NCBI GenBank assembly: GCA_963806485.1
Contig: CAWDXY010000004.1
Span: 893,349 to 957,348 of the forward strand
DNA: 64,000 nt
Direction: 5' to 3'
DNA from: an uncultured delta proteobacterium
GTDB taxonomy: Bacteria; Desulfobacterota; Binatia; Binatales; Binataceae
Shown here: positions 1 through 64,000 of the stretch, piece after piece
Position numbering within the stretch: the first letter of the stretch is position 1
Layout of the letters: every line of letters begins with the position of its first letter
Position numbers and translations under genes: made by a program
Notes under the pieces: model-generated
The model's input: only the letters and a program-made list of their open reading frames with translations
What the model was told of the DNA's origin: nothing
Database searches by the model: none

Positions 1-12
1 AAACGGGAGAAA

Positions 13-834
13 TTGGCAGCGGTATTGTTTGCCGCCGTGATGGTGCTCGCGCTGGCCGCGTCGGCGGGCGCGGTGGACGGCACAATCGAGATCAACCAGG
101 CGAAGGTACTCGCGGCAGGCGGGTTTCCTTTCTCCGTATCTACGGGCGGAAGCTACCGCCTCACCAGCAACCTCACAGTTTCGAGTGAGAGTTGTACCGG
201 CGGACTTACGACCGGGAACGACATCACCATCGATTTGAACGGATTCTCGATGATCGGGCCAGGCTGCGGCGCCGGAATTAGTGTGGGAAACGGCGTTACG
301 GTGGAAAACGGGACGGTCACCGGATTCTCCATCGGAGTTGAGGTGCAAAACAACGGCATCGTCAGAAACGTACATGCCGATGCGAACGGACAAGGCATCT
401 CTGTCGGGAACAACTCCGTGGTCGAAGGGTGCACGGTAAACAACTCCACCAACCATATCACCGACAGTGTGGGATTGGAGGGCGGCACCGGGAGTACGAT
501 CTCAGGCAATACTGTAAACGGCAACCCGCAATTCGGAATTGAGTGCGCGTCCTGCACCATTTCCGGCAATACTGTGGGCGGCAACGGTATATTCGGCATC
601 ATAGCGACCGGAAGTCAGATCTTCGGCAATGCACTTGTCGGCAATTCCGGCACGGCCATCAATTGCTCGAGCGGATGTCTGATTTCCGGCAATGCCGTTT
701 CCGGCAGCTCTATTGGCATCTCCGCAGAGGGTGATGCAACCACTGGCTACGGGGGGAATGTTCTGAACAATACCACGAACCACTCCGGCGGCACCTCGCT
801 CGGCAACAATCTATGCAGCGGAACCGTTTGTTGA
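13..834 (+). CDS. secreted right-handed parallel beta-helix repeat protein (signal peptide; repeated ISGN/VGGN-type beta-helix rungs); TTG start with GGGAGA RBS, true start may lie upstream of window
   Basis: Hydrophobic N-terminus MAAVLFAAVMVLALAASAGA; periodic G-N-x-V/I motifs (ISGNTVNGN, ISGNTVGGN, ISGNAVSGS) typical of pectate-lyase-like beta-helix. Confidence 0.6.
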   Translation: MAAVLFAAVMVLALAASAGAVDGTIEINQAKVLAAGGFPFSVSTGGSYRLTSNLTVSSESCTGGLTTGNDITIDLNGFSMIGPGCGAGISVGNGVTVENGTVTGFSIGVEVQNNGIVRNVHADANGQGISVGNNSVVEGCTVNNSTNHITDSVGLEGGTGSTISGNTVNGNPQFGIECASCTISGNTVGGNGIFGIIATGSQIFGNALVGNSGTAINCSSGCLISGNAVSGSSIGISAEGDATTGYGGNVLNNTTNHSGGTSLGNNLCSGTVC

Positions 835-852
835 GGATCGCGGAGGTACGAA

Positions 853-2949
853 ATGCGCTCTAACGGAAAAACTCGACAGTTGGCATCCGCGCGCCGCAAG
901 CTCGGCCGGTTTGCCGCAAGTATCCTCGTGATCCTGGTGGCGGCCTTCGGGATAAGCATCGCGCACCACGGGATGCTCTCCGGTCCGGCGTCGGCCATCG
1001 CGTCGGGTCCAACCGCATTGAGCATGATTTGCGTCTCGCCCGACATCACCGTGGCGCTGACCAGCGGAACCGTCACGCCGCAGCAGGCGCAATGCTACTC
1101 GTTTCCATCCGGTAGCGCGGCGACCAGCTTCGCCGGAATCCCGGCGGGGGTGAACGTGACCGGATTTTTGCCTGTGAGTCCGACGCAGATCCTGCTGACG
1201 ATCGACATCACGGCGGCGCTGCCCATCAACGGCACAGGCGGGACCGTAACCGTAACTCCGCACGATGTCGCGTCGTACAACCCGGCCAGCGGCTTTTTCT
1301 CGCCGACGCTCTTCTTCGCGGGCATCAGCAACGGAGTTCCCGACGGGACTAGAATCGATGCGATCGGGAAGGACGGCTCGGGAAATCTACTGCTGTCCTT
1401 CGACGTTACCATCAGCGTGCCCAAGTCCGGAGGCGGAACACTAACCGTCAAGCCGGCCGATTTGGTCTCGTTCAATGGCGCGGCATATACGCTGGTGTTC
1501 GACAGCGCCGCGGCCGGCATCCCGGACGGGATGAACCTCGACGGGGCGACGATGCTGCCCAATGGCGATCTGCTGATGGCATTCGACCTGTTCGGCTCGA
1601 TCGACGGCGTTGATTTCACGCCGGCGGACGTTCTGGAGTTCAATCCTGGGGAGAGCAGTTGGGTGCTGTCATTGAGTGGCGCAGCCGTGGACGATTGGCC
1701 CGATGGCAGCATCTTTCATGGCGTGTACGCACAGGCGGCGGCATCCCCGACCCCGACCGCTACTGCAACGGCGACTGCGACCGCGACGAACACTCCGACT
1801 GCCACCGTGACTCAGACGGCGACCTCAACCGCGACCGCGACCAATACGGCGACCGCAACTGCGACGAACACGGCTACTGCCACAGCGACAGTTACAGCCA
1901 CGCCGACCGCCACCGCATCCGCGACGGCAACAACAACCACGACGGCCACCGCAACGGCCACTGAAACGGCCACGCCGACGGCGACGTCGACTACTTCGAT
2001 GACCGTGACCGCATCGCTTGCGTTCGGCAATGTTGCTGTTGGGCAGACGGTTACGAAGACTCTGACGGTCCATAACACCGGGACGACTCATTCGCTAGTT
2101 ATTTCGGCCGCTACGGTGTCCGACTCTGAATACGTCCTAAGCGGCAGCGGGACATGCGGCGCGATCCCAGTGACGCTCACGCACGGCACATCGTGTACAC
2201 TAGGAGTGGCATTCAGCCCCAACGCAACTGGCGCGCATGGCGCATCGCTTGCGGTCTTCGACAACGCCACCACCGGCCCGCAGCATGTGGCGCTCAGCGG
2301 CACCGGAATCGCGGGCCTGACCACGACGAAAAGCAGCTTGGTGTTTGGTGACGTAAAGTTCGGCCTGAAGGGACTCGAGTCCTTCAGTGTGAGGAATCAT
2401 CAAACCCAGCAAGTCAGCCTCAGCGAAAGCTTCAGCGGGACGAATGCTGCCGACTTCTCCGTTACTGGCGGTACGTGCACCACGACTCTGGCAGCCAGCT
2501 CGTCGTGCTCGATAATCGTGTCGTTCTCGCCGAGCGTGTTGGGAACGGAATCAGCGGCGCTGTCGGTCTCCGACAGTCCCGACCCGCTGCGTCCTTACCC
2601 GGTTTCGCTCACCACTGGGCCGACGATCCCGGTGACCGTAACGCCGACCACGCTGGCGTACGGCACGCTGACCTCCAGAACATCGCCGAAGACCAAGGAC
2701 GTAACGGTAGCGAATCTGTCGGGATCCTCGTTATCGGTGAGCGAGAGTTTCAGCGGGACGAACGCAAGCGACTTCGCGGTGACGGGCGGGACCTGCGGGG
2801 CTTCCGCGCTACCACATTCAGCGTGCACGATAACGGTGACGTTCACACCCACGGTCGGACCAACGCCAGAGAGCGCGAGCATGACGGTGACTATCGGCAG
2901 CGATCCAACCAGCCCACATAACATCAGCCTGACGGGGACTGGGCCGTGA
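853..2949 (+). CDS. secreted/membrane-anchored repeat protein: N-terminal domain, Thr/Ala/Pro-rich linker, tandem choice-of-anchor-D (ASH-like) domains at C-terminus
   Basis: N-terminal TM/signal segment FAASILVILVAAFGISIA; linker TATATATATNTPTAT...; C-terminal units FGNVAVGQTVTKTLTVHNTGTTHSLVIS...SGSGTCG...SCTLGVAFSPNATG repeated 3x, the pattern of choice-of-anchor D domains. Confidence 0.75.
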   Translation: MRSNGKTRQLASARRKLGRFAASILVILVAAFGISIAHHGMLSGPASAIASGPTALSMICVSPDITVALTSGTVTPQQAQCYSFPSGSAATSFAGIPAGVNVTGFLPVSPTQILLTIDITAALPINGTGGTVTVTPHDVASYNPASGFFSPTLFFAGISNGVPDGTRIDAIGKDGSGNLLLSFDVTISVPKSGGGTLTVKPADLVSFNGAAYTLVFDSAAAGIPDGMNLDGATMLPNGDLLMAFDLFGSIDGVDFTPADVLEFNPGESSWVLSLSGAAVDDWPDGSIFHGVYAQAAASPTPTATATATATATNTPTATVTQTATSTATATNTATATATNTATATATVTATPTATASATATTTTTATATATETATPTATSTTSMTVTASLAFGNVAVGQTVTKTLTVHNTGTTHSLVISAATVSDSEYVLSGSGTCGAIPVTLTHGTSCTLGVAFSPNATGAHGASLAVFDNATTGPQHVALSGTGIAGLTTTKSSLVFGDVKFGLKGLESFSVRNHQTQQVSLSESFSGTNAADFSVTGGTCTTTLAASSSCSIIVSFSPSVLGTESAALSVSDSPDPLRPYPVSLTTGPTIPVTVTPTTLAYGTLTSRTSPKTKDVTVANLSGSSLSVSESFSGTNASDFAVTGGTCGASALPHSACTITVTFTPTVGPTPESASMTVTIGSDPTSPHNISLTGTGP
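1741..2002 (+). repeat. low-complexity (ACN/GCN)n tract encoding Thr/Ala/Pro linker
   Basis: acggcgaccgcgacc-type codon repeats visible directly; produces spurious antisense AVAV ORFs. Confidence 0.8.
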
Positions 2950-2982
2950 GCTGGTAGCTAGCGGACAATCTCGATGACGAAA

Positions 2983-3025
2983 CCGCCGGAGCGAATCGAT
3001 CGCTCCGGCGGTTCAATTTCATTTC
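2983..3025 (+). terminator. rho-independent terminator downstream of the 853..2949 gene
   Basis: Perfect 11-bp stem ccgccggagcg / cgctccggcgg with 7-nt loop aatcgat followed by TTCAATTTCATTTC. Confidence 0.6.
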
Positions 3026-3039
3026 GCGACAAAGCCGCA

Positions 3040-3150
3040 TCTGAATCAACAGCCGCGGATCCGATCGCTTTTTGAGTTCTCGTCGCTGAAACGGAGTTCA
3101 ACAAAGCGTCGGCGAGATTGCCAAGGTCCCGATGTTCGCCAATTGTCGGA
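3040..3150 (-). pseudogene. tyrosine integrase C-terminal fragment (remnant), homologous to the 3' end of the integrase at 7047..8285
   Basis: Minus-strand translation ...EHRDLGNLADALLNSVSATRTQKAIGSAAVDSDAAL aligns with integrase C-terminus ...SESDVADRLADHVLNFPSATRTQKPIESVSSAIAS; shared DNA core TGAGTTCTCGTCGC(T/C)GAA at 3073-3092 and 7086-7105. Confidence 0.5.
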
Positions 3151-3362
3151 AATCAAAGCTCAAATCGATAAGGCATCCGACGAACGTTTCGAAATGAACC
3201 GTCGTGTCGGCGGCACCGTCGCTGATTGAGGCTTCAAAACTGTGTGCTCGCCAAGCAAGGTCATCGCGACGAGGGGAGCGTGATGCTCGCCGCCGGGATA
3301 GCTATCGTGCGCCTTCGTGCGCTATCAGAGGGGCAGGGCTATACTTCGCCAGCTGAAACGGT

Positions 3363-6300
3363 TTGGGGGAACGATCCATGCTTTGCGCGAGCTGTGGCTC
3401 CGATAATCCGCAGGCAAACAGATTCTGCCTCGAATGCGGGGCCGCGTTACTGGTCCGCTGTGCCAAGTGCGGCGGCGAAATCCCGCCCCGCGCCAAGTTC
3501 TGTGGAGCATGCGGAGAACCGCTCGAGGCTAAGGTCAAGTCGGCGGGTGCGGCCGAGCCCCCGCATATCGAGGCCAGCGAGCTGATCGAGGGCGAGAGTA
3601 AGATCGTCACGGCGGTCTTCGCCGATATCAGAGGCTCTACCGAACTCTCGGAACACCTCGATCCCGAAGAGGCCGCACGCTGATCGATCCCGCCTTAAAG
3701 CTTATGATCGAGGCCGTCCACCGATACGAGGGCTACGTGGTGCAATCAGCCGGTGACGGCATATTTGCTCTTTTCGGTGCGCCCACCGCCGCCGAAGACT
3801 ATCCCCAGCGCGCACTGTAGGCCGCGCTGGCCATGCAAAATTCCATCAAGGCGTATGCAGCGCGCCTCCGCGCAGAGGGAAGGGTTCCAATAGAACTCCG
3901 CGTTGGAGCACATGCAGGCGAGGTGGTCATGCGGGCGGTAAAGACCGATGAGAATCGCACTGAATACACCGCCATCGGCCATGCGGCGAACCTCGCCGCG
4001 AGAATGCAGCCGCTCGCTCCAATCGGATCGATCGCGGTAACCGAGCATCTGCGTCGCCTCGGTGAAGGCTATTTTCAATTCCGCGCGATGGGAGAGGCAC
4101 ACGTCAAAGGTGTCACCGATCCCGTCAACGTTTACGAGGTTAGCGGCCTCGGTCAGTTACGAACGCGATTGCAAATCGCCGCAGAGCGCGGATTGACGAA
4201 GTTCACCGGCCGACAGGGCGAGATCGAGCAGATTCGCCGGCTCCTGGACCTGGTCAAGTCGGGACGTGGTCAGATCCTCGCCGCGGTCGGCGAACCCGGC
4301 ATCGGCAAATCACGCTTGTTCTTCGAGTTCAAAGCCATCGTGCCGAAAGACGCGATGGTACTTGAGACTGTCGCCGTCTCACATGGCAAGGTATCGGCCT
4401 ATCTGCCGGTGATCGAATTGCTGCGTTCATACTTCGGCATTTCCGACGAAGACGACCGGCACATGCGGAGCGAGAAGATCAACGATAAGATCCTCACGCT
4501 GGACCGCACGCTCGAAGGCACCATACCTTCCCTTCTCAGCCTTCTCGGCCTCGGCGGCGACGAACCACTTGAGCAGACACAAGGAGGGAGCGGTTTGCTC
4601 GATCCTGCAGAACCAGAGACTCGCAAACGGCGGATCGTCGATGCGATCAAACGGATCATACTGCGCGAAAGTCTCAACCAGCCGATGGTCATAATTTTCG
4701 AGGACTTGCACTGGATCGACGGCGAGACACAGAGGTTTCTTGACCTGTTAACCGATTCGATTGGCTCGGCGAAAGTTCTGCTGCTGGTAAATTGTCGCCC
4801 CCAGTACACGCACGGCTGGAGTAACAGAAGCTACTACACGCAGTTGAGGCTCGATCAGTTAGGCGCAGCGACCGCGGACGCGATTCTCTCAACGATGCTG
4901 GGTGAGGGGAGGGACTTGCCACCTCTCAAAGAGCTGATCATCGAGAAGACCGAGGGCAACCCGTTCTTCATAGAAGAGATTGTGCAGAACCTGTTCGCGG
5001 AGGGTGCGCTGGTCAGGAACGGAGTGGTAAAGCTCGCCCGCTCGATGAGCACGATTCAAATTCCTGAAACGGTTCAGGGACTTCTCGCCTCGCGAATCGA
5101 TCGGCTTCCCGCCACCGAGAAAGACCTTCTTCAGACTATGGCGGTCGTTGGCAGACAGTCGCCGCTCGAGCTGCTGAGAAAGGTGACTGGAAAATCCGAC
5201 CCCGAGCTCGAGCAATCGCTCCATGCTTTGCAAATAGCTGAGTTCGTTTACGAGCAGCCCGCCCTGCCGGAGGCGGAGTACATATTCAAACATGCACTGA
5301 CGCAGGAGGTAGCGTACAACTCGGTACTGATCGAACGACGCAAACTGCTTCACGAACGGATCGGGGCAATCATCGAGACGCTCTACGAAAAACAATTGGC
5401 GGACCACGCGGATGAACTTGCGTACCATTATGAGCGAAGCGCGAATAAGGAGAAGGAGATCGACTCCCAGTTTTACGCTGGAACGGTGGCCCTGGAGCGG
5501 TCCGGGTATGCGCAAGCGGTTGCCTACTTGACGAACGCACTGCGACTTCTGGAGAACTCGTCGAGAGACCCCATGGCAAAAGAAGACTGTCGATTTGAGA
5601 TTCTGTGCAATCTCGGGGTTTCGCAATCGCTCAACGGTGACCCAAAGTCAGCGAACCGATCGTATTATGCCGCTGCCGAAATCGCAAAGAAACGTGGTGA
5701 CCCGAAGCGGCTTGTAAAGGCTGCGGTGGCGTTGCAGCATTATCCGATCAGCGGAGAGACGGACGTAGAGGCAGAGGCGACGATCGCTCTCCAGGAGGAG
5801 GCTCTGAACCGAATCGGGAGCGAGGACAGCGTGGACAAAGCGCATGCGATGGGGGCGCTCGCCTTGTCTCTCACGTTGGCGCAAGAACGCGGCCGCGCTC
5901 GAACTCTAGCGAGGGAATCAATAGCGATAGCCCGTCGCGTTGGCGACCGAGACGGTTTGCTGAAGATCCTTCCCTACCCTATCGTTGCATTTAACAACCT
6001 GCGCGATCCTGGTCCAGAAGCCATTCAGGAAAGGATTGCGCTCACGCTGGAGGCGCAGCACTTGGCTGACGACCTCAAAGATGAAGGTGGAGCCCTTGGC
6101 TCAACCCTGGACCTGTTTGACGTGTTTCAGGAACAGGGCGATATGCAGTCAGCGAGTGCGCAGCTCGCGCGCCTTGTGCGACTTGTCGAGTCGTCTGCCA
6201 CTCCGCGAGTAAAATATCCCTTGACTAGAGCGAAGGCGCAGCTGGCATTGATGAGCGGCCGCTTCAACGAAGGCCAGCAGCTGGCTCTCGAAGCCCAAGC

Positions 6301-6997
6301 GCTCGGCCAGCAAGCGCATCTTCTGGGCGCATCTGAGGTGCTGGCGGTTCAAGTTGCAATCACTTACCTGGAAAAGGGGACCTCGGAGATACCTGGAACC
6401 TCGGAGATGCTGGAGAGCGGGTTCAAGGTCTACGTCCAGGCGCACCCGGAGGTAACATTTGCCCGCTGCGTTTTGGCCAATTTGTACGCGGAGTAGGGTC
6501 GCAGAGAGCAAGCGGAGAGCGAGTTCGAATCACTCGCCCGGAACGATTTTCGTGATCTTCCTAGATTGAGAGAATGGCTCCTAGGAATTGCGCTGCTCGC
6601 GCGGGTTTGCGACTTCCTGGGAGATTCAAAGTGCGCTTCGATTTTGTACGAGCTGATAGAGCCCTATAAACGACGTAATGTAGTCGCCTCGTACTTGGGG
6701 GTGAGTCTTGGCTCGGTTGACCTGTATCTCGGTTCGCTCGCGGCTACGATGTCGCGGTTCGAAGAAGCGCGCGCACACTTCGACGCTGCACTGGAATTCA
6801 ACTCAAAAATCGGCGCGTTACCGGCAGTGGCGCGAACTCAGTACGAGTATGCTCGAATGCTGCTGAAGTGTGCGCGCGAGGGCGATCGCGATCACGCTCA
6901 CCAGCTCCTCGCCGCTGCCCACGAGATCGCTGAGCGGCTCGGTATGAAGAAAATCAGCGAGAATGCGCAGGCGTTGCTGTCAGAAGCGCAGAATTGA
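3363..6997 (+). pseudogene. large signalling protein (zinc-ribbon / class III adenylate-guanylate cyclase / AAA+ ATPase / TPR) disrupted by one frameshift (~3660-3683) and two in-frame TAG codons (3827-3829, 6494-6496)
   Basis: 3363 ORF has CxxC..CxxC ribbon then cyclase start TAVFADIRGSTELSE; frame shifts to ...IEAVHRYEGYVVQSAGDGIFALFGAPTAAEDYPQRAL*AALAMQ (cyclase core) continuing into the 3833..6496 AAA-TPR ORF (GEPGIGKS Walker A). After TAG at 6494 the same frame continues GRREQAESEFESLARNDFRDLPRLREWLLGIALL into the 6566..6997 ORF. Confidence 0.55.
3833..6496 (+). CDS. longest intact segment of the above: AAA+ ATPase - TPR signalling protein (may be expressed alone from internal Met)
   Basis: Walker A GEPGIGKSRL, long alpha-helical TPR-like C-terminal region; in frame with upstream cyclase fragment and downstream 6566..6997. 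Confidence 0.5.
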   Translation: MQNSIKAYAARLRAEGRVPIELRVGAHAGEVVMRAVKTDENRTEYTAIGHAANLAARMQPLAPIGSIAVTEHLRRLGEGYFQFRAMGEAHVKGVTDPVNVYEVSGLGQLRTRLQIAAERGLTKFTGRQGEIEQIRRLLDLVKSGRGQILAAVGEPGIGKSRLFFEFKAIVPKDAMVLETVAVSHGKVSAYLPVIELLRSYFGISDEDDRHMRSEKINDKILTLDRTLEGTIPSLLSLLGLGGDEPLEQTQGGSGLLDPAEPETRKRRIVDAIKRIILRESLNQPMVIIFEDLHWIDGETQRFLDLLTDSIGSAKVLLLVNCRPQYTHGWSNRSYYTQLRLDQLGAATADAILSTMLGEGRDLPPLKELIIEKTEGNPFFIEEIVQNLFAEGALVRNGVVKLARSMSTIQIPETVQGLLASRIDRLPATEKDLLQTMAVVGRQSPLELLRKVTGKSDPELEQSLHALQIAEFVYEQPALPEAEYIFKHALTQEVAYNSVLIERRKLLHERIGAIIETLYEKQLADHADELAYHYERSANKEKEIDSQFYAGTVALERSGYAQAVAYLTNALRLLENSSRDPMAKEDCRFEILCNLGVSQSLNGDPKSANRSYYAAAEIAKKRGDPKRLVKAAVALQHYPISGETDVEAEATIALQEEALNRIGSEDSVDKAHAMGALALSLTLAQERGRARTLARESIAIARRVGDRDGLLKILPYPIVAFNNLRDPGPEAIQERIALTLEAQHLADDLKDEGGALGSTLDLFDVFQEQGDMQSASAQLARLVRLVESSATPRVKYPLTRAKAQLALMSGRFNEGQQLALEAQALGQQAHLLGASEVLAVQVAITYLEKGTSEIPGTSEMLESGFKVYVQAHPEVTFARCVLANLYAE

Positions 6998-7046
6998 TTC
7001 TGTGGAGCCGGTGTACAGCAGCAGCCGTCGAACAGCCTGACTCGAA

Positions 7047-8285
7047 CTATGACGCAATTGCGCTAGATACGGACTCGATCGGCTTCTGAGTTCTCGTCGC
7101 CGAAGGAAAATTCAATACATGATCGGCGAGCCTATCTGCGACATCGCTCTCTGAATGCTTCAGGAAATGCGAGTACACAAGAAGCGTGATTGCCGGATTG
7201 GCGTGACCGAGCCGATGCTGCACCTCGGTGATAGGAGCACCACTAGCAATCATGGCCGAAGCGCAACTATGACGAAGGGTATGGAAGGTTACACGGCGTA
7301 ACTTCGCTCGCGAAAGGGCAGGGTAAAATTGGGTCTGGAGCATCTTAGCGCGGGGCATGGGCCTCCCGTCCGCTCCCGGAAATACCAATCCATCCTGCGA
7401 GATCGGACACTGAAGTTTCCAACGCTTGAGCTCCGCGACCAGCAGAGCAGGAATTGAGATCGTTCGGCGGCCTGCTTTGGTTTTCGGTGGAAAGTAGCGC
7501 GGGCGAATTTCCTCGCCCTGCGGCCGCGCCCAGGACAGACTGCGGCGGATCACCATTTTGCCGGAGCCCTCCTTGGGCAGCTCGAGGTCGGTCCAGCGCA
7601 ACGCAAGCAATTCCCCTTCTCTAGCTCCGGTTAAATACGCGGTCTCGAAAAGGGTCCGCTCGAAACCCGGCTTCGCCTCCTGCAACAGAGCTTGAATCTC
7701 TTTCGGGCTCAAGACGCTGTCGGGATCGACGGCGTCTGTACCGGTTCCAAACGTCACATCGTCCGTTTTCAGTTCTCTCGCCGGCTGCACCGCGCGCTCG
7801 ACGCTGTCGACCGGATTCTTGAAGTACTGGCCGCGTTTGATTGCGAGCCGAAACACAGCGCTGACGATCCAGAGAATCCGGTTGATCGTCCGATGCGCGT
7901 ATTGCTCATCGCGCAGCTTGTCTCGAAGCTTCTCCACCGCCTCAACCGTGATCCGATCGAGCTTTTCCTTCCCGAAGACAGGCAGGATCTGTTTGTTAAG
8001 GCGGGTTCGGAAATCGAAGATGTGCGAAGGTCTGCGATCCAGTTTGCTCCTGAACCAATCCTCGGCAACGTCGCCGAAGGTCGGCACTTTTGCGGGCTCG
8101 ACGTAGTCGCCGCGCGAAGCTTTTTGGACGGTCTCGATCTGGAACTGCTCGGGTTGTTTGCGCGTTTTGAAACGGACGCGCCTGCGCGGTCCGAACAGGC
8201 CAAGAGGGCGATAGTCGAGCACCCAGAGGCAGCTACAATCCTTGCCCGAGCAGCTGGCGACGTGGAATTTCCTAATGCTTGCCAT
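7047..8285 (-). CDS. int: tyrosine-type site-specific recombinase / phage integrase
   Basis: C-terminal catalytic region HTLRHSCASAMIASGAPITEVQHRLGHANPAITLLVYSHF (R-H-R-Y family box II signature); N-terminal SAM-like domain. Confidence 0.9.
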   Translation of the reverse strand: MASIRKFHVASCSGKDCSCLWVLDYRPLGLFGPRRRVRFKTRKQPEQFQIETVQKASRGDYVEPAKVPTFGDVAEDWFRSKLDRRPSHIFDFRTRLNKQILPVFGKEKLDRITVEAVEKLRDKLRDEQYAHRTINRILWIVSAVFRLAIKRGQYFKNPVDSVERAVQPARELKTDDVTFGTGTDAVDPDSVLSPKEIQALLQEAKPGFERTLFETAYLTGAREGELLALRWTDLELPKEGSGKMVIRRSLSWARPQGEEIRPRYFPPKTKAGRRTISIPALLVAELKRWKLQCPISQDGLVFPGADGRPMPRAKMLQTQFYPALSRAKLRRVTFHTLRHSCASAMIASGAPITEVQHRLGHANPAITLLVYSHFLKHSESDVADRLADHVLNFPSATRTQKPIESVSSAIAS

Positions 8286-8412
8286 CGCGCATCTTCAGGC
8301 CGACACGACTAGCGTGATGTCGCGACCGACATCCACTCTCCCGGAATGGCAAGAAAATGGCTCATTTACCTTCGCCGGCGTGGGCCTTGAGCAAGCGCAC
8401 GTTCGACGTCGC

Positions 8413-8712
8413 TCAATCTGAAGCGGACGTATTTACCGACCTGACGCTTGGTATTCGACCCAGCCGCTCTTCGGTGCGTACCCAGGACTCGGGCAGATTG
8501 AGATGCCTGGCAAGCTCACCGGCGTTCACGAGGTTCTGCGCGAGATCGGGTTTAGTGGCTTGTTCGTTTGCCTTCGCCGTGGTCTCGGCTAGCCAGCGTG
8601 AAGCCAGGAGAAGTAGAAGACCCGGAATCTGATCGAGCGAGATACGAGCGGCCCATTCAATGAGCACCGGATCGTTCTGCGGAATTGTGTTGCCCTCCGC
8701 CACCGCTACCAA
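8413..8712 (-). CDS. putative excisionase / AlpA-type helix-turn-helix DNA-binding protein
   Basis: Small ORF immediately upstream of int on same strand; HTH-like segment NAGELARHLNLPESWVRTEERLGRIP. Confidence 0.4.
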   Translation of the reverse strand: MVAVAEGNTIPQNDPVLIEWAARISLDQIPGLLLLLASRWLAETTAKANEQATKPDLAQNLVNAGELARHLNLPESWVRTEERLGRIPSVRSVNTSASD

Positions 8713-8736
8713 CCTTCACCGCCAAGAAAAACTTGT

Positions 8737-10005
8737 TCAGCCCGATTCTTCCTCACCCTTCTCCGCAATCACTTCAGCCTTCTTTCCGGTCAGTCTCTCC
8801 CCTCGCGAGATCGCCACGTCGACAAAGCGCGGCTCCAGCTCGATCGCAAAGCAGCGGCGCCCGAGCTGCTCGGCAGCGATGAGTTGCGATCCGCTGCCGC
8901 TGAAAGGTTCGTAACAGAGATCGTCGGGACGGGTGTGCAACTCCATCGGAATCGTAAAGAGCCGGTTCGGCTTCGAGGTAGGATGCTCGCTGCTCTCCAC
9001 CTCGGCGTTCGTGACCTGCCAGACCGTGCCGGGATTGCCATATTTGCGGTCGACCCCGGGCTTCTGACCTTTGATCCAACCGAAGAGGCAGGGCTCGTGC
9101 GCCCACATATAGACTGAGTAAGTTAAAACGGGTCGGCTTTTGAACCAGACGATCTGCTGATGATTGAAAGCCCCGACTTCGTTCCAGACGCCCTCAAGCA
9201 TCGCCTGCCGGGCCGACGCGTGCCAACAATACCAGGCCGCGTTGGGTGCGATCTCGCGTTCGATCGCAACTTTGTAAAAAGCGAGATAGAACGAGCGGCC
9301 GCCATCGCTGCCGCCGTCCTCGTTGTCGAAAGTTGTTTGGCCAGCTTCGTGGTAGACCTTCGACCAGTCCTTGTCGCGGTTGGCTTTGGCCCGGTTCGGG
9401 CGGGTCGCTGGATGCGAGCCGCCAGCGTAGCCGACCGCATACGGCGGATCAGTCGCGAACAGGACCGCCCGCTCATCGCCCATCAAGCGTGAAACGCATT
9501 CCGGTCGCGTGGAATCGCCACACGTGAGCCGATGCTTGCCCAATTGCCAGGTCTGGCCTAAACGCGCCACAGGGCTTGCCGGTGTCGCGGGAATGGCGTC
9601 CTGTGGGGCGTCCTCGCCCAAGGCGAGGCATCTGAGTTCCTTGGGATCGAACGCGGTCAGCTCAGCGAGCGCGCCCAATTCGCTTATCTCCAGCTTGAAT
9701 AATTCATCGTCCCAGCGGGCTTCTTCGCCTGCGCGGTTGTCGGCGATGCGATACGTGCGGCATTGGGCCTCATTTAAATCGGCAGCGACGTGCACCGGGA
9801 CCTCGAGCAAGCCGAGCTTACGTGCTGCGAGCAGTCGGCGATGACCCACCACGATAACGCCGGCGGCATCGACGACGATGGGCTGGCGCCAGCCAAATTC
9901 CTTGATGCTCGCCGCGACCTTGTCGATCGCTGACTGCGGAATCTTGCGCGGGTTCTTCGCGTACGGAAGCGGCCGGTCGATCGGCCAAAGCTCGACTTCC
10001 ATCAT
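8737..10005 (-). CDS. ParB-like nuclease domain fused to DNA N4/N6-methyltransferase (phage-type orphan methylase)
   Basis: N-terminal ParB motif VVGHRRLLAARKLG; methyltransferase motif IV LFATDPPYAVGY and C-terminal SAM motif EPFSGSGSQLIAAEQLGRRCFAIE. Confidence 0.8.
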   Translation of the reverse strand: MMEVELWPIDRPLPYAKNPRKIPQSAIDKVAASIKEFGWRQPIVVDAAGVIVVGHRRLLAARKLGLLEVPVHVAADLNEAQCRTYRIADNRAGEEARWDDELFKLEISELGALAELTAFDPKELRCLALGEDAPQDAIPATPASPVARLGQTWQLGKHRLTCGDSTRPECVSRLMGDERAVLFATDPPYAVGYAGGSHPATRPNRAKANRDKDWSKVYHEAGQTTFDNEDGGSDGGRSFYLAFYKVAIEREIAPNAAWYCWHASARQAMLEGVWNEVGAFNHQQIVWFKSRPVLTYSVYMWAHEPCLFGWIKGQKPGVDRKYGNPGTVWQVTNAEVESSEHPTSKPNRLFTIPMELHTRPDDLCYEPFSGSGSQLIAAEQLGRRCFAIELEPRFVDVAISRGERLTGKKAEVIAEKGEEESG

Positions 10006-10493
10006 GATGCCGTATCCTCCTCCTCTTCATCGTCGAGCAGGTCCGAAAAGAGACTGCCTTGCGCGGGGTTGAGCGACTTCACTTTGCTGCGAGAGGCCGG
10101 CGAGCAGCCGAATTCCACCTCGATCTGGTGCATCGCTTTCGAGCACATCGACATCGCGCTTAGATACGGATTGATGTACGGATTGCCGACGCCGTTGGCT
10201 TTCACTACCAGGCCGCTCTGCTTGATCGCGCGCGCGGCCTCGGCGCGCGTCGAGTACCAGAAACACCAAGTTCCGAACATGGTCAGGTCGAGCCGGGTCA
10301 AAAGGCCCGCCTCGATAAATCGCCTACCCTCGAGAGACCACGCGTGCTTACCGGTGTCGTCGAGAAAATCGGGCGCTCGCGGCATCCGCTTCAGGAGCGG
10401 ACTTTCAGGCTCGTCTTGATTTAGTGGCCGCCGGCTGCCGCGCATGATCTTCAGCGTTGCCGGCGTCGGTCTGCGCCCCCTCATCTGCCCCAC
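10002..10493 (-). CDS. phage terminase small subunit, P27 family
   Basis: N-terminus MGQMRGRRPTPATLKIMRGSRRPLNQDEP matches the P27 terS signature (G-R-P-xP-xxLK-xxG...RPLN); stop overlaps the methylase start. Confidence 0.75.
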   Translation of the reverse strand: MGQMRGRRPTPATLKIMRGSRRPLNQDEPESPLLKRMPRAPDFLDDTGKHAWSLEGRRFIEAGLLTRLDLTMFGTWCFWYSTRAEAARAIKQSGLVVKANGVGNPYINPYLSAMSMCSKAMHQIEVEFGCSPASRSKVKSLNPAQGSLFSDLLDDEEEEDTAS

Positions 10494-10950
10494 CTCGATC
10501 CCATCACCACTTCAGACCCCCCCACCTCTATGAATTTCGTGCACGCGTGCGTGTGGCTGCCATGCGGTCAACGCTCGGCCGATCGTAGAGATTTGATCCC
10601 CTATCCGGTCCACGCGCGATCGCTCAACCATCACAGCGAATCTAGATCGTTCAGAGCCTTTCCCATCGAAACAAGGCCGATAGGATCCCCACAAAACTGA
10701 AATGCGATCGACTCGGCCGGACGAGTTCAACGTTCGTAGCTTCACGATTGCCGCCCGTCCTCACGACAACTTCCTGCTCATAGCTCTCCGGTCCTCCAAG
10801 GTCCGCTGTGCTTTCATAGTCTCCGCGTCGGGCGATTGACCCTCTCGCGCAACGACCTGCAGCGCACCCTTTCTCGCCCCAGTTCGGTTCTCCCTGGTGA
10901 CTCCCTCTCCGTTTGTGTGTCCATTTCCATTTTGATTTTCAGTATTTCTT

Positions 10951-11526
10951 TCAGGTCTCCAGATCTCCATTCTCAGTCTCTATGCTTCGAAGGGGCTCCG
11001 AAGTCACATCTGACTTAAAGTACTCGGCGACTTGGTAGCGCTCGCCGTACATCTCAAGCAGTCGGTCGAAGAACGGCAAAGGGCGCAACTTCTCCATCTC
11101 CCGCCAAACCCAGGTTATGTTCTTGTCCTTCCGATCGAGCCGCTCCCCGATCTGAAACCGAGCCATGTTCAACACGAGGACAACTTCGCTCTCGTGCTCG
11201 TAATCACAAAATTCAATCGCGGAGAGGTTCGCGATGCCGCTTCGGACTTGTTCGATCGTCAAGCCGGTTTCGTGAGCAACGGTCGGCAGTGGTAAGTAGT
11301 ACAGCCCCAGCGGGTGAGCGCCCGGGCCTGATATCAGGTATAGCGCGAGCACTTGGCACTCCAATCCGAGCCGACGGATCTGCCTGCCGGTAGTTCCGTA
11401 CGAGAAGCCGGGCCTCAACTTGGCAAATTTCCTCATACGATCACCCTTCCCGACGATCGCGCGTCGAGACGAGGCGGAAATTCGCTTTCGACAATGGAGT
11501 CTTGCTCGGGGGGCGACCCCTGTCAT
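10951..11526 (-). CDS. hypothetical protein in integrative element (true start probably internal Met near 11436)
   Basis: ORF in lower-GC island DNA, no recognisable motifs. Confidence 0.35.
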   Translation of the reverse strand: MTGVAPRARLHCRKRISASSRRAIVGKGDRMRKFAKLRPGFSYGTTGRQIRRLGLECQVLALYLISGPGAHPLGLYYLPLPTVAHETGLTIEQVRSGIANLSAIEFCDYEHESEVVLVLNMARFQIGERLDRKDKNITWVWREMEKLRPLPFFDRLLEMYGERYQVAEYFKSDVTSEPLRSIETENGDLET

Positions 11527-11653
11527 TCCGCATTGAAACTACGAGTTCCATGTAGATCAGGTATAAGCAACGATCGTCTTTGGGTCATCGGGTGCAGCAC
11601 AACTTTGCACCCGCCCCAACCGTCCAAGTCTCTGAAAAGACTAGACTAAATGT

Positions 11654-12505
11654 TCAGTCGTGTTTGTAGTTGTTGAGCTCGATTAGATCGGCTTTTGTGA
11701 TCCAGATGGGTCGAAAAGTGACATCGACGTCTTTCAAATCGATACTTGCGGGGACGGTCCACATTTTGGTCTCATCCAAGGTTGGCTCCAATGAGCCGGG
11801 GCTTCGATGATTCTGCCCACGGCGCCTATACCATTCAGCAATCGCCAGCAGTCTGCGCATTGTCTGTCGGCTCAATTCACCTGACCTCGAGTCGCGGCCG
11901 TGGTCGTCTCTCAATACGGTGAATGCGGCATACAAGTGACAGACCGGCTTGAACTTGGCCCACGCGTCCTCAATCGATCGAAGAGACAACGGTACATCGA
12001 CCTTTGGTTCTCCGTTCGGCGCCAACACATGCCTTCGTAGTTTTGCGATCGCTAAGTGTCGACCTTTCTTCAACGTCGCAAGTGCCGGAACCATATCGGC
12101 GAGCCGGATTAGAAGCGCGAGGATCTGGCCCGCTATAAGCCCTTTGCCAAAATTCGTCAGTCCCTCGTCGGCCAAGCTCTCCGCCGTGAGTTGAGAAGGA
12201 AGTGAGACATAGAGAAGTCGGTCTAACTCCGAGAGGGACATTCCGGACTCGCTGAATCGCGACATCTGTAGGTCCCACTTTTCAAGGGCAATCTCATCGT
12301 GAGGCGGCTGCTTTCGGATTGCTTCAACAAGCTGAAGCACGAGGTGGCGACGCTTCTTCGAATCAGACGGGAACATCATCGTTCCGAGAAGTTCTGAGTA
12401 ATCGACGAGTTCCGCGATCCGGCCGTTGTGTATTAATCCAATGCAGGGCATTCTCGGCAGACCAAAGGCATTCGGTGCGTTGGTAGCGATATCAGTACTG
12501 CCCAA
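11654..12505 (-). CDS. hypothetical protein, cargo gene at distal end of integrative element
   Basis: 283-aa ORF in locally AT-richer DNA, no recognisable motifs. Confidence 0.4.
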   Translation of the reverse strand: MGSTDIATNAPNAFGLPRMPCIGLIHNGRIAELVDYSELLGTMMFPSDSKKRRHLVLQLVEAIRKQPPHDEIALEKWDLQMSRFSESGMSLSELDRLLYVSLPSQLTAESLADEGLTNFGKGLIAGQILALLIRLADMVPALATLKKGRHLAIAKLRRHVLAPNGEPKVDVPLSLRSIEDAWAKFKPVCHLYAAFTVLRDDHGRDSRSGELSRQTMRRLLAIAEWYRRRGQNHRSPGSLEPTLDETKMWTVPASIDLKDVDVTFRPIWITKADLIELNNYKHD

Positions 12506-12753
12506 GTTGTCTGCTTACAAGCTGGAGCAGCCAACGGAGATTTTCCTTCGCGCTTGGTCCTCCGACACTTCGTAGACACAACAGCCGAGGAATCCGCACA
12601 CTATGGTCGACGATTCAGAGGCCACCAGTTCGGCTATCTGGTGCAGGGCAAAGACTCGGACGAGTGTCGGCAATCACGGCGAGGTTGCGCGCGATAAGGC
12701 GCGCTGGGGGGTGCGCAGTGTTTGCGGCGCTCGCTCGGCGCTGTCCTATTCGC

Positions 12754-15486
12754 TCAAGGCCCTGTCCCCGTGAGGCTGATGCTATACGGGCTGCTGGGAT
12801 CGCTGCCTATCGTCACCGCCATGGTGGCGCTTTCGGGCGTGCCGCCGGCCGTCGGTGTGAAGGTCACCGCTATCGTGCACGACGAGTTAGGCAATACCGT
12901 ACCTCCGCACGTGCCGCCGGTCGCCGCGAAGTCGGTCGCGTTCGGTCCGCTGGTGCTGCTCTCACCCACCGATAGCGCGAATCCCGACTTGTTGGTGACA
13001 GTCACGTCCCTGGTCTTCGGCGACGTCCTAGCGGTCAGGGTGCCATACGCCAGCGTGAGCGGCGCGACCGTCGCTGGAATCGTCGCCCCGGTGCTGAGCG
13101 CCACGGTGTACGGACTCAGCGGATCGGGACTGTCTGCGACCGTCAGCGTCGCTGATTCTGAGCCCAGGGCACCCGGCATGAAGGTCACGTAGATCGAGCA
13201 TTCGGTTTTGGCGGCCAGCGTTCCAGTGCAGGTACCGCCGGTGATCGAGAAGTCAGACGCGTTGGTCCCGCTGAAGCTCTCGCTCAGCGTTACCGGCTGG
13301 GTTTGATGATTGACCACGCCGAAGGCCTCGACCTCCTTAAGGCCGAACTGGACCTCGCCGAACGCCAGGCTGCTCTTCGTGGTTGTCAGATCCGCGATGC
13401 CGGTGCCGCTGAGCGCCACGTGTTGCGGGCTGGTAGCGGCGTTGTCGCTAATCGCAAGCGATGCACCATGCGCACCGACCGCGTTGGGCGTGAATGCGAT
13501 TCCCAGCCCGCAATTTGTCCTGGGCGCGACCGTTACGGGAATCGCACCGCATGTCCCTCCTCCCGTAAGGGAATATTCAGAGTCGGACGGTGTCCCGCTC
13601 GAGATGACCAGCGAATGGGTCCTGCCGGTGTTGTAGACCGTCACATTCTTCGCGACCGTCTGACCGACTGCAACGTTGCCGAACGCGCGCGATGCAGTCA
13701 CGGACATCGAGGTAGTCGGCGTCGCGGTCGGGGTTGCAGTTACCGTAGCTGAGACAGTCGCCGTCGCAGTCTGAGTGACCGTGACCGTTGCGGTCGGAGT
13801 TGCTGTTGCAGTCGCAGTCGCCGTAGACGTATCGGTCGCGGTCGCCGTGTTCGTCGCGGTCGCGGTTGCCGTATCGGTCGCCGTGGACGTGTCGGTCGCG
13901 GTGGCCGTGGCAGTCGAGGTTGCTGTTGCGGTCGCAGTTGCAGTTGCGGTGGCCGTTGAAGTTGCCGTCGCCGTAGCTGTCGCAGTCGGTGTTGCCGTTG
14001 CGGTAGTGGTCAAAGTCGGGGTTGCTGTCGCCGTCGCCAGAACGCCGCCATATTCGAACGCGCCGATGTCGCAGGCGTTGTATCCGGGCGCCGGGCGCGC
14101 TGCGCCGCGTTGGTCGGTGGCCGGACAATCGGCAGTCGGGATCGCCGCTATCGCATAGCTGCCCAACTCAAGGGCGATCGTCTGGGTCGGCCCGCCGTTA
14201 TACGCCGGCCCGCCGACGAGCCCCACATCGCTGTAGCTGACGTTATCGCCGATTGTATCGCCGTTGGCGCCCGTGCTGTTTCCAAAGCCGCACCCGGCAT
14301 CGTCGGAAATGTTGTACCCCCCGTTGCTGATGGTGCCACCATTTTCCGTGCTGCAGTTTCCCTCGCCGTTGCCGGCGACCATCGAGTTGGCGACCGTTAG
14401 CGTCCCGAGGCTGCTGGTGCTCGTGATTGCCCCGCTGGCGAAGAGCCCATTGCTACTGTTGCCGACGATGGTGCAGTTGGTAACGGTCACTGCGCCGGAA
14501 CCGTTTTCGAGGATGGCACCGCCGACGCCTCCTTGGGTCGCGCCGTTGCCTACCAAGGTGCTGTTGGTGACTGTGACCGTCCCGCCGCTGTCAAAGATTC
14601 CGCCGCCCCCGTCGCTCTCCTCCGCGCCGTTGCCGTAGAGAGTGCTGCTGGTGACGATCAGAGTGCCGCCGTTAGCGATGGCGCCACCGACGCCTCCGGA
14701 AGTGCTGTTGCCGGAGAGAGTGCTGTTGGTAATGGTCAGCATGCCGCCGTTGCCAATGGCTCCGCCGCCTCCTTGATCCGCCCTGTTGTTGGTGAGAGTG
14801 CTGTTGGTGACGGTCAGCGTGCCGCCGTTAACAATGGCTCCGCCGCCACCGGCGCCGCTGCCGTTGGATGTGCCGTTGCCGGAGAGAGTGCTGTTGGTGA
14901 CGGTCAGCGTTCCGAGGTTATAAATGGCTCCGCCGTTGGACGAGCCCAAGGCGTTGTTGTCGGAGATAGTGCTGTTGGTAAGGGTCAGCGTGCCTTGGTT
15001 AAAGATGCCGCCGCCCTCGTCGGCGACGCTGCAAAGTCCGCCCCCACTGCCGTGGGCGATAGTCAGGTTATTGAGGTTGAGCGTTGCGCTCGAGTTCTCC
15101 ACCACCAGCACCTGAAAAGACTCTCCGCAGGGCAATTGAAACTCCGCCCCGTTCCCACTAATTGTTACGGTCTGGCCGCTCCCATCAATCGTCAGATTGT
15201 TCTGGATCGCGGGAAGTGTGCTGCCCAGCGTAATCGTGCCGTTGACGCTGAACATGATGGTATCGGTGCCGGTGCCCGCGGCGCATCCGTTCACGGCGGC
15301 CTTAGTGTTGGCTGCGGTGATCGCGTCGCGCAGGGCGCAAACTCCCGCCGAGCCTGGGTCAGCCGTCGTGTTGACGATTATAGGTCCGCTCTGCGCTTGC
15401 GAGACCGCCAAAGCCGCGAGCAAACCAGTAGCCAGCAGCGCCAGAGCAACGAACGCAGCGCGCAGTGGTTTTGTTTGTGAATTCAC
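12754..15486 (-). CDS. secreted beta-helix repeat protein with Thr/Ala/Pro linker and C-terminal tandem choice-of-anchor-D domains (paralog of 853..2949 C-terminus)
   Basis: Signal peptide MNSQTKPLRAAFVALALLATGLLAALAVSQA; beta-helix rungs GTLTVTNSTLSGN repeated; C-terminal ~330 aa ~75 percent identical to C-terminus of the 853 protein. Confidence 0.8.
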   Translation of the reverse strand: MNSQTKPLRAAFVALALLATGLLAALAVSQAQSGPIIVNTTADPGSAGVCALRDAITAANTKAAVNGCAAGTGTDTIMFSVNGTITLGSTLPAIQNNLTIDGSGQTVTISGNGAEFQLPCGESFQVLVVENSSATLNLNNLTIAHGSGGGLCSVADEGGGIFNQGTLTLTNSTISDNNALGSSNGGAIYNLGTLTVTNSTLSGNGTSNGSGAGGGGAIVNGGTLTVTNSTLTNNRADQGGGGAIGNGGMLTITNSTLSGNSTSGGVGGAIANGGTLIVTSSTLYGNGAEESDGGGGIFDSGGTVTVTNSTLVGNGATQGGVGGAILENGSGAVTVTNCTIVGNSSNGLFASGAITSTSSLGTLTVANSMVAGNGEGNCSTENGGTISNGGYNISDDAGCGFGNSTGANGDTIGDNVSYSDVGLVGGPAYNGGPTQTIALELGSYAIAAIPTADCPATDQRGAARPAPGYNACDIGAFEYGGVLATATATPTLTTTATATPTATATATATSTATATATATATATSTATATATDTSTATDTATATATNTATATDTSTATATATATPTATVTVTQTATATVSATVTATPTATPTTSMSVTASRAFGNVAVGQTVAKNVTVYNTGRTHSLVISSGTPSDSEYSLTGGGTCGAIPVTVAPRTNCGLGIAFTPNAVGAHGASLAISDNAATSPQHVALSGTGIADLTTTKSSLAFGEVQFGLKEVEAFGVVNHQTQPVTLSESFSGTNASDFSITGGTCTGTLAAKTECSIYVTFMPGALGSESATLTVADSPDPLSPYTVALSTGATIPATVAPLTLAYGTLTARTSPKTRDVTVTNKSGFALSVGESSTSGPNATDFAATGGTCGGTVLPNSSCTIAVTFTPTAGGTPESATMAVTIGSDPSSPYSISLTGTGP
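13746..14064 (-). repeat. low-complexity Thr/Ala codon repeat tract (linker)
   Basis: gtcgcggtcgcc-type repeats; antisense AVAV ORF 13775..14158 is an artefact. Confidence 0.8.
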
Positions 15487-16608
15487 CCCGACTCCCGGTT
15501 AGGGTATCCGCGCGTCGGGAAAGTTGGGCGCGATGTGCTCGAAGTCGGCCTGTGCAAGGACGCAATCGGCGATCGTAGCGCCCTGCATCGCGATCGAAGG
15601 AATCGCCAACCCTACGGCGACGATCACTCGGCACGGCGATGCGAGTTTCCAGAATCCAGATTTGAGCATCTCGATTCCTCCCCCTCGGAAACTGGCCGTC
15701 GCTCGGGCGCTCGGAATGGCTCCGGCCAACGAAACGCGACTCTTATTTCCCGGTCGCAGCGTTCTGAAGCGACCCGAGGATGAGATCAGTCGCAGATTTT
15801 CAACTCTTACGTACTCTTTCGCCAAGCTTCAGTCAATTGAAATAACTTAAGGTATTAAATTATAGCTGAAAGTATTTTCAAGCGATTCGCCCCCAGATAT
15901 GACACTTCCGCGCCTGCGATGGAGCGAAAACGCACCGAAACGCCTCGGTCATTCGAAAAAGTTTTTCTAGTGTGTCTGATCCGAGCAAACCCGAAACGGA
16001 TGCGAGGGCTTCCCGATTTAAGAAACCCTCGCTTTTTCCTATCCGATACGATGCGAGCCGATACCGTTCGACGCCCGCGACCACCTTAGCAATCTGGTGC
16101 CTTCGACCACTCGGCCGGCCGAGTCTCAGAACCGCAGGCGCAATCGGCTCGGACATGGACACCTGGTGGGCAGCGGATGTTAATCTGCGCGCATCAGCGT
16201 GGTTCGCGTGACTCAAACCGGTTTGCCCAACCGGTTGGTATTACCTTTATGGCGGAGCTTGTCGCACCTGGTTTTGACTTTCGCAATCTTGTTCGATGGG
16301 TGCAGTCTCAACTGCTTCGAGTACGAGAGCGTAAACCAATCAGTGCCTTTTGCCATCGAAGTCCGTAGCATTTCGAAGTGCAGCCCCGAGTTCAAATTAC
16401 CGTCAACTAATCTTGACTGGGCGGAACAGGTCGAATTTTGGAATTTACGAATTCCTGACCCGCTAGTGAGCTTTTTGAGGTCCGAATCTCAATCCTGTCT
16501 TTTCTCGATAACGATGGTAGCGATCAGCGACATCTCTGTACCAGCCTGCGACCAACACATTGATAAGCTTCCTACCGTCTGCCCGACTTTGTAATCTCTC
16601 AGGAGTTA

Positions 16609-17943
16609 TCACTCTATATGGTATCGCTTCCGTTTACGCCAGAGCGTGGGGATGCTTATGCCAAGGGTGGCGGCCGCGTCCTCAAGAGTTGGAGCGACCG
16701 CCAACACCCGCTTGATGTGCTCTTCCTCAAGTTCCTCGAGGCTTGAATCCGCTGATACCTGGATCGGCCGTTGTGTGCTCGGCGCAAAGAGCACGTCAGA
16801 GAGATCTTCCTTGCGTATGACCGTGCCACGACTTAGAACGACCGCGCGCTCCACCACGTTGCGGAGCTCTCTGATGTTCCCTGGCCACGAATATGGGATC
16901 AGGGCCTTCCTGGCCTCTTCTGAGAAATGGAGATCAGAACGGCGATTTCGCGCAGCCGCCTCGGACAATAGCTTCTCGGCTAACGGCAAGATGTCTTCGG
17001 GGTGCTCGCGTAACGCGGGCACCCGGAGGCTAATCACGTTGAGCCGGTAATACAGGTCAGCTCGGAAGCGACCGGCGGCGATTTCCTGTTGCAGATCGCG
17101 ATTAGTGGCAGCGATGACGCGTGTGTCAACTGAAATCGTCTCTTGCCCTCCGATCCTCTCGAAACATCCGTCCTGTAAGAAACGAAGGAATTTTGTCTGA
17201 AGAGATAGCGACAGTTCCGCGAGCTCGTCAAGAAAAAGCGTGCCCTTATTCGCCGCTTCGAGCCGACCGGGCTTGTCCTTGATCGCGCCCGTGAAAGACC
17301 CTTTCATGTGGCCGAACAGTTCGCTTTCCAGCAGATGTTCCGAAAGCGTGGTGCAATTCACAGTGACAAAAGGGTGCTGGTGTCGAGGGCTCCATCCATG
17401 TATCTGACGAGCGAGTACATTCTTGCCAGTACCGCTCTCGCCCGTGAGCAGAATACTCGCTTCGCTGGCAGCCGCTGTGAACGTGACTTCGATCAGCTCA
17501 CGAAATCGAGAGCTGGCGGAAGCCAGCAACGGAACGCCATCGATTGAGTCGCGCAGCGCACGATTTTGAGCGCGCAACTCCTTGACCTCGAGAGCGCGCT
17601 CAACTGCGTGCTGCACCTGATCGAGGGAAAAAGGTTTGGTGAAATAGTCGTGTGCGCCCGCCTTCATCGCCGCGACAGCGTTATCGATGGTGCCGTAGGC
17701 GGTCATGAGAATCACAACCGTGTCGGGAAACTTCTGTTTGATGGTCTTGAGCAGCTCGAGGCCATTCATCTCGGCCATTCGCCAATCGCTCAATACCAAA
17801 TCGAAGTCACCGCACTTCGACATTAGATCCAGCGCCTGACGACCGCTGTCCGCCGTGGCCACCTTGTAGTTGCATGACTCAAGGAATCTGGCGACCCCCT
17901 GCCTGATGTTCTTTTCGTCGTCGACGATGAGCAGCTTAGCCAT
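16609..17943 (-). CDS. sigma-54-dependent response regulator (NtrC family: receiver + AAA+ sigma-54 activator + Fis-type HTH)
   Basis: Receiver motifs VDDE, LVLSDWRM, ILMTAYG, FTKPF; Walker A GESGTGKN; GSFTGA (GAFTGA variant); C-terminal HTH. Confidence 0.9.
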   Translation of the reverse strand: MAKLLIVDDEKNIRQGVARFLESCNYKVATADSGRQALDLMSKCGDFDLVLSDWRMAEMNGLELLKTIKQKFPDTVVILMTAYGTIDNAVAAMKAGAHDYFTKPFSLDQVQHAVERALEVKELRAQNRALRDSIDGVPLLASASSRFRELIEVTFTAAASEASILLTGESGTGKNVLARQIHGWSPRHQHPFVTVNCTTLSEHLLESELFGHMKGSFTGAIKDKPGRLEAANKGTLFLDELAELSLSLQTKFLRFLQDGCFERIGGQETISVDTRVIAATNRDLQQEIAAGRFRADLYYRLNVISLRVPALREHPEDILPLAEKLLSEAAARNRRSDLHFSEEARKALIPYSWPGNIRELRNVVERAVVLSRGTVIRKEDLSDVLFAPSTQRPIQVSADSSLEELEEEHIKRVLAVAPTLEDAAATLGISIPTLWRKRKRYHIE

Positions 17944-19088
17944 CAGACGTCCCTTGAAGTGGGCAGCGTTAACGTAACCTTGCAGCCGCTTTCCAGTGTT
18001 TCCGCGAACAGTCTCCCTCCATGCGCCTCGATGATTTCCTTCGCGATGGCGAGGCTGATTCCGGTCCCAAGGCTTTGCAAATCGCTATTGGCCTCGGTCG
18101 GACTATCAAAGACCAGTTCCAGTACCTGCGGTGGAATTTCAGACCCGCTGTCCCAAACAGATATTCTGATCTGGTCGTCTTCCTCCTCTGCGGTCAAAGC
18201 GATGTTTCCCATTTCAGGCGTGTAGCGCACCGCATTGCCGACGAGAGTGGCTATCACCCACAACAGCTTCAGCGGGTCACCTGAGACTCTGAGGTTCCTT
18301 TCGGCGTGCACATCAAATTTGATTTTCCGACGTTCGATCCGATTTCTAAACTTTCTGGAAACGACCTTGAAGATAGTCCAAAGGTCAAATCCTACCTGAC
18401 GAAACGCTACTGACCTGGGTTGCTCACGTATGAAGTTCAGAAAATCAGCAGATAGGCGATTTAGCCGATCGACATCTTCCACAATTTCGCGAATCAACTC
18501 GGTCTGCCGCTCTCCGGTGCGTTGCAAGAGTCCCACCGCCAGGGACACGGAGGTCAAAGGCGTGTTGAGCTCCTGAGCTACTGACACTACCGTGTCGTTT
18601 CGGAACCTGCTTTTATCGAAAAGCTTTGAAAGATGGCGAAGTACGACGAAGGTTCCGAAGGTACTGCGGTCGCTCCTTCGCAGACGAGCCGTCTTCAAAA
18701 CATAGCTGCGCTCGCAACCCTCTACGTTCAGACCAAGTTCAATCTGCCACTCGTCTCGGGGACAACCCCTTACCCCTGTGAGGGCGGCTCGGATGCGCGC
18801 ACAACTCATGCTGTGACGGTCAAGGTCGTCGTTAAACGGTTGACCGACGATCTGATCGCGTTCGACAGCCAGGATTTCGGCCGCCGGCTGATTCAGGTGA
18901 ATTACAGTTTCAGTCTCGTCGAGGACAAACGCGGCTTCATCGAGACAATCGACTATCGCCGCGACACGATCATCACTATCGCTAAAGGCCCTTTCGGTTC
19001 CCACAGCGAACACCCCGTCGGCGCTTTGCGCCGCCTGACACTTTCTGACTCTAAGCCGGCGGCGCTCCGAAGTGCTTGCGCAGCTCAA
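17943..19088 (-). CDS. PAS-domain sensor histidine kinase homolog whose H-box His is replaced by Gln; true start probably downstream of 19051
   Basis: H-box reads VSVAQELNTPLTSV (CAG at 18573-18575) where HisKA consensus is S-H-E-L-R-T-P-L; intact N box GNAVRYT, G1 DSGSEIP, G2 GTGISLAIAKEIIEAHGG; stop overlaps RR start. Confidence 0.8.
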   Translation of the reverse strand: MSCASTSERRRLRVRKCQAAQSADGVFAVGTERAFSDSDDRVAAIVDCLDEAAFVLDETETVIHLNQPAAEILAVERDQIVGQPFNDDLDRHSMSCARIRAALTGVRGCPRDEWQIELGLNVEGCERSYVLKTARLRRSDRSTFGTFVVLRHLSKLFDKSRFRNDTVVSVAQELNTPLTSVSLAVGLLQRTGERQTELIREIVEDVDRLNRLSADFLNFIREQPRSVAFRQVGFDLWTIFKVVSRKFRNRIERRKIKFDVHAERNLRVSGDPLKLLWVIATLVGNAVRYTPEMGNIALTAEEEDDQIRISVWDSGSEIPPQVLELVFDSPTEANSDLQSLGTGISLAIAKEIIEAHGGRLFAETLESGCKVTLTLPTSRDV

Positions 19089-20070
19089 GGTTGACCTGGA
19101 GCACGTTCACCATGTTTTCGCCCACTAGTCCGTAGAGAGGGGCGGATGTGTCAGCCTGCAATATCTGTTCGATCTCCGTCCGCACCTGACCTTCGTCGCG
19201 CTTGGTGTCCTTCGCCCATGCAGAAGACACTCGATCAAGCTGATACTCTGCGTTTTGTAGCGTGATGTTGGGATCCAGGCCTGACGCCGAGGTTGTTACC
19301 ATATCTCCGGGCACGTCCTGGAGATTCGCGTCAGGATTTTCCTGCCGCCACATATCAAAGAAGTTCGACTGAATGTCAGAGCCGCTGGCAACTGGGTGAA
19401 TCACTGTCTGAGTCTTTCCACCCGGGAGCTGATTTGTAACAGCTGAGGGGAACTTACCGGGAGTGTCCTTCGAGAAGTTTTCAAAAAAGACGACCGCTAG
19501 ATCCGAAGCCTGGGGCTGGGGCGTTCCCGGATTCTGCTTGATCCAATCCTTTACCACCGCGTCATGGTCCTTGGCCCAATCGGTCACATATTGCGCGTGT
19601 GTCGGATCCGCACTCACCCACGCCTGCGCGAGTTCATTATGATTGTCGGCCCACTGTGCGACTATATGAGGCTGCCCCCCGAACTTATCCTGCTGAAACC
19701 ATGCTTCGATATCCGGCGCAACCAATTGTCCTTTCTTCGGCTCCTCGCCGTACTTGACGATCGGACCAAGCATATTTGCGACCCGATTTCGAAGCGCATA
19801 GTTCGATGCTGCCAGGGCGGACGACGCTGATGCGGAACCATCATAAGACGCGGCAGAAGGTCGGGGCTGAAAGTATTCGTCCTTGGTGAACGGTTGTGCG
19901 ATCAACAGCGAGCCCACCGGTTTGCCGTCTGGCCCGTCTACCATGCTGCCGTTGGCGGTAAACGGGAAAAACGTTTGCCCGATTGCCAATACTGCTAGAG
20001 GGTAAATCAGACAGCAGATCACAACCGAGACGCCCAGGAGAAATAAGCTCTTTGAAATGTAGCTACGCAT
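19051..20070 (-). CDS. kdpC: potassium-transporting ATPase subunit C, long form with internal insertion
   Basis: N-terminal IYPLAVLAIGQTFFPFTANGSMVDGPDGKPVGSLLIAQPFT...FQPRPSAA and C-terminal VPGDMVTTSASGLDPNITLQNAEYQLDRV...VNVLQVNLEL match KdpC ends; 339 aa vs typical ~190. Confidence 0.85.
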   Translation of the reverse strand: MRSYISKSLFLLGVSVVICCLIYPLAVLAIGQTFFPFTANGSMVDGPDGKPVGSLLIAQPFTKDEYFQPRPSAASYDGSASASSALAASNYALRNRVANMLGPIVKYGEEPKKGQLVAPDIEAWFQQDKFGGQPHIVAQWADNHNELAQAWVSADPTHAQYVTDWAKDHDAVVKDWIKQNPGTPQPQASDLAVVFFENFSKDTPGKFPSAVTNQLPGGKTQTVIHPVASGSDIQSNFFDMWRQENPDANLQDVPGDMVTTSASGLDPNITLQNAEYQLDRVSSAWAKDTKRDEGQVRTEIEQILQADTSAPLYGLVGENMVNVLQVNLELRKHFGAPPA

Positions 20071-20090
20071 GGCTTCCTCGCAAGAGATCT

Positions 20091-22247
20091 TTACGCGATC
20101 AAGTGCATCGAGCTCAGCACGACATCGATCAGTTTGATGCCGATAAAGGGTAGAATGACGCCACCTAAGCCCCAGATTACGAGATTTCTGCGCAGCAGAG
20201 CGTCAGCGCCAAGAGGCCTGTATTTGACGCCTTTCAGTGCTATGGGAATCAGGGCAGGAATAATGACAGCATTGAAGATGACCGCCGACAGGATCGCAGA
20301 CGTAGGCGAATGCAAGTGCATGACGTCCATAGCCTTGAGCCACGGCAGAGTGCCGGCGAAGAGGGCCGGCACGATCGCGAAATATTTTGCTACGTCGTTC
20401 GCCACTGAAAAGGTCGTCAGGGCGCCGCGCGTCATCAGCAACTGCTTGCCTATCTCGACGACTTCAATCAGCTTGGTCGGGTCCGAATCGAGGTCGACCA
20501 TGTTGCCCGCTTCCTTGGCCGCCTGAGTTCCGGAATTCATCGCCACGCCGACGTCTGCCTGGGCGAGTGCCGGGGCATCATTGGTGCCATCGCCCATCAT
20601 CGCGACCAGTTTGCCATCGGCCTGTTCTTTGCGAATGTACGCGAGCTTGGATTCCGGTGTGGCCTGAGCCACGAAGTCGTCTACCCCCGCACGCTTTGCG
20701 ATGGTCGCCGCGGTTAGAGGATTGTCGCCAGTGATCATCACCGTTCTGAGACCCATGGTGCGCAGACGCTCGAAACGTTCACGCATCCCAGTCTTCAGAA
20801 TGTCTTCGAGCACCACCACACCAACGATGTTGGAATTCTCGGCTACCGCCAGCGGTGTCGCGCCGCTGGAAGCGATCTCGTTAACGATTTGATCCAGCCC
20901 GTTGGGAATTGTGCCACCGTTCCGCCGCGCGAACGCCACGACTGCGTCTGCAGCGCCCTTGCGGATATTGCGGCCGTCCGCCAGGTCAACTCCGCTCATC
21001 CTGGTCTGTGCACTGAAATCAATAAACTTCGCGCCTGCTGGCGGGTTCAGTTCGCCGAGAGTGACGCCATCAGCCACCGCTTGCGTAACGATGCTTTTAC
21101 CTTCGGGAGTCTGATCAGCCGTCGAGGCAAGCGCGGCGAGAAGAGCTACCTTCGCTTTGGAATAGGCGCCCACCGGCCGGAAGTCGGTCGCGCGGCGATT
21201 GCCGACCGTGATCGTTCCGGTCTTGTCGAGCATCACGGTATCGATGTCGCCGGCCGTCTCTACTGCCTTGCCGCTCTTGGCGAGAATGTTCGCTTGCAGA
21301 GCGCGGTCCATTCCCGCGATCCCAATCGCGGCAAGCAATGCTCCGATCGTTGTCGGGATCAAACAGACCAAGAGCGCGACCAGGGTTGGTACATCAGTTC
21401 CGAGACTCTTAACGGGGGCTGGAAGGCCCAGGTATCCCATCATGTATTGCTCAGCGTTCCACGCGAGCGGCCACAGGGGAACAACGACGATAAAGAACGC
21501 GACTGTAAGTCCCGAGAGCACGAGCGTCAGCGCAATTTCGTTAGGTGTCTTCTGGCGAACGGCACCTTCGACCAGAGCGATCATGCGGTCGAGAAAGGCC
21601 TGTCCAGGCAGCGCGGTGACTTTCACTACGATTCGATCCGAGATAACTCGCGTCCCTCCGGTAACTCCGGACCGATCACCGCCGGCCTCGCGAATGACCG
21701 GAGCAGATTCGCCGGTGATAGCTGCTTCATCAACTGAGGCGATTCCTTCGACTACGTCTCCGTCACTAGGAATGACCTGGCCGGCTGTGACCACTACGCG
21801 GTCGCCTGGTTTCAAATCGGTCGATCGGACTTCTTCGAGACTGTTGCGAGTCGTTAGCCGGTACGCGGGTGTCTCGCTGCGGGTCTTGCGCAAGGAGTCG
21901 GCCTGGGCTTTGCCACGCGCCTCTGCGAGTGCAGTAGCAAAGTTGGCAAAGAGTACGGTTAGCCAAAGCCAGAAGTCGAGCCCGATGAAATAGCTGATTG
22001 GAACCTGGCTCGCAGAGGCGCCCATTGCCGCTTGTATGATAAACAGCAGCGTAAGAACCGCGCCGATCTCGACCACAAACATGACCGGATTGGCCCACTG
22101 GATGTCCGGGCGGAGCATCACGAAGGATTGCTTCAACGCTTGGCGCACCAGCTCAGGCTCGAACAACGCGCGGCTTCTTATTCGCCGCGGAGGCGGCAAC
22201 GGTGTCGGCGCTTCACTCCTCTGTATTGATTGAACTGCTGCTCCCAT
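20091..22247 (-). CDS. kdpB: potassium-transporting P-type ATPase subunit B
   Basis: P-type ATPase motifs [23 protein letters not shown]; KdpB-specific N-terminal region. Confidence 0.95.
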
Positions 22248-22318
22248 TTTTGTTCTCCAAATTTCCTCGATCTATGAGCTTATGGGCTCCTTCGAACTTT
22301 CCTCTCCGTCGCAATGAC

Positions 22319-24136
22319 CTATCCGCCGAATGGAATAGGACCTAAGTGTTCTGCGAGAGGACCGAGCGCAGCCACAGGAAGGAACAACAGCGCGCCGACG
22401 ATGACGATCGTTCCAAAGAGCAGGCAGCCGAACGTAAAAGTGTCGTCACGAAGGGTTCCCAGCCCGAACGGAGTACTTTTCTTCAATCCAAGGAACGCTG
22501 CCATCGCGATCGGAGCGACGATCGGCAGATAGCGACCGAACAGGATCACCAGACCGCCTCCGATGTCCCACGGGACCGCCTCGGGTGCCGGACTTGTGTT
22601 GTTATTCAGTCCATAGCTCACGCCCAAGCCATCGAAGGCTGAGCCGTTGTTCGCCGATGATGACGAGAACTGATAAACGATTTGCGAAAGACCGTGGGCG
22701 CCCGGATTGCTCTCCGCCTTGATGCCCCAATTCGTTGCCGCGTAGAGTCCCGATGGTCCCAGAATCAGGAAGGGATGGACCAGCAGGGCGATCATCGCGA
22801 GCTTCACCTCGCGAGCGCCGATCTTCTTGCCCAGGTACTCCGGCGTTCGTCCAACCATCTGTCCGGCCAAAAAGACGCCGATGATGAGGAACAGCAGCAA
22901 GTTGATCATGCCGACGCCTTTGCCGCCATAAATGCAGTTGAGCCACATGCCCCAGAATGGCGAGAGCGCTGCGATAGGATTCAGGCTGTCATGCTCGCAG
23001 TTCACCGCACCGCAAGTCACATCGACCGTAGCAGCAGCAAAGGTAGCACCAGCCGAGGTCCCGAAACGCAGCTCCTTGCCCTCGAGATTGCCAAGGTGCT
23101 GATCGACCGGTAGTCCGGCCACGGCGGGAAGAGTAATGACCTGCTTTCCACCCGGCGCACCGGCGTTCGCGATCGTAAATGTCCGGCTCACGGGATGGGC
23201 AGTCAGACCCGGGTTGGGTTGCATGGTGTCGAAGTAGATCGCCCAGACAACTGTGCCGACGAATAACGTCAGCATGACCCCAAAAATCACAATCGAGTGA
23301 CGCAGCCTCCCCAGCATGCGTCCGTACATGAGCACGAGCGCCATCGGGAACAGCATCATGCAGAAGGTCTCGAAGAAATTTGTGCCTGCGCCCGGATTCT
23401 CGAAAGGATGAGCCGAATTCATGCCGAAAAATCCGCCGCCGTTGGTTCCCATCATTTTCATCGGGACGAAAGCAGCTAGTGGCCCCATTACGATGTTCTG
23501 CTGTTTGGGCTGATTGTTGTTGTCCAGCCCCATCGCAGCGGGTTCAAGCGTCGTGACCGTTTGGACGTTCTGATAGGTCATCGGCATCCCCTGTACGAGG
23601 AAGACCATCGAGATCACGAACGCCGCGGGTAGAAAGAAATAAACCACCACTCGCCACATATCGAGGAAGTAGTTGCCGAGATGAGAATCGCCGCGCAGCG
23701 CGCGGATTATGGCAGTAAGAGCGCATAAGCCGACCGCGGCAGAAAGAAAGAAGTTCGCTATACAAAAGAAGATCTGGCTGAAAATCGAGAAGGCTACGTC
23801 TCCCGAATAGTGCTGCATGTTCGTGTTCGTGATGAACGAGATCACACTATGGAAGATTGTGGTCGGCGCCAGCATTCCGAGTCCGCGCGGGTTAAGCGGC
23901 ATCCACGGCTGCAGCGAAAGCACCATATAGCCGTAAACGAACAGAGCTACGTTGAAAACTAAGAGAGCGAGCGTGTACTGTGTCCAACTCATCGGGCCAG
24001 AATCCAGGCGCTTCTCAAACCACTGCAAAACGCCCGGGGCGCGGTACTTGCCGTCCATGATCTTTGCCATATAGCTGCTGAGCGGAATGGCTATGGCGAT
24101 AGTGAAGACGATTATAGAAATGGGCAGAAGCCACAT
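22319..24136 (-). CDS. kdpA: potassium-transporting ATPase subunit A
   Basis: 605-aa polytopic membrane protein with KdpA selectivity-filter-like segments (MGTNGGGFFGMNSAHPFENP). Confidence 0.95.
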   Translation of the reverse strand: MWLLPISIIVFTIAIAIPLSSYMAKIMDGKYRAPGVLQWFEKRLDSGPMSWTQYTLALLVFNVALFVYGYMVLSLQPWMPLNPRGLGMLAPTTIFHSVISFITNTNMQHYSGDVAFSIFSQIFFCIANFFLSAAVGLCALTAIIRALRGDSHLGNYFLDMWRVVVYFFLPAAFVISMVFLVQGMPMTYQNVQTVTTLEPAAMGLDNNNQPKQQNIVMGPLAAFVPMKMMGTNGGGFFGMNSAHPFENPGAGTNFFETFCMMLFPMALVLMYGRMLGRLRHSIVIFGVMLTLFVGTVVWAIYFDTMQPNPGLTAHPVSRTFTIANAGAPGGKQVITLPAVAGLPVDQHLGNLEGKELRFGTSAGATFAAATVDVTCGAVNCEHDSLNPIAALSPFWGMWLNCIYGGKGVGMINLLLFLIIGVFLAGQMVGRTPEYLGKKIGAREVKLAMIALLVHPFLILGPSGLYAATNWGIKAESNPGAHGLSQIVYQFSSSSANNGSAFDGLGVSYGLNNNTSPAPEAVPWDIGGGLVILFGRYLPIVAPIAMAAFLGLKKSTPFGLGTLRDDTFTFGCLLFGTIVIVGALLFLPVAALGPLAEHLGPIPFGG

Positions 24137-24173
24137 GGCTTTGTCTCCTCTGTGGTGATCCTGTTGTAACTGT

Positions 24174-24254
24174 CTAGAACCACTCGGGCCGGATCATCGC
24201 GGCCAACAGGTAAATAAATACCAACGCGGCCACTATCGCTGTCATGATTATCAT
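24174..24254 (-). CDS. kdpF: potassium-transporting ATPase subunit F (26 aa)
   Basis: Minus-strand ORF MIIMTAIVAALVFIYLLAAMIRPEWF directly upstream of kdpA; single-TM peptide resembling KdpF; not in ORF track (too short); coordinates +/- 2 nt. Confidence 0.75.
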   Translation of the reverse strand: MIIMTAIVAALVFIYLLAAMIRPEWF

Positions 24255-24263
24255 CGCTGCCTC

Positions 24264-24359
24264 CTAGATCTTCTCGCACGCGACCAAAAACGCGAAACAG
24301 AGGCCGAGGCTGATGAGCCCCAAGAGGAACGTCCCAGGCAACCAGATGGCCACATCCAT
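24264..24359 (-). CDS. conserved 31-aa hydrophobic mini-protein upstream of kdpF (copy 1)
   Basis: ORF MDVAIWLPGTFLLGLISLGLCFAFLVACEKI; stop 9 nt before kdpF start with GGAGG in between; paralogous ORF before second kdp operon keeps frame and hydrophobicity. Confidence 0.55.
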   Translation of the reverse strand: MDVAIWLPGTFLLGLISLGLCFAFLVACEKI

Positions 24360-24533
24360 AGATTCATCCTACCTTTCCGCAAGCGATGAGCTGGCGGCAT
24401 GCTTCTCGAGATTCAGTTCAGCTGCCCTCAAAGCCTTTCGGATAGCCGAACGTAGACAACTCCGATTAAGAAAATTGCTACCGTTATGCCGACGAAAAGC
24501 ATGTCGAGCATGGTTCTCAAGCCTCAGGAGCAA

Positions 24534-24552
24534 GGCAGCACAAACCATGCCT
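24534..24552 (-). promoter_or_regulatory. candidate sigma-54 (-24/-12) promoter for kdp operon 1
   Basis: Minus strand reads AGGCATGgtttGTGCTG vs consensus TGGCACGnnnnTTGCW with conserved GG and GC at correct spacing, ~170 nt upstream of the mini-ORF. Confidence 0.25.
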
Positions 24553-24782
24553 CGGTATTTTCTATACGAATGCTATTTTTTTCGTCAGGGACGACTGGCG
24601 AGGGTTTCAAAATGATAAGTGACAGTGCGAATCGAAGGCCGGCAGGCTCTAGAGCCAAGTCGATATGTGGTAGTTCGATCAGGGTCAGGGCTGCAAGGGA
24701 TGTAGCTAACGGATACAGAAGTTGCGGGGCCGTTATCTATCGACCCCGCAACCCTTGACCTTGAAGCCAAGAAGGCCGCTAG

Positions 24783-25796
24783 TTATTGAGGCTGTCCGAA
24801 ACGGCTTGCTAATTGCAAATTGACTTGAAGAACATTGACAAATTTTTCCCCAAACAAGCCTCCTAGAGGAGCCGATGCGTTCGCCTCGAGTATTTGCTCG
24901 ATTTGATCGTGCACCTGTTTCGGGTCCAGTTTTTTATCGGCAGCCCATTTCTGAGAGACGCGATCCAGCTGATATTCCGCATTATCTAGAGTGATATGCG
25001 GGTCGAGGCCTGAGGCCGACGAGGTAACCATGTCACCGGGGACATCCTGGAGCGCTGCGTCTGGATGGTCTTGTCTCCACATGTCGAAGAAGATCGATTG
25101 CACATCCGATCCACTTGCGACCGGCTCGATGTCGGTCTGCGATTTGCCATTAGGCAGCTGCTTGGTCACTGGCGATGGGAACTTGCCGGGATTGTCCTTG
25201 GAGAAATTCTCGAAAAACAGTACAGCCAGGTCCGAGGGCTGTGGCTGTGGTGTGCCCGGATTCTGCTTGATCCACTCGTCCACCGCGCTCTTATGACTTT
25301 TGGACCAGTCAGTTACGTACTGAGCGTGAGTAAGATCGGCGCTTATCCATCCTTGCGCCAGCTCGTTGTGATCGTCAGCCCATTGTGCAACGAGATGCGG
25401 CTGACCCTGGAATTGATCTTTCTGAAACCACGCCTCGACATCCGGCGCAACCAACTGGCCAGCTTCGGGGCCGACCTTATATTTCACGATAGGTCCCAAT
25501 TGCCGGGCCACTCTGTCTCGTAGCGCGTAGTTAGATGCAGCGAGCGCCGATGAAGTACTGGCTGAGGCATCGTACGATGCCGCTGAGGGCCGTGGCCAGA
25601 AGTACTCGTCCTTTGTGAACGGCTGTGCGATCAACAGTGAGCCGACCGACTTGCCATCCGGTCCTGTGACCATGCTGCTATTGGCGGTAAAGGGAAAGAA
25701 GGTCTGGCCGATCGCCCACACTGCAAGCGGATAGGCTATCGCGCAAACTACGACTGTCGCAGTTAGGAGTATCAGGCTTTTGACTATGTTTCGCAT
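24783..25796 (-). CDS. kdpC: potassium-transporting ATPase subunit C, second copy (long form)
   Basis: ~75 percent identical to 19051..20070 product incl. the internal insertion. Confidence 0.85.
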   Translation of the reverse strand: MRNIVKSLILLTATVVVCAIAYPLAVWAIGQTFFPFTANSSMVTGPDGKSVGSLLIAQPFTKDEYFWPRPSAASYDASASTSSALAASNYALRDRVARQLGPIVKYKVGPEAGQLVAPDVEAWFQKDQFQGQPHLVAQWADDHNELAQGWISADLTHAQYVTDWSKSHKSAVDEWIKQNPGTPQPQPSDLAVLFFENFSKDNPGKFPSPVTKQLPNGKSQTDIEPVASGSDVQSIFFDMWRQDHPDAALQDVPGDMVTSSASGLDPHITLDNAEYQLDRVSQKWAADKKLDPKQVHDQIEQILEANASAPLGGLFGEKFVNVLQVNLQLASRFGQPQ

Positions 25797-25826
25797 CGCT
25801 TTTCTTATCCTCGAATGGAACCGTCC

Positions 25827-27992
25827 CTAGGCCACCACGTGCATTGTGGTGAGTATTATGTCGATAAGCTTTATGCCGATGAACGGTAAAATTACGCCGC
25901 CGACTCCCCAGACCATCAGATTTTTGCGCAACAAAGCATCGGCGCCGAGTGGCTGATACTTGACACCTTTCAGCGCCACTGGAATCAGGATTGGAATGAT
26001 GACGGCGTTGAAGATGACCGCCGACAGGATCGCTGACGTGGTCGAGTGAAGATTCATGATGTCCATGGCCTTGAGCCACGGCAGCGTACCGGCAAATAGC
26101 GCAGGGATGATCGCGAAATACTTGGCAACGTCGTTGGCGACCGAAAATGTCGTTAGCGCGCCGCGTGTCATCAGCAATTGCTTGCCAATCTCCACGACCT
26201 CGATCAGCTTGGTAGGATCGGAATCGAGGTCGACCATGTTGCCGGCTTCCTTAGCAGCCTGCGTTCCGGAGTTCATCGCCAGCCCGACGTCTGCCTGCGC
26301 CAGCGCGGGAGCGTCGTTGGTGCCGTCGCCAACCATCGCAACCAGCTTGCCTTCGCCCTGTTCTTTGCGGATGTAAGCCAGCTTCGATTCAGGAGTGCAT
26401 TGAGCGACGAAATCATCGACGCCGGCATGCCTCGCAATCGTCGCAGCAGTGAGCGGATTATCGCCTGTGATCATCACGCTGCGTACACCCATCGCGCGTA
26501 GACGTTGCAGACGCTCGCTGATGCCAGTTTTGAGGACGTCGGACAGTACGATGACGCCGACAATGTTTGCGCCCTCGGCCACCACGAGCGGCGTCGCTCC
26601 CTGCGAGCCGATAGCGTCGACTACAGAATCAAGATCCGATGGCATCGTGCCTGATTGGCGCTGGACAAACTTAGCCACCGCGTCCGGCGCTCCCTTGCGG
26701 ATCTGTTTGCCGTCGGGAAGATCGACACCGCTCATGCGGGTCTGCGCTGAAAAGGTAACAAAGCTCGTACCATTAGGAGCAGTCACATCGGCCGGAGTTC
26801 CGCCGCGATCAAAATGTAGTTTGACGATGGTCTTGCCCTCAGGGGTCTCATCGGCGATCGAAGCAAGTGCCGCCAAGCGTCCGACTTGCTGTGCGGTGTA
26901 TCGGCCTACCGGCAGGAAATCAGTCGCGTGCCGGTTACCCATGGTGATCGTGCCCGTCTTGTCGAGTAGGACCGTATCGATGTCGCCTGCGGTTTCGACG
27001 GCCTTACCGCTCTTGGCCATGATGTTCGCTTGCAGTGCGCGATCCATTCCGGCGATGCCAATGGCTGCCAGCAGCGCGCCGATCGTCGTCGGGATCAGAC
27101 ACACGAGCAACGCAACAAGCGTCGGTACATCCGTGCCCAGACTCTTTAGCGGTTCGGTGAGTCCGAGATATCCCGACATGTAGATCTCGGCATTCAGCGC
27201 CATCGGCCACAGCGGAATCACTACGATCAAAAACGCAAGGCTCAATCCGGCCAAAGCTAGTGTCAGCGCGATCTCGTTGGGTGTCTTCTGGCGTACAGCT
27301 CCCTCGACCAGAGCGATCATGCGATCGAGAAATGATTCGCCGGTTGCCGCTGTAATCTTCGCGACGATGCGATCCGAGACCACGCGAGTTCCGCCAGTAA
27401 CGCCAGAACGATCGCCGCCGGCCTCGCGGATCACAGGAGCTGATTCGCCGGTGATCGCTGATTCATCAACCGAAGCGATTCCTTCGATGATTTCGCCATC
27501 GCCCGGAATGATTTGCCCGGCCTCAACCACGACTCGGTCACCGGGTCGCAGGTCAGCGGACGACACCTCCTCGATCATATCCTTGCCCTTGAGCCGATAC
27601 GCCGGCGTATCCTTGCGGGCTTTTCGCAAGGATTCCGCCTGGGCGCGCCCGCGCGCCTCGGCCAGGGCCGTCGCGAAGTTCGCGAATAGGACAGTCAGCC
27701 ACAGCCAGAAGTCGAGAGCCACAAAGTAGCTGATAGGAACCTGGCTCACAGATTGACTGACCGCCGCTTGTATAATGAACATCAGCGTCAGTACGGAGCC
27801 GATTTCGACGACGAACATGACCGGGTTGCGCCACTGTACGTCCGGCCGCAGCATCAGGAATGCTTCCTTGATAGCTGGCCAGATCAGCTCGGGAGCGAAC
27901 AACGCCTGTGCGCGTGATCGCCGGGGCGGAATGGGCATCTCTGGCGTGATGTGAATCTCAGGTGGTGCAGGGTACTTTTTTAAAGCTTCCAT
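25827..27992 (-). CDS. kdpB: potassium-transporting P-type ATPase subunit B, second copy
   Basis: [17 protein letters not shown]; ~85 percent identical to first KdpB. Confidence 0.95.
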
Positions 27993-28053
27993 TATCGAGT
28001 CCTTAATGAGTCAATCGCGGATAAACGTGTCAGGCTCTAAGAGCTGGATCTAG

Positions 28054-29871
28054 CTAACCCCCGAAGGGTAGTGGCCCAAGATGTTCTGCGACCGGCCCGA
28101 GCGCGGCTACCGGCAGGAACAGCAAGGCGCCGACGATAGCGATCGTTCCGACCAGCAAGCATCCGAAGGTGAAAGTATCGTCGCGCAGAGTGCCCAAGCC
28201 GAATGGAGTGGTCTTTTTCATTCCAAGGAAACCCGCCATGGCGATCGGCGCCAAAATCGGCAAAAACCGGCCGAGAAGGATTACGAATCCCGCCGCTATA
28301 TCCCATGGAACAGCTTCGGGCGCGGCGTTCGGATTGTTATTCAGGCCGTAGGTGACTCCCAGGCCATCGAATGCGGAGCCGTTGTTAGCTGAGTCCGACG
28401 AGAATTGGTAAACGATTTGTGAGAATCCGTGGGATCCTGGATTGCTCTCGGCCTTTATTCCCCAGTTTGTTGCAGAGAACAATCCCGCCGGGAAAAGGAT
28501 GACCAACGGATGTACGAGCAGAGCAATTAGCGCCAGTTTCACTTCGCGCGCGCCGATCTTCTTTCCAAGGTACTCGGGCGTCCTGCCGACCATCTGCCCA
28601 ACTACGAAAATGCCGATGATGAGAAAGAGCAGCATGTTGATCATGCCGACACCTTTGCCGCCGTAGATGCAGTTCACCCACATTCCAAAGAAAGGCGACA
28701 ACGCCGCCATCGGGTTAAGGCTGTCGTGCTCGCAAATGATTGCGCCGCAAGTGAAATCCACCGTGGCGGCCGCAAACGTCGAGCCCGCGGAAGTCCCGAA
28801 GCGCAGCTCCTTGCCCTCCAAGTTGCCGAGATGCTGATCGACGGGCAGGCCTGCCACGGCAGGCAGAGTAATGTCGCGCTTGCCCCCGGGCGCAGTGGCG
28901 CTTGCAATCGTGAACGTTCTACTTTGCGAATGAGCTGTAAGCCCTGGGTTAGGCTTTAGAGTATCGAAGTAGATTGTCCACAGAATTGTACCCGCGAGCA
29001 GAACAAACATCACCGAGAATATGACCAATGAATGGCGCGGGCGTCGTAACATCGCGCCGTACATCCACACCAGCGCCATCGGAAACCACATCATCGATGA
29101 GGTAGTGATGAAGTTCGACGCGGCATCCGGGTTTTCAAACGGGTGCGCCGAATTCATCCCGAAGAATCCGCCGCCATTCGTTCCCAACATCTTCATTGGA
29201 ACGAAGGCAGCCAGAGGACCAGTTACAATCGTTTGCTGTTTGGGTTGATTGTTGTTGTCCGTGCCCATCGCGGCAGGCTCGAGCGTGTTTACCTGATAGT
29301 CGCTCTGATAGGTCATCGGCATGCCTTGAACCAAAAAGACCATGCTCAGGATGAAGACCGCAGGCAGGAACGTGTAGAACACAACGCGCCACATATCCTG
29401 AAAGAAGTTGCCTACGTGCTCATCGCTGCGAAAGGCTCGAATGATCGCTGTCAGGGCGCAAAACCCTATCGCCGCCGAAAGAAAAAACATCGGAAGGCAA
29501 AAGAATATCTGGCTGAAATTCGAGAACGACTGGTCGCCGGAATAGTGTTGGATGTCGGTGTTGGTACTGAAAGATATGACGGTATTAAAAATGGTACTCG
29601 GCGCAAGTGCTCCGAGGCCGCGTGGGTTTAGCGGCGCCCACGGCTGAAGCACCAATACCAGGTATCCGAAAGCATAAAGAACCGTATTGAATACAAGCAG
29701 AGAGACCGCATACTGCTTCCAGTTCTGCGGTCCGCTGCTAACCCGGTCCTCACACCACTTGAATAGCAGTGGAGGACGGTAATGTCCGTCCATGATCCAG
29801 GCCAGATACCTGCCTAGAGGATAGGAGACAGCAACGCTGAAAATGAGAACCGTGATAGGCAAAGACCACAT
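28054..29871 (-). CDS. kdpA: potassium-transporting ATPase subunit A, second copy
   Basis: 605 aa, ~80 percent identical to first KdpA. Confidence 0.95.
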   Translation of the reverse strand: MWSLPITVLIFSVAVSYPLGRYLAWIMDGHYRPPLLFKWCEDRVSSGPQNWKQYAVSLLVFNTVLYAFGYLVLVLQPWAPLNPRGLGALAPSTIFNTVISFSTNTDIQHYSGDQSFSNFSQIFFCLPMFFLSAAIGFCALTAIIRAFRSDEHVGNFFQDMWRVVFYTFLPAVFILSMVFLVQGMPMTYQSDYQVNTLEPAAMGTDNNNQPKQQTIVTGPLAAFVPMKMLGTNGGGFFGMNSAHPFENPDAASNFITTSSMMWFPMALVWMYGAMLRRPRHSLVIFSVMFVLLAGTILWTIYFDTLKPNPGLTAHSQSRTFTIASATAPGGKRDITLPAVAGLPVDQHLGNLEGKELRFGTSAGSTFAAATVDFTCGAIICEHDSLNPMAALSPFFGMWVNCIYGGKGVGMINMLLFLIIGIFVVGQMVGRTPEYLGKKIGAREVKLALIALLVHPLVILFPAGLFSATNWGIKAESNPGSHGFSQIVYQFSSDSANNGSAFDGLGVTYGLNNNPNAAPEAVPWDIAAGFVILLGRFLPILAPIAMAGFLGMKKTTPFGLGTLRDDTFTFGCLLVGTIAIVGALLFLPVAALGPVAEHLGPLPFGG

Positions 29872-29912
29872 TCGCTTTCCGTCCTATTATGTGATTTGAG
29901 AGATGAAGGTCG

Positions 29913-29993
29913 CTAAAACCATTCGGGCCGAACCATCGCGGCGACCAGGTACCCGAACACGAGAACTGCAACGATTGCTGTGACGTAAATCAT
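29913..29993 (-). CDS. kdpF: potassium-transporting ATPase subunit F, second copy (26 aa)
   Basis: ORF MIYVTAIVAVLVFGYLVAAMVRPEWF upstream of kdpA2; ends ...RPEWF like copy 1. Confidence 0.75.
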   Translation of the reverse strand: MIYVTAIVAVLVFGYLVAAMVRPEWF

Positions 29994-30008
29994 GATTAAC
30001 CACGCGCC

Positions 30009-30104
30009 CTAGATCTTTTCGCAACCGATCAAGAACAGATAGCAGAGACCTAGGCCGGCAAGCCCGAGCAGAAAAGTCCCTGGCAACCAAGTCCAAAGAT
30101 CCAT
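30009..30104 (-). CDS. conserved 31-aa hydrophobic mini-protein upstream of kdpF (copy 2)
   Basis: ORF MDLWTWLPGTFLLGLAGLGLCYLFLIGCEKI; LPGTFLLGL and CEKI-stop conserved with copy 1. Confidence 0.55.
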   Translation of the reverse strand: MDLWTWLPGTFLLGLAGLGLCYLFLIGCEKI

Positions 30105-30514
30105 AACGCCCTCCAATCGAGAAATCGGCAACTCGCTGTCTGTTGCCCGAATGACAACCGACGAAGCGACGCAGCCTGAACAGAGGGCGGAAATAGCAAG
30201 TTCGGTGCTGACTGAAACATCGAGGAACGACGCCGACCTTTAAAATGTGAAAAGTCGTGGGTGCTCAGCGCGCGTCGAGCAGGTGCTGAAGTAAGGATCA
30301 CTCTAAGAGGTCGTCGGATTTCAAAATGAAACTTTTACCCGAGCTGATCTTGAAGAAGGTCGAGTTGGTCGGGGCCGACGACCGCCTATTTTGTTATGTT
30401 GAACCCTGTACTGATGAGTCCGGGTGCGGAAGGAATCGATAAGACTTAGGCGCTCGAGACTACTAGTACCCATTCGAGAATGTCAGCGAGGACGAATCGC
30501 ATCTTCATTTTATT

Positions 30515-30829
30515 TCATCGGACACTGCTGGGTTGCCGCACGGATGAGTCAGAATCCTCATCGAACTTGAAGATTCCGATGCTTTCTGGTTGGACTTTCT
30601 CGAGAACAGCGTGAACGGTGGGTTTGGTTTGCTCGTCAAGGACCGCGAATTCCACTTTGATCGTCGATCCCGTGACCGATTTGTGCTCTCCACTTATAGA
30701 GAGTCGTTGGTGATCGCAGAGTCTGGTCTTTGGCACAGACAAATCAAATCCAAAGATTCCGAGGTTCTTTGCGCATCGGTGGAAGTCGTCGAGAGCCGAG
30801 CGCGCGATAATCGCTTCTATTCTCTTCAT
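30515..30829 (-). CDS. PII-like (GlnB-fold) signal-transduction protein, divergent family
   Basis: MKRIEAIIARSALDDF... N-terminus and overall ~105 aa matching the P-II double beta-alpha-beta pattern, T-loop divergent. Confidence 0.55.
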   Translation of the reverse strand: MKRIEAIIARSALDDFHRCAKNLGIFGFDLSVPKTRLCDHQRLSISGEHKSVTGSTIKVEFAVLDEQTKPTVHAVLEKVQPESIGIFKFDEDSDSSVRQPSSVR

Positions 30830-31276
30830 ACAGGTCGATTGGTTGCCGAGATCCTTTATCGTGAGAGGAGCAGGAACTATGCCTTAGACCGAAGTCAGCC
30901 AATATCAAGTGCTTTTCTCTGCTAAGCCGTTGTCCCACCTCGAGCGTGAAACCCAGGCATTTCAGCGTGAAATCAAATCGGGGTCTTTGCGAGGCGAGTT
31001 CGGCTGATCGCAAATTGACTGCGAACCTATCACCAGGACCGCACCTCTGAGGTTGCGGCCCCACGAGCACCGACCTTCAAGAACTGTCGCGTTACCTGGT
31101 ATATGCGACCGCCATTTCAAAATGAACGATGGACGCTATTCAAAAAGAAATCGCGTGTGCGCAGAGTAAACCACAACTCAAGCAAATCGCAGCTTTTTTC
31201 GAACGGCACACGCTATGCAGATGAATTACAGACGCCGATGCCGCTTCCGAGGATGCGGCAGAGGCCGGGAGAAGTG

Positions 31277-31633
31277 ATGAAGCGAATTGAATTAGTAATT
31301 GAACCATCGGCGCTCGACCGTTTCATAGAGGCCGCGCAAGTGATGAATTTGTCTGACTTTGACGTCACTGAAGTTCGCCGCTCGCCGTCGCACGATCGGC
31401 GAGAACGCCAGCGACTATACCGAGGTCAAACGTTCATCATCGATCTCGAAGAGCGGATCAAAGTCGACATCAACGTAGCTGACGAAGCAGCGAGCAGAAC
31501 CGCGCATGTATTAGTCGCGAGGGTCAATCCTGAAAGCGTCTCGATTCTTAGGCTCGACCAGGTGACTTTGTTCGAAGGTTCCGAGCCGATCAGAGTTACA
31601 GCTTCGTCCCGCGGGGCCGACGTTGCAGCATAG
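31277..31633 (+). CDS. PII-like (GlnB-fold) signal-transduction protein, second paralog (start at internal Met of ORF 31103..31633)
   Basis: MKRIELVIEPSALDRFIEAAQ...LYRGQTFIIDLEERIKVDINVAD parallels GlnB LYRGAEYMVDFLPKVKIEIVV. Confidence 0.55.
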   Translation: MKRIELVIEPSALDRFIEAAQVMNLSDFDVTEVRRSPSHDRRERQRLYRGQTFIIDLEERIKVDINVADEAASRTAHVLVARVNPESVSILRLDQVTLFEGSEPIRVTASSRGADVAA

Positions 31634-31906
31634 CGTCCGGAGGAACGAAGCCTATCTCTCCGAGAGATCAGCGGGTTTCTCAACACGCCCGTTCAACGCT
31701 TCCTGTTGAGCCAAGCTTTTGCTCGGTCACGACGGCTTATTAAGATGCCAGCGGTTCTCATAATATTGGCGGTTTTGATCGTAGTCGCCCTCTACTTTGA
31801 TCGAGGAGAGAAGCACGGCGATACGCAAGACGACGCTAAGGAGACGAATCCCTCAAACATATTGGATCCGCCGCGCTGATGCTGCTTTCGTAACGCTGCC
31901 GTTGAG

Positions 31907-32545
31907 ATGCATTCTGGTTACGACGGACCAAGGTTTACTATGAAGCCAAACCCTATGGTTCAGTACCCTTTCCTGGGCGGCTTTCTCGGCGCCAAGCTGG
32001 ATGGGATCTCGCTCATCCAAGTGCATCCGCTTGACCCATATACTCTTGTCAATCTGCAGCCGTCTGATCCGCCTGCCGCCGAGCCGAAGCACGCAAGGGT
32101 TCCTTCATCCGCAACCCGACAAAATTCGAGCCGCACCAGGGAAAGACCGGCCTTCACAGCCGAGGAAACGCGGCACCATTTCGCGATTGAAGCATTGGAC
32201 AAGTCCGGACCATTTCGGCCGCAGCCATATATGTACACCTGCGTCCGATGCAAATGGATCTTTCGCATCAACGATTCGCGCGGTTCCGTCATAGCTCTGG
32301 ACGGGTTGGGCAGGCGTCTGCTCGAGCCTGAAAACGCAAAGCGGGTCGTGACCTTTCACCGAGGACCGTGTCCTGCCTTTCCAGTCCGCGAGTACCTCCT
32401 ACCCGAGGTTGAGCGCGAAAATCGATTTCGTCGATATATTTCAAGAATTGTCGAAGTACTACGCGGCGTCACCGTCAGACATCGAAGCCGCACTAGCGAG
32501 CAGGAAACGACCCGGCTTGAGAACCAGGAACGCCTCAAGGTCTGA
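31907..32545 (+). CDS. hypothetical protein
   Basis: 212-aa ORF, no recognised motif (one CxxC pair). Confidence 0.3.
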   Translation: MHSGYDGPRFTMKPNPMVQYPFLGGFLGAKLDGISLIQVHPLDPYTLVNLQPSDPPAAEPKHARVPSSATRQNSSRTRERPAFTAEETRHHFAIEALDKSGPFRPQPYMYTCVRCKWIFRINDSRGSVIALDGLGRRLLEPENAKRVVTFHRGPCPAFPVREYLLPEVERENRFRRYISRIVEVLRGVTVRHRSRTSEQETTRLENQERLKV

Positions 32546-32555
32546 AAACGTAGCC

Positions 32556-33026
32556 TTAGGCAGCGCGGCCTGCCTTTTCGTGATCAGCATTACCGGCACG
32601 CAGTCGGCTCGCCAGTTCTAGCGCGATTCTTCGCCACAGTCGGGGGTATTCGTCGGCAACCGCCGAAAAGTCAGGTTCAGCGATCCTGGCTACTACAGAA
32701 TCAGAAGTAGCGGTGACCGAAGCCGATCGGGGCGTAAATGGATCGACAACGGCCATCTCGCCGACGTGCTCACCGCCTTTTTTCCAAGCCACGATGCGTC
32801 CGTCGATCGTAATCGAAAACCTGCCACACAGGATCAGGAAAAGATCTGTATCGGATGCACCCTGCTCTACTAGATTCGTTCCGGCGCGTACCTCTTCCAA
32901 TTTTAAGTGCCGTTCGACGACGACGGCTAGTTCCTTGTCGCGGATCAGCGGCTGGGAGATCAACGCGTCAATGAGACGCAATTTTCCGTCCGCGCCCTGG
33001 AACGATTTCAACAGGGATTCTTTCAT
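32556..33026 (-). CDS. cyclic nucleotide-binding (CAP effector-type) domain protein
   Basis: FLILCGRFSI...GEMAVVD...RSASVTATSDSVVARI fits the cNMP-binding beta-roll pattern (G-E-x-A-L ... R-S-A-T-V). Confidence 0.6.
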   Translation of the reverse strand: MKESLLKSFQGADGKLRLIDALISQPLIRDKELAVVVERHLKLEEVRAGTNLVEQGASDTDLFLILCGRFSITIDGRIVAWKKGGEHVGEMAVVDPFTPRSASVTATSDSVVARIAEPDFSAVADEYPRLWRRIALELASRLRAGNADHEKAGRAA

Positions 33027-33353
33027 GATTCCCTCATCTTCTCCCGTGGATGTTTTTGTTCTCCAGTGGATGTTTTGTTTGTTGACGATTGAAGGAGAAC
33101 CTGCAGTTTCTTATACCGCGTTGAGGTCTATCGCTGTTTCGTTGGAAGCGACCTCGCCATCTAACTCCGCATTAATCGTGCCGAACGGGGAGCCAGAGGA
33201 AGGACGAGCTTTTCGCTAGCCAAAAGCTCGACACATTTCAAATTGAACGGCGCTGACGATTTGATTTTGAAATGCCGCTCTTCTTGCCGCTCGAAAAAAT
33301 CGTTGACTGTCATGATAGTTGGTGACGGCACAGTTAATGCTGAATAGCAGCGC

Positions 33354-33824
33354 ATGGCCAGCATCGTTATATCCAGGTCGCGTTCACGCGCTGACTCGGT
33401 TGGCCAGAGAGATTTGAGGCTGGTCTCGAGTGGTGGTCTAAACGACCTCGTTGTCACTCGAGCTTCAGAGCAATCCGCAAAGACTGCTGTGATCGCCTGT
33501 TTGATAGGCCGCGATCCTGACAACAGCGAACTGCTCCATAAAGCCTCGGCCGCTGCTCGCGAACGTGACGGCGAATTCTACATCGTTCTGGCAGATTCGC
33601 CGCGCACCCGATTTGGAAAGGCACAGGTTCGCGCTCTAATCGAAGTCGCGCTCCTTGCGAGCACCCTTGGCGCGAAAGTCGTGTGGCTCGAATCGTCCGA
33701 CAGAGTCCGCGATCTAGTCAAGTTAACGCGTCAAATTGCACATCGACCGGATCTTCGTTCATCGAAGTCGGCCGGCTCTGTTCTCTCGGCTATTCCGGGT
33801 GCACAGTTTATTCCGGTCTGCTGA
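33354..33824 (+). CDS. stand-alone universal-stress-protein-like domain protein resembling the Usp region of KdpD
   Basis: AVIACLIGRDPDNSELLHKASAAARERDGEFYIVLADSPRTRFGKAQVRALIEVALLASTLGAKVVWLESSDRVRDLVKLTRQ parallels E. coli KdpD ILLCIGHNTGSEKLVRTAARLASRLGSVWHAVYVETPALHRLPEKKRRAILSALRLAQELGAETATLSDPAEEKAVVRYARE (from memory). Confidence 0.45.
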   Translation: MASIVISRSRSRADSVGQRDLRLVSSGGLNDLVVTRASEQSAKTAVIACLIGRDPDNSELLHKASAAARERDGEFYIVLADSPRTRFGKAQVRALIEVALLASTLGAKVVWLESSDRVRDLVKLTRQIAHRPDLRSSKSAGSVLSAIPGAQFIPVC

Positions 33825-33899
33825 GCCGCGTACAAGGGATCCGTATCGACGTTGTTGGGTTTTGAACGCGGGCGATGATTTCAGGAAAAGAGGAGGACG

Positions 33900-34904
33900 G
33901 TGGACGAAGAACGCATAGCCCTGGATCGTCCGATGCCTCGTCTCATTGACGATTTTGCTCCGCTGCTCGAATCGAACGTACCGCTGATGCAGCGCTTGCT
34001 GGAGAAGGCGAAGCGCGCAGCGGCCAGCGACGAGACGATCCTTCTCACCGGCGAGAGCGGTACCGGCAAAGGCGTCCTCGCACAGCAGATCCATAAATGG
34101 AGTCGACACGCCGTAGGTCCTTTCGTTACTGTTAACTGCACGCGTCACTCCGAACATCTTCTCGAAAGCGAGTTGTTCGGTCACATGCGGGGCGCGTTCA
34201 GCGGTGCCGTGAAGGACAAGCGCGGAGGGCTCGAAGCCGCGCACGGCGGCTCGGTCCTGCTCGACGAAATCTCAGATCTGACCCTTCCCCTTCAGCGCAA
34301 GCTCCTGCACTTCATCAAGGAACAGAGCTTCGAGCGGATGGGGAGCGAAGCCACGATTAACGTCGATGCTCGGATGATTGCTGCGTCCAGCCGCGATCTG
34401 GCAGCGGAAGCCGCGGCACGGCGATTCCGTGACGATCTTTACTATCGACTGAGTGTAATCACTTTGCGGGTTCCGACGTTGCGTCAACGTCAGGACGACA
34501 TCTTGCCTCTGGCAACGCGAATGCTCGCCAGCTCCGCTTTCCATCACGCTCGTCCAAGTCTGCGCCTTTCTTTCGAGGCGTCTACGGTGCTGCTCCGCTA
34601 TCGATGGCCGGGAAATATCCGCGAGTTGCGCAACGTCATCGACCGCGCTGTCGTTTTGTGCACGGGCGAGGTGGTAACGCTTGATCATCTTGCGGACGTT
34701 CTCAGTAATAGCCCTCGACCGCTCGCGACGACCACGCCGCCTTCGAGCCTCGACGACATCGAGCGTGAACATATCATCCGTGTTATGGCGGAAAGTCCGA
34801 CGCTAGAAACCGCAGCACACAGGCTGGGCATAAATATCACCACGCTATGGCGCAGGCGCAAACGCTACGGACTTGATTCGAGCCCCAACGTCCCGAGAAG
34901 TTAG
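33900..34904 (+). CDS. sigma-54 interaction domain transcriptional activator lacking a receiver domain (AAA+ + Fis HTH only); GTG start with GAGGAGG RBS
   Basis: GESGTGKG Walker A, GAFSGA loop, C-terminal HTH; ~60 percent identical to central/C-terminal part of RR 16609..17943. Confidence 0.85.
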   Translation: MDEERIALDRPMPRLIDDFAPLLESNVPLMQRLLEKAKRAAASDETILLTGESGTGKGVLAQQIHKWSRHAVGPFVTVNCTRHSEHLLESELFGHMRGAFSGAVKDKRGGLEAAHGGSVLLDEISDLTLPLQRKLLHFIKEQSFERMGSEATINVDARMIAASSRDLAAEAAARRFRDDLYYRLSVITLRVPTLRQRQDDILPLATRMLASSAFHHARPSLRLSFEASTVLLRYRWPGNIRELRNVIDRAVVLCTGEVVTLDHLADVLSNSPRPLATTTPPSSLDDIEREHIIRVMAESPTLETAAHRLGINITTLWRRRKRYGLDSSPNVPRS

Positions 34905-35008
34905 GGACCCCGGCGTTTAACTCCAGTCCAGAACTGTTGCACTGAAAAAAGTTAATTCCCCGTCGAGAGTCGGCCGCGGTGAGGCAGCCTCTCCGGCGAT
35001 TGAAATGA

Positions 35009-35250
35009 GTGCCCACTGAATGCCCACTCCACGCTCCTGGTGCGTAACACTAGGTGGCGTCGGGAACCAAAAAAACCCCGTTCTCATTAGCCGGCCGACG
35101 CTAGGGCTCTTGTTATACTGTGCAGAAGGGGATTTGAAGACCGGTGGGGCCACCGGGCCCCTTCCTCCTCCAGCCCCTTATTTATTAAGTACTTACGGCG
35201 ATGCGCACAACACTAGGGATCGCCTAAAGTGCCCACTTACTGCCCACAAT
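35009..35250. repeat. structured intergenic repeat element, copy A (8-mer direct-repeat pair TGCCCACTgaaTGCCCACT, ~100-nt variable spacer, conserved 59-nt hairpin/polypyrimidine module, second 8-mer pair)
   Basis: Module gatttgaagaccggtggggccaccgggccccttcctcctccagccccttatttattaag also at 58451-58509; TGCCCACTGARTGCCCACTCC also at 58328-58349 with the same ~100-nt spacing. Confidence 0.7.
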
Positions 35251-36065
35251 TTTCGGATTCGGATCCCTTATAAGCAGCAAGCCTGCCGCAGTTCGCCAAT
35301 TTCGAGCCACTCTACTCCATCCGACGCGCGATGGCAGTTCGGCTAGTTTTGATCCTTTCTCAGCCGCAAGAGCTGTTTGATATTTCTTCAGATGGAGTCA
35401 GCGACACGTCACGCGGTTCGAGCATTTGGCCCACATTCCTAAGCCCGACAACACATTCGAAGCAGGAACTGTTCGACGCAGCAGTGCAGGCTAGGATGAG
35501 CGATCTCGTCTGCCGCGAGTACAACTGTCACCGAGCCACTCGGTAGAAATCCTCGACCACCGCAACGCCGACAGCAGATAGTTCTTATCCCTACTATTTT
35601 CCCGAGCCTCTGAGCGTGCCGATCCGCGAATTGGCATTGTCGGTAATCGTGAGCGCTCTGTTTCGTGGTCACGCTTGGAGTAAAAGTCACCCAGATCGAA
35701 CAACCCATTGTGGCTGCGCAAAACTCCATCCCGTGTGAGATTCCGGGTTGCGGCATTTACTGTACGCTGAAGAGCATGAGTCGACCGATCGCGCTGGATA
35801 GTGCGGGTAGCTGGTATTCGCCATGTAGATTTTTGCGGGTGATGGCAACTACGCCAAAAACGCGTTTTTCCGAATCGCCGATAGCGAACATCAACTGCCC
35901 AGATTGACGAGCACGAGCGGGAGTCGTGGCGTCTGAATCAACTCGTCTATTTCATCACACCCTACTCGAAGTGGCCCAAAATCTTACGCGAAATTGAATT
36001 TTGAGTAGGCACAGGCGCACGCGAATCACTTTCGATATCTCAGAAATAGCCGATGTTGCCCCGCC

Positions 36066-37774
36066 CTAGGCAACGCGATGACTAGTCCGACGATTTACAG
36101 AGCCTGCGAGCAGCCCGCGCACGCAAATCGCGCCACGCCAAAAGGCATTGTTGTCCCGACAGGCCGACCGAGTCGCTACGGCACCGAAATCGGCGAAAGG
36201 ACAACACCACTGGTCGGGAAGGCGACTACGATTGGCTTTCCGGTCGTCGTGCTGGCCGCCGAAATTATTCGACGGCGGATTGAAATTCAGGTTTCCGGGA
36301 ACTGGGGTCGCGGTCGGAGTGGGGGTCGGTGTCTTTCTGGGCTTTGGCGTCTTTGTGGTTATCGCGGTCGCCGTGGGCGTAGCCGACACGGTCGGGGTTG
36401 GCGTTGTCGAAGTCGCGGTCGCTGTGGCAGTTGCGGTCGGGGTTAGCGTTGTCGAAGTTGCGGTCGCTGTGGCAGTTGCGGTCGGGGTTCGCGTTGTCGA
36501 AGTCGCCGTAGCCGTCGCGGTCGGCGTAGCCGACCCGGTCGACGTTGTCTTCGCGGTGGCGGTCGCGGTAGCTGTCGGCGTGGCCGTCGCGGTCGCTGTG
36601 GGAGTGGCCGACCCGGTCGCGGTTGCGGTCGGCGTGGAAGTGGGTGACGCAGTCGAACTGGATGTTGAGGTTGGTGTCGCGGTCGCTGTGGCAGTCGCGG
36701 TCGCCGTTGCCGTCGAGGTGGCAGTTGCGGTTTGAGTCGCGGTCGCGGTCGGCGTCGCAGTTGGCGTGGCGGTCGGCGTGGCAGTAGGCGTCGGGGTCGG
36801 CGTAGGCCCGGGAACCACGCCGTCGAACTCGAACGCGCCGATGTCGCAGGCGCTGTCGAGCGCGGGTCGCGGCGCGCCGCGCTGGTCGGTGGCCGGGCAA
36901 TTGGCAGCTGGGATCGCCTCGATCGCAAAACTGGGTGAATCAAGCGCGATGGTCTCGGTTGGTCCCAGGTTATTTGCGAGGCCGGCGGCGAGGTTCAGAT
37001 TAGCGTCAGCGACGCTATCGCCGATCGCATCGCCGTTGGCGGCCGTGCTGCTCCCGAAGCCGCAGGAAGCGTCATCCGAGATATTGTCGCCGCCATTGGT
37101 GACAGTCGGCGTCGCCGACCCTGAGCAGTTACCGCCCGAAGTGCTCTTCGCCAATATGCTGTTGGTGATAGTTGTCGTGCCTTCATTGTAGATGCCGCCA
37201 CCAAGTCCGCTCGCCGAGTTGCCGGAGAAGGTGCTGCTGTTGAGAGTCAGCGTGCCGCCGAGAGACTATTGTAGATGCCGCCACCGAAAAGGATCGCCGT
37301 CGAATTGCTGGAGAAGGTGCTGTTGGTGACCGTCCGCGCGCCTCCCTCACTGGCGATGCCGCCGCCATCATCGCCCGACGAATTGCCCGAGAAGGTGCTG
37401 TTGGCGACTGTCTGCGTGCCTCCAACAGTGAAGATGCCGCCGCCAAGCTGGCCCGCCGAGTTGCTGTAGAAGGAGCTGTTGGTGACCGTCAGCGTGCCGT
37501 CATTAAGGATGCCGCCGCCCGGGCCAGCCGCCGAGTTGCCGGAGAAGGTGCTGTTGGAGACCGTCAGCGTGCCGCTGCTTGAGCTGCTTGAGATGCCACC
37601 GCCGAATCCTGATGTATTATTGCCGTGAGCAATCGTCAGCAGGTTTACAGTCAGAGTGGCGCCCGTATTCACCACCAAAACACCGAGCAACGCCGGTCCG
37701 GCAGTCGGCCCCTGAAGTAGAATGTAGGCCACGACCGTTCGAACATCGCCCCCTCGGATCGTGCCCGGACGCAA
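36066..37774 (-). pseudogene. degraded paralog of the beta-helix / TP-linker adhesin-like family (frame break ~37155-37260, no signal peptide, aberrant C-terminus)
   Basis: ORF 37247..37774 encodes beta-helix rungs (TLTVSNSTFSGN, TLTVTNSSFYSN) and ORF 36066..37154 the TPTATPTAT linker, in different frames; C-terminus lacks choice-of-anchor-D domains. Confidence 0.6.
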
Positions 37775-37865
37775 TCAACTCGCCGACCGCCATCCCGACC
37801 GCGCCCGCCACGCGTGCGCGATAGCCCTCGATATCGAGCCCCGATTTCCCCCACTCGATGCGCTC

Positions 37866-38486
37866 CTATCGTTCATACCTGCAGCCTTCCGGTAAACACT
37901 TCAAATGTGTGCATCGTCGGCCGGTTCCGCTCCGAGTTGAGGTTGATTTATCAAGCGGCTGGGAGGATTCATTGATTGATCCATTTGATTCGGCTGCAAC
38001 AGCTATTGCAGGGGGTTGCGACGCTCGGTTGCCGGGGGATGCGCCTCCGCCTTGCAGAGGGGCGGAAAATTTTGCAGGGGAGCGGCAATTCTTGCCGGAC
38101 CGCCCCGAGTTGTCTGGCACGAGGGTGACCCGATATAGGTTCGTTCCTTTGACGCCCTCGCCGATGAAAACGTCGAGCTCGCCGAGCACTTCGCTCTTGC
38201 GAATCAAATACCGGACGTTCCGCTGCGAGAGCCGGGTTTCAGCCGCCAGTCGGCGCACACTGTACCAGCTATAGCCGTTACCATCGGCATGATTCGCCAG
38301 GAGCAACATCAGCGTGTAGCCCGAGCCTTTTTGCTTGGACCTTTGGACCACCGCATTAGTCGCCTCCCAGCTCATCCGCACCCCATTGCATCCGTCCGTG
38401 CCACACCATGAGCCGGCCCGGCGTGTCTCGCCCCGTTCGCGGCGACCCGCCGTCGCGGCCCGCAGTTCAAAACGGCATCGCGCCAA
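37866..38486 (-). CDS. helix-turn-helix domain protein of mobile-element type (probable start at internal Met MSWEATNAVV)
   Basis: GYTLMLLLANHADGNGYSWYSVRRLAAETRLSQRNVRYLIRKSEVLGEL winged-HTH-like segment common in phage/plasmid replication/regulatory proteins. Confidence 0.4.
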   Translation of the reverse strand: MARCRFELRAATAGRRERGETRRAGSWCGTDGCNGVRMSWEATNAVVQRSKQKGSGYTLMLLLANHADGNGYSWYSVRRLAAETRLSQRNVRYLIRKSEVLGELDVFIGEGVKGTNLYRVTLVPDNSGRSGKNCRSPAKFSAPLQGGGASPGNRASQPPAIAVAAESNGSINESSQPLDKSTSTRSGTGRRCTHLKCLPEGCRYER

Positions 38487-38863
38487 GGCGTTGCCCCCAG
38501 AGAATTGAGCGTCGCAACCTCACGCATTTTCTTCGAGCGCCCGGCGCGGCGCGAGAATCCGTCTGCCGATGCGAACCTTGGGCAAATCGCCCCGCCGCGC
38601 CGCGCGGCGTATGCGCTTACCTTCGAGATTCCCAGAACCTCCGCGCATTCCTCGACGGAAATAATCAAGACATTTGGTTTCGAGATAGGGAAGGGCGCGG
38701 AGCGTTTCCCTGACGACGCGGTCTCGGGGTCCAACTTTCCCGGTGAGCTCCTTTCTTCCTGGCGTCAGGCTATCGCCTCGATGCGCAGCGCCACCGCGCT
38801 CTGGCAAACGATCGCGGAGGCCCGCAACTATGGGGATGAGAGCGCCTTAAGCCGCTATGTGAA

Positions 38864-39517
38864 ATGGGACCTTGCACGGGGGGCAGCGTCAGTGTCTCCA
38901 ATCGCGACCCAACTCTCTGGCGCGGAGGCGCCTCTGCGAGGTCTTGGCTGGGCCGAGTCGACGCGCGTCGCGCCTTCGGAGCCTTCAGACGCGGGGAGTT
39001 GATTCGCCCAGCACAGGAGTTCCTGCGCGAGGAGCTGCTGGGACGTTTGGCCGGCTCGCTTTCGGCCCGAGTTGATTGGGCCGATTGGAACACGGCAAAC
39101 TCGAAACTCGTCCGCTCGCTCAGGCCAAATAGTCTTCTCGCTTTGCTGTGGCTTCAGTTCGCCGACGCTCTCACGGGTGCAACCGAGTTTCGCCTCTGCA
39201 AGCGCAAAGGCTGCGGAAAGCTGATCCGGATTTCCCGCGAAACTGGCGGATCGCGGACGAATAGGCAGACCTGCTCGGATAGCTGCAAGGTTCGGCTCTA
39301 CCAGGAACGCGTCCGGACCGTCATCAAATTTTTCGACCAGGGGAAAGCTCCGGAGGAGATAGCGAAGAGCCTTAAGACGGAACTATCAACTGTCCGCGGA
39401 TGGATCGCGCGCGAGTTGCGCACGCGCGGGGAAACGATCGCCGTCGTTTCGGACCGCCTCTTCGTGAAGCCCGGCGAGGTCCGCGGGCTTCTGCAGGCGA
39501 AGGCAACCCGACAGTAG
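38864..39517 (+). CDS. hypothetical protein with C-terminal zinc-ribbon-like CxxC...CxxC (possibly frameshifted with ORF 38505..39002)
   Basis: CKRKGCGKLIRISRETGGSRTNRQTCSDSCK. Confidence 0.3.
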   Translation: MGPCTGGSVSVSNRDPTLWRGGASARSWLGRVDARRAFGAFRRGELIRPAQEFLREELLGRLAGSLSARVDWADWNTANSKLVRSLRPNSLLALLWLQFADALTGATEFRLCKRKGCGKLIRISRETGGSRTNRQTCSDSCKVRLYQERVRTVIKFFDQGKAPEEIAKSLKTELSTVRGWIARELRTRGETIAVVSDRLFVKPGEVRGLLQAKATRQ

Positions 39518-40021
39518 ACCCGCCGCCGGCCGCCGTCGTTTGTTTTGGGGACGGAATGCAAATTCACTCGCTACTCATCGCATGAAATCAGCCGTCGGAT
39601 CCGTTTCGAAGCGGCCGGGTGTCCCAAAGCGCTCGGAGCCGTCGCTCAGGATGTAACGTGCTTTGCGCGGCTGGACATCCGCGAGAATGCGCGCCTCGTC
39701 CACGCCGAGCGCTGGCCCCCAGCGGGCAGTGGACGCTAAGCCCTCACGTGTAGTTCGGTCTCGATGACCTCACCGGTTTGCCCAACCTGATTGACTCGAC
39801 CACCAGCGGGCGACTTGACTGACTGTGGAATTTCAGGTGGGCGGAGTTCAAAAGCGCGCTCCTCGATTCGAATGAAACAGGCACGGCCTATTGCAGGAAA
39901 TCTGATCTGAAACGGGCAGCCGGTTCGACCAAAATCGATCGGGGATGGACATGATCTCGAATTGAACTACCACGCGCACAATTGGACTATAAAGGGCCAT
40001 GATTAGGAGGTTGGCCGTTGC

Positions 40022-42307
40022 TTACTTTACATAGATTTCGGTGGTGGAAGTTGTCACGGGCGATGAGTTTACGAAGCCACCAATTACAAGGACGTTGCCG
40101 TTCGGCAACGGCGCTGCCGCGTCGACCGAGCGATTTACTATCATTAAACCGGCCAGCGAGAACTTGTTTAGCGTCGGATCGTATAGTTCGGCATTCGTCG
40201 ATCCTCCGCTGGTTATGAGGACGTTCCCGCTTGCGAGAAGGGTTGCTGTAGGTCCGAAGAGGATATCCAACATAGGACCTGTCGCGACAAACTGGCCCTC
40301 GCTTGGGTCGTAGAACTCCGCGCTGGTATTTCCCGACCCCCCTGCGGCGAGTACGATTGTTTGCGAATTCATCTGCAAGGCGGTTAGGGTGAAACTCTGA
40401 CGCGCCGACTTCATATCCGGAATTTTCGTGAACTTCTGAGTATTCGGATCATATATCTCAGCCGATGCCAGGGGTTCACCTGAGGATCCGCAACCACCCG
40501 CGATGAGAACAGTTCCATCGCTGAGTAAGGCCGCTGCGTGCGACTGCCTTGCGGCCTGCATCGGGTTTGGAACAGGGGACCATATATCGTTCGTCGGATC
40601 ATAGATCTCGGCGACATTTAGAACATTGCCGCCTTCGTCAATTCCTCCAGTGACCAGAACCGTTCCGTTTAATTGGGGGTCGGTTTCGTTCATAAGGAGT
40701 GTCGCAGTGTGCATGTATCGGGGTGTGCTCAACACGTGAGTCACCGTGTATCCGGGGTTTATTCCCTGGTTCATAGGATTGTAAATCCATTCGTTTGAAT
40801 AGGGGGTAACCGCCTGAGACTGACAGGTGACTTGCGACATAGTGTTCAAAGGGCCCACCGAGCCGCCAGCAATCAAGACACTGCCGGCGTCCGGACCGGT
40901 CGTGAACAAAGTGGCGGTATGTCCGACCAGTCCGAGTCCCTGCTGAATGTTTGATGATGTATTGTTTGCCGAGTCGTAGAGTTCGTCGAAAGTCGGTTGT
41001 GCCTGGACGTCTTCGCCACCAACCACAAGCAGCGTTCCATCGGGTAGACCGGTCGCAGTATGGCCGGTTCGGGCTTGCTCCATAAAACCCACCTGGACGA
41101 GACCAGAGCCGTCGGAAATGAAGAGATTGGCAGACGAATCCGAACTGGTGTAGCCAAAGACCTTGTCGACAGGCTTACTGCCGCCAGTCACGAGCACATC
41201 TCCATTAGCTATTGTCGCCGCCGCGTTGGCTGCGCCGGCCGTGAAGTTACTCGTATCTAATTCGGTAAAATTCCCGTTAGAGTAGACCTCGGCACTTTCG
41301 TTAGCGTCCCCACCCGCGACTAAGACTCTTCCTCCAGCTAAAAGCGACGACGAGAGGTAGGCGCGCGCTTCGTTCATCGGCGGTCCCTCAGAAAAGCCTG
41401 AAGAGTTATAAATCTCCGTAGTGTTGACAGGATTCTGTTGCGCGTCCCATCCACCGGCAATCAACACGTTCCCGTTAGGCATCAGGATTGCGGTATGGTC
41501 ACGGCGCGGATGTATCATCGGCCCGATCAAGGTGAACGAACGGGTCATCGGATCATAAATCTCAGCGCTGCTAAGGGTTGTCCCCTTATCGTCAAATCCT
41601 CCCGCGATCAGCACGGTGCCGTTCGCCAGCAGTGTCGCAGTGTGTTCGCTTCGCGGAGAGGTCATGGACCCAACTGTTTGGAAGCTTTCTGAGGCCGGGG
41701 TATAGAGTTCCGCGCTGCTCAGAGCCCCAGAGTTCGTTAGAGAACTAGTGAGGCTAGGACTGCCACCGGTGATGAGAACGGTGCCGTCCGGCAAGAGTGT
41801 TGCCGTATGACCACTACGAGAGGCATTCATATCTCCAACTGGGACGAAAGAGCTCGTACCAAACTTATACAATTCAGCCGTATTTGATGTCGTATTTGAT
41901 ACGGTCTCGTGACGCCCGCCTGCGATAAGGACATCGCCAGTTTGAAGAGAGGTTGCGGTATGCCCCACTCGCGGCTCATTCAAAGAAGCGCCAAACGAAA
42001 ATGAGCCAGTCAAAGGATCGTAGATCTCCGAGGAGTTGAGAACAAAATTACCTCTTCCACCCACAATCAGGACTTGACTCTCACCGACCAGCAGCGTCGC
42101 TGTATGCCCAGCCCGAGAGTAGTTCAGCGTTCCACCCGCCATGAACGTTGGACTCGGCGACGGCGATGCCGAGCAACTACCGCATGGGTCAAGACATCCT
42201 GCATTGTTCAGCACGAGCGCGAACGCCAATGCCAGCAATGCGGCACTGCCCAGGCGGCGCATCCAGAGAGACACTAGACGAATTCCGGATAGGTTGGTCG
42301 CGATCAC
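40022..42307 (-). CDS. Kelch-repeat beta-propeller protein, secreted/lipoprotein
   Basis: Signal peptide + Cys (LLALAFALVLNNAGC); >10 repeats of RSGHTATLLxDGTVLIxGG (Kelch motif). Confidence 0.85.
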   Translation of the reverse strand: MIATNLSGIRLVSLWMRRLGSAALLALAFALVLNNAGCLDPCGSCSASPSPSPTFMAGGTLNYSRAGHTATLLVGESQVLIVGGRGNFVLNSSEIYDPLTGSFSFGASLNEPRVGHTATSLQTGDVLIAGGRHETVSNTTSNTAELYKFGTSSFVPVGDMNASRSGHTATLLPDGTVLITGGSPSLTSSLTNSGALSSAELYTPASESFQTVGSMTSPRSEHTATLLANGTVLIAGGFDDKGTTLSSAEIYDPMTRSFTLIGPMIHPRRDHTAILMPNGNVLIAGGWDAQQNPVNTTEIYNSSGFSEGPPMNEARAYLSSSLLAGGRVLVAGGDANESAEVYSNGNFTELDTSNFTAGAANAAATIANGDVLVTGGSKPVDKVFGYTSSDSSANLFISDGSGLVQVGFMEQARTGHTATGLPDGTLLVVGGEDVQAQPTFDELYDSANNTSSNIQQGLGLVGHTATLFTTGPDAGSVLIAGGSVGPLNTMSQVTCQSQAVTPYSNEWIYNPMNQGINPGYTVTHVLSTPRYMHTATLLMNETDPQLNGTVLVTGGIDEGGNVLNVAEIYDPTNDIWSPVPNPMQAARQSHAAALLSDGTVLIAGGCGSSGEPLASAEIYDPNTQKFTKIPDMKSARQSFTLTALQMNSQTIVLAAGGSGNTSAEFYDPSEGQFVATGPMLDILFGPTATLLASGNVLITSGGSTNAELYDPTLNKFSLAGLMIVNRSVDAAAPLPNGNVLVIGGFVNSSPVTTSTTEIYVK

Positions 42308-45300
42308 TCGGTGCTCCCCGTGAGTACAACCGTGCTCCTTGGATGCGAAGGGTCATCGGTCGTGATGGTGAGGCTATCTCTAAAGTTGCTCTTCTTGCGT
42401 GGAGAGGCAAAAGTGACTGACAAGTACAAGCTTTCGCGGTATCCGACGCTGAACGCCCCTCCACCGTTAACAAAGAAAGGTGCTGCTGCCGGACCGACGC
42501 TGCCGTGTAAAACGCCCCTGCCCGAGTTCGAGATAAGCAGGGACTCGATTACTGCCACACCAGGCTCGGCTACGGGAAAGCTGAGGGTCGCCGGCACTGC
42601 GAGAATTCCAGGGACACCTCGACCGGACAAGGAGATCCGCCTGGTTGAAGATTTGGGACCGTTGGTTATGATGTGCAAAGCATCTTTTGTAGTGGACGTT
42701 GTACTAGGGGAGAACTCCACGGCCACTTGCATAGATTGTCCAGGCGACAACGAGAACGGTCCCCCGCCGGTTGTAACAGAGTAAGCAGAGTTCTGCTGAC
42801 TCTCCACCTCGCCAGTGATAGTACCTGTGAGGCTGCTATTTGTAACGACGATCGATTTTGTGAGGGTAGTTTGTAGCCCTACAGAACCAAATGCAATCGC
42901 GCGGCTACTAACCTCCAGCTCCTTACCAGCAGAGCTGGCGACGGATTTTATAGCTGGAGCGGGTTTGAACGAGGCGGCGGCTAAATCGTACCGCAATACC
43001 CGATTGTTCCCTCCGTCGGCAATGAATAGGTTTCCATTTTGATCAACCGAAACACCTTTCGGGCCGCAGAGTGTCTCAGGACCCGGGCCGTTTGTGGGGC
43101 AGCCTTGGCCGCTGTTCTGGAAATCTCCATTCTGCCCGAACACCAGGTCGGCGGTCGTGTCACCTGCGTTGTACTCGAGTACGCGGTCGTTGCCGAAATC
43201 GCTAACATACAAATTTTCGTCACCGTCCAGCGCCAGCGCCACCGGAGCGCACAACGTGCCAGGTCCCGTTATGGTAGGGTCGCCGCTAGCAGTGCCTGGC
43301 ATGCATCCTTGAGCGGTCACAAAGCTTCCGCTCTGACCGAAGACCTTGTCCGGGACATCGTCGCCTGCGCCTATTTCTCCACTGTTCGCGTTCAGGGGCG
43401 TATTGTATTCCAGTACGCGATTATTGCCGGAGTCGGCCACGTATAGATTACCGATCGCATCTACTGCTACGTCACCGCTGGGCCCGGGCAGGTTGCCCTC
43501 CGTCTGAAAGCACAGACCGTCGGGACCGCCTCCGCACAAGGCCGTTACAAAGCTTCCGTTCTGACCGAAAACCACATCGGCACTTATGCTGCTCGCTCCA
43601 CCGTGAAGGTCCTGGTTCAGCGGAGTATTGTACTCAAGCACGCGATTATTACCTACGTCTGCCACGTACAGGTTCCCAAGCGAGTCCCCGGCGATGCCTA
43701 CCGGGTCACAGAGACTGCCGCTACCGATGCTTTTCGCTCCTTTTCCGAGGTTGCAGCCGGAAGCCGTGAAGTCGCCGTTCTGACCCAACACGTGATTTGC
43801 CGTGGCGCCAATGCAAGGGTACGATTGGCACGCTGCAAAGGGTGTATCGTACTCCAAAATACGGTTGTTGCCGGAGTCTGCGACGAATAGATTTCCGAGA
43901 GCATCGGTTGTAAGTCCCGATGGTTCGCACAGAGAGCTTGCTCCCACCTCCGTGCAGACGTGACTATCAATGGGATGGAGATCTGCCAGGAAATCAGCGG
44001 CACTCGTGCGAAAGTCGTTTTGACCAATGACGAGATCCGCGGCTGCCCCGTTTGCAAAGGCGGCGGCGCTGCGCCACGCGAGTATCCTATTGTTTGAAGT
44101 GTCCGAAACGTAAAGCCTATCTTGCGTATCGACCGCGATGAAATCGGGGTTGTTCAAGCCCGTGCCATCGAGTGCATTGATGACATCGTGCTCGAAATCC
44201 ACTTGTCCGAGCACTCGATCTGCGGTCGGACTATCAGAGGAGATTGGTGCATCGAAACTGAGAACGCGATTATTTCCGGAGTCCGCGATGAAGAGTGTGC
44301 CTTGGTTGTCGAGACCGAGCCCACCGGGAAGACAGAGACTATCGGGACCAATTCCGTACACGTCACCAAGATCAGAACCATTGTTGCACCCGCTTATCCC
44401 GTTCGTGAAGGTTCCGTCCTCACCAAATACCAGTTCAGCAATCGGGGATCCGGATTCTGGACCGGTGCCACTTATATCAATGGCGTATTCAAGCACTCTA
44501 TTGTTGTGGTAATCTGACAAGTAGACGTGTCCCGTGGCGTCTACAGCCACGCCTCCGACTGTTCCATCACCCAAACAGAGGCTGTCGGGACCGATTATTT
44601 CGGCGTTGCCCTGTAAGTCGAAAAATTCAATGTCGCCAGGTGCAGTGCCTTCGTCGCACTCACCATGTGCGAAGCTATCTTGGCCGAATACTATATCAGC
44701 AGTCGTATCGCCCGCTCCTGCTTCACCGCTACCTGCATTCAGGGGTGTGTTATACCGGAGGACCCGATTGTCAGCACTGTCGACGACGTATAGGTTGCCG
44801 ACGAGATCGACCGCCAAACCTGTGGGTCGGCATAGGCTGTCCGCGCTAATTCCGCCGGCTTCCCCCTGCTTTCCGTTGTAGCACGCCCTCGAGACGAAGG
44901 ACCCGTTCTGACCAAAGACAAGAGCTGCAGTTGTGTTACCGCCCGAATTCAGAGGCGTGTTGTATTCGAGCACCCGTGAGTTCCCCATGTCGGCCACAAA
45001 GACATTCCCTGATGTATCGACGGCGACTGCCGCCGGATTACAAAGAGAGTCCTTGTTGGGGGGATCATTACACATGTTCGATGTAAACTTGCCGCCCTGC
45101 CCGAAAACAAGCGCCGCCGAAAGTCCGGAACAGGGAAATGCCTGGCATGCTGTGAACGGCGCATCATATTCCAGAACACGATTGTTGCTTGTATCCGCTA
45201 CGTATAGATTTCCGGCGGTATCGATGGCGATTCCACCCGGCAAGTTGAGACTGTCGCCTCCAACAACTCCGCCCACGGTGTCAACGTTTGGGCTGCACGC

Positions 45301-45762
45301 GAATCCATGGTTACCATCAACCGACTGAAAATCCGGTTGTCCAATTACCAGATCAGCGGGTTCCCCGTTTTGGAGTGAAACGACGTCCTGCCAGCCCAGA
45401 ACACGATTGTTGCCCGTGTCCGTGATATATAAGTGTCCTTGCGAGTCTACAGCGACCGCGCTGGGCTCATTGAATCCCGAGGGCCCAGGATTGTTGACGC
45501 CACAATGATTGTAATCCGGATGACCCAGTACAGCCGTCGCCACGGTTGTCTCGTTGGCCACTACCTTGTTCACCGCGACGAACAATACCACGCAGACTAA
45601 GATCGCAATCCTTCCGAACCCGAATGCACTCTGCTTCAAGGGACGCCGACTCCGGGATGCGGCGACGCGTATTGCGCCGACTTCATTCGCGCGATCCGGC
45701 TGGGATGGCCGTCGCCGGAATGCATGAAGCTCGGCAACGCCGCAGCAGCGATGGTGGCGCAA
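42304..45762 (-). CDS. NHL-repeat beta-propeller protein with C-terminal choice-of-anchor-D domains, secreted
   Basis: ~14 repeats of LxxPxGxAVDxxGNLYVADxGNNRVLEY (NHL motif); C-terminal FGSVGLQTTLTKSIVVTNSS... ASH-like units; stop overlaps Kelch gene start by 4 nt (operon). Confidence 0.85.
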   Translation of the reverse strand: MRHHRCCGVAELHAFRRRPSQPDRANEVGAIRVAASRSRRPLKQSAFGFGRIAILVCVVLFVAVNKVVANETTVATAVLGHPDYNHCGVNNPGPSGFNEPSAVAVDSQGHLYITDTGNNRVLGWQDVVSLQNGEPADLVIGQPDFQSVDGNHGFACSPNVDTVGGVVGGDSLNLPGGIAIDTAGNLYVADTSNNRVLEYDAPFTACQAFPCSGLSAALVFGQGGKFTSNMCNDPPNKDSLCNPAAVAVDTSGNVFVADMGNSRVLEYNTPLNSGGNTTAALVFGQNGSFVSRACYNGKQGEAGGISADSLCRPTGLAVDLVGNLYVVDSADNRVLRYNTPLNAGSGEAGAGDTTADIVFGQDSFAHGECDEGTAPGDIEFFDLQGNAEIIGPDSLCLGDGTVGGVAVDATGHVYLSDYHNNRVLEYAIDISGTGPESGSPIAELVFGEDGTFTNGISGCNNGSDLGDVYGIGPDSLCLPGGLGLDNQGTLFIADSGNNRVLSFDAPISSDSPTADRVLGQVDFEHDVINALDGTGLNNPDFIAVDTQDRLYVSDTSNNRILAWRSAAAFANGAAADLVIGQNDFRTSAADFLADLHPIDSHVCTEVGASSLCEPSGLTTDALGNLFVADSGNNRILEYDTPFAACQSYPCIGATANHVLGQNGDFTASGCNLGKGAKSIGSGSLCDPVGIAGDSLGNLYVADVGNNRVLEYNTPLNQDLHGGASSISADVVFGQNGSFVTALCGGGPDGLCFQTEGNLPGPSGDVAVDAIGNLYVADSGNNRVLEYNTPLNANSGEIGAGDDVPDKVFGQSGSFVTAQGCMPGTASGDPTITGPGTLCAPVALALDGDENLYVSDFGNDRVLEYNAGDTTADLVFGQNGDFQNSGQGCPTNGPGPETLCGPKGVSVDQNGNLFIADGGNNRVLRYDLAAASFKPAPAIKSVASSAGKELEVSSRAIAFGSVGLQTTLTKSIVVTNSSLTGTITGEVESQQNSAYSVTTGGGPFSLSPGQSMQVAVEFSPSTTSTTKDALHIITNGPKSSTRRISLSGRGVPGILAVPATLSFPVAEPGVAVIESLLISNSGRGVLHGSVGPAAAPFFVNGGGAFSVGYRESLYLSVTFASPRKKSNFRDSLTITTDDPSHPRSTVVLTGSTE

Positions 45763-45891
45763 GGCTTGGGCTCGGACGCGGGCATCCGCGACCTGGACGA
45801 TACAATCCGCTTCATGCGCGAAACTCCCCCGCGTTCCAGCTAACGGTCTCCAAAAATTCGCGTGACGGTCATCCTGAAGTCCATACTGCGC

Positions 45892-48585
45892 TTACTTTCC
45901 TGTGCCACTCACAGAAATCGTCTGGTTGGCGTTCGCCGCGTTGTCATAGATGGTTACCTGGGCGGACTGAAAACCGGACGCGTCCGCAGAAAAATAGACG
46001 GTGAGCTTGCACTTCTCCTTGGGGTACAACTGCTGACCGCAGGACCAAGAGACCGAGAATTCCGGGTTGGTTACCGATACCGGCGGGTTCCCAAATGTGA
46101 TCGGGAATCCAGACTTGCTCGTGCTGAGCGTGAACGTCTCGTGTTTGGACTTGCCAAATTTCACATTGCCAAAATTCTTCGACGACGGTTTGACCTCGAG
46201 GGAGTTTGGAACCGGAGTCTGGCTGCTCGTCGGTGTCGGAGTTGGTGTGAGGGTTGCAGTCGCCGTCGGAGTTGCGCTCGCGGTCGCCGAAGCCGTAGGC
46301 GTTTCGGTCCTCGTTGCAGTTGCAGTGGCGGTAGGAGTTGCGGAACTGGTTGTTGTCATTGTCGCCGTCGCCGTTGGAGTTGCAGTTGTGGTCGGCGTCG
46401 CGGTGGCCGTATCGATCGCGGTGTTCGTTGCGGTTGGCGTCGCCGTGTTCGTCGCAGTCGCGGTCGCAGTATTCGTCGCCGTAGGCGTTGCCGTCGGTGT
46501 GCCGCCGGTCGGCGTCGCGGTCGGCGTGGGGGTCGCCGTAATGGTGCCAGCTCCGCTCAAAGCGACTTGGAAGGTGGTCTGAATGCAGTCTGGGCAGTTT
46601 ACATCCACTTGACCCGGGGGGGACTGTGTCGCAGATGTCGGTGTGAATTGAACGGTTTCCTGCTGAGAGTTACTGGGCTGCAAGTTGGTGAAGGACAGGC
46701 TTCCGACCAGGAAAAATGGCGGTGAAGGCGGGCTGAACGTCCCGCTCGCCGCGCTCGTTCCGTTGTTCGTCACCATGAACGTGCCGGTCGTGCTAGTCCC
46801 AATTGGCACCGATCCAAAGGGGATACTCGTGGGGCTCACCGTAATCGAAATCCCCTGAATCGGAGTCGCAGTCGCAGTCGGAGTCGCAGTGCCGGTCGGC
46901 GTGCCGCTCGGGGTCGCCGTGGCGGTCGCGGTCAGGGTCGGAGTGGGGGTCGCCGTAATGGTGCCAGCTCCGCTCAAGGCGACTTGGAAGGTGGTCTGAA
47001 TGCAGTCTGGGCAGTTTACATTCACTTGACCCGGGGGGGACTGTGTCGCAGATGTCGGCGTGAATTGAACGGTTTCCTGCTGAGAGTTACTGGGCTGTAA
47101 GTCGAATGACTGGCTTCCTTGTAGAACAAATGGCGCTGACGGCGGGCTAAACGTCCCGATCGCCTCGCTCGTTCCGTCGTTCGACACAGTGAACATACCG
47201 GTCGTGCTTGTCCCGATTGGTACCGATCCAAACGGGATACTCAGGGGGCTCACCGAAATCGAAATCCCCTGAACCGGCGTCGCGGTGGGGCTCGGCGTCG
47301 GCATCGGCGTCGCAGTGGCAGTCGGCGTGGCGGTCAGGGTTGCGGTCGCGGTGGCAGTCGGGGTCGCCGTAGGCACCGCATCGGCTTCGTATGCACCGAT
47401 ACAACAGTCGGTTTGCCCGGGCGCCGGACGCCCATACCCGCGCTGGTCGGTCGTCAGCGGATTATCGTTTGCGTCGGTGCAGGCGGCTGGAGGGATCTGG
47501 GCAATCGCGGCACTGCCCATCTCCAGTGCGATGGTCTCGGTTGGGCCGCCGTTGTTGGCGAGTCCGTTCGCGAGGTCTATGTCGCTGACGATATTATGGC
47601 TGCCGGTGGCGGTGAACCCGCACGAGCCGTCGTCCGAAAGGTTGTAGCCGTCGTCGGTCAATGACGTGTAGTAGCAGTTGTTGGGAGTGCTGTCCGCCAA
47701 AATGGTCCCTTTGAGGTTGATGGTGCCTCCGCCGTTGTTGAACGCACCGCCCACGCCCCCAATCGCCTGGTTGTCTGAAAACGTGCTGTTGATGAGGGTC
47801 AGCGTGCTGCTGCTGAAGTTATAGATCGCGCCGCCCTCGCCGATGCCGCCGCTGCTGCCTCCGGTGGCCTGGTTGTCCGAGAACGTGCTGTTGGTGACGG
47901 TCAGCGTGCCGCTGCTGTAGTTATAGATTGCGCCGCCCTCACCTACGCCGCCCACGCTGCTGCTGCCGGTAGCGCTGCCGCCGGTGGCCTGGTTGGCCGA
48001 AAATGTGCTGTTCGTCACGGTCAGCGTGCCGCTGTTATAGATAGCGCCGCCCTCGCCTAAGCCGCCCTCGCTGCTGCTGCCGCTAGCGCTGCCGCCGGTG
48101 GCCTGGTTGGCCGAGAACGTGATGTTCGTGACGTTCAGCGTGCCATTGTTGACGATGGCGCCGCCCTCGGCCGCGCTGCCGCTGGTACCGATCACGCTTC
48201 CGTTAGTCAGCGTCAGAAATTGCAGGTTGAGCGTGGCGCCCGAGATCACGCTGAAAATTTCATTCGCGTTGTTGCCATCCACCGTGATGGCTTGTCCGCT
48301 CCCATCGATCGTCACGCCCGCGACGTTTGTGATTGAGGGAAGTTCGCTGCCCAGAGTGATCGTGCCGCTGACGCTGAAATTGATGGTGTAGGCAGTACTG
48401 GGGTTGGCGTCCGCGGTGGTGATGGCTGCGCCCAGACTTCCGGCGCCGCTGTCATTGGTGTTGGTGACGGTAATAGTCGCTGCGCGCGCCAGCCCCGACA
48501 TCGCTAGCAGCAAAAACGGCAGCGCAATTGCGGCGAGCGCGGAGCGCCAATTTCGATCTGCCACGGATCCTCCGCCACGGCGCAT
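45892..48585 (-). CDS. secreted beta-helix repeat protein with TP-rich linkers, two tandem ~137-aa Ig-like domains and C-terminal domain
   Basis: Signal peptide; beta-helix rungs GTLTVTNSTFSANQATGGS; duplicated domain ...IPFGSVPIGTSTTG...QPSNSQQETVQFTPTSATQSPPGQV(N/D)VNCPDCIQTTFQVALSGAGTIT. Confidence 0.85.
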   Translation of the reverse strand: MRRGGGSVADRNWRSALAAIALPFLLLAMSGLARAATITVTNTNDSGAGSLGAAITTADANPSTAYTINFSVSGTITLGSELPSITNVAGVTIDGSGQAITVDGNNANEIFSVISGATLNLQFLTLTNGSVIGTSGSAAEGGAIVNNGTLNVTNITFSANQATGGSASGSSSEGGLGEGGAIYNSGTLTVTNSTFSANQATGGSATGSSSVGGVGEGGAIYNYSSGTLTVTNSTFSDNQATGGSSGGIGEGGAIYNFSSSTLTLINSTFSDNQAIGGVGGAFNNGGGTINLKGTILADSTPNNCYYTSLTDDGYNLSDDGSCGFTATGSHNIVSDIDLANGLANNGGPTETIALEMGSAAIAQIPPAACTDANDNPLTTDQRGYGRPAPGQTDCCIGAYEADAVPTATPTATATATLTATPTATATPMPTPSPTATPVQGISISVSPLSIPFGSVPIGTSTTGMFTVSNDGTSEAIGTFSPPSAPFVLQGSQSFDLQPSNSQQETVQFTPTSATQSPPGQVNVNCPDCIQTTFQVALSGAGTITATPTPTLTATATATPSGTPTGTATPTATATPIQGISITVSPTSIPFGSVPIGTSTTGTFMVTNNGTSAASGTFSPPSPPFFLVGSLSFTNLQPSNSQQETVQFTPTSATQSPPGQVDVNCPDCIQTTFQVALSGAGTITATPTPTATPTGGTPTATPTATNTATATATNTATPTATNTAIDTATATPTTTATPTATATMTTTSSATPTATATATRTETPTASATASATPTATATLTPTPTPTSSQTPVPNSLEVKPSSKNFGNVKFGKSKHETFTLSTSKSGFPITFGNPPVSVTNPEFSVSWSCGQQLYPKEKCKLTVYFSADASGFQSAQVTIYDNAANANQTISVSGTGK
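46540..47100 (-). repeat. intragenic tandem duplication (~412-bp period) with ~160-nt segments ~98 percent identical, each containing a C7/G7 homopolymer
   Basis: gtgccagctccgctcaa(a/g)gcgacttggaaggtggtctgaatgcagtctgggcagtttacat(c/t)cacttgacccgggggggactgtgtcgcagatgtcgg... at ~46543 and ~46955. Confidence 0.8.
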
Positions 48586-49652
48586 TCGGCCGCATCGGCA
48601 AATTTCACCCGGTCAACTCACTCAAACAAGTCCGTCAGAGCTTCCTAGCGAGCTTAACTGCAGTAAAGATCGGGGAGCAGAGGAGAATGATCAAAACGCT
48701 GCAACCGCCGCCTTCGCGCCGTTCAACGCCGCCGAAGCAGCCTCGCACCTCGGCATTGACACGGCCCGGCTACTCGCCAGTATTGGAAGCGATGCAGCTT
48801 TCGATGTCAGCGACGAACCTGGAAAGAAGAATCCTGCTCGCGATTTCATTCAGCGTTCCCCCAACGCCCATCAGCGCTTGCTCCCGCGCTCTGTTTACAG
48901 ACGCAAAAGCACGTCGGAACTAATACACTTTATGTCGGCTTAGCACAACACCACGTGATGTTTTCTCACCCTGCATAGCGCGGTTTAAACCGTCCTCGCA
49001 CCCACGATAGGGCGATACATCTCCAACTTTCGAATGGATTTCACGAGCTTTTTCCTCTTGCGGTGTGTCTATGACACCGAGGACGGGCAATTGGGGGGGA
49101 ATTAGACTACGAAAACCGTTGGCATGTCCGCATGATCTTTTCCGTCATTCCAACCGGAGTCTCATTACTCCTCGTCATCGCGAGGCGCTCAAAGCGGCAA
49201 CCGCGGGGAGGCTCGGTGCTTGTCACCGCTCGAGGAGCGCGCCGCCTGTTTTTAGTTACCAAGTTGTCAGGCGGCGACCTTGTTCCGGGTAGACCCGCAG
49301 TAATGCACGCTGCGCTAGTTCGAGACGAAAGTCATCGTCGGCGCGGTTAAACCAAACACCCGCGACCACGACAGTCGATGTCTCATCAGCTCAGGATTCT
49401 GTGGCCACAGAGAAAGTCCGAGTCAACGCGAAGACGCAGGCACGACGAGCAGAAGCATTGATTGACCACCAGGTTTGAATTGCACCCGCTCGTTCCGCCA
49501 GAAAGATGATCCGAGGACCCAATCGGTCCGGTTCGATCGCTTCTTCGAGTTCACGATTCTGTTGCTTCCGTTTGTTACTCAAGGACGAAAAGAACGCGCG
49601 AACCGAAGAGAGAGTCGCACTATCTTCGTTAAGGGTCGAGCACTCCGCACTT

Positions 49653-50450
49653 TTACTCATTGAAACTGAACAGTTTGAAACAGGTTACTTGGACATATCC
49701 TCCTGAGGTGCCATATCCAGCCTGAACATCGAGGCCAATCTTCAACTTGGTCAGGTAAGCACCGACATCAGGTCCACCCTCGCCGGCCAGACCACCTTCT
49801 ATAAATCCGCCGTTCCAGATGGCGCCGCCCCCGCCTGCGAAAACCATGTAACTACCACGTGAAAACAAAACCATTCGCAGATCTATGGCGCTGCTTGTTA
49901 CGTTATTTTGTCCGTCATATCCAGTTTCGAACGAGAAGTTGACCGGATGGGGGCTGTAACTGAACAGCCAGCTTGAGAAATCCGCCTCAAGATCATATGC
50001 GTGGCTGTCTGCGACGTCCTTACCCCCTAAGAGATAAATGTAGGTGCCGGGGTATGGGCTCAGGTCCAGGCCGCCCTGAAACCGGCCAAAGTTCAGCCGG
50101 GCTTGATGGGCTGAATCTGATGGACTCAGTGGATTTTGGAACCCTGCTCCTTCGAACAGTTGATACCCGGTAGCTCGTGCGACCAAGCCGATATAGGGGG
50201 TGACGGTTTGTTCAAACTGGAAACCTTCCTGGATCGTGGCATATTGATCGCTCCGATAGGCACCCGCGAATGCAACGACATCGAACCGTGGTTGCGCAAG
50301 TTCGAAGAAATCAGAATAGGCGGGGCGTACCGGGGCGGCGACGTTTTGCGCCTGTTGCGCGTGGCTTACAGCGGGTGACAGCAGAACGGAAACGCCAAAG
50401 GCAATATAGCCGCAGACGTGAAGAACAATTCGGCTTTGGCGTGTATGCAT
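49653..50450 (-). CDS. secreted hypothetical protein (possible outer-membrane beta-barrel); start at internal Met MHTRQSRIVLHV of ORF 49653..50822
   Basis: Signal peptide ...AFGVSVLLSPAVSHAQQ; alternating aromatic/Gly-rich beta-strand-like composition. Confidence 0.4.
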   Translation of the reverse strand: MHTRQSRIVLHVCGYIAFGVSVLLSPAVSHAQQAQNVAAPVRPAYSDFFELAQPRFDVVAFAGAYRSDQYATIQEGFQFEQTVTPYIGLVARATGYQLFEGAGFQNPLSPSDSAHQARLNFGRFQGGLDLSPYPGTYIYLLGGKDVADSHAYDLEADFSSWLFSYSPHPVNFSFETGYDGQNNVTSSAIDLRMVLFSRGSYMVFAGGGGAIWNGGFIEGGLAGEGGPDVGAYLTKLKIGLDVQAGYGTSGGYVQVTCFKLFSFNE

Positions 50451-50460
50451 TGACAGTTGC

Positions 50461-51228
50461 CTAATGCAATCGAGCTCCCACAGCCATGCAGGGTGGACAT
50501 GCAGGTGGTGGAGGAGATGTAGCAGGAGCACCTGTGACTCCGATTGCCGCGAGTCCGACTGGCCCCGGTGTAAGTGGCGCGTGCAAACAGGGAACCGTCG
50601 TTGCGTAACCCTGATTAACCTTCGCCGTCGTCGTGCGATTTTGAGAATTGGCGACTTCGACAACTCCCGAAAACACTTCGACATCCGTATATGTACCACA
50701 GCCACCAAATCCAGGGCGGGCAAAACCCTGGCTGAATCGAACGTTAAAATCTGTGCCGCGGACCCCGCACACTGCGTTTGCCGTCCGCACACCGAAGCCG
50801 GTCCCGCCCGCGCCAATGGCATGTACGATCGAGCGCAGCCTGCCAGTGACTAGTCCGATCATAGTGCCGGCGGCCGGCGCTGGACCGATCTCAACCTGAT
50901 CGATTGTTATCGAGCTGGAGGGTCCAACTTCCAGTTGGTTGCCGCCGATGAGCGCTATACTGGCGGAAGAAGACAGCCCGGTCGTGAACTGGTCGTTCAA
51001 GTACACGTCCGACGACTCGGTCGGCACGGTCTTTCGTCCACTCCTCGTTAGCTCAACGGTGCCTCTGATCTCCTTGACCGAACCGACAGGACCAGAGGCT
51101 GCCGCGTTAACTGGAATCGCGCGCTCGAGGAACGTGGCTAAGAACAAAATGCCAACTGCTATTATGTTGACCGCTGGTCGCGTTTTCGATGGGTTGGATA
51201 CCCTGTGCGCCTGAGAACCCCAGACCAC
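50461..51228 (-). CDS. FecR-domain protein, secreted
   Basis: Signal/TM N-terminus; LNDQFTTGLSSSASIALIGGNQLEVGPSSSITI and GVRGTDFNV match FecR-domain hallmarks. Confidence 0.55.
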   Translation of the reverse strand: MVWGSQAHRVSNPSKTRPAVNIIAVGILFLATFLERAIPVNAAASGPVGSVKEIRGTVELTRSGRKTVPTESSDVYLNDQFTTGLSSSASIALIGGNQLEVGPSSSITIDQVEIGPAPAAGTMIGLVTGRLRSIVHAIGAGGTGFGVRTANAVCGVRGTDFNVRFSQGFARPGFGGCGTYTDVEVFSGVVEVANSQNRTTTAKVNQGYATTVPCLHAPLTPGPVGLAAIGVTGAPATSPPPPACPPCMAVGARLH

Positions 51229-51456
51229 TACTCGCCCCTTTCCGTGAGGACCATGTCAACTCGGGGGAAGAAAGCCGCTGGCGGATTGCGTGGAGCGGTA
51301 ATTCGACGCGGCCAGCAATTGACTCCCCGGTGCAAGGCGCCTTATATGCTGAAAATCGATGCGTAGTCAAGGCAAAGAAGAAGCGTCCAGACACGCGGTA
51401 ATTGCAAGAGCAAATCTGCTCCTTAAACCTGTGTTTCCAGCATTGACGAGCTAACA

Positions 51457-53700
51457 ATGGCTACTAGTCGGCCAAGTCCTCGAAGTCGGGCAGCTGTTAC
51501 TATTTCGATCGGGCTGGCCGTCGTCATCGCCGTATCAGTCTGGGCGGTCTATTTCCCGTCGACAATGCGGCGCCTGGACCTGATGGCTTTCGACGCTCTG
51601 CTGTATCGTCGAGGCGCGATCGCGCCAACGGGCACTGTTGTGATTGCGAGTATTGATGACCGTAGTATCGCTAAACTGGGGCGCTGGGCGTGGCCGCGCG
51701 CGACTGATGCCCGCCTTCTGGACGCTCTACGAGACTACGGGGTCGCAGTAGTCGGGTTTGATCTGGTGTTTAGTGACCCCGAGCCGGCTGATCTCGAGCG
51801 TCACAGAATTGCTCCACTTCTAGGTCATCTTCGTATCAATCAAGCCGCTGTCAACGAGATCTTGGGCCCGGAAAATGACGCCGCTTTCGCCCGCTCGATC
51901 ACGAATCAGGGTTCGACGTACATCGGCTATTTCTTTGATAGTCCAGAACTCGCGACAAAGACCCAAATCCCGCCGTCCGCAGTCAAGAAAACCGTTCTCC
52001 TCGATCCTCCTCCGATCTCCTACGGCATCGTACGCAAGAGAACGTCCGCTCCTCTGGACCCACTCACTGTGAACGCCTACTTGCCCCCTATTCCTGAATT
52101 AAACGAAGCGGCTCGGGGAACCGGCTACATCAACGTCAAAGAAGACATCGAAGGTGAGGCCCGCTCCTTTCCGACCGTGATTCGATTTAAAGACCACTAC
52201 TGCGTACCGCTCTTTCTGGCGCTCGTGGACGCTTATTTGAAAAATCCCCCGCTCGGTCTTGATTTTAACGAATTCGGTGTGGCTTCCGTTCGTATGGGGA
52301 ACAAACCAATTCCTGTCGACGATACGGGTGGGATGATTATCCGGTTCCGTGGTCCAGCAGGAACGATGCCGCAGTACTCGGCGGTTGATATCATTGAGCA
52401 TCGGGTCCCCGCGCAGGCGCTGAAAGGCAAGATTGTCATCGTGGGAGTTACGGCCACTGCCCTCGGCGACCGTTTTGCCACGGCGGTTGGCAATAATTTT
52501 CCCGGGGTCGAGGTTCAGGCCACAGCTGCCGATAACGTACTCAAGGGCGACTTTGTTCATCACTCTTACGAAGCAGAAGCCGAAGAGCGTTTCGCCGGGG
52601 GAATACTGGGCATCACGATTACGCTCGCAGCAGCTTACCTGGCTCCTGTCTATAGCCTTGCAATGATGGTGGTCCTCGCCGCGGGTTACGTAATGTACTC
52701 GATTAGGCGACTCGATTCCGACGGTGCATTGGTTGGAATCGCATTCCCGTCAGTAACTCTGTCGATCACTTACCTGGTCGTCGTCAGTTATCGCTACGTC
52801 ACGGAGGGGCTTGATAAACGCCGCCTACGGCGGGCTTTCGTCCGCTATCTGGCTCCCGCCCTGGTAGACAAGCTTGCCCAGAACCCGTCTGAGTTGAAAC
52901 TTGGAGGCGAGAATAGAGAGATAACTGTTATGTTCGCCGACCTCACGGGTTTCACGGCAGCGTCGACGCGAATGACGCCCGAGGGGCTGACCAACAAGGT
53001 CAACCGATACTTCGAGTACGTCGTCAAGCCTATAGATGACACGGGCGGGTACGCAGATGCATTCGTCGGCGATGCCGTTATGGGGATGTGGGGCGCTCCT
53101 CTTACGGACGAGAAGCATGCCACCAACGCGCTCCGTGCCGCGCTCATGATCATAAGCGGCGTTCGGGTTGCGAGGGAACAGGATCAAGCGCGAGGCGAGC
53201 TTGGTTTCACTATCAAAATTGGAGTCAACAGTGGGCGTACGGTCGTTGGCAATGTCGGCACCAAAAACAGGTATTCGTATACTGCGATGGGCGAGGAGGT
53301 CAATTTAGCCTCGCGACTTGAGGGCGTTCCACCGCTGTATGGATGCGTGATCGTTGCCGGGGAGCACACCCGTAAATTGGCTCAAAGTGATTTCCTGCTC
53401 AGGGAACTGGATTGGCTACTGGTCAAAGGGGCAGCCAAGCCGATGGCGATCTATGAGCCAATAGCTGAACTCGATCGTGCTACTGAAGACCAGAGAAATC
53501 TCGTCGCGCGATTCGCGCAAGCGCTCCAACACTACCGTGCCAAGCGTTTCGTTCAAGCAGCCACGATGTGGGATGACCTGGTCGCAAGCTACGAACCCTC
53601 TCCAAGCCCGTCGTCGGTGATGGCGGCACGAGCACGCGAGCTGATCGCGAATCCTCCGCACGAGAGGTGGGACGGCGTGCACGTCCTAACGAGCAAATGA
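51457..53700 (+). CDS. CHASE2 sensor domain - class III adenylate/guanylate cyclase
   Basis: N-terminal TM + periplasmic CHASE2-like region, three TM helices, then cyclase core ITVMFADLTGFTAAS...DAFVGDAVMGMWGAP...GVNSGRTVVGNVG. Confidence 0.8.
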   Translation: MATSRPSPRSRAAVTISIGLAVVIAVSVWAVYFPSTMRRLDLMAFDALLYRRGAIAPTGTVVIASIDDRSIAKLGRWAWPRATDARLLDALRDYGVAVVGFDLVFSDPEPADLERHRIAPLLGHLRINQAAVNEILGPENDAAFARSITNQGSTYIGYFFDSPELATKTQIPPSAVKKTVLLDPPPISYGIVRKRTSAPLDPLTVNAYLPPIPELNEAARGTGYINVKEDIEGEARSFPTVIRFKDHYCVPLFLALVDAYLKNPPLGLDFNEFGVASVRMGNKPIPVDDTGGMIIRFRGPAGTMPQYSAVDIIEHRVPAQALKGKIVIVGVTATALGDRFATAVGNNFPGVEVQATAADNVLKGDFVHHSYEAEAEERFAGGILGITITLAAAYLAPVYSLAMMVVLAAGYVMYSIRRLDSDGALVGIAFPSVTLSITYLVVVSYRYVTEGLDKRRLRRAFVRYLAPALVDKLAQNPSELKLGGENREITVMFADLTGFTAASTRMTPEGLTNKVNRYFEYVVKPIDDTGGYADAFVGDAVMGMWGAPLTDEKHATNALRAALMIISGVRVAREQDQARGELGFTIKIGVNSGRTVVGNVGTKNRYSYTAMGEEVNLASRLEGVPPLYGCVIVAGEHTRKLAQSDFLLRELDWLLVKGAAKPMAIYEPIAELDRATEDQRNLVARFAQALQHYRAKRFVQAATMWDDLVASYEPSPSPSSVMAARARELIANPPHERWDGVHVLTSK

Positions 53701-53951
53701 TTTTGGTTGACCAAACCGGGAAGTGTTTCGCACACGCGGGTATTGTCATTTGTCCTGGTCGTTGAGACCGCGCTTCGAGAGAAAACCGTCGGACTATCAA
53801 CGAAGCGATCTAGCGTACAACGACGACCAACAGTGGCCGATAGACCGGTCCGAGCCCGCTCCTGGGTACGGTCGCCGACGCTTAGCGAGTCGGCTATGAT
53901 CGCGCCGCGTGCGATCTGAGAGCCCTGAACCCCGCTATCTACAGGGTCCCG

Positions 53952-55094
53952 TTGATAGGAAATTTGGAAATTGAACCTGCACGGCATCGCGTCGCTGTAA
54001 CGACTATCTTCTTTGTAAACGGCTTCGTGCTGGCAAGCTGGGTACCGCACATCCCCGCGATTAAGGCGTACCACGGTATCGGCGATGGTGAACTCGGCCT
54101 GGTTCTCGTCGCGATGCCCCTCGGATCGCTGCTCGCGCTATCAGCCGCCGGAGTACTAATCGGCAAATTCGGAAGCCGCGCGATGACCGCGATGGCTGCG
54201 ATCGCACTTTGCCTCGTACTTCCGCTCCCGATCCTTGCGCCAACACTGGTTTTCTTAGCCGCCGCGCTAGCGGTTCTTGGAGCGTGTGGTGGTTTTCTGG
54301 ACGTCTCGATGAATTCGCAAGCAATCTCGGTCGAAGCCGCTTACGGACGTCCGATCATGTCGTCCTTTCATGCCAGCTACAGTTTGGGCGGCCTGACGGG
54401 CGCCGCTGCAACTGCTGTTGCGCTCAAATTGGGAATCGGTCCGAAACCACATGTGATAACTACCGCTCTCATGACTGTCGCCCTCGCTGCTCTCAGTATC
54501 GGATCACTGGCGCCCTCAGCTGCGCCGACTCGCGATGTCGACCAGCGGAAATCAAACCGCGCTCGCGCGCTGATCGTTCTTGGAACGCTCGCGTTTTTGG
54601 GGCTGCTTGCCGAAGGCTCGATGGCCGACTGGAGCGCGGTCTACCTTCACGATGTCCTGTCCAGTGACGATGCGGTCGCAGCCGCTGGATTCGCTATCTT
54701 CTCGATGATGATGGCGATTGGACGTCTTACGGGCGACTCGATCGTCGCGAGACTCGGTCACGCAAGTTCGCTGCGCTTGTCGGGGCTGCTCGCTGCGTTA
54801 GGCCTCGGTGTGGCCCTATTGATCGACAACCCGCTGGTCGCGATCGTTGGCATTGGAATCATGGGCTTCGGCATAGCAAACGTAATTCCGATCATTTTCG
54901 ACGCCGCGGGAACCAAAGGCGGTGGGCCAACTGGTACCGCCATCGCCACCGTCGCTTCGATAGGCTACTTCGGTTTGCTCGCAGGACCGCCGCTGATCGG
55001 CCTCACCGCCGAGCTGGTCGGCCTTCGCATAGCACTGGCCTATGTATGCGCCGCATGCATCGTCATCGGAGTATTTGCTCGAAAGGTTGCGTAG
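53952..55094 (+). CDS. MFS transporter
   Basis: 12 predicted hydrophobic spans, 380 aa, MFS-like loop motifs. Confidence 0.7.
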   Translation: MIGNLEIEPARHRVAVTTIFFVNGFVLASWVPHIPAIKAYHGIGDGELGLVLVAMPLGSLLALSAAGVLIGKFGSRAMTAMAAIALCLVLPLPILAPTLVFLAAALAVLGACGGFLDVSMNSQAISVEAAYGRPIMSSFHASYSLGGLTGAAATAVALKLGIGPKPHVITTALMTVALAALSIGSLAPSAAPTRDVDQRKSNRARALIVLGTLAFLGLLAEGSMADWSAVYLHDVLSSDDAVAAAGFAIFSMMMAIGRLTGDSIVARLGHASSLRLSGLLAALGLGVALLIDNPLVAIVGIGIMGFGIANVIPIIFDAAGTKGGGPTGTAIATVASIGYFGLLAGPPLIGLTAELVGLRIALAYVCAACIVIGVFARKVA

Positions 55095-55208
55095 TTCCCG
55101 GCAGCCGTACAGTGTGCGATGTGTTCGGCCGGCGTGCGCGCGGGTTCATTTCGAATTGCGCCGAGTCCACTTAGACCTGGGCCGCCCATGCTGCGCGACA
55201 AACCCCTA

Positions 55209-57707
55209 TCACTTCGGTGCGTTGCCGGTCCCGGACAGCGTCACTGTCTGCCTACTACCGTTCGCGTTATCGGTAATCGTCAGCGTTCCGGTCTGCTCGG
55301 CGGCCTCGCTCGGCGTAAACGTCACCGAGATTGTACAGGACTCCCCGAAGGCCAGAGGTCCAAGACAGTGGTTGGTCTCGCTGAATACTCCCGGGTCGGA
55401 AATCATCTCGATCAACACCGTATGCCCTTGACGCTTCTTGGTGCTTTTTGGATTGGACACCTTCACCGTTTTCGGTTTGCTCGACGTTCCGATCGTAGTC
55501 TTCGGAAACTTGAGAGTTGTAGGCTTGATCTTGAGCGTCACCGGCACTGACGTAGGCGTGGCGGTCGGCGTGGCAGTAGCAGTTGCCGTCGGGATTCCCG
55601 ACCCGGTTGCGGTCGCAGTTGGTGTCGGGTTTGCCGTCGCTGTCGCGGTCGGAGTCGCCGTCGGTGTGCCGTCGGTTCCGGTCGCAGTGGCAGTCGGCGT
55701 CGCAGTCTCGCTTGCTGCTGCAGTCGCGGTCGAAGACGCTGTTGGCGTTGCAGTTGCTGTCACAGTAGCTGTAGCGGTCGGACTCGCAGTAGGTGTGGGG
55801 GTTGCCGCGATAGTGCCAGCTCCGCTCAAAGCGACCTGGAACAAGTTCTGAGCGCAACCCGGGCAGTTTACATTCACTTGGTCGTTGTAGGTTTTCGCAA
55901 ATGTCGGTGCGAATTGAACGGTTGCCGTATAAGAGCCACTGGGCTGCAAATCGAATGACTGATTTCCTTGTAGGACAAACGGCGCTGATGGCGGGCTGAA
56001 CGTCCCGATCGCCTCGCTAGCTCCGGTGTTCGACACCATGAACATAGCGGTGGTGCTGGTCCCGATTGGCACCGATCCAAACGGGATACTCAGGGGGCTC
56101 ACTGAAATCACCGGGGTCGCAGTCGGCGTGGGGGTCGGCGCAATAGTCCCGGCTCCGCTCACGCCGACCTGGAAGTTGCTCTGCGCGCACGCTGGGCAGT
56201 TCACAGTCACTTGAGCGCTGGCCGGTGTCGTAGATGTGGGCGAAAACTGAACCATATCCTGCTGAGAGTTACCGGGCTGCAAGTCGAACATCGTGCTTCC
56301 AACCAGGGAAAACGGCGCTGAGGGCGGACTGATCGTCCCGCTCGCCGCAATGGTTCCTGTGTTGGACACCGAGAATGGCAAAGCGGTGCTCGTCCCAATT
56401 GGCACGGATCCAAAGGGCAAACTCAGAGGGCTCACCGAAATCATCGGAGCCGCAGTCGCGGTAGGCGTTGCCGTTGGGGTCGGGGTCGCCGTGATGGTCA
56501 CAGTCGGCGTGGGTGTTGGAACGGGCACCACGCCTCCAAACTCGAACGCGCCGACGTCACAGGCGCAGTATCCGGGCGCGGGTCGCGCCGCGCCGCGCTG
56601 GTCGGTGGCCGGGCATTGATGGGTCAGCGGGACTGCGCCGATCGCATAGCTGCCCGACTCAAGCGCAAGAGTCTCGGTCGGCCCGCCGTTGTTCGCCAGC
56701 CCTGGAGCAAGCGCCAGATTACTGTCTGTGACGCCATCGCCGATCGTATCACCGTTGGCGCCCTTGCCAGTAAAACCACAGCTGGAGTCGTCCGAGATAT
56801 TGTAGCCGCCGTCGGTGACACCGCCCGAACAGTTACCGCCCGAGGTGCTTTCAGCCAATATGCTGTTAGTGACCGTCAGCGTGCCACCATTGTTGTAGAT
56901 GCTTCCGCCGCCGTCCGCCGAGTTGTTGAAGTAGGTACTGTTGCTGACCGTCGTGCTGGCGTAGTTGTAGATGCCGCCGCCGTCCGCCGCTGAGTTGCCC
57001 GAGAAGGTGCTGTTCGTGACCGTCACCAGGCCGTAATCACGATTATTATTTAGGATGCCCCCGCCCACGAACGCCGAGTTGTTGGAGAAGGTGCTGTTGG
57101 TGACTGTTAGAAAGCCTGTGCCATAGATGGCGCCGCCCAAGCCGCCGAAACCTCCTTCTCCCGACGAGTTGCCGGAGAAGGTGCAGTTGGTGACCGTCAG
57201 CGTGTCACCATCATCAAAGATGGTGGCGCCATCGCCCCCGTTGCCGTCAGCAATCTTCAGAAGGTTTAAATTCAGAGTGGCACCCACGTACACAGTCAGC
57301 ACCTGGTAGGAGTTGGCCCCGTCCACAGTGATGGTCTGCCCGGTCTCATCAATCGTCAGACTGCCCGGCGAAGTGTTCGCAATAGCCGGGAGCGTGCTGC
57401 TTAACGTGATCGTGCCGCTGACGCTGAAGTTGATCGTGTCGTTGCCAGTGCTCGCCGCGCATCCGTTTACGGCGGCCTTGGTGTTGGCTGCAGTGATCGC
57501 GTCGCGCAGAGCGCAAACTCCCGGCGAGCCTGGGTCAGCCGTTGTGTTGACTGTTATCGTATTACCGCTGGCGTGCAGCCCGGATTGGGTCAGGACGAGA
57601 CAAACAGGCGCAAGCACGACCAGCAGAGCAACCAGCAATCCCGGCCGCACGATCGCTCTGGAAGCGCGAAAGCTCCAAGCAACCGCATGCGACAAAGCCT
57701 GCGTCAA
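55209..57707 (-). CDS. secreted beta-helix repeat protein with TP-rich linkers and tandem Ig-like domains (paralog of 45892..48585)
   Basis: Signal peptide; GTLTVTNSTFSGNSA rungs; ISVSPLS(L/I)PFGSVPIGTST domains x2; PT linkers. Confidence 0.85.
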   Translation of the reverse strand: MTQALSHAVAWSFRASRAIVRPGLLVALLVVLAPVCLVLTQSGLHASGNTITVNTTADPGSPGVCALRDAITAANTKAAVNGCAASTGNDTINFSVSGTITLSSTLPAIANTSPGSLTIDETGQTITVDGANSYQVLTVYVGATLNLNLLKIADGNGGDGATIFDDGDTLTVTNCTFSGNSSGEGGFGGLGGAIYGTGFLTVTNSTFSNNSAFVGGGILNNNRDYGLVTVTNSTFSGNSAADGGGIYNYASTTVSNSTYFNNSADGGGSIYNNGGTLTVTNSILAESTSGGNCSGGVTDGGYNISDDSSCGFTGKGANGDTIGDGVTDSNLALAPGLANNGGPTETLALESGSYAIGAVPLTHQCPATDQRGAARPAPGYCACDVGAFEFGGVVPVPTPTPTVTITATPTPTATPTATAAPMISVSPLSLPFGSVPIGTSTALPFSVSNTGTIAASGTISPPSAPFSLVGSTMFDLQPGNSQQDMVQFSPTSTTPASAQVTVNCPACAQSNFQVGVSGAGTIAPTPTPTATPVISVSPLSIPFGSVPIGTSTTAMFMVSNTGASEAIGTFSPPSAPFVLQGNQSFDLQPSGSYTATVQFAPTFAKTYNDQVNVNCPGCAQNLFQVALSGAGTIAATPTPTASPTATATVTATATPTASSTATAAASETATPTATATGTDGTPTATPTATATANPTPTATATGSGIPTATATATPTATPTSVPVTLKIKPTTLKFPKTTIGTSSKPKTVKVSNPKSTKKRQGHTVLIEMISDPGVFSETNHCLGPLAFGESCTISVTFTPSEAAEQTGTLTITDNANGSRQTVTLSGTGNAPK

Positions 57708-58327
57708 GTGTCTAGAAGCTGTGCCGAGACCCTCCGTCGAGAATGGTCAAACGTTCTGCCAACTGCTTCGCGCAGGACTGCCACGATCGATCCCCCTTGC
57801 AAGCGTTCAGAAGCGATCCGAGCCTAAGTCGTCTCAGATAATCGTGACGTTAGGTACCGTTGCGCCAGCGCTAAGTCAACCAGTTGTTTGAAGGAGGAGA
57901 ATGGTACAAATTTTGTCTGAAAGTATGTTCAGGGGATTTGCAGCCGAACAGAACCTTTCGCGAATATTATTAACCAAAATCTTTTTAAGTCACGCCAGTC
58001 GCAGGAGCGGCAGCTGTTGGCTTCTCGGCAGTCTTCCCGTCACTCAGGACCACAGAAGCCGCGCTAACTGCATCGTCTTGTCGAAGCGGCATCTCTCTTC
58101 GGGCGCCGCCGGCGCATTGGCCACAGAAATCAAATCCCGGCGGATGTTCGAAGGAGCAAGTTGGGGATCAAGCCGAGCGCAGTTCGGCGCTTCCCGCAGA
58201 ACTTCATGCCGGCCGGATTCTCAAAATTCGCGCTTTGTGCAGCGCATCGGCGGCCTCCGAATCCCGCATGCCAAAGCACAAGTATCGCTGGAACACAGGC
58301 CAAAAAGAAAACAACCAACGTCGCTGA

Positions 58328-58510
58328 CTGCCCACTGAGTGCCCACTCCCAGCTTCCACGGCGTGGTCTGGCGTACCGGCCTTTTTGAGAAGCTCGCGAC
58401 TTTCCTACCTCGCGTCGCCTAAGGTGACGCTTGGTAACCTGGGGCATACGATTTGAAGACCGGTGGGGCCACCGGGCCCCTTCCTCCTCCAGCCCCTTAT
58501 TTACTAAGGA
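58328..58510. repeat. structured intergenic repeat element, copy B
   Basis: See copy A; ~150 nt upstream of sulfotransferase start. Confidence 0.7.
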
Positions 58511-58663
58511 CTCATGGCGGTTTGTACAACCTGCGGATCGGCGAGAGCGATCACCTAATTTTGATTGGCGCAGGGCCAGGCGTCGATGGAGAATCTGATT
58601 CGGGTCGACATTTCAGCACCGTATGTTGTAAGTGTCGTGAACGTCAGCAAGGGAGTCCTGAAA

Positions 58664-59314
58664 ATGGCATTGAAAGTCGTCGGCGCCGGATTCGGACGAA
58701 CCGGCACGCTATCACTCAAGAACGCGCTCGAAAAACTCGGCTTCGGTCCCTGCTATCACATGGCGGAAGTTTTTCCTCGACCCGAGCATGTCGCGAGGTG
58801 GCATCGGCTCGCGTTCGGGCATCCGATGGACTGGGATGAGATCTTCGATGGCTTCCGCGCGACGGTTGATTGGCCGGCGGCGCGATGGTGGCGCGAAATT
58901 GCGGCTCACTACCCTGATGCGAAAGTGCTGCTCTCGGTGCGCGACCCCGAGGCCTGGTACAAGAGCATGCTCGATACGATTTACCAGCCGATGAAATCGC
59001 CAGCGCCCGATGGCGCGCCGGAACTCGTCAGACTCCAGACCGAGATGGGCCGAAAGGCGATCCTGGCCGAAACGTTCGACAATCGCTTCGAGGACAAGGC
59101 TCACACCATCGAAGTCTTCGAGCGGCACAATCAGGAAGTCCGCGACGCGATCGATCCTGTGCGCCTGCTGGTGTTCGACGTGCGGGAAGGTTGGGGGCCG
59201 TTGTGCAGCTTCCTCGAGGTGCCAGTTCCCGAAGAACCGTTCCCGCGGCTCAACGATACGGCTACGACACAGTCGATGATCCGGATGATGCGTGAAGCAA
59301 TTCGCAAAGGTTGA
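58664..59314 (+). CDS. sulfotransferase family protein (start at internal Met MALKVVGAGFGRTGT; GGGAG RBS upstream)
   Basis: PAPS-binding-like N-terminus VVGAGFGRTGTLSLKNALEKLG. Confidence 0.6.
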   Translation: MALKVVGAGFGRTGTLSLKNALEKLGFGPCYHMAEVFPRPEHVARWHRLAFGHPMDWDEIFDGFRATVDWPAARWWREIAAHYPDAKVLLSVRDPEAWYKSMLDTIYQPMKSPAPDGAPELVRLQTEMGRKAILAETFDNRFEDKAHTIEVFERHNQEVRDAIDPVRLLVFDVREGWGPLCSFLEVPVPEEPFPRLNDTATTQSMIRMMREAIRKG

Positions 59315-60136
59315 TTAGGGACGGCGAAGGTCTGCAGCCGGTTGCCTCGCTGAATCAATTTTTTTCAGGTACGGCTCCACGTCGGGAGCGAACGCAGCGT
59401 GCTTGCACAGCTTGGAGAAGTGAGCAAAGGCTCGCGGAAATTCCGCATCCACGCGAGCATGCAGAATCGGCTCGAGACCCTTCTTCTGTAGCTCTGTGGG
59501 TCTCGCCCTTTCGTTGAAGAACAGACTCACTTCGGCAACGAAGCAGATATCCGCGATCGATATGCTATCACCCACCAGGAACTCACGGTCTGGCGACAAC
59601 CCCTGGTCGATTCCCGACGCATAGGTATTAAAGGCTTCGCGCGTTCTCGCGTGAATCTCAGCCGAAACAGTTCCATTGATCAGAGACAGCAGATAGGTCT
59701 GTGAATCGCGGGCAAACACAAGACTCGCGTCAAGAAAGCTGTCGATGCGCGAGGCTTCGTACGCATCGCGGCCATACAATGGAAATCGGCTTTGACCCAG
59801 CCGGGCAACGGCTCGCATGATACTGTTGGATTCGAAAATCCCAGTCTTGCCATCCGGACTGAACGCGGCAGGAACGGTGCCGAACGGATGCGCCTTCATG
59901 AAATCATCAGTCTTATGAAGGGTACCTGTAAAGCCGACCTTACCCGTCTTAGTGTCCGCCGACGTCGCCAGTTCGCCATCCGAAAGAGGACGCGCGTCAA
60001 AGTCCCATAGCCATGATTGCAGCTCCTTGGGCGAGCTTCCTCTTACTTCAATCTCAACCCCACATAGACGCGCTGCTATCGTAGCTTTCCAGATCCGTGG
60101 GTTGGGCAAATATGAAAAAATTCGCACATCACTCAT
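59315..60136 (-). CDS. glutathione S-transferase-like protein (start trimmed to avoid overlap with downstream SDR)
   Basis: Thioredoxin-like N-terminal domain pattern RIFSYLPNPRIWKATIAARLCGVEIEV followed by helical domain. Confidence 0.4.
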   Translation of the reverse strand: MSDVRIFSYLPNPRIWKATIAARLCGVEIEVRGSSPKELQSWLWDFDARPLSDGELATSADTKTGKVGFTGTLHKTDDFMKAHPFGTVPAAFSPDGKTGIFESNSIMRAVARLGQSRFPLYGRDAYEASRIDSFLDASLVFARDSQTYLLSLINGTVSAEIHARTREAFNTYASGIDQGLSPDREFLVGDSISIADICFVAEVSLFFNERARPTELQKKGLEPILHARVDAEFPRAFAHFSKLCKHAAFAPDVEPYLKKIDSARQPAADLRRP

Positions 60137-60165
60137 AAGTCGTCCCTCATAGTCCGGCCTATTTC

Positions 60166-60984
60166 CTACCAGGTCTCGCGAAAGGGCCTGACTTCGACGT
60201 TGAATGACCACGCGCAGCGCTCCTGATGCGCAACATGCCAGATTTCGTCGGCGATTGCGGCGGGCGTGATAAAGAATTCGTTGGGAGCGTCGGGAAAGCG
60301 CTTGCGCGTCCACTCCAGGTCGATAACGGCGTCGATCAGCACGTAGGCGACGTGCACACCTTTAGGTCCCAGCTCGCGAGCAATAGATTCCGCGAGAATC
60401 CGTTGCGCGGCCTTTGTCGGGGCGAAGCCTGCAAAGCTGGCCTTGCCGCGAAGAGCGGAAGTGTTACCGCTGGCTATGATGGCGCCTTGTCCGGCCGCGA
60501 CCATCGCAGGAGCGAGTCGCCGGGCCAGATACAACAGAGCCATGGTATTTACCTGGAAGTTCTGGTTGAGGACCTTTGGATCGATTTCCATAAAGTTTCC
60601 GAAAGCGCCGCCGACCGCGTTGTGGACCAGCACCTTGGGCGCCCCCAGTTCTGCGTGTATCGCATCGATGGTAGCGTCAAGCTTCGCTTCGTCGGTGACA
60701 TCGCATGGATATGCGTGCGAGTTGTCGATTTCCCGTTCGAGCGAAGTGAGGCGCTCGCGATTTCGCGCCAGCATCGCAACCGCGTATCCTCCGCGCGCGA
60801 AGCGCCGCGCGATCGCCGCACCAGTTCCTGGACCTACCCCGGTCACGACTGCAACTGGTTTCTTTTCAGCCACCGGCGGATTCCTTTTTTGATTGGCTTT
60901 GCACGACCCGGTTACTTTCGAGTCGCGCAACGTGGTCTGCGTCGTAGCCCAGTTCCGCGAGGATGGCGGCGTTGTCCGCGCCAA
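60166..60984 (-). CDS. SDR-family oxidoreductase (true start probably internal, near VAVVTGVGPGTG)
   Basis: TGxxxGxG Rossmann motif VAVVTGVGPGTGAAIARRF; active-site region. Confidence 0.7.
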   Translation of the reverse strand: MARTTPPSSRNWATTQTTLRDSKVTGSCKANQKRNPPVAEKKPVAVVTGVGPGTGAAIARRFARGGYAVAMLARNRERLTSLEREIDNSHAYPCDVTDEAKLDATIDAIHAELGAPKVLVHNAVGGAFGNFMEIDPKVLNQNFQVNTMALLYLARRLAPAMVAAGQGAIIASGNTSALRGKASFAGFAPTKAAQRILAESIARELGPKGVHVAYVLIDAVIDLEWTRKRFPDAPNEFFITPAAIADEIWHVAHQERCAWSFNVEVRPFRETW

Positions 60985-62092
60985 GCATCGGCGCTAGGTT
61001 ACGGATTGTAGCCGGGGTGCGATCGAAGCGAGCCGCCGCCCGCGGCATCCGCACTCTCCCGAATGCCTTACTGTCAAACTCTTCGAGAATGCGATTCTCG
61101 CGGACTTGATCGTCCTGCAGCAGCTCAAAACGGCTTAGGACCGGTGCGGATGGGACATCGTTGGCGAGCAGCCGCGGCAGGATTTCAGTCGCGCGCCACT
61201 TCTCGAGCTCCGTCGATGTTATACCGCGGCGCTCGACGGCGTTTATCGATCGGTCGCGTGCCGTCTTGAAGCGAGGATCGTCGATGAGATCTTCCCGATT
61301 GAGCGCCCGGCAAATGCCGGCCCATTCGTCGTCCGACAGCGCGGCCGCCGTGATGTAGCGGTCCTGCGTCGCGAACACGAGATCAGGGCCTACCTCGCCG
61401 TCCGAAGGATCTGTCTCATCACCTACAAAGGTCAAGCTAGGCATCGCCTCAGGCCACAAATAGGAGATCATTGCGTCCAGCATCGATAGCTGTACGTGCT
61501 GGCCTTCTCCTGATCGCTCGCGCGCGAAAAGCGCCGCGGTTATAGCCTGCGCTGCAGTCAAGGCGGTGGTGTAGTCGGCAATTATCGTTCGCACCATCCT
61601 GGGGCGTCCTGTATCTCTGTCACGCTGGATGTCCGCCAGGCCCGACATAGCTTGAATCACGGGATCGTAGGCGCGCTGGTTGGCATAGGGACCCTTCGTG
61701 CCATATCCAGTGATCGATACGTAGACAATATCGCGCCTAACAGCTCTGACCGCCTGCTCGCCAAGACCCATCCGCTCGGCGATTCCGGGACGGAAGTTAT
61801 GAACGAACACCTGCGCGGTAGTTATCAGCTTCTTGATAATCTCGAGACCGTCATCCGATTTGAGATCGACGGCCAACGAGCGCTTATTCCGATTACAGCT
61901 TAAGAACCCGGCGTTCATGCCGTTGCGCCCGCGGCTGAAATGGCGCATCAGGTCGCCATGCGGCGATTCGACCTTGATGACGTCGGCACCCTGGTCAGCG
62001 AGCATCATAGTCGCCACTGGGCCCGCGACCATCGTCGTCAGATCGAGGACTCGCACTCCATCAAGCGCACCCGGCATTTCCCTACTCCTCAT
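60866..62092 (-). CDS. CoA-transferase family III (CaiB/BaiF-like) protein
   Basis: N-terminal ALDGVRVLDLTTMVAGPVATMMLADQGADVIKVE characteristic of family III CoA transferases. Confidence 0.8.
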   Translation of the reverse strand: MRSREMPGALDGVRVLDLTTMVAGPVATMMLADQGADVIKVESPHGDLMRHFSRGRNGMNAGFLSCNRNKRSLAVDLKSDDGLEIIKKLITTAQVFVHNFRPGIAERMGLGEQAVRAVRRDIVYVSITGYGTKGPYANQRAYDPVIQAMSGLADIQRDRDTGRPRMVRTIIADYTTALTAAQAITAALFARERSGEGQHVQLSMLDAMISYLWPEAMPSLTFVGDETDPSDGEVGPDLVFATQDRYITAAALSDDEWAGICRALNREDLIDDPRFKTARDRSINAVERRGITSTELEKWRATEILPRLLANDVPSAPVLSRFELLQDDQVRENRILEEFDSKAFGRVRMPRAAARFDRTPATIRNLAPMLGADNAAILAELGYDADHVARLESNRVVQSQSKKESAGG

Positions 62093-62114
62093 ATCCGATC
62101 GCGTTCATCGCGAG

Positions 62115-62756
62115 TTACACCCTGGCAGGAAAATTCCTTTCCAAAGCTTTCTGATAAGCCGGCCGGATAGCCACGCGCGAGCGATACTCATGTAACCGAT
62201 CGGATAAGGGGATTCGGTCCGTGACAGCCCAATCCAGACAAGTCATCAGAAGTATATCGGCGATACTGAACTGGTCGCCCATCAGATATCGCCCCGACTT
62301 CGCTATCCTCGGAGCCATCGCTTCGGCATTCTCCATGAAATAGTTCCTGGCAGCTTCTACGGCCTTTGGAGCTTCTCCATAGACGTGTTCCAGCCCCACA
62401 TGGCGCCGCATTACGTAAAGGGAACCCGCATCAAGTTCCGTCGCGATAAAATAGCACCACTCGTTGAGGGCCGCCCGGTTCTCAGCATCGCGAGGCACCG
62501 CCATCAATTGGGGATTGGTAAAGGTCTCACTTAGGTACTGGATGATCGCCGCGCTCTCGGTCAGTATAAAAGATCTATGACGAAGGACAGGAATCTTATG
62601 CCTGGGATTGAGCCGCATGAACTCGTCAGTCTTAGTCTCGCCGGTGCGCGATCCTATCGCATGAAACTCGTACTCCAAACCCAGTTCGAGCAGCATCCAA
62701 TGAGGCCGCATCGTTCGGCTGGTCCCGACTCCCCACAGGGTTAGATCATTCGTCAT
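62115..62756 (-). CDS. glutathione S-transferase (start at internal Met MTNDLTLWG)
   Basis: GST N-terminal thioredoxin fold RPHWMLLELGLEYEFHAIG...KIPVL and C-terminal helical domain. Confidence 0.7.
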   Translation of the reverse strand: MTNDLTLWGVGTSRTMRPHWMLLELGLEYEFHAIGSRTGETKTDEFMRLNPRHKIPVLRHRSFILTESAAIIQYLSETFTNPQLMAVPRDAENRAALNEWCYFIATELDAGSLYVMRRHVGLEHVYGEAPKAVEAARNYFMENAEAMAPRIAKSGRYLMGDQFSIADILLMTCLDWAVTDRIPLSDRLHEYRSRVAIRPAYQKALERNFPARV

Positions 62757-62779
62757 TAAAATAGCTCGCGGCAGGCGGC

Positions 62780-63523
62780 CTAGAACTTTTCCTTGAAGGG
62801 CCTGATATCGAGTTGGTGACTCCACACACTCCGATCCTGATGTGCGAGGTACCAGAACGCGTCGGCGATCGCCGACGGCTTGAGGAAGTCTTCATCCTTT
62901 GAGTCGGGGCGGAACTTCCTGAGCAAAGGCATATCGATGCCGCCGTCCACGTTCACGTACGCGACGTGGATGCCTTGTGGATGAAGGTCGCGCGACATTA
63001 CCTCGGCAAGACCTCGCACCGCAAACTTGGCCGGCGCGAATGCCGCCGAGGTCGGCCACGGCCGGACGCCCGCGGTCGCGCCTGTGACTAGTATCGAGCC
63101 GCTGCCGCGCGAGAGCATTTCTGGCACCACCTGGCGCGCCCACAAAAAGGCCCCGAGCGTATGCAAACGCCACGTTTCCTCGAAGACCTGCGGAGTTGTA
63201 TCCATCAGGCGCCCCATCGGACGCCGGCCACCGTTGTAGATGAGAATTTCTACCGGACCGAGCTCGCGCTTGATTCTTTCGTGCGCGGCCGCGATCTCCG
63301 CCTCGACAGTAGCGTCGCTCTGAACTGGAAGCGCGACGCCCCCGGCCGACTTGATCTCGCTAGCGGTCTTCCCGATAACCTCGGAACTCCTGGCGATAAG
63401 CGCGACCTTGTAGCCCGCGGCAAATCTCCGCGCCAGTGCCATGCCAAGGCCCTCGCCTACGCCGACCACCACACATACGTTTTCTGATTTAACCGAAGAA
63501 GAATCGCTCATGGTCATTACCAC
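62780..63523 (-). CDS. SDR-family oxidoreductase
   Basis: VCVVVGVGEGLGMALARRF Rossmann motif; paralog of 60166..60984. Confidence 0.75.
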   Translation of the reverse strand: MVMTMSDSSSVKSENVCVVVGVGEGLGMALARRFAAGYKVALIARSSEVIGKTASEIKSAGGVALPVQSDATVEAEIAAAHERIKRELGPVEILIYNGGRRPMGRLMDTTPQVFEETWRLHTLGAFLWARQVVPEMLSRGSGSILVTGATAGVRPWPTSAAFAPAKFAVRGLAEVMSRDLHPQGIHVAYVNVDGGIDMPLLRKFRPDSKDEDFLKPSAIADAFWYLAHQDRSVWSHQLDIRPFKEKF

Positions 63524-63615
63524 CGGCCCTATTGATGGCGGTCGTCATGTTTGGCATATTAATGACGCTCGTAATCATATGTGTCAAGAACCGATCGACA
63601 ACTTCGGGGAGCTCG

Positions 63616-64000
63616 ATGCGAGTTTCTAAAGAAAAAGCTGCGCAGAACCGCGAGCGAATCCTGACTTCTGCCGCGCGCCTGTTCCGCGAGCACGGCATCG
63701 CCGCCACCGGCGTTGACTCGATCACCAAAGACGCGGGTCTCACGCACGGCGGGCTGTACAGCCAGTTCGGATCCAAAGAGGCTATCGCAGCCGAGGCGAT
63801 TCGCTTCGCACTGGCGCGAGGCAAGCGCGTCTGGAAGCGGGCGGCGGAACGCAACCCGGGCAAGCGCGCGCTCCCCGCGATTGTGGACGGTTATCTGTCG
63901 CGCGCCCATCGCGATGCGCCCGGTACCGGCTGCGTGGTAGCGGCCCTTGGCAGCGACATCGCCAGGCAGCCGCGTCACGTTCGTGAGGCTTTCACCAGGC
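63616..64000 (+). CDS. TetR-family transcriptional regulator (3' partial, runs off window)
   Basis: MRVSKEKAAQNRERILTSAARLFREHGIAATGVDSITKDAGLTHGGLYSQFGSKE = canonical TetR N-terminal HTH; divergent from SDR gene. Confidence 0.8.
   Translation, partial: MRVSKEKAAQNRERILTSAARLFREHGIAATGVDSITKDAGLTHGGLYSQFGSKEAIAAEAIRFALARGKRVWKRAAERNPGKRALPAIVDGYLSRAHRDAPGTGCVVAALGSDIARQPRHVREAFTR

Follow-up and report, generated by a model that had tools for sequence, protein, structure and literature searches.

A KdpD-type universal stress protein gene beside a receiver-less sigma-54 activator at the edge of a predicted sigma-54-controlled kdp island in Binataceae

Results

Gene content of the locus

The window, by which we mean the whole stretch of 64,000 nucleotides analysed here, carries two kdpFABC operons, P-II-like genes, an open reading frame named orf212, a gene for a cNMP-binding protein, a gene resembling universal stress proteins (USP) and a gene for a sigma-54 enhancer-binding protein (EBP), in that order (Table 1). 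The two ORFs of the sequence-only reading, 33354-33824 and 33900-34904, are both found where it placed them. Two of the neighbours were examined for a link to KdpD or c-di-AMP and set aside. The Cys-rich sequence of orf212, considered as a hidden KdpD_N, has no Walker A and no match in Pfam, NCBIfam or PDB, and the P-II-like proteins, considered as DarA/PstA-type c-di-AMP receptors, match canonical GlnB/GlnK P-II instead.

Table 1. Positions of genes and regulatory elements within the window
Feature	Position	Strand	Remarks
NtrC-type response regulator, receiver-containing EBP paralog	16609-17943	-	downstream of second kdpC
PAS-HisKA-HATPase kinase	17943-19088	-	downstream of second kdpC
Two tandem kdpFABC operons	19051-30210	-	each with promoter element and repeat
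kdp operon 2 promoter, GGCATGGTTTGTGC	24538-24551		repeat CATTTTGAAAC at 24604-24614
kdp operon 1 promoter, conserved cAGCAC-N5-TTGCT	30196-30210		repeat CATTTTGAAAT at 30318-30328
Stand-alone cyclic-nucleotide-binding-domain protein	32556-33026	-	156 aa; divergent; in conserved island
Divergent sigma-54-type promoter toward cNMP-binding gene, GGCACGATTAATGC	33169-33182	-	far side of the same repeats
Upstream repeat 1 (candidate EBP binding site), ATTTCAAATTGAACG	33235-33249	.	family consensus palindrome cATTTCAAATTGAAATg
Upstream repeat 2, ATTTGATTTTGAAAT (consensus cGATTTTGAAATGt)	33259-33273	.	about 12-14 nt past repeat 1; A-tract aaaaaatcgttg next
Predicted sigma-54 -24/-12 promoter of USP-EBP operon, GGCACAGTTAATGC	33327-33340	+	GC 13 nt before ATG
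USP-like ORF as called	33354-33824	+	156 aa, ATG start
USP-like (pseudo)gene, full extent	33354-33878	+	ancestral stop TGA at 33876-33878
RBS of EBP, AAGAGGAGG	33888-33896	+	within 21-nt ancestral spacer
EBP, receiver-less sigma-54 activator	33900-34904	+	334 aa, GTG start, intact

The USP-like gene is frameshifted in the window

With three homologous loci as the reference for insertion calls, the window copy of the USP gene was found to carry three +1 insertions, in AAA at 33733-33735, CC at 33795-33796 and TTTT at 33860-33863. Taking out one A, one C and one T gives back an ORF of 173 aa that ends in ...IDVVGFERGR and whose stop codon lies 21 nt ahead of the EBP start. In the ORF as called, residues 1-127 are family-like (disordered N-tail, then beta1 to alpha3), the family match ends at residue 127, and the last 29 residues (128-156) are an out-of-frame translation; the product lacks beta4, alpha4 and beta5, and the lost C-terminus is still legible in the other two frames (HIDRIFVHRSRPALFSRLF / TVYSGLLSRVQGIRIDVVGF). 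The sequence-only reading had taken the 156-aa ORF as a gene separated from the EBP by 75 nt, but because of the frameshifts this gap is an artefact, the ancestral spacer being 21 nt. As sequenced, the window USP gene is probably non-functional, and annotation should flag the 156-aa ORF as a frameshifted gene, not a protein.

The only second sequence with the insertions is Logan contig L006, which is 100% identical to the window over 32357-34333 (1977 bp) and may come from the same sample; at other loci, Logan and ENA contigs are likewise identical. Metagenome scans for the sequence flanking insertions 1 and 2 gave no match. Of the 53 columns conserved to 90% or more, the corrected USP protein departs from the family at 6, among them the otherwise invariant A77, which is I here; its nearest relative departs at 1. 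Relative to locus L001, the USP gene has three times the dN of its neighbours, a suggestive value from small counts, and omega in the shifted tail is about 1.1, also from small counts. Over the N-terminal 35 codons, frame 0 is open in 26 of 27 loci and the other frames in 7 and 6, while codon-position entropy over this tail shows little periodicity; its coding status rests on the openness of frame 0 rather than on entropy. A further frame break occurs in the window near 37256-37268.

The small protein belongs to a KdpD-type USP family

Proteins of the USP family are stand-alone and normally 162-176 aa long (162-221 aa and no second domain in all 33 members), with a disordered tail of about 40 residues followed by a KdpD-type USP alpha/beta domain. 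The loci with a specific taxon name are all Binataceae. Searches with the 156-aa ORF as a single sequence (Pfam, NCBIfam, PDB) returned only sub-threshold or spurious matches, namely DacZ_P (0.0068), designed repeat proteins and a weak hit to profile positions 250-334 of NCBIfam KdpD PRK10490 (E=0.017), with nothing above the Pfam cutoff, and the assignment needed a family profile. The sole PDB match of this profile is 7JI4 (E=3.5e-8, profile 21-170 against chain 2-151), the S. aureus KdpD-USP with c-di-AMP (Dutta et al. 2021, PMC8214093). In a library of 1.8 billion proteins the profile matched the USP position of KdpD_N-carrying proteins (E=1e-22 to 1e-9), at about residues 220-385 in proteins with Pfam KdpD (PF02702), with or without DUF4118, GAF and kinase.

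The AF2 model of P0002, the nearest intact homolog (86% identical), has a (beta-alpha)4-beta5 core (E45-50, H57-70, E75-79, H89-104, E108-111, H117-127, E130-136, H151-158, E163-167) with pLDDT of about 75-92, lower near residues 81-90 and 141-148, and Foldseek placed 7ji4 at the top (TM 0.85, rmsd 2.2 A) with classical USPs next. The small protein family is a KdpD-type USP domain; the likeness to KdpD that had been claimed for the ORF is solid at the family level and weak for the ORF alone. Pfam Usp (PF00582) matches 3 of the 33 members, with a best E of 0.042 that is below the gathering threshold, and cannot serve as a test for this clade; true KdpD proteins are also borderline for it (24.2 bits against a cutoff of 24).

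To call the pair a split KdpD, as the sequence-only reading did, is too strong. The USP domain alone is KdpD-like, all 33 family members stand alone and are not embedded after KdpD_N, a scan of most window ORFs of at least 150 aa turned up no KdpD_N, and the local kinase is of the PAS-HisKA-HATPase type. Among the 20 distant relatives scanned, which are KdpD_N/USP proteins with kinase or PTS_EIIA_2 domains, there was no "Rosetta stone" fusion of USP to AAA+.

Ligand motifs

The published c-di-AMP motif of KdpD USP is (A/G/C)-x-S-x-S-x2-N in the beta1-alpha1 loop, together with a conserved Gly329 (PMC8214093). Leu occupies the first position in 32 of the 33 USP sequences; the equivalent of S244 is Ala (23), Gly (8) or Thr (2), that of S246 is Ser in 19, that of N249 is Asn in 32, and that of Gly329 is Gly in 1; no alternative register for the motif fits. 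The family also lacks the ATP motif of the UspFG type, G-x2-G-x9-G-(S/T) in the beta4-alpha4 region, of which the first two glycines are missing; this region reads F-V-(A/T)-R-(N/S)-R-P...F-G-R-T. The window ORFs scanned include no diadenylate cyclase, and an Rfam search of 15000-37000 gave no c-di-AMP or other riboswitch and no match at E<=1. The c-di-AMP lead that had been drawn from KdpD USP thus fails the sole sequence test available, the published motif not being conserved.

The activator and its NtrC-type paralog

The EBP consists of Sigma54_activat (PF00158, E=1.7e-59, residues 27-189), AAA_lid_14 and a Fis-type HTH_8, with Walker A GESGTGKG and loop GAFSGA, and a Pfam search found no Response_reg in it. 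Its AAA+ domain begins at about residue 27, and its orthologs are 330-335 aa long. Judged by its sequence, it is a sigma-54 enhancer-binding protein of the regulatory-domain-less class, PspF-like with AAA+, lid and HTH only. The description of the second ORF as a receiver-less AAA+ activator with GAFSGA and Fis-type HTH was correct, as was that of a ribosome-binding site ahead of it, and HMM searches bore out the assignment of both proteins, directly for the EBP and through the family profile for USP. Paralogy to the NtrC-type regulator downstream of kdpC also holds, at 56% identity over 311 aa rather than the 60 percent or so first given, and the recognition helices of the two are near-identical (TLWRKRKRY against TLWRRRKRY).

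Promoters and upstream repeats

All loci with the USP gene (26 others examined) have a GGCAC-N6-TGC promoter element ahead of it, at 27 nt from the ATG in most and 24-26 nt in a few. With the promoter this close, the USP transcript is predicted to be near-leaderless, starting about 2 nt ahead of the start codon. The GG-N10-GC element, at a conserved position in the USP-carrying loci, supports transcription of the pair from a predicted sigma-54 promoter. Between the USP and EBP genes there is no sigma-70-like promoter and no convincing terminator.

Some 55-105 bp upstream of the USP promoter lie two ATTTCA/TGAAAT repeats, which the 26 other loci share together with the A-tract; in most of them the repeats sit at the corresponding place, with minor variants. 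The divergent promoter ahead of the cNMP-binding gene has counterparts at 13 other distinct loci. Where 0.29 matches to the pattern GGCAYNNTTNNTGC would be expected in the window, there are 7, of which 4 lie in intergenic regions of the kdp island. The repeats recur at 24604, 30318, 30959 and 31114, with similar elements ahead of kdp operon 2, the P-II-like gene and the cNMP-binding gene; the promoter of kdp operon 1 is a weaker variant, with A for G at -25. That the EBP and the NtrC-type regulator might serve the same sigma-54 promoters, as had been proposed, is plausible from this recurrence ahead of kdp and neighbouring genes.

Pairing across loci

Of 30 loci, 11 have both USP and EBP intact, 5 have a decayed EBP, 10 have no EBP and 2 have lost USP. 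The earlier expectation that the pair recurs is borne out by the 11, but the pairing is not obligate, the EBP being absent or decayed in half of the loci. Where both are intact, about 20 nt separate the two genes (21 nt in most of these loci) and the EBP usually starts with GTG; given this spacing, their co-transcription is likely. The promoter and repeats persist in loci without an adjacent EBP, and another activator must therefore use them. Between EBP-less loci the omega of USP is 0.21-0.29, the same as between EBP-containing loci; being under purifying selection there, USP cannot be a partner of the EBP only.

Discussion

Kdp regulation is the textbook two-component paradigm (KdpD/KdpE), and the role of the USP domain in KdpD is debated, with UspC docking in E. 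coli and c-di-AMP binding in Firmicutes. Here a KdpD-type USP is a separate conserved gene under purifying selection, at predicted sigma-54 promoters and often beside a receiver-less activator. Our data go most of the way to establishing that the locus is one copy of a USP-EBP bicistronic operon known from Binataceae-type MAGs, and that it lies at the margin of a potassium-homeostasis island under predicted sigma-54 control. Because it stands alone, the USP isolates the function of the module from the kinase, and could help to find out what a KdpD-type USP senses or contacts. In an uncultured soil phylum, the locus also documents a predicted kdp regulon that is fully of sigma-54 type and whose operator motif can be recognised; it includes an unusual sigma-54 transcript predicted to be near-leaderless.

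Their near-identical recognition helices make it probable that the receiver-less EBP and the NtrC-type regulator, in its phosphorylated form, recognise one set of repeats. Both would thus act on the kdp operons, on the P-II-like and cNMP-binding genes and on the operon of USP and EBP itself. On this view the EBP would amplify the kdp regulon independently of phosphorylation and form a positive-feedback branch of it, and its activity would depend mainly on the amount of EBP made. The co-transcribed USP protein would most likely be a brake or ligand-sensing adaptor on AAA+ activators, and would also have an EBP-independent role. The window genome as sequenced would be a natural USP-null in which the EBP is retained, a status that falls if the three insertions are assembly errors. 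The mechanistic steps of binding, ligand and USP-EBP interaction are all ones that we infer from sequence, and our confidence in the explanation as a whole only just passes the halfway mark. Against it count the lack of a USP-AAA+ fusion in the 20 relatives, the loss of both nucleotide motifs, the A at -25 in the operon 1 promoter, and the 15 of 30 loci in which the EBP is absent or decayed while USP keeps an omega of about 0.2-0.3. Its boldest form, in which a kinase-free KdpD-type USP acts in trans as a ligand-responsive brake or adaptor on sigma-54 AAA+ activators and gives kdp in Binataceae a phosphorelay-independent input from a leaderless sigma-54 transcript, is a tentative proposal that we doubt more than we believe. 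If true, it would add a new class of EBP partner protein, and the window genome (USP broken, EBP kept) together with the genomes of opposite loss would be natural genetic dissections of the circuit.

The USP protein might instead have a function of its own in which the neighbouring EBP plays no part: it could be an adaptor for the PAS kinase or NtrC-type regulator or for the KdpFABC pump, or else a general stress protein. The EBP would then be an accessory paralog that merely happens to be co-transcribed and is in the course of loss in many lineages. We regard this as a real possibility that stays short of probable. The 10 EBP-less loci and the 5 with EBP remnants, which keep USP, promoter and repeats, argue for it, as do the equal omega values, the position of the USP gene directly after kdpC in L032 and the joining of the KdpC C-terminus to USP in P0074. 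In E. coli, moreover, UspC docks on the USP domain of KdpD, and KdpE is stabilised on DNA by the N-terminal part of KdpD. The tight spacer, the shared promoter and the 11 intact pairs nevertheless point to a functional link where both genes exist, and a self-activating receiver-less EBP with no brake would be an unusual design. Improbable, in our view, is a c-di-AMP receptor like the S. aureus KdpD USP, coupling c-di-AMP levels to sigma-54 kdp transcription: 7JI4, a c-di-AMP complex, is the closest solved relative in sequence and fold, the N249 and S246 equivalents are retained as described above, and c-di-AMP control over K+ uptake is widespread (PMC8214093, PMC4686210), but the first motif position, the S244 and the Gly329 equivalents have all changed, and neither a diadenylate cyclase among the window ORFs scanned nor a riboswitch in 15000-37000 was found. 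We give hardly any credence to the idea that USP and EBP form one polypeptide by read-through of a single stop, with USP as the N-terminal sensory domain of the activator. The two share a frame in 13 of 16 loci, with one stop (mostly TGA) and 7 sense codons between them, and in L008 the stop has become TGG and USP is fused to an EBP remnant; yet L002, L017 and L018 are out of frame, the constant short spacer is expected from descent and ribosome-binding-site geometry, the EBP gene comes with a start codon and a ribosome-binding site of its own, and we identified no read-through signal.

A different kind of alternative concerns the window copy itself: the insertions could be assembly or consensus errors, in which case the 156-aa ORF would be an artefact and the USP gene of the organism would be intact, at 173 aa. 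All three are +1 changes in homopolymers whose removal gives a perfect family-length ORF, related long-read MAG loci have split kdpB, kdpC or EBP genes that look like indel errors (L012, L016, L017, L021, L024), L006 is not clearly independent, and the window has the further frame break mentioned above. The homopolymers are short, however (2, 1 and 3 bases before insertion), which is atypical for consensus errors; both sets of kdpA/B/C, the kinase, the regulator, the EBP, the cNMP-binding gene and orf212 are unbroken relative to homologs; and the three breaks fall inside 130 bp. The departures of the corrected protein at conserved columns and the raised dN and omega against L001, the latter two from small counts, likewise speak against such errors, and we consider assembly error possible but rather unlikely.

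Comparison with known systems

The closest known relative of the USP family is the KdpD USP domain, its sole significant solved relative (7JI4, PMC8214093; profile and fold scores given above). The family profile matches the USP position after KdpD_N in both full-length and short KdpD, the ATP Walker-like motif is absent from both, and the family is linked to kdpFABC in the genome. Unlike KdpD, the family is stand-alone, without KdpD_N, membrane, GAF or kinase part; it has not kept the c-di-AMP motif, its window copy is frameshifted, and its gene has its own predicted sigma-54 promoter with leaderless start. Classical stand-alone USPs (UspA / UspFG, PF00582) share the alpha/beta fold and are of similar size, but the family lies below the Pfam Usp cutoff, lacks G-x2-G-x9-G-(S/T) and is closer to KdpD USP domains.

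For sigma-54-dependent kdp, the sole precedent found in our literature search was Desulfovibrio vulgaris Hildenborough, whose regulator DVU3334 we take to be NtrC-type. There KdpD is split into DVU3336, with K+-sensor and UspA domains, and the kinase DVU3335, with DVU3334 as co-cistronic regulator (Rajeev et al. 2011, PMC3333781). As in our locus, the sensory parts of KdpD are encoded apart from the kinase, and kdp is under a regulator that binds its own operon (PMC3333781). The D. vulgaris protein differs in retaining KdpD_N and in lying within the kdp operon, and the parts of that report available to us mention no receiver-less EBP partner (PMC3333781). A literature search for the USP gene "kdpQ" of haloarchaeal kdp operons found nothing.

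Receiver-less EBPs controlled in trans are familiar from PspF/PspA, HrpR-HrpS/HrpV and NifA/NifL, the last co-transcribed as nifLA. Our EBP resembles this type in having neither a receiver nor another N-terminal regulatory domain and in being, in all likelihood, co-transcribed with a small or sensory protein. It differs in its candidate partner, which has the USP fold and is kept without the EBP in many genomes; to our knowledge, USP-fold proteins are not an established class of anti-activator. The nifLA operon of Klebsiella is itself sigma-54-dependent, and in this the USP-EBP operon, with its predicted sigma-54-type promoter, would be alike.

A stand-alone family of KdpD-type USP domains

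Our family profile, built from an alignment of 33 intact members, has one significant match among all PDB sequences, 7JI4 (E=3.5e-8 over the whole domain), which is the USP domain of Staphylococcus aureus KdpD with c-di-AMP bound (PMC8214093). The AlphaFold model of P0002, the closest intact relative of the window protein (173 aa, 86% identical), has a disordered tail (residues 1-41) followed by a confident (beta-alpha)4-beta5 core, and Foldseek placed 7JI4 at the top of its PDB matches (TM 0.85, rmsd 2.2 A over 125 residues), above many classical USPs. The profile found 746 matches in 1.84 billion representative proteins; 19 of the 20 multi-domain or atypical ones that were domain-scanned are KdpD- or kdp-context proteins, always matched at the USP position, and the remaining one has no Pfam match. 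Their architectures comprise KdpD_N+USP+DUF4118+GAF+kinase, a short KdpD_N+USP form (about 390 aa) and one KdpC-USP junction. Profile, fold and position thus bear out the sequence-only reading of the first ORF as a KdpD-type USP domain. Its description as a split KdpD was not borne out: none of the window ORFs scanned yielded a KdpD_N domain. The stand-alone family may have arisen by loss of the KdpD_N part, which fits the profile alignment of the conserved LRLV of the N-terminal tail with the linker preceding the USP domain of S. aureus KdpD.

Also present among the scanned relatives are KdpD_N+USP+PTS_EIIA_2 and USP+PTS_EIIA_2 fusions (P0097, P0107, P0122, P0127, P0133, P0139, P0142), which physically link the sensory part of KdpD to an EIIA(Ntr)-type domain and recall the EIIA(Ntr)-KdpD interaction of E. 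coli.

Window features discussed in the text, with position and strand
Feature	Position	Strand	Remark
Class III nucleotide cyclases	3833-6496, 51457-53700	+	partial cyclase with AAA_16; CHASE2-cyclase
Phage-like genes	7047-12505	-	tyrosine integrase, ParB-N6/N4 DNA methylase, small terminase subunit
Large beta-helix/Ig-domain proteins	12754-15486, 55209-57707
Truncated paralog of these	36066-37774	-	two frames near 37256-37268
NtrC-type response regulator	16609-17943	-	444 aa, after PAS-HisKA-HATPase kinase and second kdpC
KdpC proteins	19051-20070, 24783-25796	-	337-339 aa
Hydrophobic ORF (MLDMLFVGITVAIFLIGVVYVRLSERL)	24486-24569	-	27 codons
GGCAYNNTTNNTGC match	24538-51	-	before kdp operon 2
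GGCAYNNTTNNTGC match	30870-83	-	before P-II-like gene
GGCAYNNTTNNTGC match	33169-82	-	before cNMP-binding gene; conserved in 13 other distinct loci
GGCAYNNTTNNTGC match	33327-40	+	before USP gene
ATTTCA-N3-TGAAAT-like repeats	30318, 30959, 31114, 33235, 33259; half-site 24604
Promoter/repeat set	24538-24614, 30196-30332, 30870-30973, 31114-31128, 33169-33273
P-II-like gene	30515-30829	-	104 aa
P-II-like gene	31103-31633	+	176 aa
orf212	31907-32545	+
USP ORF as called	33354-33824	+	ATG start, 156 aa
Insertion 1, extra A in GTCAAATTGC	33733-35		DNA alignment
Insertion 2, extra C in TATTCCGGG	33795-96		DNA alignment
Insertion 3, extra T in GGGTTTTGA	33860-63		DNA alignment
Shared-frame USP/EBP junction	33876-33902
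AAGAGGAGG upstream of EBP start	33888-33896	+	ribosome-binding site
EBP ORF	33900-34904	+	GTG start, 334 aa

The window copy carries three frameshifts

Both ORFs are present where the sequence-only reading had placed them. By itself, the 156-aa ORF has no above-threshold family match in Pfam, NCBIfam or PDB, a weak pointer being NCBIfam KdpD (E=0.017, profile positions 250-334, the USP region). When 5.8 billion proteins were searched, 52 relatives besides the window's own product came up, stand-alone without exception and, where named by JGI, called 'KdpD'; in all of them the alignment is confined to roughly residues 1-127 of the window ORF (52-82% of query). P0002 continues ...RQLHIDRIFVHRSRPALFSRLFGRTVYFDLLSRAQGIRIDVVGFESRR, and C-terminal residues like these are encoded in the window nearly unchanged, divided between the two remaining frames. 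Aligning three homologous loci with it at the DNA level revealed three single-base insertions in the window, and removing all of them restores a 173-aa ORF that ends in GFERGR, with its stop at 33876-33878 and a 21-nt spacer to the EBP start, as in most orthologous loci. Because of the three frameshifts, the last 29 residues of the called ORF and the 75-nt gap earlier described between the genes are artefacts. The frame break falls at the end of helix alpha3, and the window product, without beta4, alpha4 and beta5, would be unlikely to fold as a USP domain.

The window USP gene is, with fair probability, a real pseudogene. Every other island gene compared (two sets of kdpA/B/C, kinase, regulator, EBP, cNMP-binding gene and orf212) aligns to its homologs unbroken, whereas the USP gene alone has three breaks within 130 bp, at homopolymers that are short. 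Even after correction, the protein deviates at 6 of 53 columns conserved at 90% or more (P0002 at 1), and has Ile at Ala77, otherwise invariant in the family. Compared with the homologous locus L001, and on small counts, the gene has a dN about threefold that of its neighbours and, in the shifted tail, an omega of about 1.1. An assembly artefact, which we judge rather unlikely, would fit three +1 homopolymer events that jointly cancel to a perfect ORF, as it would the obvious frame breaks in kdpB, kdpC or EBP of related long-read MAG loci and the one other frame break in the window, in the truncated beta-helix paralog, which makes that a second disrupted gene. The sole other sequence with the insertions, a Logan contig (ERR12036785) 100% identical over 1977 bp, is not clearly independent, and two metagenome scans with the sequence flanking insertions 1 and 2 gave no further copies.

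The receiver-less activator and its kdp-linked paralog

Pfam assigns Sigma54_activat (E=1.7e-59, residues 27-189), AAA_lid_14 and HTH_8 to the 334-aa EBP and detects no receiver or other N-terminal domain; GAFSGA is its sigma-54 contact loop. Domains and loop agree with the earlier description as a receiver-less sigma-54 activator with a Fis-type HTH. Its paralogy to the kdp-linked NtrC-type regulator also stands, at 56% identity over 311 residues of the AAA+/HTH part, below the claimed 60% or so. The recognition helices of the two are near-identical (ITTLWRRRKRY vs IPTLWRKRKRY).

The pair is partially co-conserved

A scan of one genome per species gave 27 loci, and with ENA loci and the window the set comprises 30 distinct loci. 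Those with a specific taxon name belong to Candidatus Binatus or Binataceae, the others bearing only generic 'delta proteobacterium' labels; the lineage is Binatota, Binatia, Binatales, Binataceae.

State of the USP-EBP pair in the 30 loci
State	Loci	Members
USP and full-length EBP	11	L004, L010, L013, L016 (EBP with one frame break), L017, L018, L019, L023, L024, L025, L027
USP intact, EBP truncated or remnant	5	L001, L002, L008, L009, L020
USP present, no EBP within 10 kb	10	L011, L012, L014, L021, L022, L026, L028, L030 (in-frame stop in USP), L031, L032
Contig ending just past USP	2	L007, L029
USP disrupted or deleted, EBP intact	2	window, L033

The pair recurs, with USP and full-length EBP together in 11 of the 30 loci, and the observation that would have refuted the sequence-only reading, a pair never conserved together in other genomes, was thus not made. 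Upstream synteny is kept (kdpFABC, P-II-like gene, orf212, often the cNMP-binding gene, then USP) and is lost downstream of the unit. Omega is 0.21-0.29 for USP genes in EBP-less loci and equal in EBP-containing ones, and the USP protein clearly has a function independent of an adjacent EBP. In 13 of 16 loci (the window, L004, L007, L009, L010, L013, L016, L019, L020, L023, L024, L025, L027) the two genes share a reading frame, separated by one stop, mostly TGA, and seven sense codons; in the other three they are out of frame. The shared frame is probably inherited spacing; stop-codon read-through joining the two proteins would be an unlikely alternative.

In L008 (10001-10874), from the genome whose kdpA and kdpB are most similar, the USP stop codon is TGG and the domain is fused in frame to an EBP remnant of lid and HTH only, its AAA+ core deleted and with a further frame break, exemplifying decay of the unit. 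In L004 (11738-14865), a classical Usp (PF00582) gene and one for a Na+/H+ exchanger with a fused cNMP-binding domain come after the EBP and extend the cation-homeostasis theme of the island.

A sigma-54-type promoter and repeat set across the kdp island

One layout ahead of the USP gene is common to all 26 other loci examined: the palindrome cATTTCAAATTGAAATg, in variant form at some of them, cGATTTTGAAATGt 12-14 nt after it, an A-tract, and GGCAC-N2-TT-N2-TGC, a -24/-12 element that by its sequence is a GG-N10-GC sigma-54-type promoter. Its first G mostly stands 27 nt ahead of the ATG, a few loci having 24-26 nt instead. If transcription begins at the standard distance from this element, the predicted start is some 2 nt short of the ATG, and the mRNA would be near-leaderless and could not accommodate a Shine-Dalgarno sequence, which would be unusual for a sigma-54 transcript. 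Translation does begin at this ATG: frame 0 stays open over the first 35 codons in 26 of 27 loci, as opposed to 7 and 6 for the two alternative frames, and orthologs differ in length by whole codons.

The pattern GGCAYNNTTNNTGC occurs seven times in the window against 0.29 expected, four of these being intergenic in the island. Kdp operon 1 has cAGCAC-N5-TTGCT, with A for G at -25, a variant conserved in 15 further loci. Sigma-54-type promoters and repeats precede the two kdp operons as well as a P-II-like gene, the cNMP-binding gene and the USP-EBP pair, and the set looks like one sigma-54 potassium regulon. Since both are kept in loci lacking an adjacent EBP, another activator must use them, most simply the NtrC-type paralog.

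Several neighbouring features accompany this set. Both kdpFABC operons are complete and in tandem; both KdpC proteins are nearly twice the usual length, and their Pfam KdpC match falls into two separate parts, suggestive of a large insertion. The 27-codon ORF lies between the sigma-54-type promoter of operon 2 and kdpF-like small ORFs. Among the genes that separate kdp operon 1 from the USP unit are two divergent P-II-like ones; the longer product, extended by 58 residues at its N-terminus, matches GlnB/GlnK structures at 2e-7, while the shorter matches weakly (0.011) and its gene is served by a sigma-54-type promoter of its own. In most loci a conserved orf212, frequently as a tandem pair, immediately precedes the USP or cNMP-binding gene; it has a C-x2-C ... 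C-P pattern and no match in Pfam, NCBIfam or PDB. The class III cyclases may be relevant to the stand-alone cNMP-binding protein of the island.

Ligand motifs

The c-di-AMP motif of the KdpD USP domain is (A/G/C)-x-S-x-S-x2-N plus a conserved Gly329 (Dutta et al. 2021, PMC8214093). In our 33 members the first position is Leu in 32, the S244 equivalent is always Ala, Gly or Thr, Ser is kept at S246 in 19 and Asn at N249 in 32, and a single one has Gly at 329; other alignment registers did not fit. The proposed c-di-AMP link thus loses its published motif, and as a receptor for this ligand the protein fails the available sequence test. The ATP motif G-x2-G-x9-G-(S/T) is absent from the family, and a riboswitch search of 15000-37000 found none.

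Possible function and related systems

We propose that both activators bind the shared repeats, and that the EBP, placed behind a promoter of the very regulon it would activate, is an amplifier with positive feedback, controlled through its expression and independent of phosphorylation. The USP protein, probably co-transcribed with the EBP, might restrain or tune the AAA+ activators in the manner of the PspA-PspF, HrpV-HrpS and NifL-NifA pairs, and would have an EBP-independent role as well. The window genome would then be a USP-null that keeps its EBP, a state shared by L033, where the USP gene is deleted. The chief alternative is that the USP protein acts elsewhere, on kinase, regulator or pump, the EBP being an accessory paralog, and frequent EBP loss speaks for it. 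The functional USP-EBP link is putative, and the window copy of USP is broken.

In our literature search, neither a stand-alone KdpD-type USP gene with a receiver-less EBP as its partner nor a Binataceae sigma-54 kdp regulon turned up. Nothing in the unit contradicts current understanding; the clean comparative signal invites experimental work on the role of the KdpD-type USP domain. Trans-regulated receiver-less EBPs are among the closest known systems. So are the KdpD USP domain of 7JI4 and the split KdpD of Desulfovibrio vulgaris, which comprises a K+-sensor+UspA protein (DVU3336), a kinase (DVU3335) and a co-cistronic regulator (DVU3334) (PMC3333781).

Follow-up and report, generated by a model that had tools for sequence, protein, structure and literature searches.

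Repeated 5' fragments of the tRNA-Sec gene selC in a Binataceae genome and their interpretation as att junctions of tandem integrative islands

The repeated unit and its surroundings

The stretch of DNA analysed here (the window) comprises 64 kb of a contig from an uncultured member of the Binataceae and contains two intergenic copies, copy A and copy B, of a repeated unit that includes the 5' part of selC, the gene for tRNA-Sec. Between the two copies (35.2-58.4 kb) Pfam scans recognised Kelch, NHL and Ig-like surface proteins, a CHASE2 cyclase, an MFS transporter and HTH proteins, and no integrase, also not in two ORFs of 362 and 389 aa that were themselves without matches. The interval below 35132 carries two kdp operons, two-component and sigma-54 regulators, phage-like genes and a tyrosine integrase gene (7047-8285), which has the same orientation as the tRNA fragments and no adjacent tRNA or repeat pair. 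The two kdpABC operons are arranged in tandem (19051-29871, minus strand) and both KdpC ORFs, with about 338 aa and two KdpC-profile stretches each, are approximately twice the usual length. The sigma-54 activator (33900-34904, plus strand) has AAA+ and HTH_8 domains only, without a receiver domain, and is preceded by short ORFs (31103-33824) with weak or no family matches. The integrase gene adjoins a ParB-N6/N4 methylase fusion and a small terminase subunit (7047-10493, minus strand), a phage-like remnant. An AAA_16/adenylate-cyclase-type gene is found in two ORFs (3833-6496 and 6566-6997; region 3833-6997, plus strand), possibly split by a frameshift, and homologues with 1129-1202 aa are encoded a short way upstream of selC in three related loci (L023, L036 and L071). 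No selC remnant was found beside the window integrase or the cyclase-like gene. Very large secreted-type proteins are unusually dense in the window (853-2949, 12754-15486, 40022-48585 and 55209-57707); they contain ASH/Cep192-like Ig domains and NHL, Kelch and beta-helix repeats, and several lie inside the putative islands.

The annotated parts of the window are given below, P and P' being the arms before and after the selC fragment in the sense of the tRNA.

1-35132, minus strand: putative island 2 or composite of islands, from the P' arm of copy A past the start of the window (the 3' half of selC is absent from the window)
7047-8285, minus strand: tyrosine integrase of the selC-associated family (Pfam Phage_integrase, central and SAM-like domains)
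35010-35027, minus strand: copy A, P'-arm pair GTGGGCA-N4-GTGGGCA, at +105/+116 after tRNA position 39
35028-35132, minus strand: copy A, P'-arm spacer of 105 nt directly after the anticodon loop (divergent homology)
35133-35171, minus strand: copy A, selC 5' fragment, positions 1-39 (selC match, weak Rfam tRNA-Sec match, alignment with complete and truncated selC)
35172-35264, minus strand: copy A, element-derived block 5' of the tRNA, P arm (homologous to the integrase-to-selC spacer of intact elements)
35230-35247, minus strand: copy A, P-arm pair GTGGGCA-N4-GTGGGCA, putative arm-type sites (position about -76 to -61 relative to the tRNA start in various genomes)
35133-58451, minus strand: island 1, 23.3 kb between the crossover points (bounded by the two selC fragments; Pfam scans)
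58329-58346, minus strand: copy B, P'-arm repeat pair (pair search and alignment)
58347-58451, minus strand: copy B, P'-arm spacer of 105 nt (about 75% identical to the P' arms of L024, L058, L081, L004 and L045)
58452-58490, minus strand: copy B, displaced chromosomal selC 5' fragment, positions 1-39 (100% identity; the related locus L037 has a complete selC there)
58491-58560, minus strand: copy B, degenerate upstream block, a fossil P arm (aligned with L037; homology to integrase-proximal spacers)

An identical core of 54 nt (GATTTGAAG...CCCCTTATTTA) occurs exactly twice on the plus strand of the window, at 35131-35184 and 58450-58503, with 0 mismatches, and 0 occurrences are expected in shuffled sequence; the two-copy unit reported in a first-pass annotation of this DNA is therefore real. 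In BLAST the likeness between the copies extends over about 92 nt at 88% identity (35131-35222 versus 58450-58540). The phased direct repeats that the annotation had described in both copies are present as TGCCCAC-N4-TGCCCAC at 35010-35027 and 58329-58346, as is a second pair just downstream of copy A at 35230-35247. These are the sole pairs in the 64-kb window and all lie on one strand, and the single 7-mer TGCCCAC is not enriched on its own (10 observed versus 7.6 expected in the window). The spacer between pair and module, described as non-conserved, about 100 nt long and identical in length, was confirmed to be equally long in copy A and copy B (103 nt with the annotation's bounds and 105 nt when counted from tRNA position 39), with little sequence conserved between them. 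The judgement that the copies are non-coding was also upheld: the ORFs spanning them (35020-35346 and 58453-58839) have no family support, and the frame that they share at the start is then broken by an indel between the copies. The same indel ruled out a small protein encoded on the plus strand of the module.

ARAGORN found no tRNA in the window and an Rfam scan of the whole window gave no family at the gathering score. A permissive Rfam scan returned chance-level matches only (E > 1), one of them to tRNA-Sec (RF01852) on the minus strand, covering model positions 12-46 only with 16.7 bits against a gathering score of 47. In the minus-strand direction the module reads GGAGGAGG-AA-GGGGCC-CGGU-GGCCCC-A-CCGGU-CUUCAAA, which corresponds to an acceptor 5' strand of 8 nt, a D-stem of 6 bp closed by a loop of 4 nt, the 5' side of the anticodon stem and an anticodon loop containing UCA. 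Such a D-arm is a hallmark of tRNA-Sec. The tRNA likeness stops right after the anticodon loop CUUCAAA.

A core of 29 nt was scanned against genome contigs, with one genome per species, and at least 118 matching loci were found among the matches listed, nearly all in Candidatus Binataceae/Binatia MAGs and mostly complete selC genes; viral contigs scanned for the core gave no match. ARAGORN, applied to the first 60 loci, identified a complete tRNA-SeC(tca) of 93-96 nt at the match in 50 of them, and two complete relatives scored 72.4 bits in Rfam, well above the same gathering score. Copy A is 97.6% identical to Binataceae selC over positions 1-42 and copy B is 100% identical over positions 1-39. 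A tRNA-Sec cloverleaf has an acceptor stem of 8-9 bp, a 6-bp D-stem, an anticodon arm with UCA, a long variable arm and a T-arm. The 3' half of selC (T-arm and acceptor 3' strand) is absent anywhere in the window, ARAGORN found nothing and the Rfam score is far below the threshold; the window copies are fragments of the tRNA-Sec gene and not genes. Given that the module is selC positions 1-39, the CCUCCUCC tract that had been called anti-Shine-Dalgarno-like represents the acceptor-stem strand GGAGGAGG read in complement, and what had been drawn as a "GC hairpin" is the 6-bp D-arm of the tRNA.

Truncated selC copies and an empty site in related genomes

Truncated selC copies like those of the window were found in other genomes, at least 21 among the matches listed. 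One class of truncated copies, to which copy A and copy B belong, has its tRNA end at positions 39-42, and GTGGGCA-N4-GTGGGCA follows 105 nt further on. The P' pair is at +105/+116 also in L004, L024, L045, L058, L065 and L101, and deviates by 1-3 nt in L041, L081 and L087. Alignment of the P' spacer of copy A revealed the semi-conserved motifs GCTAGCAAAATCG and GTTAC..GGAT.ACG, and L076 is 80% identical across all of copy A.

On the other side of the tRNA fragment many selC copies, truncated or complete, share a conserved block of about 95 nt with a GTGGGCA pair at about -76 to -61 and the invariant TAATAAATAA just before the tRNA. The P-arm block of copy A has this invariant sequence and a TTGTGC motif, and the block is kept in 24 loci. 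The part of copy A formed by the selC fragment and the P-arm block (window 35133-35264) is 75-86% identical to the integrase-to-selC spacer of L124, L143, L175, L135, L153, L160 and L116. In copy B both GTGGGCA repeats of the upstream block are lost or mutated, and the same block is present in L037. The TTGTGC motif and the upstream block may be a promoter; a simple sigma-70 scan of the block called none.

The locus L037 is 91% identical to window positions 58452-62109 and has a complete selC at the spot occupied by copy B. The break in homology between the two falls exactly at tRNA position 39, so that L037 represents the uninterrupted target and serves as an empty-site control for insertion after the anticodon loop. 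The flank of L037 on the 3' side of selC has no match in the window. Both selC fragments of the window are on one strand, a complete selC is not found within the 64 kb, and a contig that extends the window by 931 nt contains neither a complete selC nor anything else of relevance.

In all four contigs that carry both a truncated and a complete selC among the matches listed, the truncated copies precede the complete gene on its 5' side, share its orientation and lie 8-80 kb from it, and one of the four contigs holds a three-member array. These observations indicate that the inserted DNA provides a new 5' half and that the old one is displaced.

In a second class of truncated copies (L023, L044, L071, L074 and L115) selC breaks at positions 43-45 and is followed by another conserved arm (..CTAAYCAGCCAAAATCRCCAAC..), and GTGGGCA pairs are absent from this class, which suggests a second element family at the same site.

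The integrase family, its arm motif and alternative readings

In L102, L048 and L116 homologues of the window integrase, with 58-74% identity to it, lie directly 5' of selC on the same strand and end 12-135 nt before the start of the tRNA. A metagenome scan with an alignment of the selC-associated integrases yielded 80 loci. Where at least 200 nt were available after the integrase gene, a complete tRNA on the same strand was found 34-135 nt downstream of it in 29 of 58 metagenome loci, the 29 tRNAs being 12 Sec, 10 Arg-CCT, 1 Arg-TCG, 4 Leu-TAG, 1 Leu-TAA and 1 Val. In 32/70 metagenome loci the integrase gene is directly followed by the exact repeat pair; other pairs numbered only 10 in 718 kb and almost all of these are further att arms. 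Three loci (L124, L135 and L175) have the integrase gene, the P arm, the selC 5' fragment and the P' arm together without a complete tRNA, i.e. an attP-like layout.

The A-tract and the GTGGGCA pair are kept upstream of Sec, Arg and Leu targets alike. Given that the motif is retained whichever tRNA is targeted, it belongs to the integrase system and not to selC or to neighbouring regulators. The repeats are found in both arms, their distance from the core is fixed and they accompany the integrase gene, as attP arm sites do; the GTGGGCA pairs are probably arm-type integrase sites, or possibly excisionase sites. Pfam detected no arm-binding domain in integrase residues 1-75, and a PDB search with the integrase gave generic tyrosine-recombinase matches to the core-binding and catalytic domains only.

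Remnants of the integrase gene, 43 and 62 codons long, precede the P arm in L081 and L060, from which it follows that the integrase gene was lost by deletion in related islands; copy A keeps no such remnant. In the closest metagenome relatives of the window integrase (L119-L123, 83-89% identical) the tRNA is not adjacent, and the pair was found only in L121, about 126 nt downstream of the integrase gene. More distant relatives (41-69% identical; metagenome loci L140, L142, L144, L159-L174, L178, L197 and L198) abut tRNA-Arg(CCT/TCG), tRNA-Leu(TAG/TAA) and tRNA-Val(TAC) in integrase-to-tRNA orientation. Most of these loci keep the A-tract and the GTGGGCA pair, and each has its own TTGNNN or AT-rich block before the tRNA.

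The TGCCCACT direct repeats had been interpreted as sites for response-regulator-type proteins, and an operator for such a protein or for an enhancer-binding protein, e.g. the sigma-54 activator at 33900-34904, would agree with the 11-bp phasing and with the end of the activator gene about 100 nt from the pair of copy A. That the repeats bind a protein is very probable, but they track the tyrosine integrase family: the distance from pair to breakpoint is fixed in many genomes with unrelated neighbouring genes, the pairs that follow integrase genes in the metagenome loci include those of Arg and Leu tRNA elements, and no sigma-54 motif was seen by eye (no GG-N10-GC with correct spacing). We therefore consider operators of this kind very unlikely.

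A novel structured RNA, a small or regulatory RNA transcribed from the plus strand with alternative GC hairpins and the CCUCCUCC tract as an anti-Shine-Dalgarno sequence, was the main proposal of the first-pass annotation, together with a terminator or operator module. It is true that both hairpins can be drawn and that the module does not differ between the copies (100% conservation). However, the plus-strand fold is no better than that of shuffled sequences (z = -0.34), no Rfam family was found, no promoter or terminator was called around the module of copy A, and the sole terminator-like site on the plus strand at copy B (58536-58552) is a weak 5-bp stem. Moreover, the module is the base-for-base complement of selC 1-39 and the limits of conservation coincide with the tRNA start and the anticodon loop, which argues against a plus-strand RNA. 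The minus strand is the informative one; the module is no terminator or operator either, and a new RNA at the repeat is extremely unlikely; a false lead is thereby removed.

Chimeric joins made during assembly at a repeat of about 100 nt are a further concern, given that most of the related records are MAGs and that the contigs of one genome break at this repeat (L052/L065). The same types of junction were nevertheless found in many independent assemblies, including megabase long-read contigs, and an independent Logan contig contains the 698-aa protein of the window (853-2949) exactly, so that an artefact is hardly to be expected.

Two other readings have next to no probability. Functional but unusual tRNA-Sec genes, i.e. 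split, intron-containing or permuted ones, would account for the perfect conservation of the 5' half and for the conserved upstream block; against this, the 3' half is absent throughout the window, the truncated copy stands alongside a normal complete selC downstream in four other contigs, and the sequence after the loop is a variable P' arm and not an intron with conserved ends. A small non-autonomous repeat had also been suggested, and a MITE-like transposable repeat or an IS end would fit a repeated intergenic unit of about 250 bp with three repeat pairs. The link to mobile DNA was correct, but the unit does not transpose: it is found only at selC, always in the orientation of the tRNA and with the same cut position in it, its copies have no common terminal inverted repeats, and it goes with a tyrosine integrase and not with a transposase.

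Probable tandem islands at selC and comparison with known systems

The tRNA identity of the module, the truncated copies with their exact breakpoint and fixed geometry, the polarity in the four contigs with both kinds of copy, the empty site and the link to the integrase family were all observed directly, and together they lead us to read the two copies as att junctions at which the 5' half of selC is replaced. Very probably they are recombination junctions of integrative islands that were inserted, probably in tandem, into the selC gene of this Binataceae genome. The mechanism outlined here is derived from these data and from established knowledge of tyrosine integrases.

In the sense of the tRNA the attP site would consist of an A-tract and GTGGGCA-N4-GTGGGCA (P arm), an AT-rich promoter-like block, selC 1-39, a spacer of about 105 nt and a second pair (P' arm). 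Strand exchange would take place in or at the 7-nt anticodon loop. Integration would then join the 5' half and the upstream block of the element to the chromosomal 3' half, leaving an intact hybrid selC for which the upstream block may provide the promoter, and the old 5' half would be displaced to the opposite end of the island, with the P' arm following it. Copy B (58329-58560) would be this displaced chromosomal 5' half, a junction of the attL type, and its upstream block, also found in L037, an older and decayed P arm. Copy A (35010-35264) has arms on both sides, which indicates the joint of two tandem islands, and would correspond to the attR of the first island fused to the attL of the second. 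The intact selC of the source genome is predicted to lie beyond the low-coordinate end of the window. The boundaries of the 23-kb island are thereby placed exactly, with the crossover after selC position 39 at 35133 and 58452.

No integrase is encoded in the 23-kb interval (35.2-58.4 kb), for which reason we call it a decayed or possibly trans-dependent island; an integrase of the right family is found in the second interval (7047-8285). As it stands, the 23-kb island is not an autonomous element; its own integrase gene may have been lost by deletion. A more general proposal, which we put forward only tentatively and consider rather doubtful, is that a Binatia integrase family enters tRNA genes from the 5' side, has been retargeted among Sec, Arg, Leu and Val genes with one arm code (A-tract and GTGGGCA-N4-GTGGGCA) and donates a likely promoter block together with the 5' half, and that islands without an integrase but with full sets of arms may move in trans by means of, for example, the orphan integrase 7047-8285, an accretion similar to that of CIMEs. 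If this were true, these bacteria would need DNA from a mobile element to express their only tRNA-Sec gene.

That integrative islands target tRNA genes and form tandem arrays is already well established. In the Islander survey islands are bounded by a tRNA gene (tDNA) and a displaced tDNA fragment, with attP sites of about 250 bp, and 2083 anticodon-centred sites and 125 tandem arrays were counted (Hudson, Lau & Williams 2015, PMC4383910); PMC7192596, too, deals with tandem arrays. A 5' fragment is much rarer at islands than a 3' fragment (159 versus 3760; PMC4383910), and the Binataceae selC islands fit this minority class. As in the Islander class (PMC4383910), the fragment marks the end of the island, and in the four contigs with both a truncated and a complete copy it has the orientation of the gene and lies on the expected side; 39/39 positions of the window fragment match selC 1-39 of related genomes. 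Crossover at the anticodon loop, a tyrosine integrase beside attP, tandem arrays and a target restored by the fragment of the element are likewise common to both. The 23-kb interval without an integrase differs in this respect and would fail the Islander integrase filter. In the literature we found no description of this host clade (Binatia) or of selC as a target entered from its 5' side, and no paper on Binatia and selenocysteine. What is distinctive here is the unusual polarity, the clean arm motif and the target-switching integrase family in an uncultured phylum.

Islands at selC in enterobacteria (e.g. LEE and SHI-2) replace the 3' end of the gene and have their integrase gene downstream of it. 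The Binataceae islands share with them the use of selC as a hot spot of tyrosine-integrase elements and differ in that the 5' half is replaced and the integrase gene lies upstream and reads into the gene. The attP site of heterobivalent integrases of the lambda type has arm-type sites (P1/P2 and P'1-3). Short repeats at fixed distances of about 60-120 bp on either side of the core are common to lambda attP and the Binataceae att site, which has a total conserved length of about 260-300 bp; in the latter, however, the repeats are direct on both arms, the sites are putative and no arm-binding domain is recognised by Pfam. CIMEs and accretion at the att sites of ICEs are known in streptococci. 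Like a CIME, the 23-kb island is without an integrase, bounded by att sites and in tandem with other elements at one target, whereas no conjugation genes were seen and the mobilisation of the island is only a possibility.

These findings make selC a busy integration hot spot, with an uncommon 5'-replacing polarity, in the poorly studied soil phylum Binatota. The arm motif is clear and portable, and together with the geometry it could serve for mapping islands in Binatia MAGs and for choosing pairs of integrases and att sites for genetic tools.

Other arrangements at selC were also encountered in the related genomes. In L057 an unrelated tyrosine integrase gene lies directly 3' of a complete selC in reverse orientation, which is the classical arrangement, and in L061 another lies in reverse orientation directly 3' of a truncated copy; these two integrases have 28-31% identity with that of the window. 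In some genomes two complete selC genes lie at a distance of 3-4 kb from each other, and in others a truncated and a complete copy are only 1 kb apart, these close pairs being drawn from JAJYVB010000073.1 (L020/L042), JAJXZF010000031.1 (L051/L097) and L128-L130.
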